From the NCBI GenBank assembly GCA_017470985.1, contig JAFUXA010000026.1:14922-78921 (forward strand): a stretch of DNA of 64,000 nucleotides. The letters are read 5' to 3'. Within the stretch, counting starts at the first letter, position 1. Every line of letters begins with the position of its first letter. Origin of the DNA: Lachnospiraceae bacterium (GTDB taxonomy: Bacteria; Bacillota; Clostridia; Lachnospirales; Lachnospiraceae). Shown piece after piece: positions 1 through 64,000 of this stretch. The position numbers and the translations under genes were made by a program. The notes beneath the pieces are model-generated. The model saw only the letters and a list, made by a program, of their open reading frames with translations. It did not search any database and was not told the DNA's origin.

Positions 1-1
1 A

Positions 2-514
2 CACAAAGTGTTCGACGAGGTACTTGTGCCAGCTGGTCTTGGTAATATAGCTATTTATACTGAGATGGGTAGATTTATGATGGGACCTTACGGTGCGCTT
101 GTGACAACAGCTATTCATGAGAAGCATACTTATAAGGAGTATATTGGTGTGGATGCTTGTGCGGTAAATCTTATGCGTCCAGCTATGTACGGAGCTTATC
201 ATCATATTACAGTTCTTGGTAAGGAGGATGCTCCTTGTGATCATACATATGATGTAACTGGTTCTCTCTGTGAGAATAATGATAAATTCGCTATTGATAG
301 AAAACTCCCTGAGATCGAGATGGGAGATATTCTCTATATTCATGATACAGGTGCTCATGGATTTGCAATGGGATACAACTACAATGGTAAGTTGAAGTCT
401 GCAGAAGTGCTTCTGAAGGAAGATGGAAGCTTTGAACTTATCCGTCGTGCTGAGAAACCACAGGATTATTTTGCAACATTTGACTGCTTCGACATATTTG
501 ACAAGTTGAAATAG
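2..514 (+). CDS. lysA: Diaminopimelate decarboxylase, C-terminal part (5' end lies outside the window)
   Basis: The open frame runs from the window edge. The C-terminal motif ...HDTGAHGFAMGYNYNGKLKSAEVLL... is typical of fold-III PLP decarboxylases of the LysA type. Confidence 0.65.
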   Translation, partial: HKVFDEVLVPAGLGNIAIYTEMGRFMMGPYGALVTTAIHEKHTYKEYIGVDACAVNLMRPAMYGAYHHITVLGKEDAPCDHTYDVTGSLCENNDKFAIDRKLPEIEMGDILYIHDTGAHGFAMGYNYNGKLKSAEVLLKEDGSFELIRRAEKPQDYFATFDCFDIFDKLK

Positions 515-637
515 ATTGTGTGTTGGTATTGGCTGGGATGATATTTGGAAAATTTTTTGGAAAATCATAAAGAAAATACTAGACATCAGACCTGGAATAA
601 TATATACTAGCATTTGTCGGTGATTTACCGACAGAAT

Positions 638-721
638 GCCGGTGTGGCGGAATTGGCAGACGCACAAGACTCAAAATCTTGCGAGGGCAACTTCGTATGG
701 GTTCAAGTCCCATCACCGGCA
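638..721 (+). tRNA. tRNA-Leu (anticodon CAA), type II with long variable arm; CCA not encoded
   Basis: Acceptor stem GCCGGTG/CACCGGC. Anticodon stem-loop CAAGA-CTCAAAA-TCTTG. Long variable arm. T-arm ATGGG-TTCAAGT-CCCAT. Discriminator A. Confidence 0.93.
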
Positions 722-737
722 TTATTAAGAAAGGGAA

Positions 738-783
738 GCGCTAAAATCCAGAGTACTGCGGTTTTAGTGCTTTTTCGTTTTTT
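738..783 (+). terminator. Rho-independent terminator after tRNA-Leu
   Basis: Hairpin GCGCTAAAATC...GGTTTTAGTGC followed by TTTTTCGTTTTTT. Confidence 0.7.
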
Positions 784-988
784 AGGAAAATGTCCCAATT
801 ATGTCTCAAAGTATATGGCATAATTGTGGAAAGTAATAAAATTAAATTACTGGTATATTTATTTTGACGAAATACACGATATAATAATTATAGAAGGGCA
901 ACTTCTGATGGACTGATGCGCATGGGGCGATAAAAGAAGTGATGGTGTATGGAATCAATGGTATTTATGAGAATGGGAGGTGGCAAAT

Positions 989-1780
989 ATGAAATTTAAG
1001 AGAATAAGTGAAAAACAGATACAATGTTTGATATCTCAGGAAGAGCTTGAAGAGAAGGGTATTGCCATCGACGACTTCCTTGATCACAGAGATAAGACGG
1101 AGGAATTTCTTCGAGAGGTAGTAGATGAGGCACAGGATGTGTTGGACATTGAGGAGATGGGCCATTATTTTAGTGTGCAGATGCACATTTTAAAGACTGG
1201 GAATATTTCTCTCATCATAAATTTAGAGGGTGATGAGGCTAGAAACCCTGTATTGGATGATATCCTGGAAACGGCTGAAAAGTTTGGCAAATTTAAAGAG
1301 AAATATGGTAAAGAGGCCTTCGATGATTTGTCTAACAATGTAATTAAAGATATGGTAGACAAGCTGATGCAAGCTGCTAGTCTGGATGATGATGACGAAT
1401 CTATGTATATGCAGGATTCATCAGAATATTGCAAACCAAAGGCTGAGAGAGCTGCTGAAAAGATTGGTGAAGAGTACTCAGACAAGATTCTGGGTGGAAA
1501 GCCGGTATTGGTTAGAATGGAGTCTTTGGATGATTGCATCCGTATGAGCAAGGCTTTGAAAGATGTTAAATGTAGCTACTCTAAATTGTACAAGTATGAT
1601 GAAGAGTATTATATTGAGATAGCCTTCGTAAATGACGAGAAATTCGTAGCGGGCCAGATTATGACAATGTGCGAATATGCTGATGAAATCTTCACTTTTG
1701 ATGAAGGTGGCGCTCTCATTGAGGAGCATGGCAAACAGATTATTGCAGAAGATGCAGTAGCAGCCCTTGCGAAGTTGTAA
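989..1780 (+). CDS. mecA: Adaptor protein MecA-like
   Basis: The N-terminus MKFKRISEKQIQCLISQEELEEKGI... matches the MecA N-terminal pattern, followed by an acidic linker and a C-terminal domain. GGAGG lies 9 nt upstream of ATG 989. The GTG at 980 in the ORF track is less likely. Confidence 0.7.
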   Translation: MKFKRISEKQIQCLISQEELEEKGIAIDDFLDHRDKTEEFLREVVDEAQDVLDIEEMGHYFSVQMHILKTGNISLIINLEGDEARNPVLDDILETAEKFGKFKEKYGKEAFDDLSNNVIKDMVDKLMQAASLDDDDESMYMQDSSEYCKPKAERAAEKIGEEYSDKILGGKPVLVRMESLDDCIRMSKALKDVKCSYSKLYKYDEEYYIEIAFVNDEKFVAGQIMTMCEYADEIFTFDEGGALIEEHGKQIIAEDAVAALAKL

Positions 1781-1800
1781 ATTTAATAGTTGAGTGATTG

Positions 1801-1840
1801 AAAACCTCTCTGCTGGTATAGCCGGCGGAGAGGTTTTTTG
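1801..1840 (+). terminator. Rho-independent terminator after mecA
   Basis: AAAACCTCTC...GAGAGGTTTT stem followed by a T-run. Confidence 0.75.
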
Positions 1841-1893
1841 TGTTGTCTGTGGTTGTGATTGAAAAAAAGATAGAAAAAAAGGGCGAAAAACTA

Positions 1894-1922
1894 TTGACAA
1901 ATGTTATCATATATGATAATCT
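1894..1922 (+). promoter_or_regulatory. Putative promoter with a perfect 16-bp palindromic operator upstream of the XRE gene
   Basis: TTGACA at 1894-1899. The perfect palindrome TTATCATATATGATAA at 1904-1919 overlaps the -10 region (TAATCT/GATAAT). Confidence 0.5.
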
Positions 1923-1946
1923 AACACTACGAATGGCGGTGATGAC

Positions 1947-2192
1947 ATGAGAAAGAGATATGAAGATGGTATAGTTCCGCAGAGCTCGACAGAAGCTAGA
2001 CAGGAAGCGGCAAGACAATTGAAAGAAGCTAGATTAGCAGTCAACTTGACGCAACAGGTTTTAGCTGATCGATCAGGAACGCAGAAATCTAACATTTCTC
2101 GTATGGAGAGTGGTAAGTATAATCCAACTCTTGATTTTCTTGTGAAAGTTGCTGAAAGCATGGGAAAGCGTGTAGTTATTCGTATCGAATAA
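1947..2192 (+). CDS. XRE-family helix-turn-helix transcriptional regulator (81 aa)
   Basis: HTH_3 signature LTQQVLADRSGTQKSNISRMESGKYNPTLDFLVKVAESMG. Confidence 0.8.
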   Translation: MRKRYEDGIVPQSSTEARQEAARQLKEARLAVNLTQQVLADRSGTQKSNISRMESGKYNPTLDFLVKVAESMGKRVVIRIE

Positions 2193-2222
2193 GGTTATAA
2201 GCCTAGTTTTTGTTTGGTGTGT

Positions 2223-2262
2223 GAAGAGGCCTCGGAAAGGATTCCGGGGCTTCATTTTTTTT
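2223..2262 (+). terminator. Probable rho-independent terminator after the XRE gene
   Basis: GAAG(agg)CCTCGG / CCGGGGCTTC hairpin, then A + T8. Confidence 0.55.
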
Positions 2263-2388
2263 ATGCTATTATTCGAAGCTTTTCTATTTGGTTTATCCGG
2301 TACATTTGATGATTTTGTGTCTTCTTGCTAAGTAGATGATAGTGTATAATAGAATGCATATTATTAGGAAATGAGGTTAGTGCAATTG

Positions 2389-4035
2389 ATGCTGCCACAG
2401 GATTTTATAGATAGAATTGAACAGATGCTTGGAGAAGAGGAGCTGCAGGAATTCCTTGCAAGCTATGATAATAAGCGTAATTACGCTCTTAGGATAAATA
2501 GACTTAAGGCAATGCTGCCAGGTTATTCCACTGACTCATTAACTGATTCAATTGAGGAGTTGATTGGCGATAGATGTTTTGAGGCGACGGCTATTCCATG
2601 GGAGCCAAGTGGCAGATATTATATTAATCCGGAAGTGAGTGGATTCAGACCGGGAAAACATCCTTATCATGAAGCGGGAGCTTACTATATTCAGGAAGCC
2701 AGCGCCATGTCTCCTGCGGCATATTTAATGCGAGAGGAGTTGTGGTTTCCAAGTGCTGAAGCTGGAGAAACATGTTCAAATAAAACAACCAATGCTACAG
2801 ATTATAAATTGGATGAAAAAGGATTGAACAACTATAATGCCAACCATACAGGTATCCGCATACTGGATTTGTGTTCTGCACCAGGCGGCAAGACAACCCA
2901 AATCGCATCTTATATGCAGGGGCATGGGCTTCTGGTGTCGAACGAGATTATCCCAAATCGCGCGAAAATTCTCGCTGAAAATGTTGAGCGTATGGGAATT
3001 CGAAACTGTCTGGTTGTAAGTGAGGATCCTCTGAAACTGGCGCCGAAGTTCCCTGAGTTTTTTCATCGTATAATGGTTGATGCGCCTTGCTCTGGCGAGG
3101 GCATGTTTAGGAAAGATGAGGAAGCAGGAGAACAATGGTCTCTGGAAAATGTGCGCATGTGTGGTGAGAGGCAGGATTATATCTTGGATTGCGCTTATGA
3201 TATGCTGATGCCCGGTGGGGTTATGGTATACTCCACATGCACATTTGCGCCTGATGAGAACGAAGGCTCTGTATCCAGATTTCTGCATCGACATCCTGAC
3301 ATGGAGATTGTACCTGTGGTGAAGTTTGATGGGATGAGTGATGGCCGTGCTGATTGGGCTGAGAAGTTTGGCGAGTTAGATGGTGCTCCGGTGGCTGAAG
3401 GAATAGAGAATACAATTAGACTGTGGCCTCATAAATTGAATGGCGAAGGACATTTTCTTGCAGTTCTTCATAAGAAAGAGTTAGGAGCTGAGGTTGATCA
3501 GGGCTTGGAAACCAGAGATTATAATTCCGCAGGTTTCAATCCAGATTCGCTAGCCATCGATTATAAAACAGAGAAGACATATCCTCTTAAGCATTTTCCG
3601 GAACTGCAGAAATTTGCCAGGGAAGTATTGAATGAGGATGCGTATAAGGATTTTGAAACCGGGTCCTTTATCCAATTTGGAAATCAGATATGTCTGGCTA
3701 CAGATGCTCAAACTCCAATTCCTTCTCTAAAAGGATTGAAAGTATATCGCGTGGGCTTACATTTGGGCGAGGTGAAGAAGAATCGATTTGAACCAGAACA
3801 CGCGTGGGCTCTGGCTCTGAGGGAATCTGATGTGACTGCTGGTGTCAGACTTACCATGGCTGATGATTATGAGGATGTCATGAAATATTTCAATGGAGAG
3901 ACATTTAACAGAGATGTGCAGCCCGGATGGCAGGTGGTATTTATTGACGGATATTCCGCAGGTTGGTGCAAGGTGACGGGCAACACAGTGAAGAACCATT
4001 ATCCGAAAGGCTTGCGCAAGAACTTACGGGTGTAG
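2389..4035 (+). CDS. rsmF: RsmB/RsmF-family 16S rRNA m5C methyltransferase (NOL1/NOP2/Sun) with C-terminal PUA-like extension
   Basis: SAM motif LDLCSAPGGKT. Catalytic motifs VDAPCSGEGMFRK and YSTCTF. The start is probably ATG 2389 (MLPQDF..., GAGGT upstream). The ORF track start at 2371 is also possible. Confidence 0.8.
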   Translation: MLPQDFIDRIEQMLGEEELQEFLASYDNKRNYALRINRLKAMLPGYSTDSLTDSIEELIGDRCFEATAIPWEPSGRYYINPEVSGFRPGKHPYHEAGAYYIQEASAMSPAAYLMREELWFPSAEAGETCSNKTTNATDYKLDEKGLNNYNANHTGIRILDLCSAPGGKTTQIASYMQGHGLLVSNEIIPNRAKILAENVERMGIRNCLVVSEDPLKLAPKFPEFFHRIMVDAPCSGEGMFRKDEEAGEQWSLENVRMCGERQDYILDCAYDMLMPGGVMVYSTCTFAPDENEGSVSRFLHRHPDMEIVPVVKFDGMSDGRADWAEKFGELDGAPVAEGIENTIRLWPHKLNGEGHFLAVLHKKELGAEVDQGLETRDYNSAGFNPDSLAIDYKTEKTYPLKHFPELQKFAREVLNEDAYKDFETGSFIQFGNQICLATDAQTPIPSLKGLKVYRVGLHLGEVKKNRFEPEHAWALALRESDVTAGVRLTMADDYEDVMKYFNGETFNRDVQPGWQVVFIDGYSAGWCKVTGNTVKNHYPKGLRKNLRV

Positions 4036-4077
4036 CTCGCTTTCATACCAGGCCTTCATGTTTTGTATATTTTTAAA

Positions 4078-4109
4078 GGCAAGGAGAGGTTTTCCTTGTC
4101 TTTTGTTTT
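4078..4109 (+). terminator. Rho-independent terminator after rsmF
   Basis: GGCAAGGA-loop-TCCTTGTC followed by TTTTGTTTT. Confidence 0.7.
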
Positions 4110-4285
4110 GGATAGTGTTAAATTTTTATCGAGCGGTATTCCATTGGAAACTGCATCAGATGGTAATGTGTTATTACATGACTTTGCGACTGCGAGGAAC
4201 TGTATCTGATTTTTACGGAGCGGTATCTGAGCAACTGACAGCTGCCAGGCGGCTGGCTTTATTGGCGAGAAGACGAGGTGATAAC

Positions 4286-5125
4286 ATGAAGATTGGAATA
4301 ATAGGCTCCGGCCGAGTAGGATATTCTATGGGCAAATATCTGTCGGTTGGTGGCGAGGATGTCATTGGTTTCTATGACAGACATCCCAAGCGCGCAGATG
4401 ATGCTGCGGCTTTTACCCAGACCAAGAGTTTTAGTGACTTGTCCCAGTTGGTCGAACTTAGTGATACCCTGTTTATCACCACACAGGATGGTGAGATTGC
4501 AAACATATGGGATTGCATAAGTAAGTATGATTTAAATAACAAAATAATTAGTCATTTCAGTGGCTCATTATCATCAGATGTATTTCAAGGGATAGATGAA
4601 ACCGGGGCAAAAGGTTTGTCTATTCATCCAATGTTGGCGTTCAGCAACAAATATAATTCCTATTTACAATTAAATGAAGCATTTTTTACTCTTGAGGGAA
4701 ATGATGACGCAGTTCGAACTATGAGTGCGATTCTTGAGGCTCATGGAAATCATGTATTGCATGTTGCCAAGGAGGATAAGGCTTTATATCACTGCGCTAC
4801 AAGTGTCCTTAGTAATCATGTGGTTGCGGTTTTACAAAGCGGCTATGAGATGCTCGAGGCTGTTGGTTTTTCTACAGAGGATGCCATTCGTGCCACAGCG
4901 AATCTGGTTAAGTGCAATGTGGAAAATGTTATTGAAAATGGTCCGGTAAATGCTTTGACTGGCCCTATTGAGAGAAATGATGTGGGCACTGTAAGAAAAC
5001 ATTTATTATCATTAAATGATGTTCAAAAGGCGCGATATTGTGAAATGGGAATGAAGATTGTGGAGATCGCCATGGAGAAACATCCGGAGAAAGATTATGA
5101 GGATATGATTTCGTTGCTGCAATAG
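4286..5125 (+). CDS. panG: Rossmann + DUF2520 protein, putative PanG-type ketopantoate reductase
   Basis: MKIGIIGSGRVGYSMG dinucleotide fold. C-terminal LTGPIERNDVGTVRKHL (DUF2520-like). Sits directly upstream of panB-panC-panD. GAGGTG SD before ATG 4286. The 76-codon upstream extension in the ORF track is not credible. Confidence 0.6.
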   Translation: MKIGIIGSGRVGYSMGKYLSVGGEDVIGFYDRHPKRADDAAAFTQTKSFSDLSQLVELSDTLFITTQDGEIANIWDCISKYDLNNKIISHFSGSLSSDVFQGIDETGAKGLSIHPMLAFSNKYNSYLQLNEAFFTLEGNDDAVRTMSAILEAHGNHVLHVAKEDKALYHCATSVLSNHVVAVLQSGYEMLEAVGFSTEDAIRATANLVKCNVENVIENGPVNALTGPIERNDVGTVRKHLLSLNDVQKARYCEMGMKIVEIAMEKHPEKDYEDMISLLQ

Positions 5126-5190
5126 TCGGCTGATTTGGAAAAACATTTTTCAGAAAAATAGTCGGCAGATTGGGAAAATATTTTCCACCA
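5123..5190 (+). repeat. Two tandem ~36-bp units, each with an internal palindrome, between panG and panB
   Basis: TAGTCGGCTGATTTGGAAAAACATTTTTCAG.. and TAGTCGGCAGATTGGGAAAATATTTTCCACC.. The palindromes are GAAAAA-CA-TTTTTC (5138-5151) and GGAAAATATTTTCC (5173-5186). Confidence 0.8.
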
Positions 5191-5269
5191 ATAAGGAACC
5201 AATCTTGATTACTCTTTTTCGGTCATCGGGGGATGGAGAAGAAATATTTATATTTGGGAGAATAAGAAA

Positions 5270-6097
5270 ATGAAAAACACAGTAGTAACTTTTAAGGAAG
5301 CAAAGGAAAAAGGCGAGAAGCTTACAATGCTTACAGCATATGATTATTCTACAGCTAAGCTCATTGATGCAGCAGGCATTAACTCGATTCTTGTAGGAGA
5401 TTCATTGGGCAATGTTGTTTTGGGATATGAGGACACAATTTCTGTGACAATGGAGGACATGATTCACCATTGCGCAGCAGTTGCTCGTGGAAACAAGGAT
5501 TGCCTGCTGGTATGCGATATGCCTTTTATGTCTTATCAGACATCAGTATATGATGCAGTGGTAAATGCTGGTCGTCTCATGAAGGAAGGCCGTGCTCACG
5601 CAGTTAAGCTTGAGGGTGGCGTTGAGTACGAAGAGACAATCAGAGCTATTGTAAATGCTTCGATTCCAGTATGCGCACATATTGGTCTTACACCTCAGTC
5701 TATCAATGCTTTTGGTGGATTCAAGGTGCAGGGAAGAGGCGAGAAAGCTGCACAGAAACTTCTTGATGATGCAAGAGCAGTGGAGAGAGCGGGAGCATTT
5801 GCCGTAGTATTGGAGTGCGTACCTGCAAAACTTGCGGAGAGAGTATCTAAGGAACTTAGTATTCCAACAATTGGAATTGGAGCTGGCGCTGGCTGCGACG
5901 GTCAGGTGATGGTATATCAGGATATGCTTGGCATGTTCACTGATTTCAAGCCGAAGTTTGTAAAACATTTTGCAAATGTTGGTGAGGAGATGACAGCTGC
6001 TTTCAAGGCTTATGATCAGGAAGTAAAGGCTGGAACATTCCCGGCAGAGGAGCATATATACAAAATTGATGATTCTATTATTGAGAAACTGTACTAG
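5270..6097 (+). CDS. panB: 3-methyl-2-oxobutanoate hydroxymethyltransferase
   Basis: [36 protein letters not shown]... is the canonical PanB pattern over the full length. Confidence 0.93.
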
Positions 6098-6190
6098 AAT
6101 CTGGATTAAAGTGATATACGTAAATTTTTGGAATTGAGAAATGCTACCGGTTATTGATGATTTTGCACTGGAAGCATGTAGGAGGACACA

Positions 6191-7036
6191 ATGAAAATCT
6201 GTTATACAGTTGATGAAGTAAGAACAGCGGTGAAGGAGTGGAAGCGCCAGGGCTTAAGCGTAGGTTTTGTTCCTACAATGGGATATCTTCACGAAGGTCA
6301 TAGAAGTCTCATGGAGGCAGCTCGCAAGGATAATGACAAGGTTGTAGTAAGTATATTTGTCAATCCTATGCAGTTTGGCCCGGGAGAAGATTTGGAGACT
6401 TATCCTAGAGATTTGGAAAAGGATTCTAAGCTATGCGAGGAAGTTGGAGTTGATATTATATTCCATCCGGAACCTGAGGAGATGTATAAGGCTGGTTTCT
6501 GCACTTATGTTGATATGAACGGTCTGACAACTGAGCTTTGCGGTAAGACAAGACCTGTACATTTCAGAGGAGTGCAGACTGTAGTTTTGAAATTATTTAA
6601 CATAGTGACACCGGACAGAGCTTACTTTGGACAGAAGGACGCTCAGCAGCTGGCTGTAATCAAGAGAATGGTTACTGATTTGAATGTGGGCACAGAAATT
6701 ATCGGTTGCCCGATAATTCGTGAGGCAGACGGCCTTGCCAAGAGTTCCAGAAATACTTATCTAAGTGATGAGGAGCGTCGGGCTGCATTGATTTTGAGCA
6801 AGAGCTTGAAACTTGGAAGAGAGGCTATTGAGGCTGGTGAGCGCGATTCCAAGAAGGTTATCGATATCATTTCACAGAATATCGCTACTGAGCCACTGGC
6901 CAAGATTGACTATGTGGATGTTGTAGATTTCGCTACCATCACACCGGTTGACAAAATCACAGGTGAGACTCTTGTTGCAATTGCCGTTTACATTGGCAAG
7001 ACTCGCCTGATCGATAATTTCATCGTGGAAGTTTAG
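6191..7036 (+). CDS. panC: Pantoate--beta-alanine ligase
   Basis: FVPTMGYLHEGHRSLM HIGH-type motif, full length 281 aa, AGGAGG SD. Confidence 0.93.
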   Translation: MKICYTVDEVRTAVKEWKRQGLSVGFVPTMGYLHEGHRSLMEAARKDNDKVVVSIFVNPMQFGPGEDLETYPRDLEKDSKLCEEVGVDIIFHPEPEEMYKAGFCTYVDMNGLTTELCGKTRPVHFRGVQTVVLKLFNIVTPDRAYFGQKDAQQLAVIKRMVTDLNVGTEIIGCPIIREADGLAKSSRNTYLSDEERRAALILSKSLKLGREAIEAGERDSKKVIDIISQNIATEPLAKIDYVDVVDFATITPVDKITGETLVAIAVYIGKTRLIDNFIVEV

Positions 7037-7075
7037 GGTGATTTATTATTATTTTGTTTTAATTAGATTAAACTA

Positions 7076-7217
7076 GCATCAGCAGACTTATATAGCTTTA
7101 TCAGGAACATTGCGAGCCCCGGCACTTAACGAGTTGCGTAAGCAGACGAGTTTAGTACCGCTGGTGCGAGCAGGTAGCGGAAGCGTTCCGGTAAAGCTCA
7201 TATAAGTCTGCAGATGC
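7076..7217 (+). ncRNA. Unclassified, strongly structured ~140-nt intergenic element between panC and panD (strand not established)
   Basis: A ~25-bp closing helix (GCATCAGCAGACTTATAT-AGCTTTA / TAAAGCTCATATAAGTCTGCAGATGC) encloses inner hairpins: GGAAC/GTTCC, CTTAaCG..CGTAAG and CCGCT..AGCGG. There is no credible ORF. Confidence 0.4.
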
Positions 7218-7253
7218 GGAACTATAAGTGGAATTATAAGTGGAATTATAAGT
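7218..7253 (+). repeat. Three tandem 12-nt repeats (GGAAyTATAAGT) abutting the panD Shine-Dalgarno
   Basis: GGAACTATAAGT GGAATTATAAGT GGAATTATAAGT, then AGGAG (7254-7258). This gives four GGA motifs at exact 12-nt phasing. Confidence 0.9.
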
Positions 7254-7265
7254 AGGAGAAAAGAA

Positions 7266-7661
7266 ATGACACTGAATATGTTAAAAGGCAAAATTCATAG
7301 AGCGACAGTTACTCAGGCTGCCCTTGATTATGTGGGAAGCATTACAATCGACAGTAAGCTTATGGAAGCTGCTGGAATCCTGGAGTATGAGTATGTGCAG
7401 ATTGCAGATGTGGAAAATGGCAATAGATTTGAGACATATGTAATTGCCGGCGAAGCTGGAAGCGGCATGATTTGCTTAAATGGCGCGGCTGCTCGTCAGG
7501 TTCAGGTTGGCGACCATGTAATTATCATGGCTTATGCTCAGATGAGCCCTGAGGAGGCTAAGGAAAATAAGCCTTATGTAGTATTTGTGGATGACGACAA
7601 CAAGATTTATCGTGAAACACGCTACGAGAAGCATGGATTGTTGATGGATGATTTCAGATAA
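7266..7661 (+). CDS. panD: Aspartate 1-decarboxylase
   Basis: [25 protein letters not shown] contains the pyruvoyl-forming G-S site. Confidence 0.92.
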
Positions 7662-7691
7662 TCAGAACAGTAATTATAAAGGAGATATCTT

Positions 7692-8873
7692 ATGCTTGAG
7701 GGAAAATGTGTAGTCCTTGGAGTTACAGGTAGCATTGCTGCTTACAAAATTGCATCACTTGCTTCAGCTTTGAAGAAGTTGGGAGCTGATGTGGAAGTTA
7801 TAATGACTGCAAATGCTTGTAATTTTATTAATCCAATTACATTCGAGACTTTGACAGGACACAAGTGCCTGGTAGATACATTTGACAGAAACTTCGAATT
7901 CAATGTGGAGCATGTGTCTATTGCCAAGAAAGCGGATGTATTTATGGTGGCTCCTGCTTCGGCAAATGTTATTGGTAAAATAGCAAATGGAATATGCGAC
8001 GACATGCTTACAACTACATTTATGGCATGCCGCTGTCCGAAGATTATATCACCGGCCATGAATACTGCAATGTATGAAAATGCAATACTGCAGGACAATC
8101 TCGCTAAGCTGGAAAGTTATGGCATGAATGTCATTAAACCAGCCAGCGGATATCTGGCCTGCGGTGATGTGGGCGCCGGCAAGATGCCTGAGCCTGAGGT
8201 GTTGCTGGAATACATTTTACAGGAAGTGCAGTATGACCATGACATGGTTGGAAAGAGAGTGTTGATCACTGCCGGACCTACAAGAGAAGCTATTGATCCT
8301 GTGCGATTTATCTCTAATCATTCAACAGGCAAGATGGGATATGCAATTGCCAGAGTGGCCAGCAGAAGAGGGGCTGAGGTTACATTGATTTCCGGACCAA
8401 CCAATCTGAACAAGCCTCTAGGAGTGCGTGTTATTGATGTGACAAGTGCCGGAGAAATGTACGATGCTGTGGTTGCCAATTATAAGGATGCGGATATTAT
8501 AATCAAGTCTGCAGCTGTGGCTGATTACACTCCTACAACTGTAGCCGATCAGAAGATGAAGAAGTCAGATGATGATATGTCCATTGAACTTACCAGAACA
8601 GAGGATATTCTGGCCTGGTTGGGTCAGCATAAGCTTGCTAACCAGAAGTTGTGTGGATTTGCCATGGAGACTGAGAATCTGTTGGAAAATGCTACTGCCA
8701 AGCTTGCCAAGAAAAATGCCGATATGATTGTAGCAAACTCCATTGCAACAGAAGGCGCCGGATTCGGAGTGGATACCAATGTGGCGACTTTGATTACTTC
8801 TGACGGTGCTGAGTCTTTGGATATGATGTCCAAGGAAGAACTTGCGAAGATTATATTGGATAGATTGAACTAA
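7692..8873 (+). CDS. coaBC: Bifunctional phosphopantothenoylcysteine decarboxylase / phosphopantothenate--cysteine ligase
   Basis: N-terminal flavoprotein domain (VLGVTGSIAAYK, PASANVIGKIANGICDDMLT) plus C-terminal CoaB domain (ITAGPTREAIDPVRFISNHSTGKMG). Confidence 0.92.
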   Translation: MLEGKCVVLGVTGSIAAYKIASLASALKKLGADVEVIMTANACNFINPITFETLTGHKCLVDTFDRNFEFNVEHVSIAKKADVFMVAPASANVIGKIANGICDDMLTTTFMACRCPKIISPAMNTAMYENAILQDNLAKLESYGMNVIKPASGYLACGDVGAGKMPEPEVLLEYILQEVQYDHDMVGKRVLITAGPTREAIDPVRFISNHSTGKMGYAIARVASRRGAEVTLISGPTNLNKPLGVRVIDVTSAGEMYDAVVANYKDADIIIKSAAVADYTPTTVADQKMKKSDDDMSIELTRTEDILAWLGQHKLANQKLCGFAMETENLLENATAKLAKKNADMIVANSIATEGAGFGVDTNVATLITSDGAESLDMMSKEELAKIILDRLN

Positions 8874-9632
8874 TCATTTCTTCAACCCAAGCCAAAGCGC
8901 CAATACGGCGTAGAGCTCACGGACGAAATATGTTGGAAAGAGCCACCAGGCGGTTGGTGCGCTAATGGCGCCATAAGAGAATCTGTCGGATTCAATAAGT
9001 GTTCTGACAGTTTCATTTGACTTACATTTGTTTACCAGCTTTAGGGCACGGTAGAGATGGAAGTCATTTGATGTAATTGCTATATTTGGATTTAATTTCT
9101 GCTCCATTATTATTTCAAATGCGAAGATTAGATTCTCATAGGTTGTGGTGGATTTGGATTCCATATGTATGCGCATTGGATTAATACCATGGTCTACAAG
9201 CCAATTGTACATGCACTCTGCTTCGGAGATCCCCTCGTCATCCCCTTTGCCTCCTGCTACTATAACATGGGAAGAGGGATTGATTTTCAGATAATCCAAT
9301 GCGGCATAGAGTCTCTCCTCCAGCATAAGTGAAGCTTTGTTGCCATAGACCTTACAGCCCAACACTATTACAGTGGCAGGATCTGTTGGTCTTTTTTTGG
9401 TTGCTGTAAATATGCATAGGGTAATGACAAATGCCGTGACAACTATTATCCCGATAATTGCAGATATAATCACAATTAAATTGTTGGCTACGGGATTCTT
9501 GAGGGCATTCATGAGAAATGCCTGTATATATTTATGGCCTAATCCCAGAATCATAATTATTACACCTATAATTATTCCGGTGCCATTTCCAATATTTAAT
9601 ATGCGCTTTGAAAAAACGGTGGCAGAAACCAC
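8874..9632 (-). CDS. DUF218 (YdcF/SanA-like) membrane-anchored protein
   Basis: N-terminal TM helices, then VIVLGCKVYGN...VIVAGGKGDDEGISEAECMYNWL...STTTYENL, typical of DUF218. The annotated start is a GTG. See the finding on a possible frameshift at an A6/T6 run. Confidence 0.7.
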   Translation of the reverse strand: MVSATVFSKRILNIGNGTGIIIGVIIMILGLGHKYIQAFLMNALKNPVANNLIVIISAIIGIIVVTAFVITLCIFTATKKRPTDPATVIVLGCKVYGNKASLMLEERLYAALDYLKINPSSHVIVAGGKGDDEGISEAECMYNWLVDHGINPMRIHMESKSTTTYENLIFAFEIIMEQKLNPNIAITSNDFHLYRALKLVNKCKSNETVRTLIESDRFSYGAISAPTAWWLFPTYFVRELYAVLALWLGLKK

Positions 9633-9868
9633 AAGGTGAAAATCAGTCCGATAAGTGCTACCAATATGTTCATTTACTTTCCCTTACTTATAAATCTAAT
9701 TAAATTCTAATGCTATTATAATATAATTCTAATAAGTTTATAATATAATTCCAAAATCTTTACAACCCCTTGATTTTATTGAGTTTTTCAACATTTTCTG
9801 CTTTAAAATATACCCGTTTTGTTATATGATTATGTAGTACGATTTCATATAGAAAAGAGGCATAAGAT

Positions 9869-11776
9869 ATGGCAAATATTATTGATGAAAGACAGAGTGC
9901 ATTGAGAAATCTTATGGAGGAAAATGGAATTGATATTTATGTGGTTCCGACTTCTGATGATCATGCATCTGAATATGTAGGAGATCATTTTAAAACAAGA
10001 AAATATATAACAGGTTTTACAGGTTCTGCTGGAACAGCTGTAATTACCAAGACTGAGTCAGGACTTTGGACTGACGGTAGATATTTCGTTCAGGCTGGTA
10101 AGCAGCTTGCAGATAATCAGACCATTTTACAGAAGATGGGCGAGGAAGGTGTACCAACTGTAGATGAGTATCTCACAGAGCAGGTGAAGGCTCTGGCATC
10201 TGTTGGCAAGAAACCGGTTATTGGATTTGACGGCAGTTGTATGACAGCTACAGATGGTTATAAATATCAGGAGATGGTTGCCAAGCTTGGTGGACATCTT
10301 GTGACAGATTTGGATTTGATTGGACAGTTGTGGGAGGACAGACCTGCACTTCCTAACTCTAAGCCATGGATTCTCACACCAGAATTTTCAGGTAAGGATA
10401 CTCTTGATAAATTAGCTGATGTTCGCGAGAAGATGACAGAGAAGAAGGCTAAGTATCATCTGGTTGCAGATTTGTGCAATGTGGCATGGTTCTTGAATCT
10501 CCGAGGAGATGATATAACAAATGTTCCTGTATTTATGTCATATCTTCTCATTTCACAGAAGGATGTGACATTATTTATCGGAGAAGAGGGCAAGGCTTCT
10601 GATATTTTGACATCTGAGGTGATGGATTATTTATCAGAGAGAAATATTAGTATTAAACCATACGATTCAATTTATGACACATTATCAGAAATCGATGGAG
10701 ACATTCTTCTTGATGAGGATTTCGCAAATTATAAGATTTGTAACAGCGTATCCAAGACAGTAAAGATTATCAACGAGGCTGAGCCGGAAGAACTTATGAG
10801 AGCTACCAAGAATGATACTGAGATTGCTAACACAATTCAGGCTCATATCAATGATGGTGTGGCAATGACCAAGTTCATTTTCTATATCAAGAAGAAAATG
10901 GGCCAGATATCTGAGGATGTAATGGAAGCAGTTGCTAAGGAGGAAGCGGCTACAGGAAAGCACATCGGATTCCCTGATGACGAGCCACTTACTGAGATTT
11001 CTGCAGCTGAGTGCATTGATGGACTTAGAAGTGAAATTTCTGATTATCTGGATTTGAGTTTCGGCACAATCAGTGCCTATGGCCCAAATGCTGCAATGGC
11101 ACATTACAGCGCTACACCAGAGAATTACAGTGTTGTAGATTCTAGAGGATTCCTTCTTGTGGATTCAGGCGGACATTACAAGACTGGTACAACAGATATT
11201 ACCAGAACCATCGCAGTTGGTCCTGTATCTGATGAGGAGCGAGAGATGTATACACGTACACTTCAGTCTCATTTGAGATTGGAATATGCGAAGTTCTTAG
11301 AAGGTACTTGTGGTGTACAGCTTGATATGCTTGCAAGAGAACCATTCTGGGAAGTTGGTAAGGATTTCAAACATGGTACAGGCCACGGCGTAGGACATAT
11401 CTTAAATGTTCACGAGGGACCAAATGGATTCAGATGGAGAATCAATGGTATGAATTCTATTCAGGAATTAATACCTGGTATGATTACAAGTGATGAGCCT
11501 GGATATTATGAGGCAGACAGATATGGTATCAGAATTGAAAATGAGATTCTGTGCCAGCAGGCTGAGAAGAACGAGTACGGACAGTTTATGAACTTCAAGC
11601 CTCTGACCATGGTTCCGATTGATTTGGATCCGGTTGATTTTGATATGCTTAGCAATCAGGAAATTGCTTGGATAAATGATTATCACAGACAGGTTCGCGA
11701 AGCTATTGCACCACATTTAACAGGCGCAGCATTAGAATGGCTTGAAGAAGTTACAATGGAAGTGACAATAGATTAA
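9869..11776 (+). CDS. M24B-family Xaa-Pro aminopeptidase (aminopeptidase P-like, with creatinase-like N-domains)
   Basis: C-terminal metal-ligand pattern DSGGHY...TDITRT...HGTGHGVGH...SDEPGYY...IRIEN. Confidence 0.85.
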   Translation: MANIIDERQSALRNLMEENGIDIYVVPTSDDHASEYVGDHFKTRKYITGFTGSAGTAVITKTESGLWTDGRYFVQAGKQLADNQTILQKMGEEGVPTVDEYLTEQVKALASVGKKPVIGFDGSCMTATDGYKYQEMVAKLGGHLVTDLDLIGQLWEDRPALPNSKPWILTPEFSGKDTLDKLADVREKMTEKKAKYHLVADLCNVAWFLNLRGDDITNVPVFMSYLLISQKDVTLFIGEEGKASDILTSEVMDYLSERNISIKPYDSIYDTLSEIDGDILLDEDFANYKICNSVSKTVKIINEAEPEELMRATKNDTEIANTIQAHINDGVAMTKFIFYIKKKMGQISEDVMEAVAKEEAATGKHIGFPDDEPLTEISAAECIDGLRSEISDYLDLSFGTISAYGPNAAMAHYSATPENYSVVDSRGFLLVDSGGHYKTGTTDITRTIAVGPVSDEEREMYTRTLQSHLRLEYAKFLEGTCGVQLDMLAREPFWEVGKDFKHGTGHGVGHILNVHEGPNGFRWRINGMNSIQELIPGMITSDEPGYYEADRYGIRIENEILCQQAEKNEYGQFMNFKPLTMVPIDLDPVDFDMLSNQEIAWINDYHRQVREAIAPHLTGAALEWLEEVTMEVTID

Positions 11777-11854
11777 TTTTAAGTATAAGTGTTTAAAATC
11801 TATATATGACATTGACCGGAGCATTGTGAGTTTCGGCAGTCAACGAGGAGTTTT

Positions 11855-14617
11855 ATGAGCAAGAAATTATTATTGATTGATGGACATAGCATTTTGAATA
11901 GAGCATTCTATGGTGTGCCACCCCTTACTAATTCCAAGGGTCAGCATACCAATGGTGTATATGGATTCCTGAATATGATGTTCCGTTTCATTGATGTGGA
12001 GAAGCCGGATCATCTGACAGTGGCATTTGACGAGAAGGCGCCAACCTTCCGCCACGAGATGTATGCTGCTTACAAGGGCACCAGAAAAGGCATGCCGGAT
12101 GAACTTCATGAGCAGGTACCATATACCAAGGAAGTTTTGCGTGCTATGAATATCCCGGTAATTTCTAAACCTGGACTGGAGGCTGATGATTTGCTGGGCA
12201 CCATGTCCCGTCGAGCAGAAGCCGCAGGATATGATGTGACAATAATATCCGGAGACAGGGATTTGCTCCAGTTGGCTACTGATAGAATCAAGATTGCAAT
12301 TCCAAAGACCAAAGGTGGCGGAACTGAAGTTGAGGAGTATTATCCTGCAGATGTGATGGAGCATTATCTGGTTACTCCGACAGAATTTATAGATGTGAAA
12401 GCTCTTCAGGGAGATACATCCGATAATATCCCGGGGATTCCTTCTATAGGAGAAAAGACAGCCAAAGCAATTATTGCCAAGTATCATTCTCTGGAAAATG
12501 CTTATCAAAATGCCATTGATAATGAGGAAGAATTTTCCAAGGAATTTGGTAAGGCCAAATGCAATAAGCTCAAGGAATTCTATGATCAGGGTGTAATGTC
12601 CAAGGTTTTGGCAACCATTGAGGTGAATGCAGATTTTGATTGGGATATAGATGATGCGGTTATTGGAGAGTTATTTACTCCGGAGGCCTATGAATTATGC
12701 AAGCAGTTTGAGTTGAAGAAACTGCTTTCAAGATTTGATGTTACAGAAGCTGCAGCCAATGTAGTAGATACTGAAATTGAGAAGACATTTACCCATATAG
12801 ATTCCAAGGCAAAATTACAGGAGTATATCAATTCTATCCAATCTGAGTATGTGGGATTATATTTGGCCATGGAGGGACAGGAAGTCTATGGCGCTTCTCT
12901 GAGCGATGGAAATGGCGCTGTATGGGTCCGTTGTGGTGAAGCCCAGGAAGAGTGTCAGCAGTTGTCGCTGTTTGGCAATGACATGGGAAATGGTGATGGA
13001 TGTGAATCCGGTTCAAATAGTGATATTACATCGCAGGAACTTATAGCTATGCTTCAGACTCTTATTGAGTCAGGAATCAAGATTGCCACAGCGGCTGGTA
13101 AGGATCTGGTGAAACTGCTGTATCCGGATATGAGAGATAGAAAACTGAATTATGATAATCTCTATGATGTGGCTGTGTCTGATTATCTGATTCATCCTCT
13201 GAAGAAGGAATATACTGCAGAAGATTTGGGAATGGACTATCTGAATATGGTGGTTCCATCTTTTACAGAAATATTTGCCAAGAAGAAATATCATGAAGCC
13301 GTGGATATGACAGAGGAAATGACCAGATTTGCTGGATATCAGGCATATGTATATGTTTCTGTTGTAGAGAAATTAAAGCAAGAATTAAATAATCAACATA
13401 TGCATGATTTGTATACAGACATTGAGTTGCCTCTTGTATTTACATTGGCAGATATGGAAATTGCCGGAATGGCAATTGATGCTGCAGCTCTCAAGGCTTA
13501 TGGAGATAAGCTGGCAGTTCGAATTGCAGAGTTGGAGCAGGAGATATATAAGGAGGCAGGAGAGGAATTCAATATCAATTCTCCTAAACAGCTGGGAGTT
13601 ATCCTCTTTGAGAAGATGGGTATAGAGGGTGGCAAGAAGACCAAGACCGGTTACTCTACTTCAGTGGATGTGCTTGAGAAACTTGCAGCAACCAATCCTA
13701 TTGTGGGAGACATATTAGAATACCGTCAGCTGGCTAAGTTGAAATCTACCTATGCAGATGGTTTGGCTAAATGTATTGCATCTGATGGCAGAATACATTC
13801 TTCTTTCCAGCAGACAGTTACAGCTACAGGTCGAATCAGTAGTACGGAGCCTAATTTACAGAATATTCCTGTGAGAATGGAACTTGGCAAATTGATTCGC
13901 AAAGTATTTCATCCAAAGTCAGGATATGTATTCGTGGATGCGGATTATTCACAGATTGAACTTAGAGTGTTGGCTCACATGTCTGGAGACAAGAATCTTA
14001 TATCTGCATTTAACAATGGCCAGGATATTCATAGATCTACTGCATCATTGGTATTCAATGTGCCATTTGATGAAGTTACTGATTTACAGAGACGCAGTGC
14101 CAAGGCGGTGAACTTTGGTATTGTATATGGAATCAGTGCCTTTGGTCTGGCCCAGGATATCGGCGTTGACAGAAAGGAAGCGCAGGCTTATATAGATGGC
14201 TATTTCGTAGCTTATCCGAAGATGAAGGAGTATATTGATTCCCTGGTAGCATCAGCCCATGAGACTGGAATGGTACAGACTATGTACGGTAGAATTCGAC
14301 CTATTCCTGAACTTGCTTCAAGCAATTTCATGCAGAAACAGTTCGGTGAGAGAGTTGCCAAGAATTCACCTATTCAGGGAACTGCTGCGGATATTATCAA
14401 GATTGCCATGGTTAGAGTTCATGACAGATTGGCTCGCGAAGGCATGGAATCTCGTCTGTTGCTACAGGTTCACGATGAACTTCTTATAGAAGCTAAGGAA
14501 TCTGAGTTAGAAAAGGTGAAGAAAATATTGCAGGAAGAGATGGTTGGAGCAGCCAAGTTATCAGTGGCCTTGGAAGTTGATATGCACACTGGTAAGGACT
14601 GGTATGAGGCTAAATAG
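11855..14617 (+). CDS. polA: DNA polymerase I
   Basis: 5'-nuclease domain (LLLIDGHSILNRAFY), then a degenerate 3'-5' exonuclease-like region. Pol domain motifs DYSQIELRVLAH, RRSAKAVNFGIVYG and QVHDELL. Confidence 0.95.
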   Translation: MSKKLLLIDGHSILNRAFYGVPPLTNSKGQHTNGVYGFLNMMFRFIDVEKPDHLTVAFDEKAPTFRHEMYAAYKGTRKGMPDELHEQVPYTKEVLRAMNIPVISKPGLEADDLLGTMSRRAEAAGYDVTIISGDRDLLQLATDRIKIAIPKTKGGGTEVEEYYPADVMEHYLVTPTEFIDVKALQGDTSDNIPGIPSIGEKTAKAIIAKYHSLENAYQNAIDNEEEFSKEFGKAKCNKLKEFYDQGVMSKVLATIEVNADFDWDIDDAVIGELFTPEAYELCKQFELKKLLSRFDVTEAAANVVDTEIEKTFTHIDSKAKLQEYINSIQSEYVGLYLAMEGQEVYGASLSDGNGAVWVRCGEAQEECQQLSLFGNDMGNGDGCESGSNSDITSQELIAMLQTLIESGIKIATAAGKDLVKLLYPDMRDRKLNYDNLYDVAVSDYLIHPLKKEYTAEDLGMDYLNMVVPSFTEIFAKKKYHEAVDMTEEMTRFAGYQAYVYVSVVEKLKQELNNQHMHDLYTDIELPLVFTLADMEIAGMAIDAAALKAYGDKLAVRIAELEQEIYKEAGEEFNINSPKQLGVILFEKMGIEGGKKTKTGYSTSVDVLEKLAATNPIVGDILEYRQLAKLKSTYADGLAKCIASDGRIHSSFQQTVTATGRISSTEPNLQNIPVRMELGKLIRKVFHPKSGYVFVDADYSQIELRVLAHMSGDKNLISAFNNGQDIHRSTASLVFNVPFDEVTDLQRRSAKAVNFGIVYGISAFGLAQDIGVDRKEAQAYIDGYFVAYPKMKEYIDSLVASAHETGMVQTMYGRIRPIPELASSNFMQKQFGERVAKNSPIQGTAADIIKIAMVRVHDRLAREGMESRLLLQVHDELLIEAKESELEKVKKILQEEMVGAAKLSVALEVDMHTGKDWYEAK

Positions 14618-14693
14618 AAATTGCTATAGTGCCATTTTCATGGCAAGTAATTTCTTTTAATTGAGCCGTATAAATGATAAAATATACATAATT

Positions 14694-15320
14694 ATGGAAT
14701 TTATAGGTATAACAGGTGGAGTTGGCGCCGGAAAAAGCGCTATACTTGCATATTTATCACAAAATTATAAATGCAAAATAGTTATGGCAGATGACTTGGC
14801 CAAAGAGTTGATGGAACCAGGGCATGATTGCTATGACAGTTTGCTGGATGCTTTGGTTAGAGAAGGATTTATCTCTTCTTCTATGGAAATATTGGATGAG
14901 TCGGATCATCTGGACCGATGCAAAATGTCAGAGATCGTATTTACATCCGATGAAGGTCGAGCACTGGTGAATTCTATTGTACATCCGGCAGTAAAAGATT
15001 GGATTATCGCCGATGTGGCCAGAGAGCGAGAGGCGGGAGCATTGGATTATTATTTCTTTGAGGCGGCACTTCTGATTGAGTGTGAGTATGACAGGATTTG
15101 CGATGAAATCTGGTATATATTTACCACACAGGACAATAGACGGATGAGATTGATAGAGTCCAGAGGCTACAGTGATGCGCGGATAGATGAGATATTTGCC
15201 AGTCAGTTGGATGAGGAAGTATTTCGATTGAAGAGCGACTTCGTAATAGATAACAACAGAAGTCTGGATTACACTTTTAAGCAGATTGATATGCGATTGA
15301 CTAATCGCGGAGATTTATAG
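14694..15320 (+). CDS. coaE: Dephospho-CoA kinase
   Basis: MEFIGITGGVGAGKS P-loop at the N-terminus. Conserved polA-coaE synteny. ATG 14694 is preferred over the upstream TTG. Confidence 0.85.
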   Translation: MEFIGITGGVGAGKSAILAYLSQNYKCKIVMADDLAKELMEPGHDCYDSLLDALVREGFISSSMEILDESDHLDRCKMSEIVFTSDEGRALVNSIVHPAVKDWIIADVAREREAGALDYYFFEAALLIECEYDRICDEIWYIFTTQDNRRMRLIESRGYSDARIDEIFASQLDEEVFRLKSDFVIDNNRSLDYTFKQIDMRLTNRGDL

Positions 15321-15338
15321 ATACAAGGGAGAGTACAC

Positions 15339-17471
15339 ATGATTGAATTAACTCAGGCAGAAAATATGGTATTTGGTCTGGATATTGGAACCAGAAATGT
15401 AGTGGGAACAGTTGGTGTTCGCACAGATGATGGTTTCAGAGTTATTGCAACTCACAATGAGGAGCATCAGACAAGAGCTATGTTGGATGGTCAGATTCAT
15501 GATATAGGTCGTGTTGCAGAGACAATTCGACAAGTGAAGGAGACATTGGAAGCGCAGATAAATGCACCTCTTAGTGAGGTATGTATAGCTGCCGCTGGTC
15601 GTGTGCTCAAGACGGTTACTACTCGTGTGAAATATGAGTATCCGGAGGAGACTGTGGTTACAGCAGAGGATTTGCATACACTTGACCTTATGGGAATTGA
15701 TCAGGCCCAGCACGAACTTCTTGGAGAGGACGAGGAAGCTGCCAAGAAATATAAGTTCTACTGTGTAGGATATTCAGTGATGAAATATTACCTCAATGGG
15801 GATTTGTTCCAGAGTCTGGAAGGTCACAAGGCTGACTTCATAGAGGAAGTTATTATCGTAACATTTCTCCCAGAGGATGTAGTAGATGGTTTGTATTCGG
15901 CTGTTGAGAGAGCAGGCCTTAAGGTTGCCAATCTTACATTGGAGCCTATTGCCGCAATCAATATCGCTATTCCAGAGAATTTCCGTATGTTAAATATTGC
16001 TCTTGTTGATGTGGGAGCAGGTACATCGGATATTTGTATTACTAGAGATGGAAGTATTATAGCATATGGCATGATTCCATGTGCCGGAGATGAGCTGACA
16101 GAAGTTATTGTGCAGGAATACTTGGTAGATTTTGCAACAGCAGAACAGATTAAGTTGGATTCATCATCTCTTGATAAGATTCAGTATACAGACATTATGG
16201 GTATCGCTCATGAAATCAAAGCTTCTGATGTATGGAAGTTGACAGAGCCAATTCGTGAGAAGATGACTACAGATGTAGCTGAGAAAATCAAGGAATTAAA
16301 TGGCGATAAATCTGTAAGCGCCTGCTTCGTAGTAGGTGGCGGCGGTAAGATTCATGGTTATACAGAATCTATGGCAGAGAAACTTGGAATTGCTTCAGAG
16401 CGTGTAGCACTTCGTGGTGAGGAAGTAATGCAAAATATTACTTTCGATCAGCCTGAGGTGAAGAAGGATCCACTCCTTGTAACACCTATTGGAATCTGTC
16501 TCAATTATTATGAGCAGAAGAATAATTTCGTTATGGTGCATTTCAATGATGAGATGATTAAGCTTTATGACAATGGTCATTTGACAGTTGTAGATGCTGC
16601 AATGCAGGTGGGATTTACTACAGAGGAATTGTTCCCTCGCCGAGGCAAGGAGATACATTTCACAGTAAATGGTACCAAGAGAATGGCTCGTGGAAATGAG
16701 GGCGAGTCAGCAGTTGTGAAGATGAACGGAAATCAGGTCGGAATGAATACTCCTCTTGAGCCAAATTGTTTTATAGAAATCGAGCCATCAACTGTGGGAA
16801 CAGAAGCAGTTCATACAATTGAACAGCTTGATGAATATGCTTCAAGCACTGTGACTTTTGTGGTAAATAATAAGCGAGTTATCTGCCCTAAGTTCGTAGA
16901 GGTAAATGGTAGTTTAGAGCCTGGTTCTTACCAGATTCAGGAAGGTGATGACATAGAGACCAGAAGCTATTATACAGTAGGTCAGTTGGCAGAATTTATG
17001 GATGTAGAGCTTGATAGCGATAGAGCTATTATGGTAAATAATCGTCCTGCAACTCTTGATTCACTTATCTATGAGAATTTCGAGATTGAGTGGACAACTC
17101 TTGGATTCGGAGCTGCTGATGTTGAAAAGGCCGGTGAGGTTTCGGATGCTGAAGGTAATTCAGAAGATGCAGATGAATCTGGCAATGCCGCAGAAGGCAA
17201 TGGGGAAAATGCAGATGGTATAGATGAAAATGGTGTCAAGACACCAGATCAGATATTGTCTGGAAGAGTTATACATGTGAAAGCAAACGGCGAAGATATA
17301 ACATTATCTGGTAAGAATGATTATATGTTCGTAGACATATTTACAGTAATTGACTTCGATATCCATGCAGGCGGCGGTAGAAATGTAGTCACCAAAATCA
17401 ATGGTGAGCCTTGTGGATATACTGCTCCATTAAATGATGGAGACAGCGCAGATGTCTACTGGGAAGAGTAG
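15339..17471 (+). CDS. FtsA/PilM/EutJ-like actin-fold ATPase with a long C-terminal extension (710 aa)
   Basis: Phosphate-1 motif GLDIGTRNVVG and phosphate-2 motif LVDVGAGTSDICI. The C-terminal ~330 aa have no motif I recognise and include an acidic low-complexity stretch (SDAEGNSEDADESGNAAEGNGENADG). Confidence 0.6.
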   Translation: MIELTQAENMVFGLDIGTRNVVGTVGVRTDDGFRVIATHNEEHQTRAMLDGQIHDIGRVAETIRQVKETLEAQINAPLSEVCIAAAGRVLKTVTTRVKYEYPEETVVTAEDLHTLDLMGIDQAQHELLGEDEEAAKKYKFYCVGYSVMKYYLNGDLFQSLEGHKADFIEEVIIVTFLPEDVVDGLYSAVERAGLKVANLTLEPIAAINIAIPENFRMLNIALVDVGAGTSDICITRDGSIIAYGMIPCAGDELTEVIVQEYLVDFATAEQIKLDSSSLDKIQYTDIMGIAHEIKASDVWKLTEPIREKMTTDVAEKIKELNGDKSVSACFVVGGGGKIHGYTESMAEKLGIASERVALRGEEVMQNITFDQPEVKKDPLLVTPIGICLNYYEQKNNFVMVHFNDEMIKLYDNGHLTVVDAAMQVGFTTEELFPRRGKEIHFTVNGTKRMARGNEGESAVVKMNGNQVGMNTPLEPNCFIEIEPSTVGTEAVHTIEQLDEYASSTVTFVVNNKRVICPKFVEVNGSLEPGSYQIQEGDDIETRSYYTVGQLAEFMDVELDSDRAIMVNNRPATLDSLIYENFEIEWTTLGFGAADVEKAGEVSDAEGNSEDADESGNAAEGNGENADGIDENGVKTPDQILSGRVIHVKANGEDITLSGKNDYMFVDIFTVIDFDIHAGGGRNVVTKINGEPCGYTAPLNDGDSADVYWEE

Positions 17472-17474
17472 GAA

Positions 17475-18272
17475 ATGGAATTTTATAGTATAGCAAGCGG
17501 AAGCAGTGGCAATTGTATATGCGTGGGTGATGATGATACTCATGTAATGATAGATGCAGGTATTAGCGGTAAGCGAATAGAAGAAGGAATGAATGCTTAC
17601 GGCTATACTACATCTGATATGGCAGGACTTCTAATTACACATGAACACAGTGATCATATAAGTGGTGTGGGAGTTATATCCAGAAAATATGGATTGCCAA
17701 TTTATGGGACAGCAGGAACACTGGCTTCCATCAAAAGGAATAATAGTTTGGGAAAGATTGACCCAGGATTGTTTAGAGAAATTAAAACAGGAGTTAATTT
17801 TCAAATAGGCAGTTTGGATATTTATCCAATGCACATATCACATGATGCAGCAGATCCTGTTGCATATATTGTATCTTCTGGAAATAAGCGAATTGGTATT
17901 ATTACTGATTTAGGTTATTTCGACGAGAATATTATATTACATTCTATGGGGCTTGACGCCATGCTTGTGGAAGCCAATCATGATGTTCACATGTTGGAGG
18001 TAGGCCCGTATCCTTATCCATTAAAACAGAGAATACTTGGTGAACATGGACATTTATCCAATGATACATGCGCCAGATTTTTGAACGAGATATTACATGA
18101 TGATACCAAGCATGTATTGCTTGGGCATTTGAGCAGAGAAAACAATTATCCTCAACTGGCCTATGAGACTGTTAGAGTGGGGATAACCATGGGGGATTGC
18201 CCTTATAATGGTTCTGATTTTCCTATAGAGGTTGCTCCTAGAAGTGAAGTGTCCCGATTAATTACAGTATAG
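17475..18272 (+). CDS. MBL-fold metallo-hydrolase (YycJ/WalJ-like)
   Basis: ITHEHSDHISG metallo-beta-lactamase motif, 265 aa. Confidence 0.85.
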   Translation: MEFYSIASGSSGNCICVGDDDTHVMIDAGISGKRIEEGMNAYGYTTSDMAGLLITHEHSDHISGVGVISRKYGLPIYGTAGTLASIKRNNSLGKIDPGLFREIKTGVNFQIGSLDIYPMHISHDAADPVAYIVSSGNKRIGIITDLGYFDENIILHSMGLDAMLVEANHDVHMLEVGPYPYPLKQRILGEHGHLSNDTCARFLNEILHDDTKHVLLGHLSRENNYPQLAYETVRVGITMGDCPYNGSDFPIEVAPRSEVSRLITV

Positions 18273-18534
18273 CTAAGGGATTGTGTGGCGAAGCACAAAT
18301 GTATTATTGAGTGCTTGCTATCTGTCGGCTTTGGTTATTTAACATAATAAAATCATAATTCTTGACGGATTTATGGTAAATAATCAGCGGGCAAATCGGT
18401 TATAGTTAATGGCGGATGATATAGATATATTGTTGTTGTGAAGTAATATTTGTAAATATTAATTGTTATAGAGATAAAATAATTATCAAGGGTATTTGTT
18501 ATTAAAAGTAATAAAATTAAAAGGAGATATAATA

Positions 18535-18816
18535 ATGGAGAAAAAACAAAAAGCTGTCATTACTGTTGTGGGAAAAGATACAGTTGGTATTATTGCAAAG
18601 GTATGTACATATCTATCTGAGCAAGGTATCAATGTGCTGGATATTTCACAGACTATTGTACAGGATTTCTTTAACATGATGATGATTGTGGATTTGGGAA
18701 ATGCTACTAAATCTCTTGGTGATATTCAGGCAGATTTAGATGCTCTTGGGGAAGAGATTGGCGTTGATATTAAGTGCCAGCGTGAAGAAATCTTTGAGAA
18801 GATGCATCGTATCTAA
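18535..18816 (+). CDS. ACT-domain protein (UPF0237 type)
   Basis: KAVITVVGKDTVGIIAKVCTYLSEQGINVLDISQT is an ACT fold pattern. AGGAG SD before ATG 18535. Confidence 0.75.
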   Translation: MEKKQKAVITVVGKDTVGIIAKVCTYLSEQGINVLDISQTIVQDFFNMMMIVDLGNATKSLGDIQADLDALGEEIGVDIKCQREEIFEKMHRI

Positions 18817-18900
18817 TTGAATTAATTGTAACCGGCATGCTTTCGTGACAATAGTCAGAAGAGCATTTGCATAACTAGACATCATTATAGAGGAATTATC

Positions 18901-20265
18901 ATGGTAAATATATTTGAAGTAAATGAAACCAATAAGATGGTGGAGCAGGAAAACTTAGATGTGCGTACCATCACAATTGGTATTAGCTTGTTGGATTGTA
19001 TAGATTCCGATTTGGATAAGCTTAATGAAAAGGTATACAACAAGATAACAACTGTAGCCAAGGATTTGGCCAAGGTTGGAGCTGAGATAGAAGCTGACTA
19101 TTGTATTCCTATTGTAAATAAGAGAATATCAGTTACTCCAATTGCTATGATTGGAGCTGCTGCATGTAAGAGTCCTGAGGATTATGTGACTCTTGCCAAG
19201 ACAATGGATAGAGCGGCTGCCAAGGTTGGGGCAAATCTTATTGGCGGTTATTCGGCACTTGTATCCAAGGGTATGACTACAGGAGATGAGATGCTTATTC
19301 GCTCAATTCCAATGGCTCTTACTCAGACTGAGAGAGTATGTAGTTCAGTTAATTTGGCATCAACCAAGACTGGTATCAATATGGATGCTGTTCGTCTTAT
19401 GGGTGAGATTTTGCTTGAGGTTGCGGAACTATCCAAGGATAGAGATTCAGTTGATTGCATGAAGCTGGTAGTATTTTGCAACGCACCTGACGATAACCCA
19501 TTTATGGCGGGAGCATTTCATGGTGTTACAGAGGCGGATGCTATTATAAATGTAGGAGTGTCTGGCCCTGGCGTTGTAAAGACTGCTCTTGAATCTGTTA
19601 GAGGAGAGAGTTTTGAAGTATTATGCGAGACTATCAAAAAGACTGCCTTCAAGGTAACTCGTGTTGGTCAGCTTGTAGCACAGGAAGCTTCCAAGAGACT
19701 TGGCATTCCATTTGGTATTATTGATTTGTCTCTGGCACCTACTCCTGCAATTGGTGATTCAGTTGCGGATATCTTGTGTGAAATCGGACTTGAATATGCT
19801 GGAGCTCCTGGAACAACAGCAGCTCTTGCTATGTTAAATGATCAGGTGAAGAAGGGTGGAGTTATGGCTTCATCTTATGTAGGTGGTCTTTCAGGAGCAT
19901 TTATCCCTGTTTCAGAAGATCAGGGAATGATTAATTCTGTAGAAGCTGGAGCGATTACACTTGAGAAGCTTGAGGCTATGACTTGTGTATGTTCTGTTGG
20001 ATTGGATATGATTGCAATTCCAGGAGATACACCTGCTACAACAATTTCAGGTATGATTGCTGATGAGATGGCCCTGGGTATGGTAAATCAGAAGACTACA
20101 GCTGCTAGACTAATTCCAGTAATTGGTAAGGGTGTCGGTGATACAGTGGAATTTGGCGGATTGTTTGGATATGCTCCAATTATGCCTGTAAATAAGTATT
20201 CTTGTGCTGACTTCATTAATCGTGAAGGTAGAATTCCAGCGCCTATTCATTCTTTCAAAAACTAA
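18901..20265 (+). CDS. UPF0210/DUF711 (PFL-like) family protein
   Basis: 454 aa. Starts ...[17 protein letters not shown]..., characteristic of the UPF0210 family. Conserved pairing with the upstream ACT protein. Confidence 0.75.
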
Positions 20266-20334
20266 GATAATTATATGTTAGAAGTAAAATATAATACATA
20301 GAATTAAGTAAAATATAATATATAGAATTAAGTG

Positions 20335-20367
20335 AAAAGGTCACCTCTTTATGAGGTGACCTTTTTG
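20335..20367. terminator. Bidirectional rho-independent terminator between convergent genes
   Basis: AAAAGGTCACCTC-TTTAT-GAGGTGACCTTTT, with A/T runs on both sides. Confidence 0.85.
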
Positions 20368-20403
20368 ATGAATCTTTTTTACTGATTGTTTGCTTTGTTC
20401 ACT

Positions 20404-20667
20404 TTATGCCAATCCGTAAAGTGCCATTATAGAAGCAAGTACTGTAGCTCCGATGAGGAACCAGAGAACAATTCCAATAAGCATCCAGATAAGGTTTGCC
20501 TTTGCCCAGTTCTTCTTGCTCTCATCAGCAGTATTGCCAAATGCCCAAACAAAGAGCATAACCAAACCTACAACAGGAATCAGTGTAAGCAAAATTGTTA
20601 CAAACCACTGTCCCATAGAGGATGGCTGCGATGGCTGTGATACTGGTGTTGTGTAATTCTCTTCCAT
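20404..20667 (-). CDS. Small two-TM membrane protein (87 aa), function unknown
   Basis: AAAGGAGAG SD upstream, two hydrophobic helices, Pro/Ser/Gln-rich N-terminus. Confidence 0.6.
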   Translation of the reverse strand: MEENYTTPVSQPSQPSSMGQWFVTILLTLIPVVGLVMLFVWAFGNTADESKKNWAKANLIWMLIGIVLWFLIGATVLASIMALYGLA

Positions 20668-20747
20668 TTTTCAAAACTCTCCTTTCATATAATCCACAGA
20701 TTATTTTATAACAAGCGATAACTATACACAAGAGCGAATGTGGGAAG

Positions 20748-20918
20748 GTACTTTGTTTTCGATATCTCGATTTAATCTGAAATCGGTGTATGGATATTTA
20801 CGGCTGGATGGTTTGATGTCATTAAGTTCAATCTTTTCCCAAGCACGCTTTCTAGAAGTTGCCTGCTTAGATTTAGAAGCAAGCACTGTAGCGCCAACAA
20901 GGAATCGAAGAATGTGTA
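20748..20918 (-). pseudogene. Chimeric gene relic: a fragment of a small-membrane-protein paralog fused to an internal ABC-F fragment
   Basis: 20748-20880 aligns by eye at roughly three quarters identity with 23141-23273, which lies inside the ABC-F gene. 20874-20915 aligns with 20430-20470, the 3' part of the 87-aa membrane protein gene. The minus-strand reading is ..ILRFLVGATVLAS|KSKQATSRKRAWEKIELNDIKPSSRKYPYTDFRLNRDIENKV. It has no start or stop context. Confidence 0.75.
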
Positions 20919-21008
20919 ATTATTTAACGAAATATATAAAGAACGAATACGTTGATGAATACCTTTGATTAAACTTGGTTATAAAGTACTTTATTGGAGG
21001 GTTGGAAG

Positions 21009-21743
21009 ATGTATACTGTGGCATTTTGCGATAGTGATATTGATTTACTTAGAAAATATGAAAGAACAGTGGGCGATTTTTTTGCTCAGAAATCCATAGA
21101 TATTCGCATATTGTTATTTCTTAGTGGGGATGAACTGTTAGAGAAATATCATGAAGGGAAATTACAGCAAATAGATTTATTATTTTTGGAAATAGAATTT
21201 CCTGGTGCTAGTGGTATTGAAGTAAAGAATGTTTTATCGACCAGTTCAGTTGTTAGAAGGATTATTTTTTTGTCTAATAATAGTGATTATATGCAGGATG
21301 CTTTTGGATTGAAAGTTATGAAATATATTAAAAAAACGATTGATGTTCTTGATATATGTAGAGAAATTGAAGCTGTTTATATAGATTTATATGCAAATAG
21401 GTTGATATGTTACTTGAATGGAAAGAAAGAAGAGTGCTTTTGGATGCACGAATTGATTTATATTGATGTGGATCGTGAATATACAAAATTGCATTTTTCG
21501 GATAAAGGGGATGTGCTGACTCATCATAATTTTCCATATTGGAAAAACAAGTTTAAGGAAACACAAGTTGTTCAAATACATCGAGGGTTCTTGGTGAATT
21601 TGGATTATGTAAAAAAGTTGGACTGTCAAAGTATTATGTTGAAGAACGGCTTCAAGCTAAAGGTGGGACGTTATTATTATAAGCATGTGAAAGATGCTTT
21701 AAATCGATATAGAATTGGCATTGAAACTAGAAAAATCCAATAA
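21009..21743 (+). CDS. LytTR-family DNA-binding regulator with an atypical (Asp-to-Glu) receiver-like N-domain
   Basis: The C-terminal LytTR pattern is (ELIYIDVDREYTKLHF...VQIHRGFLVNLDYVKKL). The N-terminal receiver-like fold has FCDSD and LLFLEIEFPGASGIE. GGAGGG SD before ATG 21009. Confidence 0.75.
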   Translation: MYTVAFCDSDIDLLRKYERTVGDFFAQKSIDIRILLFLSGDELLEKYHEGKLQQIDLLFLEIEFPGASGIEVKNVLSTSSVVRRIIFLSNNSDYMQDAFGLKVMKYIKKTIDVLDICREIEAVYIDLYANRLICYLNGKKEECFWMHELIYIDVDREYTKLHFSDKGDVLTHHNFPYWKNKFKETQVVQIHRGFLVNLDYVKKLDCQSIMLKNGFKLKVGRYYYKHVKDALNRYRIGIETRKIQ

Positions 21744-21944
21744 TGGTTGGATGCTATTAGTAGCAAAAATATGTCGTTTATAGATAATTGATTGACAAAT
21801 GCTATTGGTCACAGTATTTTTTAATTAAATACAGAATGCGGTTAGTAACAATGGAAAATGATGGTGTTTACAATTTTGGTAATTGAGAAAGGAGGACAAT
21901 TACAAAAGTAGGAACAATTGTAAGAATGTATGGAGGGTTTTGCT

Positions 21945-22337
21945 ATGAAAAAGATAATAATAATTATTATGTCAATTATTAATTTTATAGATTTGGCTTT
22001 GCTTACAAATGGATTTAAGCATGTTTTGTGGACTTCGATTCCTATTACAGGGATGTTGGTATCTGTTCTTGTAGGATATGCTATTCTATTTCATATTTTT
22101 AGATTGACATATTTTTATAATGTTTCAGATAATAAAAATCTGATGAAAGCGTTACAAACGATTGTTTTATCAGTGATTATTGTTTTGTTTTTTGTAATTC
22201 AACCTGTTGATGAATTTAACATGTTTTATAGTACAAGTATGTTTGGCTTATTTATAATTAGCGTAGGGATAGATGGCTCTGTATTAAGAAAATATTTTAA
22301 TATGAATCAGGAGGTTCCTTTGGACTCAAAGCATTAG
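21945..22337 (+). CDS. Small polytopic membrane protein (about 130 aa, about 4 TM), unknown function
   Basis: Hydrophobic segments throughout. GGAGGG SD before ATG 21945. AT-rich, like the LytTR gene. Confidence 0.55.
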   Translation: MKKIIIIIMSIINFIDLALLTNGFKHVLWTSIPITGMLVSVLVGYAILFHIFRLTYFYNVSDNKNLMKALQTIVLSVIIVLFFVIQPVDEFNMFYSTSMFGLFIISVGIDGSVLRKYFNMNQEVPLDSKH

Positions 22338-22383
22338 AATACTCATTATTGAATAAATGAATTGGTGAAGACTATAAATAAAA

Positions 22384-22429
22384 CAGGAGCGAATTATGTT
22401 ATAAACATAATTTGCTCCTGCCTTTTTTT
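22384..22429. terminator. Bidirectional terminator between the membrane protein gene and the ABC-F gene
   Basis: CAGGAGCGAATTATGTT-ATAA-ACATAATTTGCTCCTG followed by T7. Confidence 0.8.
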
Positions 22430-22464
22430 ACAGTTAAAAGAATGATTAGAATAGATATGAAATT

Positions 22465-24099
22465 TTAGTCTTCATCATCAGACTTTACATCATATACAGT
22501 TCTCTTACGAGCCATCTCATCGCTCTCGAGGTACTCGTCATATGTAGACATCTTATCCACGATAGTTCCATTTGGCAGAATCTCAATAATTCTATTTGCA
22601 GTAGTTTCCACAATCTGGTGATCTCTAGAAGAGAAGAGAAGTACACCAGGGAACTTGATGAGTCCGTTGTTAAGTGCTGTGATTGACTCCATATCCAAGT
22701 GGTCAGTAGGCTCGTCGAGAATCAATACATTTGAACCTTCAATCATCATACGAGAGAGAAGGACACGAACCTTTTCTCCTCCGGATAATACTTTCATTTT
22801 CTTCACACCATCTTCTCCGGCGAAAAGCATTCTGCCCAGGAAGCCACGTACATATGTAGCATCTTTGATCTCTGAGAACTGAGTTAACCAATCAACGATG
22901 ATTAAATCGTTATCAAATATCTTGGTGTTGTCCTTTGGAAAATATGACTGAGATGTTGTTACACCCCATTTATATTCACCTTCATCCGGTTCCATTTCTC
23001 CGGACAAAATCTGGAATAATACAGTCTTGGCAGCTTCATTTGCACCGACAAAAGCAACCTTGTCGTCGTGGTTTAATGTGAAGCTTATGTTATCTAAAAC
23101 TTTGACTCCATCAATTGTCTTGCTGAGGCCTTCAACTGACAATACTTCGTTACCAATCTCACGATTTGGTCTGAAATCGATATATGGATATTTACGACTA
23201 GATGGCTTGATGTCATCCAACTCGATTTTTTCCAAGGCTCTCTTTCTTGATGTAGCCTGCTTAGACTTAGAAGCATTTGCTGAGAAACGCTGGATGAAGT
23301 CCTGCAATTCCTTGATCTGTTCTTCCTTCTTTTTGTTGGCTTCTTTACGTTGCTTGATAATCAGCTGGCTTGACTCATACCAGAAGTCGTAGTTTCCGGC
23401 AAATAACTGGATTTTACCATAGTCGATATCTGCAATCTGAGTACATACCTTGTTCAGGAAATATCTATCATGGGATACCACAATTACAGTATTCTCGAAG
23501 TTGATGAGGAATTCCTCCAACCATGCAATGGCATCAAGATCCAAGTGGTTAGTAGGCTCATCAAGAAGCAGGATGTCAGGGTTTCCGAAAAGCGCTCTTG
23601 CTAGAAGTACCTTGACCTTCTCGGCACCGGTGAGATCACCCATGAGAGTGTAGTGGATTGATGTGTCGATTCCAAGACCATTTAACATAGTAGCAGCATC
23701 AGACTCAGCATTCCATCCGTCCATCTCTGCGAATTCTGCTTCGAGTTCAGCAGCGCGAACACCATCTTCATCTGAGAAATCTTCCTTCATATAGATGGCT
23801 TCTTTCTCTTTCATAATGTCATAGAGTTTCTTGTTTCCCATGATTACAGTGTCAAGAGCTGTGAATTCGTCATACTTGAAGTGATCCTGCTCCAAAACTG
23901 ACAATCTCTGTCCAGGAGTGATGATTACTTCGCCGTTTGTTGGCTCGATAACACCTGATAAAATTTTGAGAAATGTTGATTTACCGGCACCATTTGCACC
24001 AATAAGTCCGTAGCAGTTACCTTCTGTGAATTTTACATTTACATCTTCGAATAAGGCCTTTTTGCCAAAACGAAGAGCAACATTACTTGCTTGAATCAT
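22465..24099 (-). CDS. ABC-F family ATPase (two ABC domains, no TM; YbiT/translation-factor type)
   Basis: Two Walker A motifs (GANGAGKST; GANEAAKT variant), two signature/Walker B sets (LSGGEKVRV..LLLDEPTNHLD/ILDEPTDHLD) and an inter-domain linker. Confidence 0.88.
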   Translation of the reverse strand: MIQASNVALRFGKKALFEDVNVKFTEGNCYGLIGANGAGKSTFLKILSGVIEPTNGEVIITPGQRLSVLEQDHFKYDEFTALDTVIMGNKKLYDIMKEKEAIYMKEDFSDEDGVRAAELEAEFAEMDGWNAESDAATMLNGLGIDTSIHYTLMGDLTGAEKVKVLLARALFGNPDILLLDEPTNHLDLDAIAWLEEFLINFENTVIVVSHDRYFLNKVCTQIADIDYGKIQLFAGNYDFWYESSQLIIKQRKEANKKKEEQIKELQDFIQRFSANASKSKQATSRKRALEKIELDDIKPSSRKYPYIDFRPNREIGNEVLSVEGLSKTIDGVKVLDNISFTLNHDDKVAFVGANEAAKTVLFQILSGEMEPDEGEYKWGVTTSQSYFPKDNTKIFDNDLIIVDWLTQFSEIKDATYVRGFLGRMLFAGEDGVKKMKVLSGGEKVRVLLSRMMIEGSNVLILDEPTDHLDMESITALNNGLIKFPGVLLFSSRDHQIVETTANRIIEILPNGTIVDKMSTYDEYLESDEMARKRTVYDVKSDDED

Positions 24100-24482
24100 T
24101 TTTCACCTCATTAATTTATTATAATTTGTTAGCTGTTCATAAGTTGATATGTTATTTACCCTCGTGGGGAAAATGTTTCTACTTATATAAATGCGCACAT
24201 AGACGCATCGCTTTTATTTTATACTATATTTGTAATTTTACAAGTGACAGGGATATAGAAAATAGTAGTGGGAGTGTATTTTTTATGTGAAATGTTGACA
24301 AATGCTTAGACATTTTCCATAAAAAATGTACTTGATTTTGAACAGATAGAGATATTGATTTTTGTATATATAATAACTAGAATTAATTCTAGAGCATCAC
24401 GCGCTTATAGGGTCTTTATGCCCTAAAATAAGCGCTTAATGTGTTTTTTAGTAAAAGGATTCTATATTAGGAGGAAATTAAC

Positions 24483-27400
24483 ATGAAGAGATCTATGAAG
24501 ACCATGGATGGAAACCATGCTGCTGCACATGCTTCTTATGCATTTACAGATGTAGCTGCTATCTATCCAATCACTCCTTCATCTGTTATGGCAGAAGCTA
24601 CAGATGAATGGGCTACAGCAGGTCGCAAAAACATTTTCGGACAGCCTGTACAGGTTACAGAAATGCAGTCAGAGGCTGGTGCTGCAGGAACTGTTCACGG
24701 TTCACTTACAGCTGGTGCTTTGACAACAACTTACACAGCATCACAGGGATTATTACTTATGATTCCTAACCTTTACAAGATTGCTGGTGAGAGATTACCA
24801 GGTGTATTTAACGTATCAGCTCGTTGTGTAGCTTCACACGCATTAAATATTTTTGGTGATCACTCTGATGTATACGCTTGCCGTCAGACAGGTGTTGCAA
24901 TGCTTTGTGAGTCATCAGTTCAGGAAGTTATGGACTTGACACCAGTTGCTCATATGGCAGCTATCGAGGGTAGACTTCCATTCATCAACTTCTTTGATGG
25001 ATTTAGAACTTCTCATGAAATTCAGAAGATTGAGACATGGGATTATGAAGACCTCAAGGATATGGTAAATATGGATGCAATCGATGCATTCCGTGCAAAC
25101 GCATTGAATCCAAACCATCCACAGGAATTAGGTTCTGCACAGAACCCTGACATCTTCTTCCAGTCAAGAGAGGCTTGTAACACAGCTTATGACGAGATGC
25201 CAGCAGTTGTTCAGAAGTACATGGACAAGGTAAATGAGAAGCTTGGTACAGATTACAAGTTATTCAACTACTATGGTGCTCCAGATGCAGAGAGCGTAAT
25301 CATCGCTATGGGTTCTGTATGTGAGACAATCGATGAGACAATCGATTACTTAGTAGCAAAGGGACAGAAAGTCGGTGTTGTAAAGGTTCGCCTCTACAGA
25401 CCATTCGTAAAGGAAGCCCTTATCGAAGCTATTCCAGATTCAGTTAAGAGAATCTCTGTATTAGATAGAACAAAGGAGCCAGGATCACTTGGTGAGCCAC
25501 TTTACTTAGATGTTGTTGCAGCTCTCAAGGGTTCTAAGTTTGATTCAGTTAAGATCAGAAGCGGACGTTATGGTCTTGGATCAAAGGATACAACTCCTGG
25601 ACAGATTATTTCTGTATTTAACAATGAAGAGAAGGATCGTTTCACAATCGGTATTATCGATGATGTAACAAATCTTTCACTTGAGATTAAAGAGAATCCT
25701 GTTACTACTCCAGAAGGAACAACAAACTGTAAGTTCTGGGGACTTGGTGCTGACGGTACTGTTGGTGCTAACAAGAACTCTATCAAGATTATCGGTGATA
25801 ACACAGATATGTACGCTCAGGCTTACTTCGATTATGATTCAAAGAAGTCAGGTGGTGTTACAATTTCTCACTTGAGATTTGGTCATACACCAATCCGTTC
25901 TACATATCTTATTTCACAGGCTAACTTCGTAGCATGTCACTGTACAGCATACATCTACAAGTACAACATGGTTCAGGATCTTGTACCAGGTGGTACATTC
26001 CTCTTCAATACACAGTGGTCTGTAGATGAGTTGGATGAGAAGTTGCCAGGACAGGTTAAGAGATACATCGCTGAGAACGATATCCAGTTCTACATCATTG
26101 ATGGTGTTAAGATTGGTAAGGAAATCGGTCTTGGAAAGAGAATTAATACTGTACTTCAGTCAGCATTCTTCTCACTTACAAAGCTTATCCCTGAGGAGCA
26201 GGTTATCCAGTTAATGAAGGATGCTGCTACAAAGTCATATGCTGCAAAGGGTGATGACATCGTTAAGATGAACCATGACGCTATTGATGCTGGTGCTACA
26301 GCTTATGTTAAGGTTGAAGTTCCAGAGTCATGGAAGAACTGCACAGATGATGATTACACAAGAGAAATCAAGGGTGACCGTCAGGATGCTGTTGATTTCG
26401 TTAAGGATATCCAGACAAAGGTTAACGGACAGCAGGGTAACACAATTCCTGTATCTGTTGTTAAGAAGTATGAGACAGGTAATACACCTTCTGGTACAGC
26501 TGCATTCGAGAAGCGTGGTGTTGCAACTGACGTTCCTGTATGGGATGCTACAAAGTGTATCGAGTGTAACCAGTGTTCATACGTATGTCCACATGCTGCA
26601 ATCAGACCTGTAGCTCTTACAGAGGCTGAGGATGCTGCTAAGCCAGCAGGTATGGAGACAAAGCCACTCAACATGATGCCAGAGTACAAGTTCGCTGTAG
26701 TTATTTCTGCATTCGACTGTACAGGATGTGGCTCTTGTGCAAATGTATGTCCTGATAAGGTTCAGGCTATCACAATGAAGTCATTTGAAGAGAACGAAGA
26801 CGAGCAGGCATACTTCGATTACGCTGTATCACTTCCAGACAAGGAAGATGTTATCGAGAAGTTCAAGCTCGCTTCTGTAAAGGGATCTCAGTTCCGTCAG
26901 CCACTTCTTGAGTTCTCAGGAGCTTGTGGTGGATGTGGAGAGACTCCATATGCTAAGTTGATTACACAGTTGTTTGGTGACAGAATGTACATCGCAAATG
27001 CTACAGGATGTTCATCAATTTGGGGTAACTCATCACCATCTACACCTTACACAGTAAACAAGGCAGGACATGGTCCAGCTTGGTCTAACTCACTCTTTGA
27101 GGATGCTGCTGAGTTTGGTTATGGTATGTTACTTGCTCAGAGAGCTATCAGAGATCGTCTTGCTGATGAGTTAGATACTCTTAACGAGAACACAAGCAAT
27201 GCTGATGTAAAGGCTGCTATCGCTGAGTGGAAGGATACATTCAATTCAGGTGTGACAAATGGTGCTGCTACAGATAAGCTTGTTGCTGCATTAGAGTCAT
27301 GCGGATGCGATGCTTCAAAGGCTATTCTTAAGGAAAAGGATTACCTTGCTAAGAAGTCACAGTGGATCTTCGGTGGTGACGGATGGGCATACGACATCGG

Positions 27401-28016
27401 ATTCGGTGGTGTTGACCATGTTCTTGCATCAGGAAAAGATATCAACGTAATGGTATTCGATACAGAGGTTTACTCTAACACAGGTGGACAGTCTTCTAAG
27501 TCTACACCAGTTGGTGCTATCGCTCAGTTCGCTGCAGGTGGTAAAGAGACAAAGAAGAAGGATCTCGCTGGTATTGCAATGTCATACGGTTATGTATATG
27601 TAGCACACATCTCTATGGGTGCTGATATGAACCAGACAGTAAAGGCTCTTGCAGAAGCTGAGGCTTATCCAGGACCATCACTTATCATTGCATACGCTCC
27701 ATGTATCAACCATGGTATCAAGAAGGGAATGAGCAAGGCTCAGACAGAAGAGAAGCTTGCTGTTGAGTCAGGATACTGGTTCAACTTCCGTTACAACCCA
27801 GCACTTAAGGTTGAAGGAAAGGATGCATTCTCACTTGATTCAAAGGCACCTTCATTCGAAGAGTACCAGGGATTCCTTAAGGGTGAGAACAGATATGCTT
27901 CACTTGCTAAGTTCAACCCAGAGAGAGCTGCTGAATTATTCGCTCAGTCAGAGCAGAATGCTCAGGAGAGATATGCTTACTTACAGAAGTTAGTATCTCT
28001 TTACAAGGCTGACTAA
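24483..28016 (+). CDS. nifJ: Pyruvate:ferredoxin (flavodoxin) oxidoreductase
   Basis: 1177 aa. Two 4Fe-4S ferredoxin motifs (CIECNQCSYVCP, CTGCGSCANVCP). TPP-binding GGDGWAYDIG. Typical PFOR N-terminus MDGNHAAAHASYAFTDVAAIYPITPSS. Confidence 0.95.
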   Translation: MKRSMKTMDGNHAAAHASYAFTDVAAIYPITPSSVMAEATDEWATAGRKNIFGQPVQVTEMQSEAGAAGTVHGSLTAGALTTTYTASQGLLLMIPNLYKIAGERLPGVFNVSARCVASHALNIFGDHSDVYACRQTGVAMLCESSVQEVMDLTPVAHMAAIEGRLPFINFFDGFRTSHEIQKIETWDYEDLKDMVNMDAIDAFRANALNPNHPQELGSAQNPDIFFQSREACNTAYDEMPAVVQKYMDKVNEKLGTDYKLFNYYGAPDAESVIIAMGSVCETIDETIDYLVAKGQKVGVVKVRLYRPFVKEALIEAIPDSVKRISVLDRTKEPGSLGEPLYLDVVAALKGSKFDSVKIRSGRYGLGSKDTTPGQIISVFNNEEKDRFTIGIIDDVTNLSLEIKENPVTTPEGTTNCKFWGLGADGTVGANKNSIKIIGDNTDMYAQAYFDYDSKKSGGVTISHLRFGHTPIRSTYLISQANFVACHCTAYIYKYNMVQDLVPGGTFLFNTQWSVDELDEKLPGQVKRYIAENDIQFYIIDGVKIGKEIGLGKRINTVLQSAFFSLTKLIPEEQVIQLMKDAATKSYAAKGDDIVKMNHDAIDAGATAYVKVEVPESWKNCTDDDYTREIKGDRQDAVDFVKDIQTKVNGQQGNTIPVSVVKKYETGNTPSGTAAFEKRGVATDVPVWDATKCIECNQCSYVCPHAAIRPVALTEAEDAAKPAGMETKPLNMMPEYKFAVVISAFDCTGCGSCANVCPDKVQAITMKSFEENEDEQAYFDYAVSLPDKEDVIEKFKLASVKGSQFRQPLLEFSGACGGCGETPYAKLITQLFGDRMYIANATGCSSIWGNSSPSTPYTVNKAGHGPAWSNSLFEDAAEFGYGMLLAQRAIRDRLADELDTLNENTSNADVKAAIAEWKDTFNSGVTNGAATDKLVAALESCGCDASKAILKEKDYLAKKSQWIFGGDGWAYDIGFGGVDHVLASGKDINVMVFDTEVYSNTGGQSSKSTPVGAIAQFAAGGKETKKKDLAGIAMSYGYVYVAHISMGADMNQTVKALAEAEAYPGPSLIIAYAPCINHGIKKGMSKAQTEEKLAVESGYWFNFRYNPALKVEGKDAFSLDSKAPSFEEYQGFLKGENRYASLAKFNPERAAELFAQSEQNAQERYAYLQKLVSLYKAD

Positions 28017-28044
28017 TTCGAGGCTTGTATAACTTGAGATGATA

Positions 28045-28076
28045 GAACCCGTCACTTTGGTGGCGGGTTCTTTTTG
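28045..28076 (+). terminator. Rho-independent terminator after nifJ
   Basis: GAACCCGTC...GGCGGGTTC followed by TTTTTGTTT. Confidence 0.8.
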
Positions 28077-28135
28077 TTTGCGTGATGTTCTTTAATGTGG
28101 GCTTATTTGAAAATATCGCTAATCGATGTTATAAT

Positions 28136-28262
28136 ATTCCAAAATGTTGATTGAAATACATTTTAGTATTCCAAAATGTTGATGTAAGATGCGTTTTAAC
28201 ATTCCAAAATGTTGATACAAGATACATTTTAGTATTCTAAAATGTTGAAATGCTGAAAATAG
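28136..28262 (+). repeat. Four tandem ~33-bp repeats with a conserved 16-nt core ATTCCAAAATGTTGAT
   Basis: Units start at 28136, 28168, 28201 and 28234. Each contains the inverted repeat AAAATGT-N10-ACATTTT (degenerate in units 2 and 4). Confidence 0.9.
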
Positions 28263-28289
28263 GTTTGTTTTGATGTAGTGAGGTGGATT

Positions 28290-29597
28290 ATGTTGAGAAG
28301 AAAAATGTATGAACAATTAAAGCATTGGAAAGAGCATAAAGACAAGAAGTGTCTCGTGGTCCAAGGAGCTAGACAGACAGGAAAGACATATATTATTGAA
28401 AAGTATGCAGAAGAGAATTATGAGGAAGTTCTTGAAATTAACTTTAAAGAGATGCCTTCTGCTAGTGAGATTTTTTCGGGTGACTTGACTGTCGATAATA
28501 TGGTTATGGGATTGCGCTTTAGATTCCCTGATAAGCAGGTTGATCCAAGTAAAACGCTGATTTTCTTAGATGAGATTCAGGAGTGCAAGGAAGCAATCAC
28601 TTCATTGAAGTTTTGGGCTGTAGATAATAGATATGATGTGATTGCATCAGGTTCGCTTCTTGGAATTGATTATAAAAGAGCCTCGTCTTATCCAGTAGGC
28701 TATGTCGATTATTTGAAAATGTATGGATTAGATTTTGAAGAATTCTTATGGGCGCTTGGAATATCTGACGCTATGATAATAGATGTGAAAAACTATTTAA
28801 AAAATAGAAAGCCAGTCCCTGTTGCTATTAATAATCAGATGATGGATTATTTTAGACAATATGTTGCGACTGGAGGCATGCCAGAAGTGGTTCAAAAATA
28901 TATCGATACAAGAGATTATAGACAAGTGGATACTGTTCAGAGGAGTCTTTTGCAAGGATATCTTTATGACATTGCTCATTATGCCAGTGTTGAAGAAAAG
29001 TTAAAGGCTGAAAAATGTTATATGACATTGGCAAAGCAGATTTTAGATAAAGAAAATCATAAATTTCAGTATAAGGAGATTGAAAAAGGCGCTAGAGCGC
29101 AGAAATACTATTCAAGTATTGAGTGGTTATTAAAAGCAGATATTGTCTGTTTGAGTAAGTTGGTTACTGATATAAAATTTGATTTGGATGATTATGCTCG
29201 TGATGACTTCTTTAGAGCTTATACAACAGATTTATCATTGCTGATTGCCATGAAGGATTTTTCGTTGAAACAACATATTGTTGAAAATACAATTGAGGGA
29301 AATACAAAAGGTGGGATTTATGAATGTGCAATAGCAGATGCTTTATATAAAAAAGGATATGATATATATTTTTATAAGAAAGAGTCAACAAAAAAAGAAA
29401 TAGATATGATTTTTCAAAAGGAAGGTCAGGTTGTTCCGGTTGAAGTGAAAGGCGGACGTGCTAGTTCCGCATCAATTAATTCTGTTTTGAATAAACATGA
29501 TAATATTCAATATGCCTATAAATTTATTGATGGGAATGTGGGCGAGAGCGACAATGGATTGATTACATTGCCACTATATATGTCTGCTTTTATTTGA
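28290..29597 (+). CDS. AAA+ ATPase with C-terminal DUF4143-like domain
   Basis: Walker A GARQTGKT and Walker B LIFLDEIQ. Overall AAA_14 + DUF4143 layout. GAGGTGG SD before ATG 28290. Confidence 0.75.
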   Translation: MLRRKMYEQLKHWKEHKDKKCLVVQGARQTGKTYIIEKYAEENYEEVLEINFKEMPSASEIFSGDLTVDNMVMGLRFRFPDKQVDPSKTLIFLDEIQECKEAITSLKFWAVDNRYDVIASGSLLGIDYKRASSYPVGYVDYLKMYGLDFEEFLWALGISDAMIIDVKNYLKNRKPVPVAINNQMMDYFRQYVATGGMPEVVQKYIDTRDYRQVDTVQRSLLQGYLYDIAHYASVEEKLKAEKCYMTLAKQILDKENHKFQYKEIEKGARAQKYYSSIEWLLKADIVCLSKLVTDIKFDLDDYARDDFFRAYTTDLSLLIAMKDFSLKQHIVENTIEGNTKGGIYECAIADALYKKGYDIYFYKKESTKKEIDMIFQKEGQVVPVEVKGGRASSASINSVLNKHDNIQYAYKFIDGNVGESDNGLITLPLYMSAFI

Positions 29598-29642
29598 AGT
29601 AAAACATTAAGCAGCCTAATATGAAAATATCTTAAAAACCTG

Positions 29643-29671
29643 TTGACACCAACCTGAAAAAGTAATATTAT
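29643..29671 (+). promoter_or_regulatory. Sigma-70/SigA-type promoter of the T-box leader
   Basis: TTGACA (29643-29648) - 17 nt - TATTAT (29666-29671). Confidence 0.7.
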
Positions 29672-29695
29672 TTTACCAAGTTAAAACTTTAAACC

Positions 29696-29970
29696 GTTGA
29701 TTGAGAAGAGTAGTCAATATAGAGTGTACGACAGAGAGAGCTGCAGGCGGTGGGATTGTAGCACGGTTGCTTGTTGATGAATGGGCTCATGAGGGTGGAA
29801 AGAACGGTTTTGCTGATAGCAAAATCCAGTAATGTCCAACGTTAGGCTCGCGTTAAGAGCTAATCATGTGATAGCATGAGATGAGGTGCGTATCGATTGA
29901 TACGAATTTAGGTGGTACCGCAAGAGCATTTGCTCCTGTCCTAAAGAAATTTAGGATAGGAGTTTTTTTA
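29696..29970 (+). promoter_or_regulatory. T-box riboswitch leader, specifier codon UGG (Trp), with intrinsic terminator
   Basis: Stem I has the AGUA/GAA S-turn flanking the specifier: ..AAGAGTA-GTCAA.. / ..TTGAT-GAA-TGG-G-CTCA (UGG at 29782-29784). Also an AGAGAG bulge and distal GGTGGGA. T-box sequence TTTAGGTGGTACCGCAAG (about 29906-29923). Terminator CTCCTGTCCTAAA/TTTAGGATAGGAG + T7 (29933-29969). Confidence 0.88.
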
Positions 29971-30033
29971 TTTGTCAGACTCCTATACCCGCTCATGAAA
30001 ACAAACAGTTTCAAGAAAAGAGAGGTAAAGAAA

Positions 30034-31083
30034 ATGAAGAAGAAATTAATCACAGGAATTATGGCAGCAATGATGGTTTTGGGTTTGACCGCATGTAGCA
30101 ATACATCTGGTAGTACCGTTTCAAATCCGACAAATTCAGATTCCAAGACTTACAAAGTTGGAATCGTAAAATATGTGGATGATGCATCATTGGATCAGAT
30201 TGAGGAAAATGTGCAGAAAGAGTTAGATGCTAAAGGACAGGAATTGTCAGTGAAGTTTGACTATGAGGATTACACATTTAGCGGACAGGCAGATGCAACA
30301 ACAATAAATTCAATTGTGGCAGAGCTCATCTCTGATGAAGTGGATGTGATTATTCCAATTGCAACTCCAACAGCGCAGATTTGTCAGTCGGCAACAGAAG
30401 ATAACAAGATTCCTGTTGTATTTGCAGCAGTATCAGATCCTGTTGGAGCGAAGCTTGTTAAATCAATGGATGCTCCTGGGGCAAATATTACTGGTACATC
30501 AGATGCGTTGAATACAGATGCAATGTTCGATATGATGTTTGCTGTAAATCCAGACATCAAGAAGGTTGGTCTTCTGTACTCTAAGAGTGAGGATGCTTCA
30601 AAGCAGGCAATTGAGGATGCCAAAAAATATCTCGATTCAAAGGGTGTGGCATATGTTGAAAAGACTGGAACAGATACCAATGAAGTTACTTCAGCAGTAG
30701 ATGCATTGGTTGCTGAAAAGGTTGATGTAGTATTTACACCAACAGATAATACAATCATGAATGCTGAACTTACAATCTATGAGAAGCTTACAGAAGCTAA
30801 GATTCCTCATTTCGCAGGTGCTGATTCATTTGCTTTAAATGGTGCTTTTCTTGGATTTGGTGTTGATTATGCTGGACTCGGTAAGGAAACAGCGGATATG
30901 GCTGTTGAAATTTTGACAGGTGCTGATCCTGCAACTACAGCTGTAAAGACATTTGACAACGGTATTGCAACTATCAACACAGAGACAGCAGAAAAGGTTG
31001 GCCTGGATTTGGCGAAGGTGAAGGAAGCCATCAAGTCATTTGTCACAAGTATTAATGAGACAACTACAAAGGAAAGCTTCTAA
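30034..31083 (+). CDS. ABC transporter substrate-binding lipoprotein (COG2984/ABC_sub_bind family), TrpX-like
   Basis: Lipobox LGLTAC. YKVGIVKYVDDASLDQI... is typical of the family. First gene after the Trp T-box. Confidence 0.8.
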   Translation: MKKKLITGIMAAMMVLGLTACSNTSGSTVSNPTNSDSKTYKVGIVKYVDDASLDQIEENVQKELDAKGQELSVKFDYEDYTFSGQADATTINSIVAELISDEVDVIIPIATPTAQICQSATEDNKIPVVFAAVSDPVGAKLVKSMDAPGANITGTSDALNTDAMFDMMFAVNPDIKKVGLLYSKSEDASKQAIEDAKKYLDSKGVAYVEKTGTDTNEVTSAVDALVAEKVDVVFTPTDNTIMNAELTIYEKLTEAKIPHFAGADSFALNGAFLGFGVDYAGLGKETADMAVEILTGADPATTAVKTFDNGIATINTETAEKVGLDLAKVKEAIKSFVTSINETTTKESF

Positions 31084-31114
31084 GTATAAGAGGATAGTTT
31101 GATAAAAAGGTGGA

Positions 31115-31141
31115 AAAGCGTGACTTAGTTCACGCTTTTTG
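31115..31141 (+). terminator. Intra-operon hairpin/terminator after the binding-protein gene
   Basis: AAAGCGTGA-CTTAGT-TCACGCTTT followed by TT. Confidence 0.6.
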
Positions 31142-31235
31142 CTGTTATCTACACTGGGATTTGTTATAATTAATCATGTGGGCTTGAGACTTTCAGCGCG
31201 CATAAAGCAATATAAAAACAAGAGGGATTTAAGAA

Positions 31236-32147
31236 ATGTTTATTACGACAACAATAGTTCAGACGGCGTTGGAAGTGGGATTGATTTATTCCCTTGTAAC
31301 TCTGTCACTTTATCTGAGTTTTACAATTTTAAATGTATGTGATTTGTCTACAGATGGATGCTACACATTGGGATGCGCTGTGGCGGCTATGATTACAATT
31401 GCAGGACATCCGATTTTGGCACTTCTGGCGGCTATGGCAGCTGGAATTGCATCAGGATTTCTCACAGCATTTCTTCAGACCAGACTGGGAATAGAGAGTA
31501 TCCTGGCTGGAATTATTGTAAATACCGGACTGTACACTATTAACCTGGTGGTTATGGGATTGTCGTCAAATGTATCAATATTTGGCGTGGATACAGTATT
31601 TACACTGTGGAAAGGTATCAGCTCTAATCCAGTATGGGAGAGTTGGAGTAAATTGATACTGTTGGCGATTATCGTTGCAATAGCCTGCCTGGCTATGTAT
31701 TTCTTTTTAAATACCAAGCTTGGTTTGTCCATCAGAGCCACAGGTGATAATCCTGCTATGGTGAAGTCATCATCAATCAATACAGCTTTCACCATCACTG
31801 TTGGTTTATGTGCGGCAAATGCTTGTACTGGCTTGGCCGGCGGTCTTATCGCTCAGTACAACAAGACCTGTGATATCAACTTGGGAACCGGAATGGTTAC
31901 AATTGCATTGGCTTCACTTGTGATTGGTGAGTCAATCATGGGACGAAAAGGCAGCATAATCAAAGGTATAATCGGCGTTTTGGTAGGCGCACTTCTCTAT
32001 AGATTTATAGTTGCGATTGCCTTGAGATTAAATGTCCCAACAGAATTCTTTAAATTAGTTTCTGCTGTCATTGTAGCAGTAGCGATTGCAGCTCCTAGAC
32101 TGAAGGAATATGCCAAATTAAAACAAGCAATGCGAGGTGAGGATTGA
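31236..32147 (+). CDS. ABC transporter permease (COG4120 type), TrpY-like
   Basis: About 8-10 hydrophobic helices. Overlaps the downstream ATPase gene by 4 nt. Confidence 0.8.
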   Translation: MFITTTIVQTALEVGLIYSLVTLSLYLSFTILNVCDLSTDGCYTLGCAVAAMITIAGHPILALLAAMAAGIASGFLTAFLQTRLGIESILAGIIVNTGLYTINLVVMGLSSNVSIFGVDTVFTLWKGISSNPVWESWSKLILLAIIVAIACLAMYFFLNTKLGLSIRATGDNPAMVKSSSINTAFTITVGLCAANACTGLAGGLIAQYNKTCDINLGTGMVTIALASLVIGESIMGRKGSIIKGIIGVLVGALLYRFIVAIALRLNVPTEFFKLVSAVIVAVAIAAPRLKEYAKLKQAMRGED

Positions 32148-32950
32148 TGTTACAGCTTACAAATATTCATAAGACATTTAACCAGGGAACAATTAATGAG
32201 AAAAAAGCGTTGGATGGCGTCAATCTGGATTTGAAGGATGGAGACTTCGCTACAATAGTTGGGTCAAATGGTGCTGGTAAATCCACACTTTTCAATGCCA
32301 TTGCAGGTGGCTTCTATGTGGAGAAGGGTTCAATTCTTCTTGATGGCGAGGACATCACTTATAGAAGAGATCATCAGAGAGCCAGAGCCATTGGATATCT
32401 GTTCCAGGATCCTATGAAGGGAACTGCGCCAAATATGACTATTGAGGAAAATCTTGCCATTGCATATTTGAGAGCAAGTACTGGCAATAAGAATTATTTC
32501 TCTAGAATTTCTCGAAAGGACAAGGAGATGTTTCGTGAGAGATTAGCTCTTCTGGATATGGATCTGGAAAATAGAATGAAAAATCCTGTGGGACTTCTGT
32601 CAGGTGGTCAACGACAGGCACTTACACTTCTTATGGCTACAATTGTAACGCCAAAGTTGTTGCTTCTGGATGAGCACACTGCAGCTTTGGATCCTGCAAC
32701 TGCTGAGAAAGTAATTAAGCTTACCAAGGATATTATTGAGGAGAGAAATATTACCTGTCTTATGATTACTCACAATATGCATCAGGCATTGGAACTGGGA
32801 AATCGCACATTGATGATGGACAGTGGCAGAATAGTATTTGATGTCAGTGGCCAGGAAAGGGAGAATATGACAGTTGATGATCTTCTGGTGAAATTTAAAC
32901 AGGGGGCTGGAGAAGATTTAGATAATGACAGGATTCTATTATCCATGTAA
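32144..32950 (+). CDS. ABC transporter ATP-binding protein (COG1101 type), TrpZ-like
   Basis: Walker A GSNGAGKST, signature LSGGQRQAL, Walker B LLLLDEHTAALD. Confidence 0.88.
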   Translation: MMLQLTNIHKTFNQGTINEKKALDGVNLDLKDGDFATIVGSNGAGKSTLFNAIAGGFYVEKGSILLDGEDITYRRDHQRARAIGYLFQDPMKGTAPNMTIEENLAIAYLRASTGNKNYFSRISRKDKEMFRERLALLDMDLENRMKNPVGLLSGGQRQALTLLMATIVTPKLLLLDEHTAALDPATAEKVIKLTKDIIEERNITCLMITHNMHQALELGNRTLMMDSGRIVFDVSGQERENMTVDDLLVKFKQGAGEDLDNDRILLSM

Positions 32951-33068
32951 GCATGTTTATTTATATTTATAATTTATTCATACCTGTGTAAAAAATGATT
33001 TATACCGTGTTTACATTTGACAGGCCTAATGATAAAATTAGTGGTAGTTTGTGAAGGTGGAAGTAGTT

Positions 33069-33734
33069 ATGACTGAATTAAACAAAGTGGAGAATGGACA
33101 AATGAATCCAGTAAATACTGTGGAGGATGTGACACCAAGTTCTGGTGAGGATATGCTCTTAGTGCAGATAGATGCATTTCGCGACAAGGCAAAGCAATTA
33201 CAATCTTTGATTGCTGCCAAGGAGCGCAAGGTAAAAGAATTAGAGGCAATGGTTCGCTCTAAGGAAGAGCGCAATATGCAATTGCAGTTGGAACTTGCCA
33301 AGAAGCAAGAGGAAGCAGATAGCATCAAGGCCAGTGTAGAAGTACAGGTTGATGAGATGATGACAACTCTTCGTCAGAGTGTGGAGCAGTTGGAGCATCG
33401 TATAGAAGAACAGGTTTCTAATAATCAGGCCAATGCCGCAGAGCAGACTGCTACTGTGAAAGAAACTCTTGAAAATATGACAAGTGATTTGAGCTCATTG
33501 AAGGGTGATATTTCTGAGAAGGTGCATTCTGAGAATGTAAAACAGTACCGAAATATCCAGGATCTCATGAAGGAGATGGACAAGACAGAAGCTAATGCTG
33601 AAGTTACAAGACAGCAATTTGAGAAAGTTAAATCCAAAGTTTCCTGGGTAAGTATATTGACTGGAATCAATATTATTGGAACAGCAAGTATTATTATTAT
33701 GTTTCTTATGATGCTTGGTGTCATTCATTTCTAA
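33069..33734 (+). CDS. Coiled-coil protein with a single C-terminal TM anchor, unknown function
   Basis: Heptad-rich, Glu/Lys/Gln-rich sequence with a C-terminal hydrophobic helix WVSILTGINIIGTASIIIMFLMMLGVI. AAGGTGGAAG SD before ATG 33069. Confidence 0.55.
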   Translation: MTELNKVENGQMNPVNTVEDVTPSSGEDMLLVQIDAFRDKAKQLQSLIAAKERKVKELEAMVRSKEERNMQLQLELAKKQEEADSIKASVEVQVDEMMTTLRQSVEQLEHRIEEQVSNNQANAAEQTATVKETLENMTSDLSSLKGDISEKVHSENVKQYRNIQDLMKEMDKTEANAEVTRQQFEKVKSKVSWVSILTGINIIGTASIIIMFLMMLGVIHF

Positions 33735-33801
33735 GATAATTGTATGGGGATAAATCAATCTGTTAATTGGTGGTATTTGCAGAAGATTGACTTATAATAA
33801 G

Positions 33802-33832
33802 AGACCTTTTATATTATAAAAGGTCTTTTTTT
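33802..33832 (+). terminator. Rho-independent terminator
   Basis: AGACCTTTTA-loop-TAAAAGGTCT followed by T6. Confidence 0.8.
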
Positions 33833-33849
33833 AACTGAAAGGAGTTCTA

Positions 33850-35502
33850 ATGAATTCAGAACAGAAAATTGTATGGGTAGTAGGACACAAGAATCCGGAT
33901 ACAGATTCCATATGTGCAGCTATTACTTACGCAAATTTGAAGAATCAGGTTGACCCTGAAAATACATATATTCCAAAGAAGGCAGGAAATGTAAGTTCCG
34001 AAACAAAGTATGTTTTGGAGCGTTTTGGCGTGGAGGAACCAGAGACAGTTACTCATGCCGGTGCCCAGGTCAAAGATATCGATTACCGTGAAACCAATGG
34101 TGTGGATGGGCACATTTCCCTGAAGAAAGCATGGAATCTCATGAAGACTTTGGATGTGGTTACTCTGCCTGTTGTTGATAAACAGAAGCGTCTGCAGGGA
34201 CTTATTGTAAATGGCGATTTGGCTTATTCATACATGGATGTTATGGACAATACCATCCTTGGTCAGGCCAAGACTCAGTACAAGAATATTATTGAGACTA
34301 TCGAAGGTACGATGATTACAGGAAATGAACATGCATATTTCACCAAGGGTAAGGTGGTAGTTGCATCAGGTAACAGAGCTGCCATGCACGAGGAAATAGA
34401 TGATGATGATCTGGTTATTCTGGGAAATATTAAAGAACGTCAAATGATAGCTCTTGAGGAAAATGCTAGTTGTATCATCGTTAGCACCAAGGAGGAAATT
34501 GATGACGAGGTTATAACTCTGGCCAAGGAAAAAGAGTGTGTTATTATAAGCACTCCTTATGATAGTTTTACAGTTGCCCGTCTCATTCATCAGAGTCTTC
34601 CTATTAAATATTTCATGACCAAAAAAGGAATTGTATCCTTTGAAATGGATGATTATGTGGATGATGTGAAAGAGCAGATGGCCAAGATTCGTCACAGAGA
34701 TTTCCCTATTATAGATGAGCAGAGACATTTACTTGGTATGATGTCCCGTAGAAATCTCTTGAACTTCAAGAAGAAGAGATTGATTCTGGTGGATCATAAT
34801 GAGAAGAGTCAGGCTGTAGATGGTATAGAAGATGCCAATATTTTAGAGATTATTGACCATCATAGATTGGGAAGTTTAGAGACTATTTCTCCAATATTTT
34901 TCAGAAATCAGCCTCTGGGTTGTACTGGTACTATTATTTACCAGATGTATATGGAGCAGGGGATTGAAGTTGATAAGCAGACAGCAGGACTGCTTCTTGC
35001 GGAGATTATCTCTGATACTTTGATGTTTAGATCTCCAACATGTACAGCAGTAGACAAGATGGAAGCTGAGGCTCTGGCTCGCATCGCTGAGGTGGATATA
35101 GAAGAACTTGCCACAGCAATGTTCGAGGCAGGATCTGATTTCTCAAGTAAGTCTATAGATGAAATTTTCTATCAGGATTTCAAAATATTTGCCCTTGATA
35201 ATATGGCATTTGGCGTGTCACAGGTTAGTGCAGTCAGTCGCAAACAGCTGAATTCTATCAAGGAGAGTTTGCGTGATTACATGAATACTGTAATTGGCGA
35301 GAAGAGCTTGAATATGGCGTTTGTGATGCTTACAGATATTTTCTCTGAGACTACTGAACTTATCTATATGGGAAATGGTGCCAAGGAAATCGTTGAAAAG
35401 TCATTTGGTGTCAAAGAGAAGAAAGGTGGATACATGCTTGAGGGCGTGGTTTCTAGAAAGAAGCAGTTGATTCCATCTCTTATGCAGGTGATGCAGGAGT
35501 AA
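33850..35502 (+). CDS. ppaC: Family II (DHH/DHHA2) inorganic pyrophosphatase with CBS/DRTGG regulatory insert
   Basis: VVGHKNPDTDSICAAITYA (DHH motif I), LVDHNE, IIDHHRLG, and a DHHA2 tail. An approximately 250-aa insert with CBS-like and DRTGG-like sequence lies between the motifs. Confidence 0.82.
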   Translation: MNSEQKIVWVVGHKNPDTDSICAAITYANLKNQVDPENTYIPKKAGNVSSETKYVLERFGVEEPETVTHAGAQVKDIDYRETNGVDGHISLKKAWNLMKTLDVVTLPVVDKQKRLQGLIVNGDLAYSYMDVMDNTILGQAKTQYKNIIETIEGTMITGNEHAYFTKGKVVVASGNRAAMHEEIDDDDLVILGNIKERQMIALEENASCIIVSTKEEIDDEVITLAKEKECVIISTPYDSFTVARLIHQSLPIKYFMTKKGIVSFEMDDYVDDVKEQMAKIRHRDFPIIDEQRHLLGMMSRRNLLNFKKKRLILVDHNEKSQAVDGIEDANILEIIDHHRLGSLETISPIFFRNQPLGCTGTIIYQMYMEQGIEVDKQTAGLLLAEIISDTLMFRSPTCTAVDKMEAEALARIAEVDIEELATAMFEAGSDFSSKSIDEIFYQDFKIFALDNMAFGVSQVSAVSRKQLNSIKESLRDYMNTVIGEKSLNMAFVMLTDIFSETTELIYMGNGAKEIVEKSFGVKEKKGGYMLEGVVSRKKQLIPSLMQVMQE

Positions 35503-35507
35503 TATTT

Positions 35508-36107
35508 ATGGGAAAACAGAAGTGGAAGCCGGGAAATATGATTTATCCTCTACCTGCAGCTATGGTCAGTGTGAGAGATAAAGACGGCAATGATAATATT
35601 ATAACTGTTGCCTGGACAGGAACTATATGTACTAACCCTGCCATGGCTTATATTTCGGTGAAACCCATTAGACATTCTTATGACATGATCAGGAAATCCG
35701 GAAGCTTTGTTATTAATCTCACAACCAGGGATTTGGTATGGGCTACTGATTTCTGTGGAGTTACATCTGGTCGTGATGTGGACAAATTCAAGAGATGTAA
35801 GTTGCATAAAGTGGAAGCTGATGAGATAGATGCACCTATGATTGAAGAGAGCCCGGTAAATATAGAATGTAAGGTTCGGGAAGTTGTAGAATTGGGTTCG
35901 CATCATATGTTTGTGGCGGATGTTCTGGCAGTTCATGCGGATGAGAAATATATGGATGAAACCGGTAGATTTGTGCTGGAAGATTCAGATATTATATGCT
36001 ATAGCCACGGAAGATATTTCACACTGGGAGAGCAGATTGGTTCCTTTGGCTATTCAGTGAGAAAGAAGAGTAATAAGAAGAGTAATAAGAAAAATAATAG
36101 TAAATAA
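35508..36107 (+). CDS. Flavin reductase-like (FMN-binding split barrel) protein with a Lys/Asn/Ser-rich tail
   Basis: PAAMVSVRDKDGNDNIITVAWTG...SGSFVINL is typical of the Flavin_Reduct family. The C-terminus is KKSNKKSNKKNNSK. Confidence 0.75.
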   Translation: MGKQKWKPGNMIYPLPAAMVSVRDKDGNDNIITVAWTGTICTNPAMAYISVKPIRHSYDMIRKSGSFVINLTTRDLVWATDFCGVTSGRDVDKFKRCKLHKVEADEIDAPMIEESPVNIECKVREVVELGSHHMFVADVLAVHADEKYMDETGRFVLEDSDIICYSHGRYFTLGEQIGSFGYSVRKKSNKKSNKKNNSK

Positions 36108-36109
36108 TA

Positions 36110-36136
36110 AGCAGCCTCATGCGAGACTGCTTTTTT
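36110..36136. terminator. Terminator hairpin between convergent genes
   Basis: AGCAGcCTC-ATGC-GAGaCTGCT followed by T6. Confidence 0.65.
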
Positions 36137-36183
36137 ATTAATAAAATCTAGATTTATTAATTATGATTTGCTGACATCTTATT

Positions 36184-36699
36184 CTACTGTATAAGTGTAT
36201 CTATTAAATTGAAATAGATGTCTTCATATCTGGCCTTCCAGTTGTTGCAGATGGTATCTGCCTGTGCCTGGTTAGAGGCTCTCATATGTAAATCCAATAC
36301 AGTGTTGCCGCCTGAGGTGTATTTACAATGTGCTATATATCCTCCGTCAGGTGATTTGTCATAATATGCTGTTAAGCTATTATTCTCTTTTATTGCAAGT
36401 TTGTTTTGAGCCAAGTAATCAGCTATGTCTTCTCTGATTCCGGGAGTTAGTTTATCTTGCATAAGTTTGTAAGTGCTGATACCTTCGTCACTTAGAGAAT
36501 AGGTAGTATTGTTGTGAATGGTATCTCCAATTATTAGATTGGAATCTATCAATTCACCAATTACCTGTTGTATCGTGAAATAATCAGTGTACTCCTTATC
36601 AAGAAATAACTGAACTATCTGCGCATTGGTCAGAGCTTCCTGAGATTCATCCAGAAGAGCAAGAACTGATACCTTGTATATCAGATTTGGTTCTGCCAT
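36184..36699 (-). CDS. DUF4364-like (PadR-like winged helix) protein
   Basis: 171 aa. The N-terminal pattern YKVSVLALLDESQEALTNAQIVQLFLDK... resembles DUF4364. Translationally coupled to the malic enzyme gene (start/stop overlap at 36699). Confidence 0.5.
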   Translation of the reverse strand: MAEPNLIYKVSVLALLDESQEALTNAQIVQLFLDKEYTDYFTIQQVIGELIDSNLIIGDTIHNNTTYSLSDEGISTYKLMQDKLTPGIREDIADYLAQNKLAIKENNSLTAYYDKSPDGGYIAHCKYTSGGNTVLDLHMRASNQAQADTICNNWKARYEDIYFNLIDTLIQ

Positions 36700-37847
36700 T
36701 AGATGTTCTCCTTTACTGCTTTTGATACTACATCGGCAACACGAGGGTCAAACACTTCTGGTAAAATAAAATCTTCATTTAATTCTTCTTCTGAAACCAG
36801 ACTTGCTAAAGCTTTGGCTGCAACAAGTTTCATATCATCTGTAATTTGCTCAGCACGGCCTTCTAAAGCACCTCTGAAGATGCCAGGGAATACCATTACA
36901 TTATTTACCTGGTTAGGGAAATCGCTTCGTCCTGTTCCAATAACTCTTGCACCAGCTTCTTTTGCGATGTCAGGCATGATTTCAGGAGTAGGATTGGCCA
37001 TGGCAAATATAATTGCATCCTTGTTCATGGATTTAACCATCTCAGCTGTTACAACACCAGGAGCAGATACACCAATGAAGATGTCTGCGCCAACTAATGC
37101 GTCAGCGAGAGATCCTGTCTTATTCTCCAGGTTGGTTACCTCTGTTATCTCTTTCTTGGCCCAATTGAGATTTGGGGAATCTTTGCTTACAATTCCCTTG
37201 CTGTCACATAAGATGACATGTTTGAAACCATAGAGGAGAAGTAATTTAGTGATTGCAATTCCGGCAGCGCCTGCGCCGTTTACAACTACATGACAATCTG
37301 CAGCGTTTTTGTTTACCAGCTTGAGAGCATTTATTGTACCTGCTAAAACTACAATGGCAGTTCCATGCTGGTCATCATGGAATACAGGAATATTCAACTC
37401 TTTCTTTAATCTGGATTCAATTTCAAAGCAACGAGGTGCTGAAATATCTTCTAAGTTAATTCCGCCGAATGTAGGAGCAATAGCTTTTACTGCAGCTACA
37501 ATCTCGTCTGGATCTTGTGTATCAAGACAAATTGGGAATGCATTTACATCACCAAAAGCCTTGAAGAGAGCGCATTTACCTTCCATTACAGGCATAGCAG
37601 CCTCAGGTCCGATATTTCCTAAACCAAGTACAGCTGAACCGTCTGATACAACTGCTACAGTGTTGGCTTTTAAAGTATATTTGTATGCTTGCTCTTTGTC
37701 TTCAGCGATTACTCTACAAGGAGCTGCAACTCCCGGTGTGTATGCAATCGATAAATCTTCTCTGGATTTGATAGGAGATTTAAGGCCAGTCTCCAGTTTA
37801 CCGTTCCATTTCTCGTGTGCCTCAAGTGCTAATTCGTTGATGTCCAT
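36699..37847 (-). CDS. NAD(P)-dependent malic enzyme (short, about 380-aa form)
   Basis: LSIAYTPGVAAPC, VVSDGSAVLGLGNIGP, FGGINLEDISAPRCF and VVNGAGAAGIAI are the canonical malic enzyme motifs. Confidence 0.9.
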   Translation of the reverse strand: MDINELALEAHEKWNGKLETGLKSPIKSREDLSIAYTPGVAAPCRVIAEDKEQAYKYTLKANTVAVVSDGSAVLGLGNIGPEAAMPVMEGKCALFKAFGDVNAFPICLDTQDPDEIVAAVKAIAPTFGGINLEDISAPRCFEIESRLKKELNIPVFHDDQHGTAIVVLAGTINALKLVNKNAADCHVVVNGAGAAGIAITKLLLLYGFKHVILCDSKGIVSKDSPNLNWAKKEITEVTNLENKTGSLADALVGADIFIGVSAPGVVTAEMVKSMNKDAIIFAMANPTPEIMPDIAKEAGARVIGTGRSDFPNQVNNVMVFPGIFRGALEGRAEQITDDMKLVAAKALASLVSEEELNEDFILPEVFDPRVADVVSKAVKENI

Positions 37848-38194
37848 ACAGTTCCCTTCTTTCTATTGTATTATTATCACTGATATAGCCCTGACATTTG
37901 CAAGGGTCTATTCAAATTGTTGTACTTATACTTATTAACATACAACGGGCATATTATAGCATATATTTGTGCTTCCAATGTTCTAAAATATATATATTTT
38001 TCAAGAAAAATTTGTTCACAAATGAATTCAAGTAGTATATACTACATTTATCATAAATAGAATTCATGTCGGTTCGGACGAGATTCCATTGTTTTTAGTA
38101 ATAATTATAAAATGTTTTATTTAGTTTTTGCTGTAAAATGTTTTATTTGATTAATGAACTATTATATTTTAAATATAGGAAGAGAGAGTGTAAA

Positions 38195-39538
38195 ATGAGA
38201 GAAAAGTATGAAAGCTTAAGTGTTGCTGTATTGCGTGATCTTGCAAAATCTAGAGGCATTAAGAGTGTAACAACTATGAAGAAGGCAGAAATTGTGGAAG
38301 CAATGCTGGCTTTGGATGAGCAGGAAGCGGCTAATACTGCTGGAAGTGTTGCAGAAAGCGGAAATACATCTAAAAGCAGAAGTGAGAAGGACAGTAAGCT
38401 TGAGATGCTTGCCGAGGACGCTAATCCTTGTAACGGAATTTTGGAGGTAATGGCAGACGGATTTGGATTCATTCGTTGCGAGAATTATATGCCTGGTGAA
38501 AATGATGTCTATGTATCTCCATCTCAGATTCGTAAATTCAACCTCAAGACTGGTGATATTATCGAGGGAAAGACCAAGAAGAACAATCCAAATGATAAAT
38601 TCGGTGCATTGATGCTTATGAAATCTGTCAATGGATTTCCTCTTGAGGATGCACAGCGCAGACCGAATTTCGAAGATATGACTCCGGTTTTCCCTGATGA
38701 GAGAATTAAACTGGAGCAAGAAGGGTCATCTGTTGCCATGAGAATTGTGGATTTGGTATCTCCAATCGGTAAGGGACAGCGTGGTATGATTGTATCCCAG
38801 CCAAAGGCTGGTAAGACTACACTTCTCAAGGAGATTGCTAAGTCAGTAACTACAGCATATCCAGATATGCACCTTATTATTTTACTTATTGATGAGCGTC
38901 CTGAGGAAGTGACAGATATCAAGGAAGCTATTGAGGGCAAGAATGTAGAGGTTATCTATTCTACATTTGACGAACTTCCAGAGCATCATAAGAGAGTATC
39001 GGAGATGGTTTTGGGCCGTGCCAAGAGATTGGTAGAGCACAAGCAGGATGTAATGATTCTGCTTGATTCTATCACTAGACTTGCAAGAGCATATAACCTG
39101 ACTGTACCGCCATCAGGTCGTACTTTATCAGGTGGTTTGGATCCTGCAGCTCTTCATATGCCAAAGAAATTCTTTGGTGCAGCCAGAAATATGAGAGAGG
39201 GCGGAAGCCTTACAATCCTGGCTACAGCACTTGTTGATACAGGTAGCAAGATGGATGATGTGGTATTCGAGGAGTTTAAGGGAACAGGTAACATGGAACT
39301 TATTCTCGATAGAAAGTTATCTGAGAAGAGAATCTTCCCTGCTGTTGATATTGTAAAATCCGGAACAAGAAGAGATGATTTACTCCTGTCTGAAGAAGAG
39401 CAAAAGGCTCTCGACAAGATTCATAGAGGGGTAAATGGTGCTAAAAAGGATGAGATGGTGGAGAGTTTCTTGAATCTTTTTGCTCATTCCAAGTCCAACG
39501 CGGATGTGGTTGCCAGACTTAACAGCAGAATGCGATAA
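38195..39538 (+). CDS. rho: Transcription termination factor Rho
   Basis: N-terminal Rho_N ([16 protein letters not shown]). RNA-binding [15 protein letters not shown]-loop QPKAGKT. C-terminal ...[26 protein letters not shown] 38195 is preferred over the ORF-track start. Confidence 0.93.
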
Positions 39539-39662
39539 GATCTGGGCGTATTTTACATCATTTAATGCAATATGATTTGATATTATTTAACATCATTTTA
39601 ATAAAATAAGATTTAATTACATCAATAAAATAGGTAAATAAATAAAAAATACTGCGTAATAA

Positions 39663-39690
39663 TTGAGTTTTTCTGTCAATAGTGTACAAT
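39663..39690 (+). promoter_or_regulatory. Candidate promoter of the pilB operon
   Basis: TTGAGT (39663-39668) - 16 nt - TACAAT (39685-39690). Confidence 0.4.
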
Positions 39691-39753
39691 AATATATATA
39701 AGAGATATAGTATGCCTTCCTAGGCAAATATATGATCAAAAGGGGATTATGAA

Positions 39754-41469
39754 ATGGCAGGATACAGGAGACTCGGTGAATTACTAATAGCAGCTGGTAC
39801 AATTAATGAAGAACAATTGAATCGCGCTCTAGAAATTCAGAAGGAAACAAAAGACCGATTAGGAACAGTATTAATAGAGAATAATATTATTACAGAGGAT
39901 CAGCTCATTGAATCTCTACAGATGCAGTTAGGTATTGAATATATTGACCTGACTCAGGTAAAGATTCCTATTGAGCTCGCTTCAGCTGTGCCAAAGACTA
40001 TCGCCAAGCAATATGGTGTGGTTCCGGTACAGATAGTGCGAGATGAGATATATCTCGCCATGAGCGATCCTCTGAATTTTTATGCCATTGAGGAGGTTAA
40101 GAAGTCAGCCCGCAAGAAGGTTGTACCTATGGTTGCTAGATCTTCTTCAGTGGAATATGCAATCCAGGTATTGTATGGAAATGAGGGTGCTGCCAAGGCT
40201 ATCGAAGAGATGAAGATGGAATCAGCAGCATCAGCCAGTGGCGATACTGTAACCCCTGCTACAGCATTTACCACCAATGTCATTGGTGATGATTCTGTGT
40301 CAAATGCGCCTACCATCAGACTGGTTAACTCCATTATTGAACGTGCTGTAGATGAGAGAGCCAGTGATATACATATTGAACCTAGAGAAGAAGATTTGTA
40401 TGTGCGTATGAGAATTGATGGTCTGATGAGAGAAATTCTCACAGTGCCAAAGGATTTACAGAATTCAGTTATTTCCCGTATCAAGGTTATATCAGGGCTT
40501 GATATTTCAGAGAAGCGTGTGCCACAGGATGGTCGTTTCAATGTACATGTGAGAGGCAAAGATATTGATCTTCGTGTATCTACTTTGCCTACAGTATATG
40601 GAGAGAAGATTGTTGCGAGACTTCTTGATAAGTCTGACGGACGAGTAACCAAGGAGAAGGTTGGACTTACAGGTCGTGACGAAGAAATATTTGACAAGAT
40701 GATGAAATGGCATTCAGGAGTGATTCTTCTGGTTGGACCTACAGGTTCAGGTAAGACAACTACCATGTATGCCATGATAAATGAATTAAATAAACCGGAA
40801 GTCAACCTGGTAACTCTAGAAGATCCGGTTGAGTACAATGTAGACGGTGTTAATCAGGTTCAGATCAATGAGAAGACAGGAATGACATTTGCCGCCGGAC
40901 TTAGAGCGATACTGAGACAGGATCCGGACATTGTAGCCGTGGGAGAGATTCGTGATGGCGAGACAGCGGAGATTGCAATGCGTGCTGCTATTACAGGTCG
41001 TCTTGTATTATCTACAATCCATACCAATGATGCAGTTGGTACAATTGAGAGATTACAGGATATTGGGGTGGAGCCTTATCTTACAGCTTCAGCTTTGAGA
41101 GGCATCATTTCACAGAGATTGGTTCGTAGAATCTGTCCGCATTGTAAGATAGCTTACGATCCTTCTATTGAGGAACTGGAGGATTTGAGATTGCCGAAGA
41201 GACCGGGTATGAAATTCTACCGAGGAGCAGGTTGTCCGGAGTGTTTTAATACAGGATACAGAGGCAGAGCTGCAATATTTGAGATGCTTCCTATGAATCA
41301 GGCTGTTCGTGAGTTGATTTCAGAGAAGGAGCGTCGAGCTATTATTGAAGAGAAATTGAAGTCAGCTGAGAGTGGATTCGTATCTATGCGTGAAAATGCT
41401 ATTCGCATGATGTTAGAGGGTGTAACAACAGTGGACGAAGTAATGCGTGTTACAAATGAGGAGGATTAA
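39754..41469 (+). CDS. pilB: Type IV pilus assembly ATPase PilB (GspE family) with N-terminal MshEN-type domain
   Basis: Walker A GPTGSGKTTT, Asp/His boxes, tetracysteine CPHC...CPEC. The N-terminus has two RLGxx(LVI)(LVI)... motifs. Confidence 0.9.
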   Translation: MAGYRRLGELLIAAGTINEEQLNRALEIQKETKDRLGTVLIENNIITEDQLIESLQMQLGIEYIDLTQVKIPIELASAVPKTIAKQYGVVPVQIVRDEIYLAMSDPLNFYAIEEVKKSARKKVVPMVARSSSVEYAIQVLYGNEGAAKAIEEMKMESAASASGDTVTPATAFTTNVIGDDSVSNAPTIRLVNSIIERAVDERASDIHIEPREEDLYVRMRIDGLMREILTVPKDLQNSVISRIKVISGLDISEKRVPQDGRFNVHVRGKDIDLRVSTLPTVYGEKIVARLLDKSDGRVTKEKVGLTGRDEEIFDKMMKWHSGVILLVGPTGSGKTTTMYAMINELNKPEVNLVTLEDPVEYNVDGVNQVQINEKTGMTFAAGLRAILRQDPDIVAVGEIRDGETAEIAMRAAITGRLVLSTIHTNDAVGTIERLQDIGVEPYLTASALRGIISQRLVRRICPHCKIAYDPSIEELEDLRLPKRPGMKFYRGAGCPECFNTGYRGRAAIFEMLPMNQAVRELISEKERRAIIEEKLKSAESGFVSMRENAIRMMLEGVTTVDEVMRVTNEED

Positions 41470-41472
41470 GTT

Positions 41473-42522
41473 ATGATGACAGTTGATGAACTTGTGGCCA
41501 AGGCAAAACAGGATGGAGCATCAGATATACATCTTATTGCGGGCCTTCCACCGAAATATAGAGTGAGTGGTGGTTTGGAAAATATGTCTGAGGAGATAAT
41601 CTCAGCTGATGATGCGCTGGCTTATGCCAGAACTTTGGCCGGTGAAGTGGGATTTACCACATTGATGAAAGTGGGAGAGCTGGATTCAGCAGGTACATTT
41701 GCCGGCAACCGTTGCCGTATTCACATTTTCAAACAGCAGGGAATTCCATCTGTAGCACTTAGATTGCTCAGTGAGAATATTCCTGATTTGGCAACACTTG
41801 GATTGCCACCAGCAGTTTTGGATTTGGTGAATTTACACAAGGGAATCGTCCTTGTAACAGGAGAGACTGGTTCTGGTAAATCAACAACTCTTGCTGCTTT
41901 GATTGACAAGATTAATCATACTTACAAGAGTCATATAGTTACATTGGAAGATCCGGTTGAGTATATTTACAAACCTGATTTATGTGCTATCAATCAGCGA
42001 GAAGTTGGTAAAGATACAGCAAGCTTCTCAGAGGGACTTAGAGCATCTCTTCGTGAGGATCCAAATGTTATTCTAATTGGTGAAATGCGTGATAAAGATA
42101 CAATTGAGACAGCTATTACAGCTGCTGAGACCGGACATCTGGTATTTGGTACACTTCATACAGGAAGCGCTGCTGATTCCATTGACAGAATGGTACAGGT
42201 ATTCCCTGATGGAGCACAGAATCAGATTCGTCTGCAGTTATCTACTTGTTTGCAGGCAGTAATTACTCAGCAACTTTTACCAAAGGTAGGTGGAGGCAGA
42301 GCTCTTGGTGCAGAATTCATGCCAGTTACAGATGCGATTAGAAATCTTATTCGTTCAGGTAATACTCCTCAGATTGCCAATGCAGTTGCTACATCTGCAG
42401 CAATCGGAGGACAGACAATGGATCAGGCTTTGGTACAGCTTGTGAAGAAGGGACTTATCACTCGCGACACTGCCAAGTCATATGCCAAGGATCCTACATA
42501 TATTAACAAATATGCATTGTAA
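41473..42522 (+). CDS. pilT: Type IV pilus retraction ATPase PilT
   Basis: 349 aa. GETGSGKSTT, ILIGEMRD, GHLVFGTLHT. Confidence 0.88.
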   Translation: MMTVDELVAKAKQDGASDIHLIAGLPPKYRVSGGLENMSEEIISADDALAYARTLAGEVGFTTLMKVGELDSAGTFAGNRCRIHIFKQQGIPSVALRLLSENIPDLATLGLPPAVLDLVNLHKGIVLVTGETGSGKSTTLAALIDKINHTYKSHIVTLEDPVEYIYKPDLCAINQREVGKDTASFSEGLRASLREDPNVILIGEMRDKDTIETAITAAETGHLVFGTLHTGSAADSIDRMVQVFPDGAQNQIRLQLSTCLQAVITQQLLPKVGGGRALGAEFMPVTDAIRNLIRSGNTPQIANAVATSAAIGGQTMDQALVQLVKKGLITRDTAKSYAKDPTYINKYAL

Positions 42523-42556
42523 TAAATGAGAGTTGTAATATAAAGGAGAGAGAGTC

Positions 42557-43771
42557 GTGATTACATATAAGTATTCCGCAATTTCCAAAGACGGTGCCAA
42601 GGTCAAGGGCGTTATTGAAGGTTATAACGAGATGGATGCCATTGACAGAATCAAAGCCGATTGTGATGTGGTTTTGAAAGTCACACCTATGGAGGAGGGC
42701 AGAGAGAGTTTCCTCACAATGGAGATTGGTGGCACTAAATTAAATACTAAAGAGTTCACGGTTATGTGTTCTCAATTTGCAATTATATTGAAGTCTGGAA
42801 TACCAATTGCAAGAGCGGTAAATCTGGTTTATGAGAAGACTACTGACAAAGCTTTGAAGAAATTATTGAAAAAGGTGGCAACAGATGTGGAAGGTGGTCG
42901 TTCATTGGCAGCCAGCTTCGAGGAAAATGGAGCCAACCTTCTGCCGGCTACATTTATTGAATCCATAAGAGCTGGTGAGGAATCAGGAAATCTGGATACT
43001 GCTTTTGAATCTATGTATGAACATTTTGACAAGCAGACCAAGATTGGTGCCAAGGTAAAGGGTGCCCTGATGTATCCGGCCTTTGTATTAGTGTTGGGAA
43101 TTGTAGTTATCATCGTTATGATGGTAAAGGTTATTCCTACATTTATCGAGATATTTGACGGATTGGATGCAGAACTTCCAGCTATTACAGTATCCCTTAT
43201 TGTATTATCGAACTTCTTCCAGAAATACTGGGGATTGCTACTGGGAATTGCAATAGTGGGATTTCTGGCATACAAGATTTATGGAAATACAGAGGAAGGT
43301 CGAATCAAGATTGCCAAGGCGGGTTTATCAATTCCTGTTTTGGGAAATATTCAGACACTCAATGCTGCATCTCAATTTGCCAACACACTGGTAATTATGA
43401 TTGAGGCGGGACTTCCACTTACCAAGGCTGTAAGTATAACTGCCAAGGCTATGGACAACTATTATATTTCTCAGGAAGTGGGCAAGATGACCGGACAGAT
43501 TGAGGAAGGTCGAACTTTAGGAGATGCCATGAGAGACAGTGGTTGCATGCCGGATATTCTGACAGATATGACTGCAGTTGGTGAGGAATCAGGTGAGTTG
43601 TCAGAGACACTGTCAACTATTGCAGAATATTATGATGCAGAACTTGCTACAGCCATAAGCGAAGCATTGGCGAAGCTTGAACCTGCTATCTTGGTTGTAA
43701 TTGCAGCCTTTGCAGGATATGTAGTAATCGCAATTTACATTGCAATGTTTAGCATGTATGGAGCGATGTAA
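42557..43771 (+). CDS. pilC: Type IV pilus platform protein PilC (GspF family)
   Basis: 404 aa. Two GspF-type repeats, three TM segments. GTG start with AAAGGAGAG SD. Confidence 0.88.
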   Translation: MITYKYSAISKDGAKVKGVIEGYNEMDAIDRIKADCDVVLKVTPMEEGRESFLTMEIGGTKLNTKEFTVMCSQFAIILKSGIPIARAVNLVYEKTTDKALKKLLKKVATDVEGGRSLAASFEENGANLLPATFIESIRAGEESGNLDTAFESMYEHFDKQTKIGAKVKGALMYPAFVLVLGIVVIIVMMVKVIPTFIEIFDGLDAELPAITVSLIVLSNFFQKYWGLLLGIAIVGFLAYKIYGNTEEGRIKIAKAGLSIPVLGNIQTLNAASQFANTLVIMIEAGLPLTKAVSITAKAMDNYYISQEVGKMTGQIEEGRTLGDAMRDSGCMPDILTDMTAVGEESGELSETLSTIAEYYDAELATAISEALAKLEPAILVVIAAFAGYVVIAIYIAMFSMYGAM

Positions 43772-43772
43772 G

Positions 43773-44561
43773 ATGGTACTATTTGAATTGAGTGAATTAG
43801 AGCCTTGGATGGTTGCATACTTTGTGGTTTTGGCTTTTATTTTGGGAAATGTATTTGGATCATTTCTCAATTGTGCAGCATGGCGAATAGCTCATAATAT
43901 GAGCTTCATGCGAGGACATAGCATATGTCCTAAGTGTAAGCACGAACTGGGAGCCAGGGATTTAATACCTATAGTAAGTTATGTGACATCCAGAGGCAGA
44001 TGCAGATATTGTAAGGAACCTATTTCCATTAGATATCCTGTAACAGAGATAATATTTGGTCTGGTAAGTGTGGCAATGCTTGTCAGTGACGGAGTGTCAC
44101 TATTGTATTTACGGGATTTCGTATTTGCAAGTTGCTTGTTTTGCTTGAGTCTGGTGGATTTGGAAATATTTGAAATCCCAAATGGGACACTTATTGTGGC
44201 AATTATAGCCTGGGTGGTAAGCGTGCCATTTATAAATGCCGATATTACTTATATATTAATGCATGTTGGTGCGGCTTTTGGATTTGCCGTTGGTTTTTTA
44301 GTTCTATCACTGGTGATGGACAAGATTCTAGGCAGAGATTCATTGGGCGGAGGAGATATCAAACTATTCTTTGTAGTTGGACTTTATCTGGGAGCTGTGG
44401 CTGGTATGTTTACAGTGATTTTGGCAGCCATTGTAGCCTTGGGATTTGCAAGAGGAAGAGAACGAATTCCATTTGGACCATTTATATCAATAGCAGCATG
44501 GGTAATGCTTATATTTGGTAATCCTGTGGTTCAGTGGTATTTAGATATGATACAAATATAA
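43773..44561 (+). CDS. pilD: Prepilin peptidase (A24 family) PilD
   Basis: Zn-binding CPKC...CRYC N-domain. The catalytic Asp context GGGDIKLF. Polytopic. Confidence 0.88.
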   Translation: MVLFELSELEPWMVAYFVVLAFILGNVFGSFLNCAAWRIAHNMSFMRGHSICPKCKHELGARDLIPIVSYVTSRGRCRYCKEPISIRYPVTEIIFGLVSVAMLVSDGVSLLYLRDFVFASCLFCLSLVDLEIFEIPNGTLIVAIIAWVVSVPFINADITYILMHVGAAFGFAVGFLVLSLVMDKILGRDSLGGGDIKLFFVVGLYLGAVAGMFTVILAAIVALGFARGRERIPFGPFISIAAWVMLIFGNPVVQWYLDMIQI

Positions 44562-44576
44562 TATTGAGGAATTGTT

Positions 44577-45560
44577 ATGGCAAATGTATTAGGAATTGAT
44601 ATCGGACATGAACGCTTGAAAATGGTCCTGGTATCAGGAGGAAAAATCAAAAAAACAGTGGTTGTTGAGACACCGGAGAATTTATTGAAGGACGGAGTGA
44701 TTGTATCCCAGGAGACAATGGGAGAGTTCATTCGGGAGACAATGAAGGAAAATGGTATCTCAGCTTCCAAGGCGGCTATTGTACTAAATGGTGAGCGCGT
44801 GTATGTGAGAAATGTTACCATGCCACTCATGAATGCAGATCAGTTGCTATATAATCTACCTTATGAATTCCGTGATTATATCACAGAAGAATTGAAGGAT
44901 TATATGTTTGATTATGCAATGCGTTCTGTTGATGAAGAGGAAAATACAATGGATGTATTGGCAGCAGCAGTACCAAAGACACTTATAGATGATGTGAGAG
45001 TGGTGCTTCGCAAGGCTGGCTTGAAGCTGGTGAAGGCTGCACCTATTTTATCATCATATAGAGCACTCATTAGAGATTATGAGAAGACACATCCAACCAG
45101 AGATTATCTCCTATTGAATCTGGGATATAGATCAATTCGTGTGGATGTGTTCCATGGTCAGGAGTATCTGGCAACACATGTTCTCGACATTGGTTTGAGA
45201 AATGTTGATACTGTATTGGCTGAGTCCATGGGGGTTGATGAGCATATAGCTCATACATATTTGATCACAAATCACAAGGATTGTCAGAATAGTATGGAAT
45301 GCAAGAATGCATTTACCAATATATCAGTTGAATTGATGCGTACTATGAACTTCTTGAGATATAGTATGCAGGACAATGACTTGGATGAGATATGGGTATG
45401 CGGCGGTGGTGCCAATATTCCAAACTTACGAGATGCAATTGCTGAACATTTGGAAGCTCCGGTTTATTCTGCTTGGGAGAAGTTCTGCGGAGCTGATCAC
45501 AGCAGACAGCAGGAAGGGGATTCAATACTACAGACAGTTGGAATTTTGAAAGATTTGTAG
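44577..45560 (+). CDS. pilM: Type IV pilus assembly protein PilM (actin-like ATPase fold)
   Basis: VLGIDIGHERLKMV N-terminus, 327 aa. Sits between pilD and two bitopic coiled-coil proteins. Confidence 0.75.
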   Translation: MANVLGIDIGHERLKMVLVSGGKIKKTVVVETPENLLKDGVIVSQETMGEFIRETMKENGISASKAAIVLNGERVYVRNVTMPLMNADQLLYNLPYEFRDYITEELKDYMFDYAMRSVDEEENTMDVLAAAVPKTLIDDVRVVLRKAGLKLVKAAPILSSYRALIRDYEKTHPTRDYLLLNLGYRSIRVDVFHGQEYLATHVLDIGLRNVDTVLAESMGVDEHIAHTYLITNHKDCQNSMECKNAFTNISVELMRTMNFLRYSMQDNDLDEIWVCGGGANIPNLRDAIAEHLEAPVYSAWEKFCGADHSRQQEGDSILQTVGILKDL

Positions 45561-45561
45561 G

Positions 45562-46236
45562 ATGGTTGTTATGGAAAAGATAATTAGAAGAAAAGAAGAT
45601 ATTTTAAACAAAATCAAACCGAGCTATCCATCTAAGGACAAAATCAATTTCGCTGAGATTGATATAACTCCAATGAAGATAGAGGTTGTGGCTCCAGCTA
45701 TAGTGGCGATTATTATTGTGGCTTGTCTCTTGTCGAAATTCCTGGTTGTGGATCGATTGATTGAATATAACAAGCAGGCGGCTGAGGTTGCATCTATGGA
45801 AAGCGAGCTTCAGGCAGCTTATGACAAGATTGATTCATACAGCGATATGGAAGAGAAGTATGCTCACTATACATATTCTGGCATGACACCTGAAGAGATG
45901 GCGCTCCAGGATAGAGTGGCAGTTGTGGAACTGATTAATAAATATATCTTGACCAAGGCTGAGGTTGGAGCATGGACTATCACAGGAAATGAGGTGAATA
46001 TTCCAATTACAGGAGTATCATTTCAGGAGGTTGGCGCTATTGCAGCTGAACTTGAAAAGGATGATATGGTAGATCATTGTGAAGTAGTTGCGGCTACAAC
46101 TAATGACAATGGCAAGGTATATAATTCTAGTTCATCAAGCATCACAGTTGTAAATGGTGTGGGTGGAGCAACCGCTCAGGTTACTATTTATCTCAAAGAT
46201 GTTGGAGAAGAAACTACAGAAAGTGAGGGCGAGTAA
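45562..46236 (+). CDS. pilN: PilN-like bitopic protein (TM + coiled coil)
   Basis: A single TM (VVAPAIVAIIIVACLLSKFLVV) followed by a coiled coil. Position after pilM. The start may be ATG 45571. Confidence 0.55.
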   Translation: MVVMEKIIRRKEDILNKIKPSYPSKDKINFAEIDITPMKIEVVAPAIVAIIIVACLLSKFLVVDRLIEYNKQAAEVASMESELQAAYDKIDSYSDMEEKYAHYTYSGMTPEEMALQDRVAVVELINKYILTKAEVGAWTITGNEVNIPITGVSFQEVGAIAAELEKDDMVDHCEVVAATTNDNGKVYNSSSSSITVVNGVGGATAQVTIYLKDVGEETTESEGE

Positions 46237-46860
46237 ATGAAATTTTTGAGTAGAGATTTTACACAAAAAGAGAGAATATTACTGATAGTCCTTGCAGTGC
46301 TTCTGTTGGTAGTATTTTATTATTATGTAGTTGATATACCACTTAGAGACCAGCAGGCAGAGCTTGAGTCCCGCAAATCTTCTGTGGAGGCTGAGCTTAC
46401 AATAGCCAATGCCAAGGTGGAAGAGTACGAGAAGATGGCCAAAGATCTCAAGAAAATGGACGGCGATGCATCCAAGATGGAGAGCTACAACAACCGTACC
46501 AATGAAATCAATTTCTTGAATGATTTGTTGGCAAATACCTCTTCTTACTCAATTAACTTCGAGCCGGTAACTGTTGATAATAATCAGGTTCGTAGAGAGT
46601 TTCAGTTGGCTTATACTTGCGGCAGCTATAATGAGGCAATTACTATTTTAGAGAAGTTATCTAAGTGCAAATACAGATGCTTGATCAGTGATGTAGGCTG
46701 CGCTTCGGTAAATACCAATACAGCAATTACCGGTGCGGTAAATGTAACTGTAAATGCCACATTCTATGAGACTCTTGTTGGCAAGACTACAGATGCAGGT
46801 TTGCCAGAAATTGAGGAACAAGTAACTGACGAAGCCTTGGATGAAGCCGCACAGCAGTAG
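46237..46860 (+). CDS. pilO: PilO-like bitopic protein (TM + coiled coil)
   Basis: A single TM (ILLIVLAVLLLVVFYYYVV), then a coiled coil, then an alpha/beta domain. Abuts the pilN-like gene with no intergenic gap (pilN stop codon ends at 46236, ATG at 46237). Confidence 0.55.
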   Translation: MKFLSRDFTQKERILLIVLAVLLLVVFYYYVVDIPLRDQQAELESRKSSVEAELTIANAKVEEYEKMAKDLKKMDGDASKMESYNNRTNEINFLNDLLANTSSYSINFEPVTVDNNQVRREFQLAYTCGSYNEAITILEKLSKCKYRCLISDVGCASVNTNTAITGAVNVTVNATFYETLVGKTTDAGLPEIEEQVTDEALDEAAQQ

Positions 46861-46933
46861 ATAATGAGCTTTGGATGAAGCTGCATAGAAGTAGATGATA
46901 AGCTGTGGATGAAATCACACCGCAGCAGCTGGC
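46833..46933 (+). repeat. Three tandem ~34-bp units spanning the pilO stop codon
   Basis: AGCCTTGGATGAAGCCGCACAGCAGTAGATAATG / AGCTTTGGATGAAGCTGCATAGAAGTAGATGATA / AGCTGTGGATGAAATCACACCGCAGCAGCTGG.. Confidence 0.85.
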
Positions 46934-46974
46934 AGTAGGTTGTTGGCTGTATATTGATAGTGATATGAAAATTG

Positions 46975-47000
46975 AGCCCTCCTTCTAGGAGGGCTTTTTC
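46975..47000 (+). terminator. Rho-independent terminator of the pilB-pilO operon
   Basis: AGCCCTCC-TTCTA-GGAGGGCT followed by T5. Confidence 0.85.
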
Positions 47001-47169
47001 ATAGACGATAGTAGAAAAGATTTTTCAAATTAGCTGAATTGAAAAGAATTAAATTGTCAAAGAAAGATTGATAACTTATTAGTGAGCTGAATGGGCGATG
47101 AATAAAAGAACAATGAATGGTTTATAGTTTATTGCTTAATGGAAAATGAAGGAAGAGAGATTTGATTGA

Positions 47170-47853
47170 ATGAGATACTCTAACATTTATAAGGGTAAGT
47201 TTATAAGTAGGCCTAATCGCTTCATCGCTGAGGTGGAGATAGATGGTGAAGTGGAAGTGGTACATGTGAAGAATACAGGCCGCTGCAAAGAGCTGTTGAT
47301 TCCTGGATGCGAGGTATGGCTTACAGCGCCTGGAAATCCCAATCGCAAGACTAAATACGATCTGGTGGCTGTCCGTAAGAACACAGGGGTTCTATTCAAT
47401 ATAGATAGTCAGGCTCCTAATAAAGTTGTAAAGGAATGGCTGGAAACACAGGAGTATGATGTGATTAAGCCAGAGTATACTTACGGCAAATCTCGAATAG
47501 ATTTCTACATGGAGAGAACTGATTCTCAGGGAGTGCTTCATAAGCATCTCATGGAAGTGAAGGGCTGTACTCTTGAGATAGATGGTATGGGATATTTCCC
47601 TGATGCTCCAACTGAGCGAGGTGTGAAGCATATCAGAGAATTGATTCAGGCGAAGCAGGACGGATATGATGTGACTTTGGCATTCGTTATTCAGATGGAT
47701 GGAGTGACAGAGGTGAAGCCTCATGTGGCAACTCATCCGGAATTTGGTGTTGCATGGAATGAAGCGGTAGAAGCGGGAGCCGAGATACTATTTCTTCCAT
47801 GTCATGTAGAACCGGAAGGGTTTGATATTATAGCGGATTTGGCACGGCGCTAG
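47170..47853 (+). CDS. sfsA: Sugar fermentation stimulation protein SfsA homolog
   Basis: FISRPNRFIAEVEIDGEVEVVHVKNTGRCKELL is the canonical SfsA N-terminus. Confidence 0.88.
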   Translation: MRYSNIYKGKFISRPNRFIAEVEIDGEVEVVHVKNTGRCKELLIPGCEVWLTAPGNPNRKTKYDLVAVRKNTGVLFNIDSQAPNKVVKEWLETQEYDVIKPEYTYGKSRIDFYMERTDSQGVLHKHLMEVKGCTLEIDGMGYFPDAPTERGVKHIRELIQAKQDGYDVTLAFVIQMDGVTEVKPHVATHPEFGVAWNEAVEAGAEILFLPCHVEPEGFDIIADLARR

Positions 47854-48038
47854 ATACAGTGGTTTTTCTTGATTTTTATAATAATGTCTGCATCTATGCG
47901 TCAACCTCTGCTTGATATTCGGTGGTTTTAGAAGAAACAATTCATTTTATCCGTATTTGCGGGCGAGGTTTGACTCAGAGGGCGGATATAATTGATGAAA
48001 TGAGTGATTTTATCTGCACCTATAGGCTATTGACTGCT

Positions 48039-48122
48039 TGAACGGGGATTTGCGTAGTATTTGGTAATAAATGAACGGGGATTTGCGTAGTATTTGGCGA
48101 TGAATGAACGGGGATTTGCGTA
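48039..48122 (+). repeat. Three tandem 33-bp repeats (ATGAACGGGGATTTGCGTAGTATTTGG...) upstream of the NERD gene
   Basis: Units start at 48039, 48071 and 48104. The core GAACGGGGATTTGCGTA is identical in all three. Confidence 0.9.
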
Positions 48123-48148
48123 ATTAATTGATAAATGAGGAGAAAATT

Positions 48149-49099
48149 ATGGGGATTTTAAGTAAGAATGAAGTAGTTATTTTGAAAAAATCAACTGCAT
48201 CAAAGGAATATTTGGCTAAGTTGCAGGCACTGCGTCAAAATGTATCTGATGAGGATTCCCTTGCAGATGAGTTAGATAAAGAGATAGCAATTGTGAATGC
48301 CGGAATATATGGCGAAGAAAGTGTACTATTTGAACTGCAGAATAGCGATATGGATTTGGTAGTTATACAAGATTTGTTTTTGAAAACAAAGGATGGTCGA
48401 ACTGCACAGATAGATTTCTTTGTTATAACACCATATGCAAATGTTATTATTGAATGTAAAAATTTATTTGGAAATATTACTATAAATGAAAAGGGCGATT
48501 TTGTAAGAACATTTAATTACGGGAAGAGATATTATAAGTCGGGGATATATAGCCCTATAACGCAAAACGAAAGACATTTGTCTGTTTATAAAGAATGCAG
48601 ACAAGAAGATAAAAATATACTGATTCGTGCAGCGTTAGAAAAGGGTATATCATCTTACACCAAGAGCGTGGTGGTATTGGCAAATTCAGGGACTGTTGTA
48701 CATGATAAATATGCTCCAAAAGAAATTAAGAATCAAGTAATCAGATGCGATCGTTTGATTCGATATTTGAAGTCTATTAAGACGGATGTGAAGTCTTCGA
48801 AGAAAGAGATGCTTGCATTGGGAGAGAAGGTGTTAGTTCTTGATGTGAAAGAGAGAACGGATTACTTAAAGAAATATCAAGAATTGTTTGATGAATATTT
48901 GGTAAATAATAATAGTGATATTGCTGATAGCGAGACAACAGTTGAGAGCGAAAATGATACTTGCCCATGGTGCGGAAATAAGCTGGTACTTAGAACAGCG
49001 ACAAAAGGAAAGAATGCAGGTAATAAGTTCTATGGTTGCAGTACTTTTCCTAAATGTAGATTTATAAGAAATATAAAGGGGATTGACTGTGAGAAATAA
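48149..49099 (+). CDS. NERD-domain protein with C-terminal topoisomerase-type C4 zinc ribbon
   Basis: NERD-like core (IDFFVITPYANVIIECKN). C-terminal CPWCGNKLVLR...FYGCSTFPKCRF. AGGAG SD before ATG 48149. Confidence 0.7.
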   Translation: MGILSKNEVVILKKSTASKEYLAKLQALRQNVSDEDSLADELDKEIAIVNAGIYGEESVLFELQNSDMDLVVIQDLFLKTKDGRTAQIDFFVITPYANVIIECKNLFGNITINEKGDFVRTFNYGKRYYKSGIYSPITQNERHLSVYKECRQEDKNILIRAALEKGISSYTKSVVVLANSGTVVHDKYAPKEIKNQVIRCDRLIRYLKSIKTDVKSSKKEMLALGEKVLVLDVKERTDYLKKYQELFDEYLVNNNSDIADSETTVESENDTCPWCGNKLVLRTATKGKNAGNKFYGCSTFPKCRFIRNIKGIDCEK

Positions 49100-49281
49100 A
49101 TATGTGAAAGCGTGGGACTTATAGCACTGGTAAGAAAGAGGAGAGAAAAACAAGGCCTATATATACACCTGGTGGTTACTATGACGATGTTAATTACATA
49201 TTGCTATGGAAAGGGTTCTAATTTTGGAATCAATTTTGCAATGGTAGAATATGGATACAATAGATTGAGGTGACATAAAAA

Positions 49282-49305
49282 TAAGGCAGAGAAATCTCTG
49301 CCTTA
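49282..49305 (-). terminator. Terminator downstream of the minus-strand pilin gene (usable from both sides)
   Basis: TAAGGCAGAG-AAAT-CTCTGCCTTA. There is a T-run on the minus strand (complement of ATAAAAATA). Confidence 0.75.
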
Positions 49306-49344
49306 TTATAACTATTTAGTTTAATAACTTACATATAATTACTA

Positions 49345-49737
49345 TTATGGAGTAGTAGAAACAGTTGCTCCACCAGAAAGTGACCAAGTCCAATCGTCAC
49401 CACTCTTGGTTCCTGTGACAGTTACTTTTTGTCCTTTTGTAATAGTAATGTCTCCAGAACTCCAAGGGCCGAGGTTTTCTGGTGTGATTTTATCAATAGC
49501 ACCGGTACTCTTTGTTGTGGCTGCAGTTTGCTTTGTTATTGTCGCTGCATCACTTGTTATAGCTTCAGCGGCTGCTTCAGCATATGCTGCACGGATATTT
49601 GCAACATCTGTGGCTTCTCTTGCTTTCTCTAACTGTGTTGTAAAAATTGGAATAGCGATTGCTACCAATACGGCGATGATTGCTACAACTATAAGCAATT
49701 CAGCCATTGTAAATCCTTTTCTGTTTAATTTCTTCAT
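49345..49737 (-). CDS. pilA: Type IV major pilin (PilA-like, 130 aa)
   Basis: MKKLNRKG|FTMAELLIVVAIIAVLVAIAIPIF has Gly-1, Phe+1, Glu+5 and a hydrophobic alpha-1 helix. AAAGGAGGAATG SD. Confidence 0.88.
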   Translation of the reverse strand: MKKLNRKGFTMAELLIVVAIIAVLVAIAIPIFTTQLEKAREATDVANIRAAYAEAAAEAITSDAATITKQTAATTKSTGAIDKITPENLGPWSSGDITITKGQKVTVTGTKSGDDWTWSLSGGATVSTTP

Positions 49738-50000
49738 AAGTCATTCCTCCTTTGAATGGTCATAAGTTTATAGTTTGGTGCGACCATCTTTCTTTCTAAC
49801 TATAGAATACTATTTTTTGATGGTGGCTTCAAGAGAAATCAGACAATTTTGATATTTCTCTCATTAACTATATCGTGGTTTATGTCGAAAAACTTAATAG
49901 AAGGATAGAAAATGATGAAAAACCCCGCCGAATCTATTCAAAGAATAGGCAGAAAATGGTAAACTAAACATAGGAAAGTATTTTTTTTATGAGATATATA

Positions 50001-50014
50001 GAATGTGCACATTC
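50001..50014. promoter_or_regulatory. Perfect 14-bp palindrome 30 nt upstream of the giant pilin start codon
   Basis: GAATGTGCACATTC. A T8 tract lies at 49981-49988, just upstream. Confidence 0.4.
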
Positions 50015-50043
50015 TAATTACAGATAGATTGGGGAGTTTGCAA

Positions 50044-53000
50044 ATGAATACAAGAAGTTTCATTAACAAACATAATAGAGACAGACTCACAAAGGGTTAC
50101 ACAATGGCAGAAGTTCTGACGGTTGTTGCAATCATGGGAATTCTGGCAGCGGTGGCTTTTGTGGGTGTTTTTGCATTAAGAAGAAATATGAAACAGACTC
50201 AGGCTGACAAGAATGCAGAGATTATTTTCGAGGCAGCTCAGCGTCAAATGGTTTCTGTTGTAGCTTTCGATCCAGATTCTACAATTACTCTGAAGAATAG
50301 AGCCAATGGCATTTATGCGCCAGCGGGAATTCCTGATGTTAATCTAGATGATTACAATATGATCCCTGCCGATCCTGTAACACCTGAAACACCTGGAACA
50401 GGCAGAAATTCCATTCAAACCCTTCTCTTAGAAGGTCAGGTTGCAGATGATCTCTATGCAGACGGATGGGTAGTGGAGTATGACAATAATAGTCTACAGG
50501 TTAAATCAGTATTTTACTTCGAGGATGGAGAATATAGTGATTTCTATAATGATGTAAATACTAATCAAACTCTGCGCCAAAATCGTGCGAAGCGTCTCAA
50601 TTATCAGAAAGAAAATAAGAAGGTAGTAGGATACTTTGATGGTTCTACTTCATCTATGAGTGACAACAAGCTCAAGGTATACGGAGTTGCCAAGATTGAA
50701 AATGGTGAGGAGCTGAAGGCCAAGGTTGCCGTATGTGCTACTGGTTCAGAAGCCAAGGACAAGGAATATCTCCTGACTATTACAACAACAGGAGTGAATT
50801 CAGGTGCCAAGGCAGTACAGCAGATTAAGCTTACAAATCTTATGATGGATCCTTGGACCAAGATGCGCACATCCAGCGTGACAATTGTCCTTGATAGCTT
50901 GAAGAACAACATGCAGTTCAAGGATACATATGGTTCTATCGCTGATGATGGAATTGGATTCCTGACAGACTCAACTAATGGTTTCATTACCATAAATGGT
51001 TTTGGACAGATTCTAAATACTGATGGAACTATAACAGATAGAAATTTCATTCCTGGTGAGGATGTAGAAATTTCTGTTTCTGCTGAAACAACTGACCATG
51101 CATTTACAGATTCTATGTCAGAGGTGAAGGTTACTACCAATTCATTGTACTATTCTAAGTCCAATGACCATGGCACTTATACAGCAGATGTGAAATGTGG
51201 TAGACATTTACAGAATTTAGATGTGGCTACATCAGGACTTAACTTGCAGGATTTCCTTACAGCTATGAAGTCAGAGAACTTCACAGAGATGAAGGCTGTA
51301 CAGGTTGATGATATTGATTTCACAGGTGATGAGTGGAAGGATACATACGAGACAAATGGTAGTGTTCGTAAATTCACTCCTATAATAAATAGATACTTGG
51401 AATCATACTCTGGCGGCAGCAAAGTCGGAGAGTACTACATTAAACGACTGATTGTGGATACAGCAGGCCGAACCAATGCAGGTCATTTCTCAGAATTCAG
51501 AGGAGACAAGATAGAATATGTAACTCTTATTGATGAACAGATCAAAGGCTCATCTTCTACGGCAAATGGATCTATAGGTGGATTGGTTGGTAGCATTCCA
51601 GATGGCATCGGCAAGGTAAAGATAAATGGTTGCCAGATGTATATGAGCGCTGATACATACAATCAGGGAATGGACGCAGCAAAATCTGATTGGATGAATG
51701 GCGCCAGAAATATTGGTGGCTTAATTGGAGAGAGTGGCAGAGAACTGGAGATTTCTCTATCTTCTGCTTCAACAGTAATCACAGGCGCGACTCAATATGC
51801 AGGCGGTCTTGTGGGAAATGCGGCCAAGGTAAGCCTGGAGAAATCTTATGCAGACTGCTACTTAGGCGGAAGCAATATCGGTGGCTTGATAGGAAATTGT
51901 GCAGACACATCTACAATCAACGGATCATTTAGTGCAGGATTTGTAATTGATCAGGCATTAGCAGCAGGTGGCAAGATTGCAGGTATGACCACATCTTCTG
52001 TAGCTTCAGTTACTGATTCATATACAGTATTTAGCTTTGGTGGAAAGCTTGATTATCCAGGCGCAGTAACATTTTACACAACAGTTGCTGGAACTGCGGA
52101 GCAGTCAGCTCTATATTATGTGCCAGCAAGCTTTGACATCCCTCAGAGCAACAAGATCGGTTCAGACAGAAGTGCCAGCGCAATGAAGGATTCAACCAAG
52201 ACTGGATTCGGCGCGGGAATATTTGCCTTCCGTACAGACACATCTTACGGATTCAATTCGGTTCCATATAAATTGACTGATGGTACAGCATCTCTGGTGG
52301 GATATGCTTATCCAATGATTATTTTGGAAAATGGTAAGACTCTCAACCAGTATGGTGACTGGCATGATGCAATCAGTAGACTGACAGTTAGATTCCTCTA
52401 CAGCGACCAGGCTTTGGAACTTAAGGATGCAGGAGAAATCACATTGGCGGATCCACTTATTCCTACTAATGATGGTAAATATTATTTCACAGAAGATTAT
52501 GCCAATGCTATAGTAGCGCACCAGGAGATTCAGGAATATACCAATGCATTTATCCCACAGCAGAACTATCAGCTGGCAGGTCGTGAGAAGGCGATTCTGT
52601 ACTGGGAGTTCACATACGAGGGACAGACATATTACTATGTGCCAGATAGCGCAGACAGTTATTTCCCAACAGACGGAGGTAGAAAATATCGCGGCAAGAT
52701 ATATCTGGCAAGCGATTGCTTAAATAATATTATGGCGGGAAATGTAGCTCCTTGGGAGGGCGTGACTCCACGCAATATTAATAATCCTTTGGAATCAGTG
52801 ACACAAAGTATTGATGTGTATGCCAGATTCTATATGACAGATACGATTCAGTATGTGCGCATGCACTACCGTATCTATAATGACAATACCAGAACTACAT
52901 CTATTGGTAGATACATCGGTAGAGCAGTTGTTGTGAAGACAGGTAATAAGTACACGATTACCACGGAAGCACATTCTAACGTAGGTGGATATCATTTCTT

Positions 53001-56000
53001 CGGATGGGCTACTACAGAAAATGGTTGGGATGCTGGATTGAATTCCACAATTCTGCCATCAGAAATTGCTCAGGAACAGGCACAGACTCTCACAATTACA
53101 GCAGATGTAATTGAGCGAGGAGATGTATATGCTATCTATGAGAAGATTGATAATTATCCGGTAAATGTAGAATTCTGTGCATATGATTCCAACAATGATG
53201 GATGGGGTTCTTCTATATATCAGCCTCAGTACAATACATATTCTACTGAGGACTGGGTTGGCGGTTCAAATACCAGACGCATCTATCTGCCAAAGACTGC
53301 TGATGTAGTAGGTTATGATTTGCATAAATATAATAATACCAATGACTATAAGGCTCTATTTTTTGCAGGGGATGGCACAAGGGATGCATCCAAAGATACT
53401 GATATAAAATACGACAGCTCACAGTATATATCTTTAGATGCGGCACTTGCTGCGGGAGCTGCGTATGTGGAAATTGACATTACAGCACCTGGCTCATATG
53501 TAGTGACTTATAGAGGTCAGGGTGCGAGATATTATAGAGTTGATAAATATTATCTCAACACAGTTAGTGGTGGAAATGCTTATACATATCATGATACTCA
53601 GCAGAAAGAGCGAACGGGAACAAGATATGATGATGGTATAGTAGGTAGCAATATTTCCAACGACAAACTGTTGCCGGATGACGATGGCTTTGAATTGGAT
53701 CACTATGGCGCATCTCATACACCTCTTATTGGAAATGTAGGCGATAATGAGACTTATGTATGTCAGGCTTACTATAGAAGAAAACAGTTTGAGATGTTCT
53801 ATGATTTAAATGGTGGAACATACAATGACGGCTCAATCAAAGGCTATCATACATTTGAGGAAGTACCTTATGGTATGCCTTTGGCGAATATAGGCTTCAT
53901 TAACCAGACTACAACAGGCGCTGTTCAACTTAACATGTCTGGTTGTGAATTCGGCGGATGGGTTTATTACAAGTATGCTGAGGTAATGGCTCAGGGTTCT
54001 TATGCTGGATTGACTGCATACACTGCCAATACTATGCCAAAGGAAGCTATGATTGCTGTAGCTCAGTGGCATATAGGACCGAATACTCCTGTACGCTTAG
54101 AGATTTATCGACAGGATCGTGAAAATGTTCTTGCTGGAACCAGCTTTAACGATTTGGCTGTGCCAAATGAGAACAAGACATATCTGCTACAGAAGTCCAT
54201 GGATATTACAGCTGCAGTAGACTACAATGCCAATAATAATACCAAGATTCAGAGGAAAGAAGCACTGCTTAATGCAGCAAACTATAATACATTAAAGAAT
54301 TTGATTATCAATTCTTATGGAACACGAATTAATAATGCTGATTCCGAGATGTATCGTCTGTTAAATGGTAAGGAGACACAGTACTACTTTACAGATGCAG
54401 TGACAACCAATCCATTGTTGCAGTGGGCTACTATTAAACCTGAAATTGTAAATGGTGAAGTGGTATTGAGACTGTATTATGACCGCAAGATTATAACTGC
54501 TACTTTGGATTATGGTTCTTCATCAAATTCTAATAATATGAACCAGTATGCAGAGCGCGATTTGACACAGGCAGTTACAAATATGGCTACAGATCCAAGG
54601 ATTACTGTGGAGTCATATCAGAGTGGTTATGGATATAACAGAGTGACTCGCTACAGAATATTGATGAAGGCTTTGTATGGAGCTCATTTTGATGAACCAC
54701 CATATGTATGGACAGATGAATTGTGGTTCAGTTATGGAAATACAGGTAAGAGACATTTAGAGAGCTTCATTGATGAAGTTGGAAATATTGGCGATTCTTC
54801 TAGCGCCAATGCAAGGAATGTATGGACATTTACATATAGTCAGACCAATGGAAATAATAACTGTAAAGTATTCCTTGAGACGATTGACGGAAGTGGAACG
54901 GCGGTTCAAATTGGTGGTACAGGAACTGCATATTCGTTTGATACAGCAAATTCAAATTATACATATAAGCAGTCCAACAATGTAAACAATACATTTAATG
55001 CTGGTACTTACCATGGATATACATTGTGGGCTAAACAGTTAAATGGAGGTGCATTAACATCTGCGACAGATGGAACAGGTTATGATATTGGTGATGCCAA
55101 TAATTTCTACTTCATCAGAAAGTCCGGATTGAACCTTTTCCTTAACCAGGCTCATGATGCAAGTACACATACGGACTTTACTCCATATGTGGGACGCTAC
55201 AAGGATGTATTTATTCTCCCAGATGAATCGCAGGTAGAGCATCCAACTGATCCGACTAAGTACACCTTTGGCGGATGGTATGCTACTTCTGATTTCTCTG
55301 GAAATCCGATCACAGCATTTACCATGGATGACCATGATGCACAGGTATTTGCTAAGTGGATACCAAAGGATATTACACTTACATATCATCCTGAGTATCC
55401 GGATGTTAATGATAATTCGGCAATATTTACGGAGACTGCTAAATTTAATCGTGAGGTTGGAGCGCTTCATCAGTTTATAACTGCGGAAAACGGCAGAATC
55501 CTCGTAGATTCTACCGGAACATATTATAGATATACACCTGATGGAGAAGACAGACCTAGCACCTATCGTTTCGACGGATGGTGGCGCAAGGATTCTGTGA
55601 CAGGTAAATACACAGTACAGGTTACAGGAAACGAAGTATTATACGATGATAATACAGACGTATATGCTAGATGGACTCAGATTGAGGGATATGCTTATCT
55701 GAAGATTAGATGTGTACAGGTTGATAATACATCAATTGTTCATGAGGAAATGTCTGCTCACAAGATATTGCTTGGCAGTCCTCAGTACATTTACGCACCA
55801 CTTGTAAATGCTGCAACATGGAATCAGCCAGGAGAGGATTGGAGTGGATATTATCCAACTCAGACTCGTGTGACTCAGACATTCTATGGAGAGGAACCTG
55901 AGATAGTATTCTACTACTCAAAGGGAACTGCTTTGAATTACACGGTGAACTACTTCGTTACATTTAAGCCTTATGGCACAACTGGTGGTTCTAATGAGGA

Positions 56001-56499
56001 GATTACCCTCAAGACTCAGGAATACATCCAGTCAGTTAATTCAGCAGTAGTAGTTCCACCATTATTTGACGGATATTATCTGACAAATGATGTGACAAGT
56101 GTGCCGGTTGCAAATAACGAGAGCGGCAAGATTATAGACTTCTACTATGAGCCGGATTTGCGAACCATTCAGATGGTTGCCAAGACTCTCTACGGAAGTC
56201 ACCAGAGCTTCCCGGAGATAGTTGTGGATGAGATGAAGTCAATATTTGACCTGTATCCAACAGCTTTGGCTGGCTACGAATTAGTACCGATGTACAAGCT
56301 ATATGATCTGCAGGGAAATGAAATCACACCGGATTACATACTTGCATCTGAGAAGGATTCTTATATGCAGAATCTGCCAAATGGCACATACAGAGCCCTT
56401 GGTAGAGTATATCTACAGAAGGACGGCGTAAATCTCATGGTATTGTGGGATAGCCCGAATTATGTAAACTTCATGATGGTAAATGATGACGGAGAGTAA
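50044..56499 (+). CDS. Giant (2,151-aa) modular type IV pilin-like protein: prepilin N-terminus + GLUG-like repeats + Listeria-Bacteroides-type repeats + MucBP-like modules
   Basis: MNTRSFINKHNRDRLTKG|YTMAEVLTVVAIMGILAAVAFVGVF (Gly-1, Glu+5). GGGGAG SD. Uninterrupted 6.5-kb ORF. Repeat motifs are listed in the findings. Confidence 0.8.
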   Translation: MNTRSFINKHNRDRLTKGYTMAEVLTVVAIMGILAAVAFVGVFALRRNMKQTQADKNAEIIFEAAQRQMVSVVAFDPDSTITLKNRANGIYAPAGIPDVNLDDYNMIPADPVTPETPGTGRNSIQTLLLEGQVADDLYADGWVVEYDNNSLQVKSVFYFEDGEYSDFYNDVNTNQTLRQNRAKRLNYQKENKKVVGYFDGSTSSMSDNKLKVYGVAKIENGEELKAKVAVCATGSEAKDKEYLLTITTTGVNSGAKAVQQIKLTNLMMDPWTKMRTSSVTIVLDSLKNNMQFKDTYGSIADDGIGFLTDSTNGFITINGFGQILNTDGTITDRNFIPGEDVEISVSAETTDHAFTDSMSEVKVTTNSLYYSKSNDHGTYTADVKCGRHLQNLDVATSGLNLQDFLTAMKSENFTEMKAVQVDDIDFTGDEWKDTYETNGSVRKFTPIINRYLESYSGGSKVGEYYIKRLIVDTAGRTNAGHFSEFRGDKIEYVTLIDEQIKGSSSTANGSIGGLVGSIPDGIGKVKINGCQMYMSADTYNQGMDAAKSDWMNGARNIGGLIGESGRELEISLSSASTVITGATQYAGGLVGNAAKVSLEKSYADCYLGGSNIGGLIGNCADTSTINGSFSAGFVIDQALAAGGKIAGMTTSSVASVTDSYTVFSFGGKLDYPGAVTFYTTVAGTAEQSALYYVPASFDIPQSNKIGSDRSASAMKDSTKTGFGAGIFAFRTDTSYGFNSVPYKLTDGTASLVGYAYPMIILENGKTLNQYGDWHDAISRLTVRFLYSDQALELKDAGEITLADPLIPTNDGKYYFTEDYANAIVAHQEIQEYTNAFIPQQNYQLAGREKAILYWEFTYEGQTYYYVPDSADSYFPTDGGRKYRGKIYLASDCLNNIMAGNVAPWEGVTPRNINNPLESVTQSIDVYARFYMTDTIQYVRMHYRIYNDNTRTTSIGRYIGRAVVVKTGNKYTITTEAHSNVGGYHFFGWATTENGWDAGLNSTILPSEIAQEQAQTLTITADVIERGDVYAIYEKIDNYPVNVEFCAYDSNNDGWGSSIYQPQYNTYSTEDWVGGSNTRRIYLPKTADVVGYDLHKYNNTNDYKALFFAGDGTRDASKDTDIKYDSSQYISLDAALAAGAAYVEIDITAPGSYVVTYRGQGARYYRVDKYYLNTVSGGNAYTYHDTQQKERTGTRYDDGIVGSNISNDKLLPDDDGFELDHYGASHTPLIGNVGDNETYVCQAYYRRKQFEMFYDLNGGTYNDGSIKGYHTFEEVPYGMPLANIGFINQTTTGAVQLNMSGCEFGGWVYYKYAEVMAQGSYAGLTAYTANTMPKEAMIAVAQWHIGPNTPVRLEIYRQDRENVLAGTSFNDLAVPNENKTYLLQKSMDITAAVDYNANNNTKIQRKEALLNAANYNTLKNLIINSYGTRINNADSEMYRLLNGKETQYYFTDAVTTNPLLQWATIKPEIVNGEVVLRLYYDRKIITATLDYGSSSNSNNMNQYAERDLTQAVTNMATDPRITVESYQSGYGYNRVTRYRILMKALYGAHFDEPPYVWTDELWFSYGNTGKRHLESFIDEVGNIGDSSSANARNVWTFTYSQTNGNNNCKVFLETIDGSGTAVQIGGTGTAYSFDTANSNYTYKQSNNVNNTFNAGTYHGYTLWAKQLNGGALTSATDGTGYDIGDANNFYFIRKSGLNLFLNQAHDASTHTDFTPYVGRYKDVFILPDESQVEHPTDPTKYTFGGWYATSDFSGNPITAFTMDDHDAQVFAKWIPKDITLTYHPEYPDVNDNSAIFTETAKFNREVGALHQFITAENGRILVDSTGTYYRYTPDGEDRPSTYRFDGWWRKDSVTGKYTVQVTGNEVLYDDNTDVYARWTQIEGYAYLKIRCVQVDNTSIVHEEMSAHKILLGSPQYIYAPLVNAATWNQPGEDWSGYYPTQTRVTQTFYGEEPEIVFYYSKGTALNYTVNYFVTFKPYGTTGGSNEEITLKTQEYIQSVNSAVVVPPLFDGYYLTNDVTSVPVANNESGKIIDFYYEPDLRTIQMVAKTLYGSHQSFPEIVVDEMKSIFDLYPTALAGYELVPMYKLYDLQGNEITPDYILASEKDSYMQNLPNGTYRALGRVYLQKDGVNLMVLWDSPNYVNFMMVNDDGE

Positions 56500-56504
56500 G
56501 AGAT

Positions 56505-57266
56505 ATGTATAAACAGATTAAGAGAAAACTTCATAGTAGAGATGGAGCATCCATATCTTTTGCCTTCTTTGCCTTTATTGTGGCAGCAGTTGTCTCGCTG
56601 GTAATAATTGCAGCAGCTCTGTCCAATGCAGTGAAGCTTCGTCAGGAGAGGGCAAATGAACAGGCTTATCTGATAGCTGAATCAATTGCTTATGCATTGG
56701 CTGATCAGATGGTATCTACAAGCAATGAGACTGCACCTGCAGGAAGTGCCAAGGAGTATACCAGCAGATATATCAGAGTGGCAGAGGTGGCTGCTCCGGG
56801 AAATACTACAGTGGTATCAGCTACAGCTGCTACAGAGGGTATTGATGTATTGGCAGAACCATTTAAGACTACTGCAGAGAATTTGTGCAAGACCAGATAT
56901 GAAGCTGTGAAAGCTGGAACTGCAGGACTTCCGGTAAATGCTACAGCTTCTACGGATATTAATATTCAGGTGTCCAATATTGTAGGTGCTTCAGGAGATG
57001 AGTTATCAGATTCGGTAGCAGATACAATTAACAGTAGTGACACCAAGATATCTTGTTATATGCCGGAGGTAGAATTAATATCCACCGGTGGAAGTGTAAA
57101 CTTCGATGTGGCTGACTATTATGACATGGAATATCTCATAGAGGTTCCTATCTCAGCCGGCAAGACATATAAGTGCAGACTTCATATGGATGCTGCTATA
57201 AAAAACAATGGCAGTGCAACTTATGTATATTGGCCTACTTATAATCTGTTAAAGGGGGCTGAGTAA
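56505..57266 (+). CDS. Pilus-operon protein with an N-terminal hydrophobic anchor but no Glu+5 (PilX/ComGG-like role possible)
   Basis: MYKQIKRKLHSRDGASISFAFFAFIVAAVVSLVIIAAAL... It sits 5 nt after the giant pilin stop. No recognisable domains. Confidence 0.45.
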   Translation: MYKQIKRKLHSRDGASISFAFFAFIVAAVVSLVIIAAALSNAVKLRQERANEQAYLIAESIAYALADQMVSTSNETAPAGSAKEYTSRYIRVAEVAAPGNTTVVSATAATEGIDVLAEPFKTTAENLCKTRYEAVKAGTAGLPVNATASTDINIQVSNIVGASGDELSDSVADTINSSDTKISCYMPEVELISTGGSVNFDVADYYDMEYLIEVPISAGKTYKCRLHMDAAIKNNGSATYVYWPTYNLLKGAE

Positions 57267-57267
57267 G

Positions 57268-57684
57268 ATGATTTTATATATGAGAGAAATATTTTCAAAA
57301 ATAAATAGTAATGTTGCAAATGAAAAAACTCTGTTAAAGGCAAATAGTCACGGCGTAAATATGCAAGCTGATGTGAGCCACAAGCTTCGTAATAAATCAG
57401 GAGAAACCTTGGTGGAGACATTGGTGGCTCTTATAATAACCACTCTGGCTCTGATGATGTTGCCGGGAGCAGTAGTGGCAGCAGCTCGTGTAAATGCACG
57501 AATTGGTGATCAGGTAATATATATGGAAAGAACCAAGGATGCGGCAAATGGTACCAATGTGGGAACATGCGATATTACATTTTCCACATCAGATATGAAA
57601 AAGTCTACTGTATCAGGGTTGAAGGTTACCCGTTTTGGAAATGATAAGACTGGGCTATATGAGATAGGTTTATTACAGGAGTAA
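57268..57684 (+). CDS. Minor pilin-like protein (class III signal ...NKSG|ETLVETLVALIITTLALMML)
   Basis: Gly-1 and Glu+5 followed by a hydrophobic helix. The start is uncertain: ATG 57268 is coupled to the upstream stop with a GGGGG SD and gives a 46-aa leader. ATG 57361 gives a 14-aa leader but has no SD. Confidence 0.6.
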   Translation: MILYMREIFSKINSNVANEKTLLKANSHGVNMQADVSHKLRNKSGETLVETLVALIITTLALMMLPGAVVAAARVNARIGDQVIYMERTKDAANGTNVGTCDITFSTSDMKKSTVSGLKVTRFGNDKTGLYEIGLLQE

Positions 57685-57692
57685 TTGATGTT

Positions 57693-59948
57693 ATGAAGAA
57701 GTGCGATAGAAAGTTAAAACAGAATAGCGGCTTTACAATATCAGAGCTTCTGATAGCTACTCTGATTTTGCTTCTGACTTCTGCTATGCTTGTGACCTGT
57801 ATTCGTTTGGGTTTGAAACAGCTATATCAGCAGACAGAAGAGTCTGAGGCACAGATGCTATGTACTATGTTATCCACTGCAGTGCAGGATGAGCTGACTT
57901 ATGCAGCTAATCCTCAGATGCAGGATACTTCCGCAGGTAAGCTTCTATTATTTGACAGAGTTGGTGCACCTAACAAGGTTGGATTCTATATGGCATCCAA
58001 TATTGGCAGTGATGAGCCGGATTATATAGCAGTTACAGATGATGCTGATTTTGCCAAAGTGAATCTGGGACAGATTAGTCTGGCTGCAATTGATTCAAGT
58101 AATAATATAGTAAGCACATATGGTCTGGTTTCCACTGGAGCATATAATATAGAAAATTCCAAGAACGGTAGCTTGCAGGCTGGCATGCAACTGAAGGAAC
58201 ATGGCAGTGGTTACGAAGTTAGAATTAGTATATACAATAGTTCTGGTTCAGATGAGGCCATTGCAACCAAGAATTTCTATGTGGGGCGAGTTTCAGGAGA
58301 TGTAAGCGCTAACATGGATGTGGATGACAGTGGAGATAATATCACTTATAATCTCACCTTTGATCCAGCAGGGGGAAGCTTCGATGATAACACAACCGCA
58401 CCGAAATCTTATACTGGTATAACAAATGGAAGTATATATGAGGTGCCAAATGTAACCAGAGATAATTATGACCTGGTTGGATGGAATGGTGATGATGGAA
58501 GTACTGTTCCTGCTGCCGGCAGCGTGACAGTAAGTCGTGATGTTACTTACACAGCTCAGTGGACTGGCAAGAATTATACAGCCAGATTCTATCAGGATGA
58601 AGCCAAGACCATTGATGTAGGAGCTATATCAGCGGTCTATGGCAGAATTGTGGGAGGTACAGTTGAAGGCCAGGAAATTGACTGGATTGGTAAGCGGGGA
58701 GTTGATGAATACAACTTCAATAGACTCAATAACAAGAATGGATATATATTTGATGGTTGGGTAGATGAAGCTGGTAATATCTATTATATAGAAGCTGGAG
58801 ATACTTGGACATTTGTAGGAGACCAGGATTTTGTAGCTCATTATTCTCCTGTGAAATATACAGCCAACTTCTACAGAGGATATGATTCTCAGGGAAATCC
58901 AACGGGCTTAGTAGATACAATGCAGGTGGAGTATGATGAGACAATTAATCTACCATCAGCTCCGGAGCCTCTTGTGGCAGGATATACATTCCAGGGTTGG
59001 GAATATGAGAGAGCAGTTGATGACAAGGCTGTAATTCCAGTTGGAAATACTACATTTAAATACGAATACAGCAGAAATATAGATTTCGTAGCAACATGGG
59101 ATTATTACACACTGACTTTTTATAATGGTAATAACATAGTTGGAGAGGCACTGTTCAATCCAAATACCTGGGGATTTGAGTATACGGATAATATAGAGCA
59201 GTCTGAATTGAGCCATAGTGACGCCAATAATTGGACATTCAATGGTTGGTATAGTGATCCTGGCAATGATGTGAGAGATTTTGATCAAAATGGTGATCCT
59301 ACAGCACAAAATACTATTATTGCAGCTTTTATAAATGGTCAGAGCAATGTAAATCTCTATGCCGGATATGTAAATACCAATGCAATGTATGTGAAGACTG
59401 ATTCCATAAATAAAGTTGGACAGAGATTTCTGATTGTAGGTGGTGACACTGTTGGTAATAATCAGAAGGCTATGACTCATGATGGCGGAGATGTGGAGAC
59501 TGCCAATGTAAATATTAAGGGTGATAATAATCTAAAGTATGTGGAATATAATGATTCAGATAAATCCAAAGAGTGGTATACATCCTCGGGTAATTCTTCT
59601 GGATATTATATTAGAAAGTATGAAGCTGCCTGGGAACAGGATCCACTTGATTGGTTTAGATACAAGAATAGATATAAATATCTGAATCTGGCAGGAGGAT
59701 TATTGTCTCATGCACCTACAATAACTACTGATAATAGTGCTACATCGGCTGATTGTAGAACATGGACTTATAGCAATAATGAATTGCATGGATATTATGA
59801 TACAAACCTTGGTAGAAATTGGAATATATATTACGATTCTGGCTCGAAATCATTTGAAGATAGAGAAGCATCCGGCAACGGAAATATCCATATTTATGAG
59901 TTGACTGATGCCAATACAGTGGTTTCATTCAATGGATATAATTATTAA
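57693..59948 (+). CDS. Large (751-aa) modular pilin-like protein with four Listeria-Bacteroides-type repeats
   Basis: MKKCDRKLKQNSG|FTISELLIATLILLLTSAMLV (Gly-1, Phe+1, Glu+5). The repeats are YDLVGW..YTAQW, YIFDGW..FVAHY, YTFQGW..FVATW and WTFNGW..LYAGY (about nt 58338-59372). Confidence 0.8.
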   Translation: MKKCDRKLKQNSGFTISELLIATLILLLTSAMLVTCIRLGLKQLYQQTEESEAQMLCTMLSTAVQDELTYAANPQMQDTSAGKLLLFDRVGAPNKVGFYMASNIGSDEPDYIAVTDDADFAKVNLGQISLAAIDSSNNIVSTYGLVSTGAYNIENSKNGSLQAGMQLKEHGSGYEVRISIYNSSGSDEAIATKNFYVGRVSGDVSANMDVDDSGDNITYNLTFDPAGGSFDDNTTAPKSYTGITNGSIYEVPNVTRDNYDLVGWNGDDGSTVPAAGSVTVSRDVTYTAQWTGKNYTARFYQDEAKTIDVGAISAVYGRIVGGTVEGQEIDWIGKRGVDEYNFNRLNNKNGYIFDGWVDEAGNIYYIEAGDTWTFVGDQDFVAHYSPVKYTANFYRGYDSQGNPTGLVDTMQVEYDETINLPSAPEPLVAGYTFQGWEYERAVDDKAVIPVGNTTFKYEYSRNIDFVATWDYYTLTFYNGNNIVGEALFNPNTWGFEYTDNIEQSELSHSDANNWTFNGWYSDPGNDVRDFDQNGDPTAQNTIIAAFINGQSNVNLYAGYVNTNAMYVKTDSINKVGQRFLIVGGDTVGNNQKAMTHDGGDVETANVNIKGDNNLKYVEYNDSDKSKEWYTSSGNSSGYYIRKYEAAWEQDPLDWFRYKNRYKYLNLAGGLLSHAPTITTDNSATSADCRTWTYSNNELHGYYDTNLGRNWNIYYDSGSKSFEDREASGNGNIHIYELTDANTVVSFNGYNY

Positions 59949-59959
59949 TTCAAACCCTC

Positions 59960-59988
59960 TTGCATTCTATGCGGTACTATGCTACAAT
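59960..59988 (+). promoter_or_regulatory. Promoter of rpmE
   Basis: TTGCAT (59960-59965) - 17 nt - TACAAT (59983-59988). Confidence 0.6.
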
Positions 59989-60089
59989 AAATAAGCTGTT
60001 TATCGGGATGTAAATAGTATCGTGTATGTCTGATGCAGACATGAACATGCAAAAATAGATTAAATTATATTTTTAGAGAGGTGTTTGAA

Positions 60090-60293
60090 ATGAGACAGGG
60101 AATTCATCCAGACTACTATCAGGCAACAGTTACATGTAACTGCGGTAACACATTTACAACAGGTTCTACAAAGCAGGATATTCACGTAGAAATTTGTTCT
60201 AAGTGTCATCCATTCTACACAGGCCAGCAGAAGGCTGCACAGGCTCGTGGACGTATTGATAAGTTCAATAAGAAGTACGGTATTGAGCAGTAA
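60090..60293 (+). CDS. rpmE: 50S ribosomal protein L31 (Zn-ribbon type A)
   Basis: [22 protein letters not shown]...[10 protein letters not shown] contains CxC...CxxC. Confidence 0.95.
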
Positions 60294-60305
60294 AAAGTCG
60301 GATAG

Positions 60306-60343
60306 GGTTGAGGCCAATTTAGCCTCAACCTTTTTCTTTTTTT
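60306..60343 (+). terminator. Rho-independent terminator after rpmE
   Basis: GGTTGAGGC-loop-GCCTCAACC followed by TTTTTCTTTTTTT. Confidence 0.85.
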
Positions 60344-60431
60344 AGGGTTCAGTTGATAATTTCTAAGAGCAGCACATAACTGCTTCTTACAAGTTGTTGA
60401 CTATCAGATTAAAGTATTGGGAGAAATAATA

Positions 60432-61358
60432 TTGAAGTATTCAGGAATTGGTGGACAGGCTGTAATGGAAGGTGTCATGATGCGCGCGGCAGATAAGTAT
60501 GCAGTGGCAGTCAGACTTCCTAATGGCGAGATAAATGTTGATAAATATGATGCAAAACCAAGGGATAAATGGTATCACAAGACTCCGCTTATAAGAGGGG
60601 TGGTATCCTTTGTGGATTCTCTTGTTGTTGGAATGTCTACTCTTATGGAGTCATCCAAGTATTTTGAGGATGAGGAAGAGTTTGAGAAGAAAGCCAGGAT
60701 GACAGAGGATGAGGCGAAGCAGGCAGCCCGCAAGGAAAATGCTGAGCTTACTGCTACATTACTCTTTTCTATTGTGTTGGCAATTGGCATATTTGTCCTG
60801 CTTCCATATTATGCATCTGTACTTTTGGAGAGATTTATCACAAGTGAGATTATTATTTCAATATTTGAAGGAATACTTCGACTGGTGATATTTATAGCTT
60901 ACATCAGAATTATTTCTCATATGGAGGATATACATAGAGTCTTCATGTATCATGGTGCAGAGCACAAGTGCATCAATTGCATAGAAAATGGTCTTGAGCT
61001 CAATGTGGAAAATGTGCGCAGTTCTTCTAAAGAACACAAGAGATGCGGCACCAGCTTCATATTATTTGTAATGCTTATATCCATTCTGGTATTTATATTT
61101 GTCAGATTTGATGCCAGATGGTTACAGCTTGTTGTTAGATTTGTCATGATTCCTGCCATTGCCGGCGTGGCTTATGAGATTTTGCGCTGGGCGGGAAATA
61201 GTAATAGTAAATTGGTAAATATAATAAGTAAACCGGGATTATGGTTACAAGGACTTACCACAGCAGAGCCAACTGATGATATAATAGAAGTTGGAATTGC
61301 AAGCGTGGAAGCAGTCTTTGATTGGAAGAAATTTCAGAATGAAGAGATGCAATTATAA
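60432..61358 (+). CDS. DUF1385 (YqhQ-like) membrane protein
   Basis: KYSGIGGQAVMEGVMMR...YHGAEHKCINC is typical of DUF1385. The rpmE-DUF1385-prmC-prfA synteny is conserved. The start is probably TTG 60432 (GGGAGA SD); TTG 60417 is also possible. Confidence 0.8.
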   Translation: MKYSGIGGQAVMEGVMMRAADKYAVAVRLPNGEINVDKYDAKPRDKWYHKTPLIRGVVSFVDSLVVGMSTLMESSKYFEDEEEFEKKARMTEDEAKQAARKENAELTATLLFSIVLAIGIFVLLPYYASVLLERFITSEIIISIFEGILRLVIFIAYIRIISHMEDIHRVFMYHGAEHKCINCIENGLELNVENVRSSSKEHKRCGTSFILFVMLISILVFIFVRFDARWLQLVVRFVMIPAIAGVAYEILRWAGNSNSKLVNIISKPGLWLQGLTTAEPTDDIIEVGIASVEAVFDWKKFQNEEMQL

Positions 61359-61378
61359 CAGTAATAATATAATGGGGA

Positions 61379-62353
61379 ATGAGTATGAATTATAGAGAAA
61401 TGTTGAAGCTTGGGGAAGCCAGGTTGAAAGAGGCCGGCATCGACGATTATAAGTTGGATGCATGGTACCTCTTTGAATATGTGACAGGATTCTCGAAGCA
61501 GGATTATTTTATGGAAATGAATGGCGAAGTTTCTGAGCAGGTTCAAAGTAGATTTGAACGCAGAATAAAGCGCCGTAGTCATAGAGAGCCACTGCAGTAT
61601 ATTCTGGGAACCCAGGAGTTTATGGGCTATGAGTTTGTGGTAAATGAAAATGTATTGATTCCAAGACAGGATACAGAGAATCTGGTGGAGGAAGTCAACA
61701 AGATTATCAGTAGCATCCGTACAAGTAGAGCTGGTAAACTTACCGGAACTGATGCAGGGACCAATGCCAATGACGGAGGCTGTGGTAGTCTTGACGTGTT
61801 GGATATGTGTACCGGTTCAGGCTGCATCATTATAAGTCTGGCTGCAATGAATAGAGATATTACAGGAACTGCTGTGGATCTGTCCAAAGAGGCAATTGCT
61901 GTTGCCAGAAGAAATGCTATCAATAATGAAGTGACAGATAGAGTGGAATTCTACGAGGGTGATTTGTTTGATGCCATTAGAGACAACAGTGACCAGAAGG
62001 TGGTTCGAGTGGGACTTGCCTGCGTCAAGACCGGTCCTGCCAAGCAATCATTTGACATAATAGTATCTAACCCACCATATATTCCTACTGCTGAGATTTC
62101 TAAGCTCATGCCGGAGGTTGGTAAGTTTGAACCTCTTATGGCTTTAGATGGAGAGGAAGATGGATTATATTTCTACAGAGAGATAGCAAGTGAGGCTCCT
62201 GATTTTCTCAAGGAAAATGGTTATCTGGCAGTGGAAATCGGATTTAATCAAGGACAGGATGTTAGAGAAATATTCCAAAATAATGGTTTCATGGATGTTC
62301 AGGTAATCAAGGATTATCAGGACAATGACAGGATTGTGGTTGGACATCTCTAG
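61379..62353 (+). CDS. prmC: Release-factor glutamine N5-methyltransferase PrmC (HemK)
   Basis: LDMCTGSGCI SAM motif and the catalytic NPPYIP. Low-complexity inserts. The start may be ATG 61385. Confidence 0.88.
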   Translation: MSMNYREMLKLGEARLKEAGIDDYKLDAWYLFEYVTGFSKQDYFMEMNGEVSEQVQSRFERRIKRRSHREPLQYILGTQEFMGYEFVVNENVLIPRQDTENLVEEVNKIISSIRTSRAGKLTGTDAGTNANDGGCGSLDVLDMCTGSGCIIISLAAMNRDITGTAVDLSKEAIAVARRNAINNEVTDRVEFYEGDLFDAIRDNSDQKVVRVGLACVKTGPAKQSFDIIVSNPPYIPTAEISKLMPEVGKFEPLMALDGEEDGLYFYREIASEAPDFLKENGYLAVEIGFNQGQDVREIFQNNGFMDVQVIKDYQDNDRIVVGHL

Positions 62354-62455
62354 CGTTTGTGGTATTATGTAGAGCGATGTGTGTTTCATAACTCACATAA
62401 TATTGATTTAAGTTAGACAGTGGTAGATGATAGATAAAACATTGGAGGAATATTG

Positions 62456-63532
62456 ATGTTTGATAAATTAGATGATTTGATTTTGAGATACGAAGAAGTC
62501 ATGCGACTCCTCAGTGAACCTGATGTGGCAAATGACAGCAACAGATTTCGTTCTCTTATGAAGGAACAGAGTGATTTGGCACCGATTGTTGAAGCTTATA
62601 AGAAATATAAAGAAGCTAAGCAGACAATTGAGGATTCCCTTGAGATGATGTCAGAAGAGTCTGATGAAGATATGAAGGAGATGCTCAAGGAAGAGTTAAA
62701 TGATGCCAAGGCTCAGGTTGAAGAACTTGAAAATACATTGAAGATTTTGCTTCTTCCAAAGGACCCTAACGATGACAAGAACGTAGTTGTTGAAATTCGT
62801 GCAGGTGCAGGTGGAGATGAGGCTGCATTATTTGCAGCAGAAATCTATCGTATGTATGTACATTATTCTGAGACTCGTGGTTGGAAGGTTGAGACCATGG
62901 AAGTGGAAGAGATTGGTATCGGTGGAATGAAGCATGTGAACTTCATGGTAAGTGGCCAGGGTGCTTATTCTATTTTGAAATATGAGTCTGGTGTACATCG
63001 TGTACAGCGTGTGCCAGCTACAGAGTCAGGCGGTAGAATTCATACTTCTACAATTACAGTTGCGGTTATGCCTGAGGCGGATGAGCTTGATGTACCTGAA
63101 ATTGAAGAGAAGGATATTAGAATTGATGTTATGAGAGCTTCAGGAAATGGTGGTCAGTGTGTCAATACAACTGATTCAGCTGTTCGACTTACTCATATTC
63201 CAACTGGTATTGTAATTTATTCTCAGACTGAGAAGTCACAGTTACAGAACAAGAACAAGGCTTTTGCACTTCTTCGCACCAAGTTGTATGACATTGAGTT
63301 ACAGAAGAGACAGGAAGAGCGTTCTGAGGCGACACTTTCTCAGATTGGTACAGGTGACAGATCAGAGAAGATTAGAACTTACAACTTCCCACAGGGACGT
63401 GTAACTGATCATAGAATCAATCTGACACTTTATAAATTGGATAAGATTATGGATGGAGACATTCAGGAATTAATAGATGCACTTATTGCAGCAGATCAGG
63501 CTGCTAAACTGGCAAAGATGAATGATAACTAA
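62456..63532 (+). CDS. prfA: Peptide chain release factor 1
   Basis: PAT tripeptide (VPATES) and the GGQ motif ([19 protein letters not shown]). Confidence 0.95.
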
Positions 63533-63563
63533 ATCATAATTTATTTTTTGGGAGGAATGAAAA

Positions 63564-64000
63564 ATGTGGTCTAGAAAAGTTATTAAAAACATGGCCAAAG
63601 ACGCCGTGAAGAGAAATTACTGGAAGATGGTTTTGATTGGCTTGCTTCTGGCATTTTTGACGGGAGAACTTGCTTCAATTACTGATGAAATTGATTCAAA
63701 TGATTTGAGAGAATTTACACATGACAAGTATTCATATGAGTATGATTTTGATGATGATTTCTTCGATGATGAGTATGATGACGATTTCTTTGATGATGAG
63801 TATAGTCAGGACTTTGATGATAAAGATTTAGGTGACTATGAATATGAGTATCGCCGTTCTTTTGACCGTGGTTTCAAGAACTACATTGAAAATCATATAC
63901 CATTTGGTCATAGCAGACTGATGCGTACTTTGCTTGCAGCTTCAGTTGGTTTCATTATCACAATTGTAATTATTGCATCAGCTATTGGAATATTGCTTAC
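63564..64000 (+). CDS. DUF975-like membrane protein, 3' end outside the window
   Basis: GGAGG SD at 63551, ATG at 63564. The N-terminus MWSRKVIKNMAKDAVKRNYWKMVLIGLLLAFL resembles DUF975 proteins. It is open to the window end and is not in the ORF track because there is no stop. Confidence 0.55.
   Translation, partial: MWSRKVIKNMAKDAVKRNYWKMVLIGLLLAFLTGELASITDEIDSNDLREFTHDKYSYEYDFDDDFFDDEYDDDFFDDEYSQDFDDKDLGDYEYEYRRSFDRGFKNYIENHIPFGHSRLMRTLLAASVGFIITIVIIASAIGILL

Follow-up and report, generated by a model that had tools for sequence, protein, structure and literature searches.

The product of a reading frame in a rumen Lachnospiraceae bacterium (50044..56499, + strand) is a protein of 2,151 aa, probably a giant modular minor pilin belonging to a type IVa-like, retractile pilus of this monoderm. 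The core idea of an earlier note on this DNA, that the product is a pilin-type protein, is supported by profile searches, orthologs and an AF2 model. The protein is a member of a large family of 2,000–5,000-residue 'giant pilins' in gut Clostridia, which most likely carry adhesive modules near the pilus tip. Modular pilins are already a known concept, and in 2021 a survey listed the combination of a pilin with GLUG as a putative peptidase. The literature searched describes neither the giant-pilin size class nor its conserved organisation of stalk plus cassette.

Start, prepilin signal and pilin module

The reading frame comprises 2,151 codons without interruption. It opens with an ATG at 50044, placed 7 nt after the Shine-Dalgarno sequence GGGGAG (50031..50036, +) read from the sequence, and the frame, start and Shine-Dalgarno sequence first described for this 6.5-kb gene are confirmed. 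Starting instead from an in-frame GTG at 50005 would lengthen the protein by 13 residues, but the ATG is favoured because orthologs P0001 and P0014 start MNTRS. The G|YTMAE motif is downstream of the start, and the leader is kept in orthologs.

The N-terminus, MNTRSFINKHNRDRLTKG|YTMAEVLTVVAIMGILAAVAFVGVFAL, agrees with the earlier quotation and is a class III (prepilin) signal, with a basic leader of 18 residues, Gly-1 and Glu+5. The leader peptide (aa 1–18; 50044..50097, +) ends in Gly-1, and PilD cleavage is predicted between G18 and Y19. G18 is near-invariant among 55 homologs and invariant across 33 loci, and Gly-1 and Glu5 (the invariant residue E23) are kept together in 33/33 loci. A conserved Glu5 is the expected need for filament assembly, beyond cleavage alone (review PMC10191384). 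The only hydrophobic segment is the N-terminal one and, as had been noted, the protein carries this signal instead of an LPXTG motif, which is absent. In the window (the whole 64-kb stretch of DNA analysed), only four open reading frames, all at this locus, have the strict class III motif at their N-terminus, and there is one internal false positive.

The pilin module (aa 19–~205; 50098..50658, +) is modelled by AF2 as an alpha1 helix of 55 residues bearing Glu5 (aa 21–75), followed by a small alpha/beta head with strands at aa 104–109, 141–147, 153–159 and 195–199. Block-mean pLDDT is about 62–89 over aa 21–200, and the N-terminal model overall has a pLDDT of 85.5 and a pTM of 0.79. Profile searches recover the pilin N-terminus that had been anticipated. 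TIGR02532 scores 20.3 bits (cut-off 16.3), and a family profile of aa 1–223 matches 21 type IV pilins or pseudopilins of solved structure at E<0.02 (the strongest at 6.7e-12), with mature residue 1 in register in the printed and full-length matches. Pfam N_methyl is below its threshold in the giant pilin (19.1 versus 21.2 bits) and is found in 13/15 orthologs. On the question of a lollipop fold, the AF2 model offers the alpha1 helix and small head. A Foldseek search with the aa 1–800 model, however, reached E<=0.001 with no structure and listed 50 matches that include no pilin, and the head fold is therefore assigned solely from the order of its secondary-structure elements.

Pilus genes, minor-pilin cassette and family

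Genes for PilB, PilT, PilC, PilD, PilM, PilN and PilO lie upstream of the giant gene, and a major pilin gene is adjacent. The PilB-type extension ATPase (39754..41469, +; T2SSE 8e-130) has an N-terminal MshEN, c-di-GMP-binding domain (MshEN 5.7e-17; NF053729 c-di-GMP motif 64.9 bits, cut-off 38), while its type_IV_pilB match (8e-172) is under the equivalog cut-off. It is followed by a PilT-family retraction ATPase (41473..42522, +; TIGR01420 pilT_fam 410.5 bits, cut-off 319.1), a PilC/GspF platform protein (42557..43771, +; T2SSF 5.9e-57 in two stretches, with GspF and PilC models) and a PilD prepilin peptidase with an N-terminal domain (43773..44561, +), whose original identification as an A24 peptidase is borne out by A24_N_bact (1.1e-28) and Peptidase_A24 (1.4e-10). 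PilM (44577..45560, +; PilM_2 1.2e-21, TIGR01175 7.2e-34) and a PilO/GspM-like protein (46237..46860, +; T2SSM 4.7e-08) flank a PilN-like protein without a profile match (45562..46236, +), assigned by position only; in L001 and L002 a gene of equal size separates pilM from pilO, and many family loci contain BLAST relatives. The major pilin candidate of 130 aa (MKKLNRKG|FTMAELLIVVAII; 49345..49737, − strand), recognised earlier by its class III signal, matches N_methyl (30.6 bits) and TIGR02532 (30.2 bits). Its gene is divergent from the giant gene and has a terminator-like hairpin at 49307-49280. The presence of the PilT retraction ATPase and of a major pilin indicates a real retractile pilus.

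The giant gene is the first of a tight four-gene cassette with intergenic gaps of 5, 1 and 8 nt. The second gene (56505..57266, +) encodes a 253-aa protein, judged minor-pilin-like from its sequence and cassette position, with a class-III-like leader (…HSRDG|ASISFAFF…) and no Glu5; profile searches with it gave no match. The third encodes a small minor pilin (57268..57684, +; …NKSG|ETLVETLVAL…; N_methyl 22 bits, GA 21.2) that is likely to start at Met 57361, giving 107 aa. The fourth encodes a second modular pilin of 751 aa (57693..59948, +; …QNSG|FTISELLIATL…) with Flg_new repeats (Flg_new 1.8e-13; List_Bact_rpt 32.4 bits). The order giant, Glu5-less, G|ETLxE, G|FTLxEL recurs in the family, with a Glu5-less gene (~180–290 aa) directly 3' of the giant gene in 41 loci, a G|ETLxE pilin of 84–139 aa in 39, and a G|FTLxEL counterpart of the 751-aa pilin, 161–221 aa long, in 36. 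The profile of this counterpart matches Streptococcus sanguinis PilE1 (5e-5 over 130 residues).

In minor-pilin tip complexes a Glu5-less subunit serves as the cap, and assembly begins with these complexes (review PMC10191384). The 253-aa protein is a candidate for such a tip cap. The giant pilin would more likely belong to the tip complex than cap it, because its Glu+5 is conserved and the pilin of the next gene is Glu5-less. No homology of the three cassette partners to GspH/I/J/K or PilH/I/J/K was detected by sequence, so the analogy draws on size, gene order and the missing Glu5.

At E<=1e-10, 563 clusters match the family, whose carriers include at least 109 species genomes, nearly all Clostridia. 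A length of at least 2,000 aa is reached by 150 of the 206 proteins collected, and the longest has 5,147 aa; the giant pilin, once presented as an extreme case, is average-sized in a family reaching more than 5,000 aa. Homologs have class III signals rather than LPXTG anchors (strict prepilin motif in 184/206 proteins and 74/80 loci; LPXTG in 0/189 proteins). The survey suggested in the earlier note, of whether homologs always sit beside pil genes, shows machinery genes within 10 kb of the match in 63/80 loci; where the upstream sequence extends for 8 kb or more, 37/43 loci have them and 6 have none nearby. A 29%-identical homolog has the locus pilB-pilC-pilin-pilD-pilM-N-O-GIANT, followed by three small genes.

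These data also bear on an unlikely though serious alternative, in which the protein is a cell-surface adhesin, not a pilus-tip adhesin, displayed through its pilin anchor with no long filament. Its alpha1N segment and class III signal would then be only a membrane anchor, or a mount on a short wall-crossing pseudopilus, comparable to the piston of the T2SS or to archaeal binding proteins with class III signals; archaea have such signals on proteins that form no filament. The great size of the protein for a filament subunit would fit this reading, as would the family loci with no machinery genes nearby and an N-terminal model that matches no solved pilin head significantly. Membrane display sits poorly, however, with a Glu5 that is invariant throughout the family, with the constant linkage to the Glu5-less cap candidate and two small pilins, and with the PilT and major pilin genes at the locus.

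Stalk, C-terminal array and proposed role

The family-defining part of the protein is aa 1–~775, comprising the pilin module, a beta-rich region and a GLUG-type region. Beta-rich region 1 (aa 211–383; 50674..51192, +), with AF2 strands throughout and conservation family-wide, ends in an NSL motif (aa 366–368). The GLUG-type region (aa 385–~700; 51196..52143, +), with GGL motifs, opens with an invariant G-R-H-L-Q-N-L-D (aa 386–393), and its short regular strands in the AF2 model (pLDDT >90) are read as a beta-helix. The GLUG-like repeats proposed previously gain support through homolog P0016, whose aligned region scores 34.2 bits with the Glug profile, but stay below threshold in the giant pilin itself (12.9 bits).

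The N-terminal stalk is conserved across the family, while the last 1,372 residues of the giant pilin are seen only in 14 orthologs. This lineage-specific array (aa 780–2151; 52381..56496, +), delineated from orthologs, AF2 (pLDDT 74.6 for aa 952–2151) and Foldseek, consists of beta-rich adhesin-type modules, from which we infer adhesion itself. Its Foldseek matches are YwfG (4.7e-5), PitA (1.3e-4), TIE (5.4e-4), SHIRT (0.015) and the InlB B-repeat (0.07). YwfG, PitA, SHIRT and InlB stand for Gram-positive surface adhesins, and PitA is a sortase-pilus tip adhesin. Profiles of vWA, lectin and PilY1 beta-propeller domains matched nothing in the giant pilin.

All 15 of the strings checked from the earlier note were found, each inside the range given for its group, and every module group was sampled (2/5 GLUG-type, 8/8 Flg_new-type and 2/2 MucBP-type ends); IGGLVGS maps to aa 511, GGKIAGM to aa 642, the Flg_new-type strings to aa 984–1873 and the MucBP-type ends to aa 1953 and 2030. 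The translation also shows the remaining GLUG strings, which lie outside the position mapping. Of the four Flg_new-type (Listeria-Bacteroides) repeats claimed, the unit at aa 1728–1771 and its neighbour at aa 1776–1879 (55225..55680, +) stand as two related units (hhalign of F3 against F4, 82% probability), but the other two find no support. Flg_new matches the giant pilin at 7.1e-05 (23.3 bits, GA 27) and 12/15 orthologs (best 1.1e-7). The MucBP-like modules drop out at the sequence level: neither the giant pilin nor its orthologs have a profile match, and the resemblance is one of fold alone.

The GLUG-type region raises the possibility, which we consider very improbable, of a pilus-borne or secreted enzyme, either an M26 IgA1-protease-like peptidase or a glycan-degrading enzyme. 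A 2021 survey read pilin plus GLUG (IPR012902-IPR011493) as a peptidase (PMC8179133), a homolog shows GLUG and a weak Peptidase_M26_N match (0.055) where it aligns, and P0138 matches Peptidase_M26_N at 6.7e-4. However, the M26_N match covers the last ~45 profile positions, beside the GLUG region and outside the catalytic domain, and Pfam and NCBIfam searches gave no catalytic-domain match. HExxH, present in 2/189 long family members, is absent from the giant pilin, which disfavours the M26 reading. Foldseek ranks GH2 enzymes first for the N-terminal model, but without significance and at TM-scores around 0.1. Finally, a chimeric frame, a collapsed-repeat frame as considered in the earlier note, or a decaying pseudogene with no single expressed protein, has next to no likelihood even though the window is probably metagenome-assembled and its closest genome match is a MAG, since 14 collinear orthologs from independent samples and assemblies (2,155–2,289 aa, 41–95% identity) have conserved residues along their entire length, self-BLAST finds no internal protein repeats, the only tandem repeat in the DNA is 27 nt long, and L001 and L005 show the same gene in the same context.

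For a giant modular minor pilin, we infer cleavage, tip location and adhesion as follows. The prepilin would be inserted Sec-dependently and retained in the membrane via its alpha1N segment. PilD would cleave after Gly18, leaving a subunit of 2,133 mature residues (~230 kDa), and Tyr19 may then become N-methylated, because PilD has the A24 N-terminal domain linked to pilin N-methylation (2023 review, PMC10191384). Together with the 253-aa Glu5-less cap candidate, the ~107-aa pilin and the 751-aa Flg_new-bearing pilin, the giant pilin would form the complex that initiates assembly and would therefore sit at the pilus tip, with PilB driving polymerisation of the 130-aa major pilin beneath it. 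The conserved stalk of ~775 residues would present the lineage-specific array of 1,370 residues to substrates such as plant particles, glycans or other cells, and retraction by PilT would draw the cell to the bound substrate.

Comparison with known systems

In S. sanguinis, PilB with its vWA module and PilC with its lectin module (Raynaud et al. 2021, PMC8179133; Shahin et al. 2023, PMC9934059) are modular minor pilins that likewise belong to a monoderm T4aP, have a class III signal with Glu5 and modules grafted C-terminally on a pilin, are co-encoded with other minor pilins and are proposed to be tip-exposed adhesins. PilB, however, has 454 residues when processed and one module, whereas the giant pilin has 2,133 and a multi-module array preceded by a conserved stalk portion of ~570 residues (beta-rich and GLUG-type regions). 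The partner set also differs, with four genes including a Glu5-less one here and PilA/B/C in S. sanguinis. Dataset S1 of Raynaud et al. 2021 lists the same domain combinations, pilin plus GLUG (IPR012902-IPR011493, 6 proteins) and pilin plus two Listeria-Bacteroides repeats (IPR012902-IPR013378 x2, 9 proteins), but as architectures only, with no description of protein sizes, the stalk, the cassette of four genes or how large the family is (563 clusters at 1e-10) (PMC8179133). The 'most extreme case' of that survey, by number of grafted domains, has 860 residues and 12 copies of one motif (PMC8179133).

As in PilHIJK/GspHIJK tip complexes, four minor pilins, one without Glu5, are co-encoded beside assembly genes. 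The PilY1/PilC tip adhesins of diderm T4aP are also large and combine a conserved 'carrier' with a variable 'effector' part, as the giant pilin would at its presumed tip position, but they are non-pilin adhesins docked on the complex, whereas here the adhesin itself is the pilin and, unlike in diderms, there is no secretin to cross. CofB/TcpB (T4bP), GspK and ComZ similarly join a pilin N-terminal module to beta-rich domains and have a tip or initiation role, but they measure a few hundred residues and their extra domains are unrelated. Wall-anchored Gram-positive adhesins bearing SHIRT, MucBP, GLUG or Listeria-Bacteroides (InlB B-repeat) modules, among them Lactococcus YwfG, InlB and SGO_0707, have similar beta-rich modules at the fold level and share the Flg_new sequence signal with the giant pilin, MucBP being undetectable by sequence. 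These adhesins use Sec signals with LPXTG, GW or S-layer anchoring, whereas the giant pilin, without LPXTG, has a class III signal.

An intact reading frame with a type IV prepilin signal

The giant pilin gene (50044-56499, plus strand) comprises 2,151 uninterrupted codons, with GGGGAG at 50031-50036 upstream of its ATG. Starting at an in-frame GTG (50005) would lengthen the protein by 13 residues; orthologs, however, start MNTRS. These orthologs, 14 in number and drawn from independent assemblies, are 2,155-2,289 aa long, share 41-95% identity with the query, and are collinear with it over their full length. TRF detected one 27-nt tandem repeat in the DNA and no other, and self-BLAST found no internal repeats in the protein. 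Together, the collinear orthologs and the scarcity of repeats rule out an ORF assembled from collapsed repeats, and the reading frame is genuine. Fifteen of the strings quoted from the protein in the earlier note, at least one for each module group, were spot-checked, and all lie within the ranges given for their groups.

The N-terminus is the sole hydrophobic segment of the giant pilin and carries a class III signal peptide, that is, a short hydrophilic leader ending in Gly or Ala, followed by a stretch of about 21 residues, mostly hydrophobic, that has Glu at +5 (MNTRSFINKHNRDRLTKG|YTMAEVLTVVAIMGILAAVAFVG; in a longer reading, MNTRSFINKHNRDRLTKG|YTMAEVLTVVAIMGILAAVAFVGVFAL). The NCBIfam prepilin domain TIGR02532 matches at 20.3 bits (cut-off 16.3). 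Pfam N_methyl (PF07963) falls under its gathering score on the query (19.1 versus 21.2 bits); it is found in 13 of 15 orthologs (E<=0.05, best 8.1e-5) and scores 30.7 bits on P0138, a family member. Gly-1 and Glu5 are invariant across 33 family loci, and a profile of these loci (residues 1-223) matches 21 solved type IV pilins and pseudopilins (best 6.7e-12). The matches are confined to the alpha1 region and, in both the listed and the full-length profile matches, residue 1 of the mature pilin is aligned to the residue following the conserved Gly. A phmmer search of the full protein against PDB sequences gave weak alpha1 matches and nothing else.

In a type IV pilin, an alpha1 helix of about 50 residues packs on a globular head that is usually a beta-sheet. 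The AlphaFold2 model of residues 1-800 (55-sequence alignment; pLDDT 85.5, pTM 0.79) has a 55-residue helix at residues 21-75 and then, to about residue 200, four strands with short helices, predicted at good pLDDT. The pilin-type N-terminus first proposed by eye is thus borne out by the TIGR02532 score, the profile matches to solved pilins and the predicted alpha1 helix. The putative pilin head fold is read purely from the order of secondary-structure elements, because a Foldseek search of the whole 1-800 model against the PDB gave nothing at E<=0.001, and the 50 rows listed include no pilin. Non-significant matches to GH2 beta-sandwiches and to LH3 of snake adenovirus, a beta-helix protein, head that list.

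Two other kinds of surface protein were considered and rejected. A sortase-anchored protein is inconsistent with the giant pilin, which has neither an LPxTG motif nor a second hydrophobic segment; the earlier claim that such an anchor is missing extends to the long family members, none of which has one (0 of 189). A PilY1/PilC-type tip adhesin is inconsistent with the pilin-type N-terminus, and Pfam matched no PilY1 beta-propeller in the query or its orthologs.

A large family with a constant stalk and a variable array

In addition to the 14 orthologs, similarity to the query, mostly limited to its first ~36%, was found in 51 proteins of 1,320-3,189 aa. HMMER, run with residues 1-800 against the full set of 1.84 billion representative proteins, returned 1,345 matches at E<=1e-3, 563 at 1e-10 and 106 at 1e-30, with targets of up to 5,147 aa. 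Where the best stretch includes the query N-terminus, most matches start no further than ~20 residues into the target. Among 206 collected proteins, 150 are at least 2,000 aa long and 17 at least 3,000 aa. The class III signal is likewise widespread among homologs: 184 of the 206 pass a strict prepilin regular expression, the failures being mostly mis-called starts or fragments, and 74 of 80 retained loci (median complete ORF 2,394 aa) have the strict motif. The query is an ordinary member of a large family that is undescribed in the literature searched.

When genomes were scanned for the invariant motif G-R-H-L-Q-N-L-[DE], relatives turned up in 109 species genomes, with few exceptions Lachnospiraceae, Oscillospiraceae, Blautia, Agathobacter, Oscillibacter or Dysosmobacter. 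A Lachnospiraceae MAG from water-deer rumen is the closest (94% identity over residues 1-800), and cultured carriers are Oscillibacter valericigenes An907, Dysosmobacter segnis BX15, Hominenteromicrobium mulieris CLA-AA-H250 and Blautia isolates. At loci L044 and L069 the ORF is longer than 4,098 aa and reaches the edge of the locus, and the representatives P0075, P0182 and P0138 reach 4,598, 4,973 and 5,147 aa. Three loci (L036, L063 and L072) belong to bins that bear the names Akkermansia muciniphila, Coriobacteriaceae and Duodenibacillus. The giant N-terminus of L036 is closely like that of an Agathobacter rectalis locus (L032), and the three contigs are probably mis-binned Clostridia.

Conservation and the AlphaFold2 model delimit a conserved putative stalk, residues 1 to ~775, which consists of the pilin module, a beta-rich region (aa 211-383, containing N-S-L at aa 366-368) and a GLUG-type region. 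The invariant G-R-H-L-Q-N-L-D (aa 386-393) is followed by short regular strands with GGL motifs, predicted at pLDDT above 90, and Y-G-D-W (aa 770-773) is the closing motif. The GLUG label (PF07581) given to this region in the earlier note stays below threshold on the query itself (12.9 bits, E 0.15; gathering score 20.5 bits) and matches in one of 15 orthologs. It holds for the homologous region of P0016, at 34.2 bits over three stretches, and is present as precomputed annotation on many homologs.

The same region of P0016 also gives a weak signal from Peptidase_M26_N. An M26 IgA1-specific metallopeptidase was nevertheless rejected: HExxH is absent from the giant pilin, and Pfam matched no M26 catalytic domain in the query or orthologs. 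Because the M26_N signal comes from the last ~45 positions of the profile and HExxH is lacking, the region is read from its sequence as non-catalytic GLUG rather than protease, and an enzymatic role for the giant pilin is unlikely. In P0138, additional GLUG and M26_N-like signals a long way downstream, at aa ~2,440 and ~4,130, point to GLUG-type units that recur.

Homologs of the last 1,372 residues, which form the array, are the 14 orthologs only. Two of four proposed Flg_new units are supported as Flg_new-like. Scanned alone, aa 1728-1771 matches Flg_new (PF09479) at 23.3 bits (E 7.1e-5; gathering score 27 bits), and the domain is found in 12 of 15 orthologs (best 1.1e-7); aa 1776-1879 is related to this unit with an hhalign probability of 82%, the only related pair among eleven putative modules. 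The other two, near aa 984 and 1301, are doubtful: they have no Pfam match and reach 22-40% by hhalign against the Flg_new repeats of the neighbouring gene, an insensitive comparison in that those repeats barely detect one another. The MucBP label (PF06458) has no sequence support: neither aa 1880-1960 nor aa 1960-2040 gives a match at E<=10, no ortholog has one, and hhalign does not relate the two proposed segments.

The AlphaFold2 model of aa 952-2151 (pLDDT 74.6) is mostly beta, and Foldseek matched it to Gram-positive surface adhesins, namely YwfG (4.7e-5), the sortase-pilus tip adhesin PitA (1.3e-4) and B. anthracis TIE (5.4e-4), and more weakly to SHIRT (0.015) and an InlB B-repeat (0.07). 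YwfG carries MucBP-type domains, and this unlocalised fold-level match of a predicted structure is the only indication of MucBP. Pfam hints on isolated segments, namely Jacalin (0.0071, aa 1960-2040), galactose-binding-like (0.0057, aa 2040-2151) and SCPU (0.033, aa 935-1040), are all sub-threshold and are not relied on. With its pilin module joined to a GLUG-type region, Flg_new-like units and predicted adhesin-type folds, the protein is a modular pilin sensu Raynaud et al. 2021, defined as an N-terminal pilin module fused to at least one domain not specific to pilus biology.

The pilus locus and its four-gene cassette

PilD, PilB, PilT, PilC, PilM and PilO are encoded within 10 kb upstream of the giant gene, the last by a PilO/GspM-like gene, and a PilN-sized gene accompanies them; PilT scores above the TIGR01420 cut-off. 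PilB (39754-41469) has an N-terminal MshEN-type c-di-GMP-binding domain (NF053729, 64.9 bits versus a cut-off of 38), which suggests c-di-GMP control of piliation. An Rfam scan detected no c-di-GMP riboswitch in the window and no riboswitch near the pilin genes. Its only matches in the window are a tRNA gene (638-721) and a T-box leader (29688-29946, 96.7 bits), which shares 66 nt, ATG included, with the ORF at 29881-31083. A promoter and terminator scan gave no excess of matches over shuffled sequence. The major-pilin candidate (130 aa) is divergent from the giant gene. Between pilO and the major pilin gene (47170-49099) lie an SfsA-family gene and a NERD/topoisomerase-type zinc-ribbon gene, an arrangement also seen in a 95%-identical contig.

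Homologs commonly sit beside pil genes: machinery genes occur within 10 kb of the match at 63 of 80 loci, not at all of them, and at 37 of the 43 with long upstream flanks. A 29%-identical homolog lies in the order pilB-pilC-pilin-pilD-pilM-N-O-GIANT-three small genes.

The giant gene and the three genes that follow it are separated by gaps of 5, 1 and 8 nt. The second gene of this cassette encodes 253 aa with a class-III-like leader (…RDG|ASISFAFF…) without Glu5, the third a small pilin (…KSG|ETLVE…), and the fourth (57693-59948) a 751-aa pilin with Flg_new repeats (1.8e-13). In the 64-kb window, the strict class III motif occurs at the N-termini of four pilus-locus ORFs and as one internal false positive. 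Across loci, the giant gene is followed by a Glu5-less protein of ~180-290 aa (41 loci), a G|ETLxE pilin of 84-139 aa (39 loci) and a G|FTLxEL pilin of 161-221 aa (36 loci), so that an HIJK-like pattern of four adjacent genes, the second without Glu5, is kept in ~40 loci. No homology of the partners to GspH/I/J/K is detectable, and PDB profile searches with the Glu5-less and small partners gave nothing useful. The profile of the fourth partner matches pilins in the PDB, including PilE1; on this profile the protein is classed as a pilin, with no H, I, J or K assignment.

The fourth pilin is 751 aa long with Flg_new repeats in the window lineage versus 161-221 aa elsewhere. At another locus (L027:14108-16795), the G|ETLxE pilin, normally ~100 aa, reaches ~896 aa with Flg_new (1.8e-10) and Flg_new_2 repeats, and its C-terminal stretch (CITEGTMITLADGS…) has, by eye, the look of a Hint/intein-type domain. 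Enlargement by module grafting goes beyond the giant gene.

A candidate tip adhesin and its known counterparts

In established pilus biology, the complex built by the minor pilins has a Glu5-less subunit as its cap, and pilus assembly begins with this complex (PMC10191384), which therefore ends up at the tip. By analogy, the cassette fits this pattern. The giant pilin would lie inside the minor-pilin complex, below the cap because it retains Glu5, with its stalk and variable array projecting outward from a filament extended by PilB and retracted by PilT. The analysis itself shows the signal motif and its conservation, the synteny and the predicted folds. That the leader is cleaved and that the protein enters the filament, sits at its tip and acts as an adhesin are predictions from sequence.

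We tentatively propose, at a little under even chances, that giant pilins of 2,000-5,000 residues are the standard type IVa tip adhesin across gut and rumen Clostridia (Lachnospiraceae, Oscillospiraceae, Blautia, Agathobacter and others), with a conserved pilin/beta-rich/GLUG-type stalk, a freely exchangeable C-terminal array, and a conserved cassette of four pilins, each of them open to enlargement. The main rival, in which the giant pilin is displayed on the surface without a long filament, is improbable in our judgement, and an artefactual ORF is unlikely given the collinear orthologs. If the tip-adhesin proposal is true, the pilus machinery mounts subunits of 0.2-0.55 MDa and carries them through the Gram-positive wall, and the variable arrays are major determinants of the substrate or partner bound by each species. 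Pilins 15-40 times the usual size would offer a general attachment solution, in which a constant stalk bears a species-specific adhesive array. They also raise the question of how a 230-550-kDa subunit is exported, held by one helix, primes a filament and passes the peptidoglycan. Hardly any work exists on the type IV pili of commensals among the gut and rumen Clostridia, including their part in attachment to fibre, mucus and partner cells.

In C. perfringens strain 13, four genes follow pilO in the main pilus locus (CPE2280, CPE2279, pilA3 and CPE2277; PMC6958937). Likened by gene arrangement alone, this set may be a small-protein counterpart of the cassette. Modular pilins are already established, with S. 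sanguinis PilB and PilC as examples and a survey that covers over 1,200 proteins and 264 architectures (Raynaud et al. 2021, PMC8179133). Dataset S1 of that survey lists pilins with Listeria-Bacteroides repeats, and also six pilin-GLUG proteins, read as M26 peptidase; this published peptidase reading of the architecture is probably wrong. Our literature searches on GLUG, giant pilins, and E. rectale or Lachnospiraceae pili returned no description of the family, stalk or cassette. Within the literature searched, the modular-pilin concept is thus already known, and what is new is the conserved stalk, the cassette and the size of the pilins: the survey's ‘most extreme case’ by number of grafted domains is an 860-residue protein (PMC8179133), whereas members of the present family have 2,000-5,000 residues.
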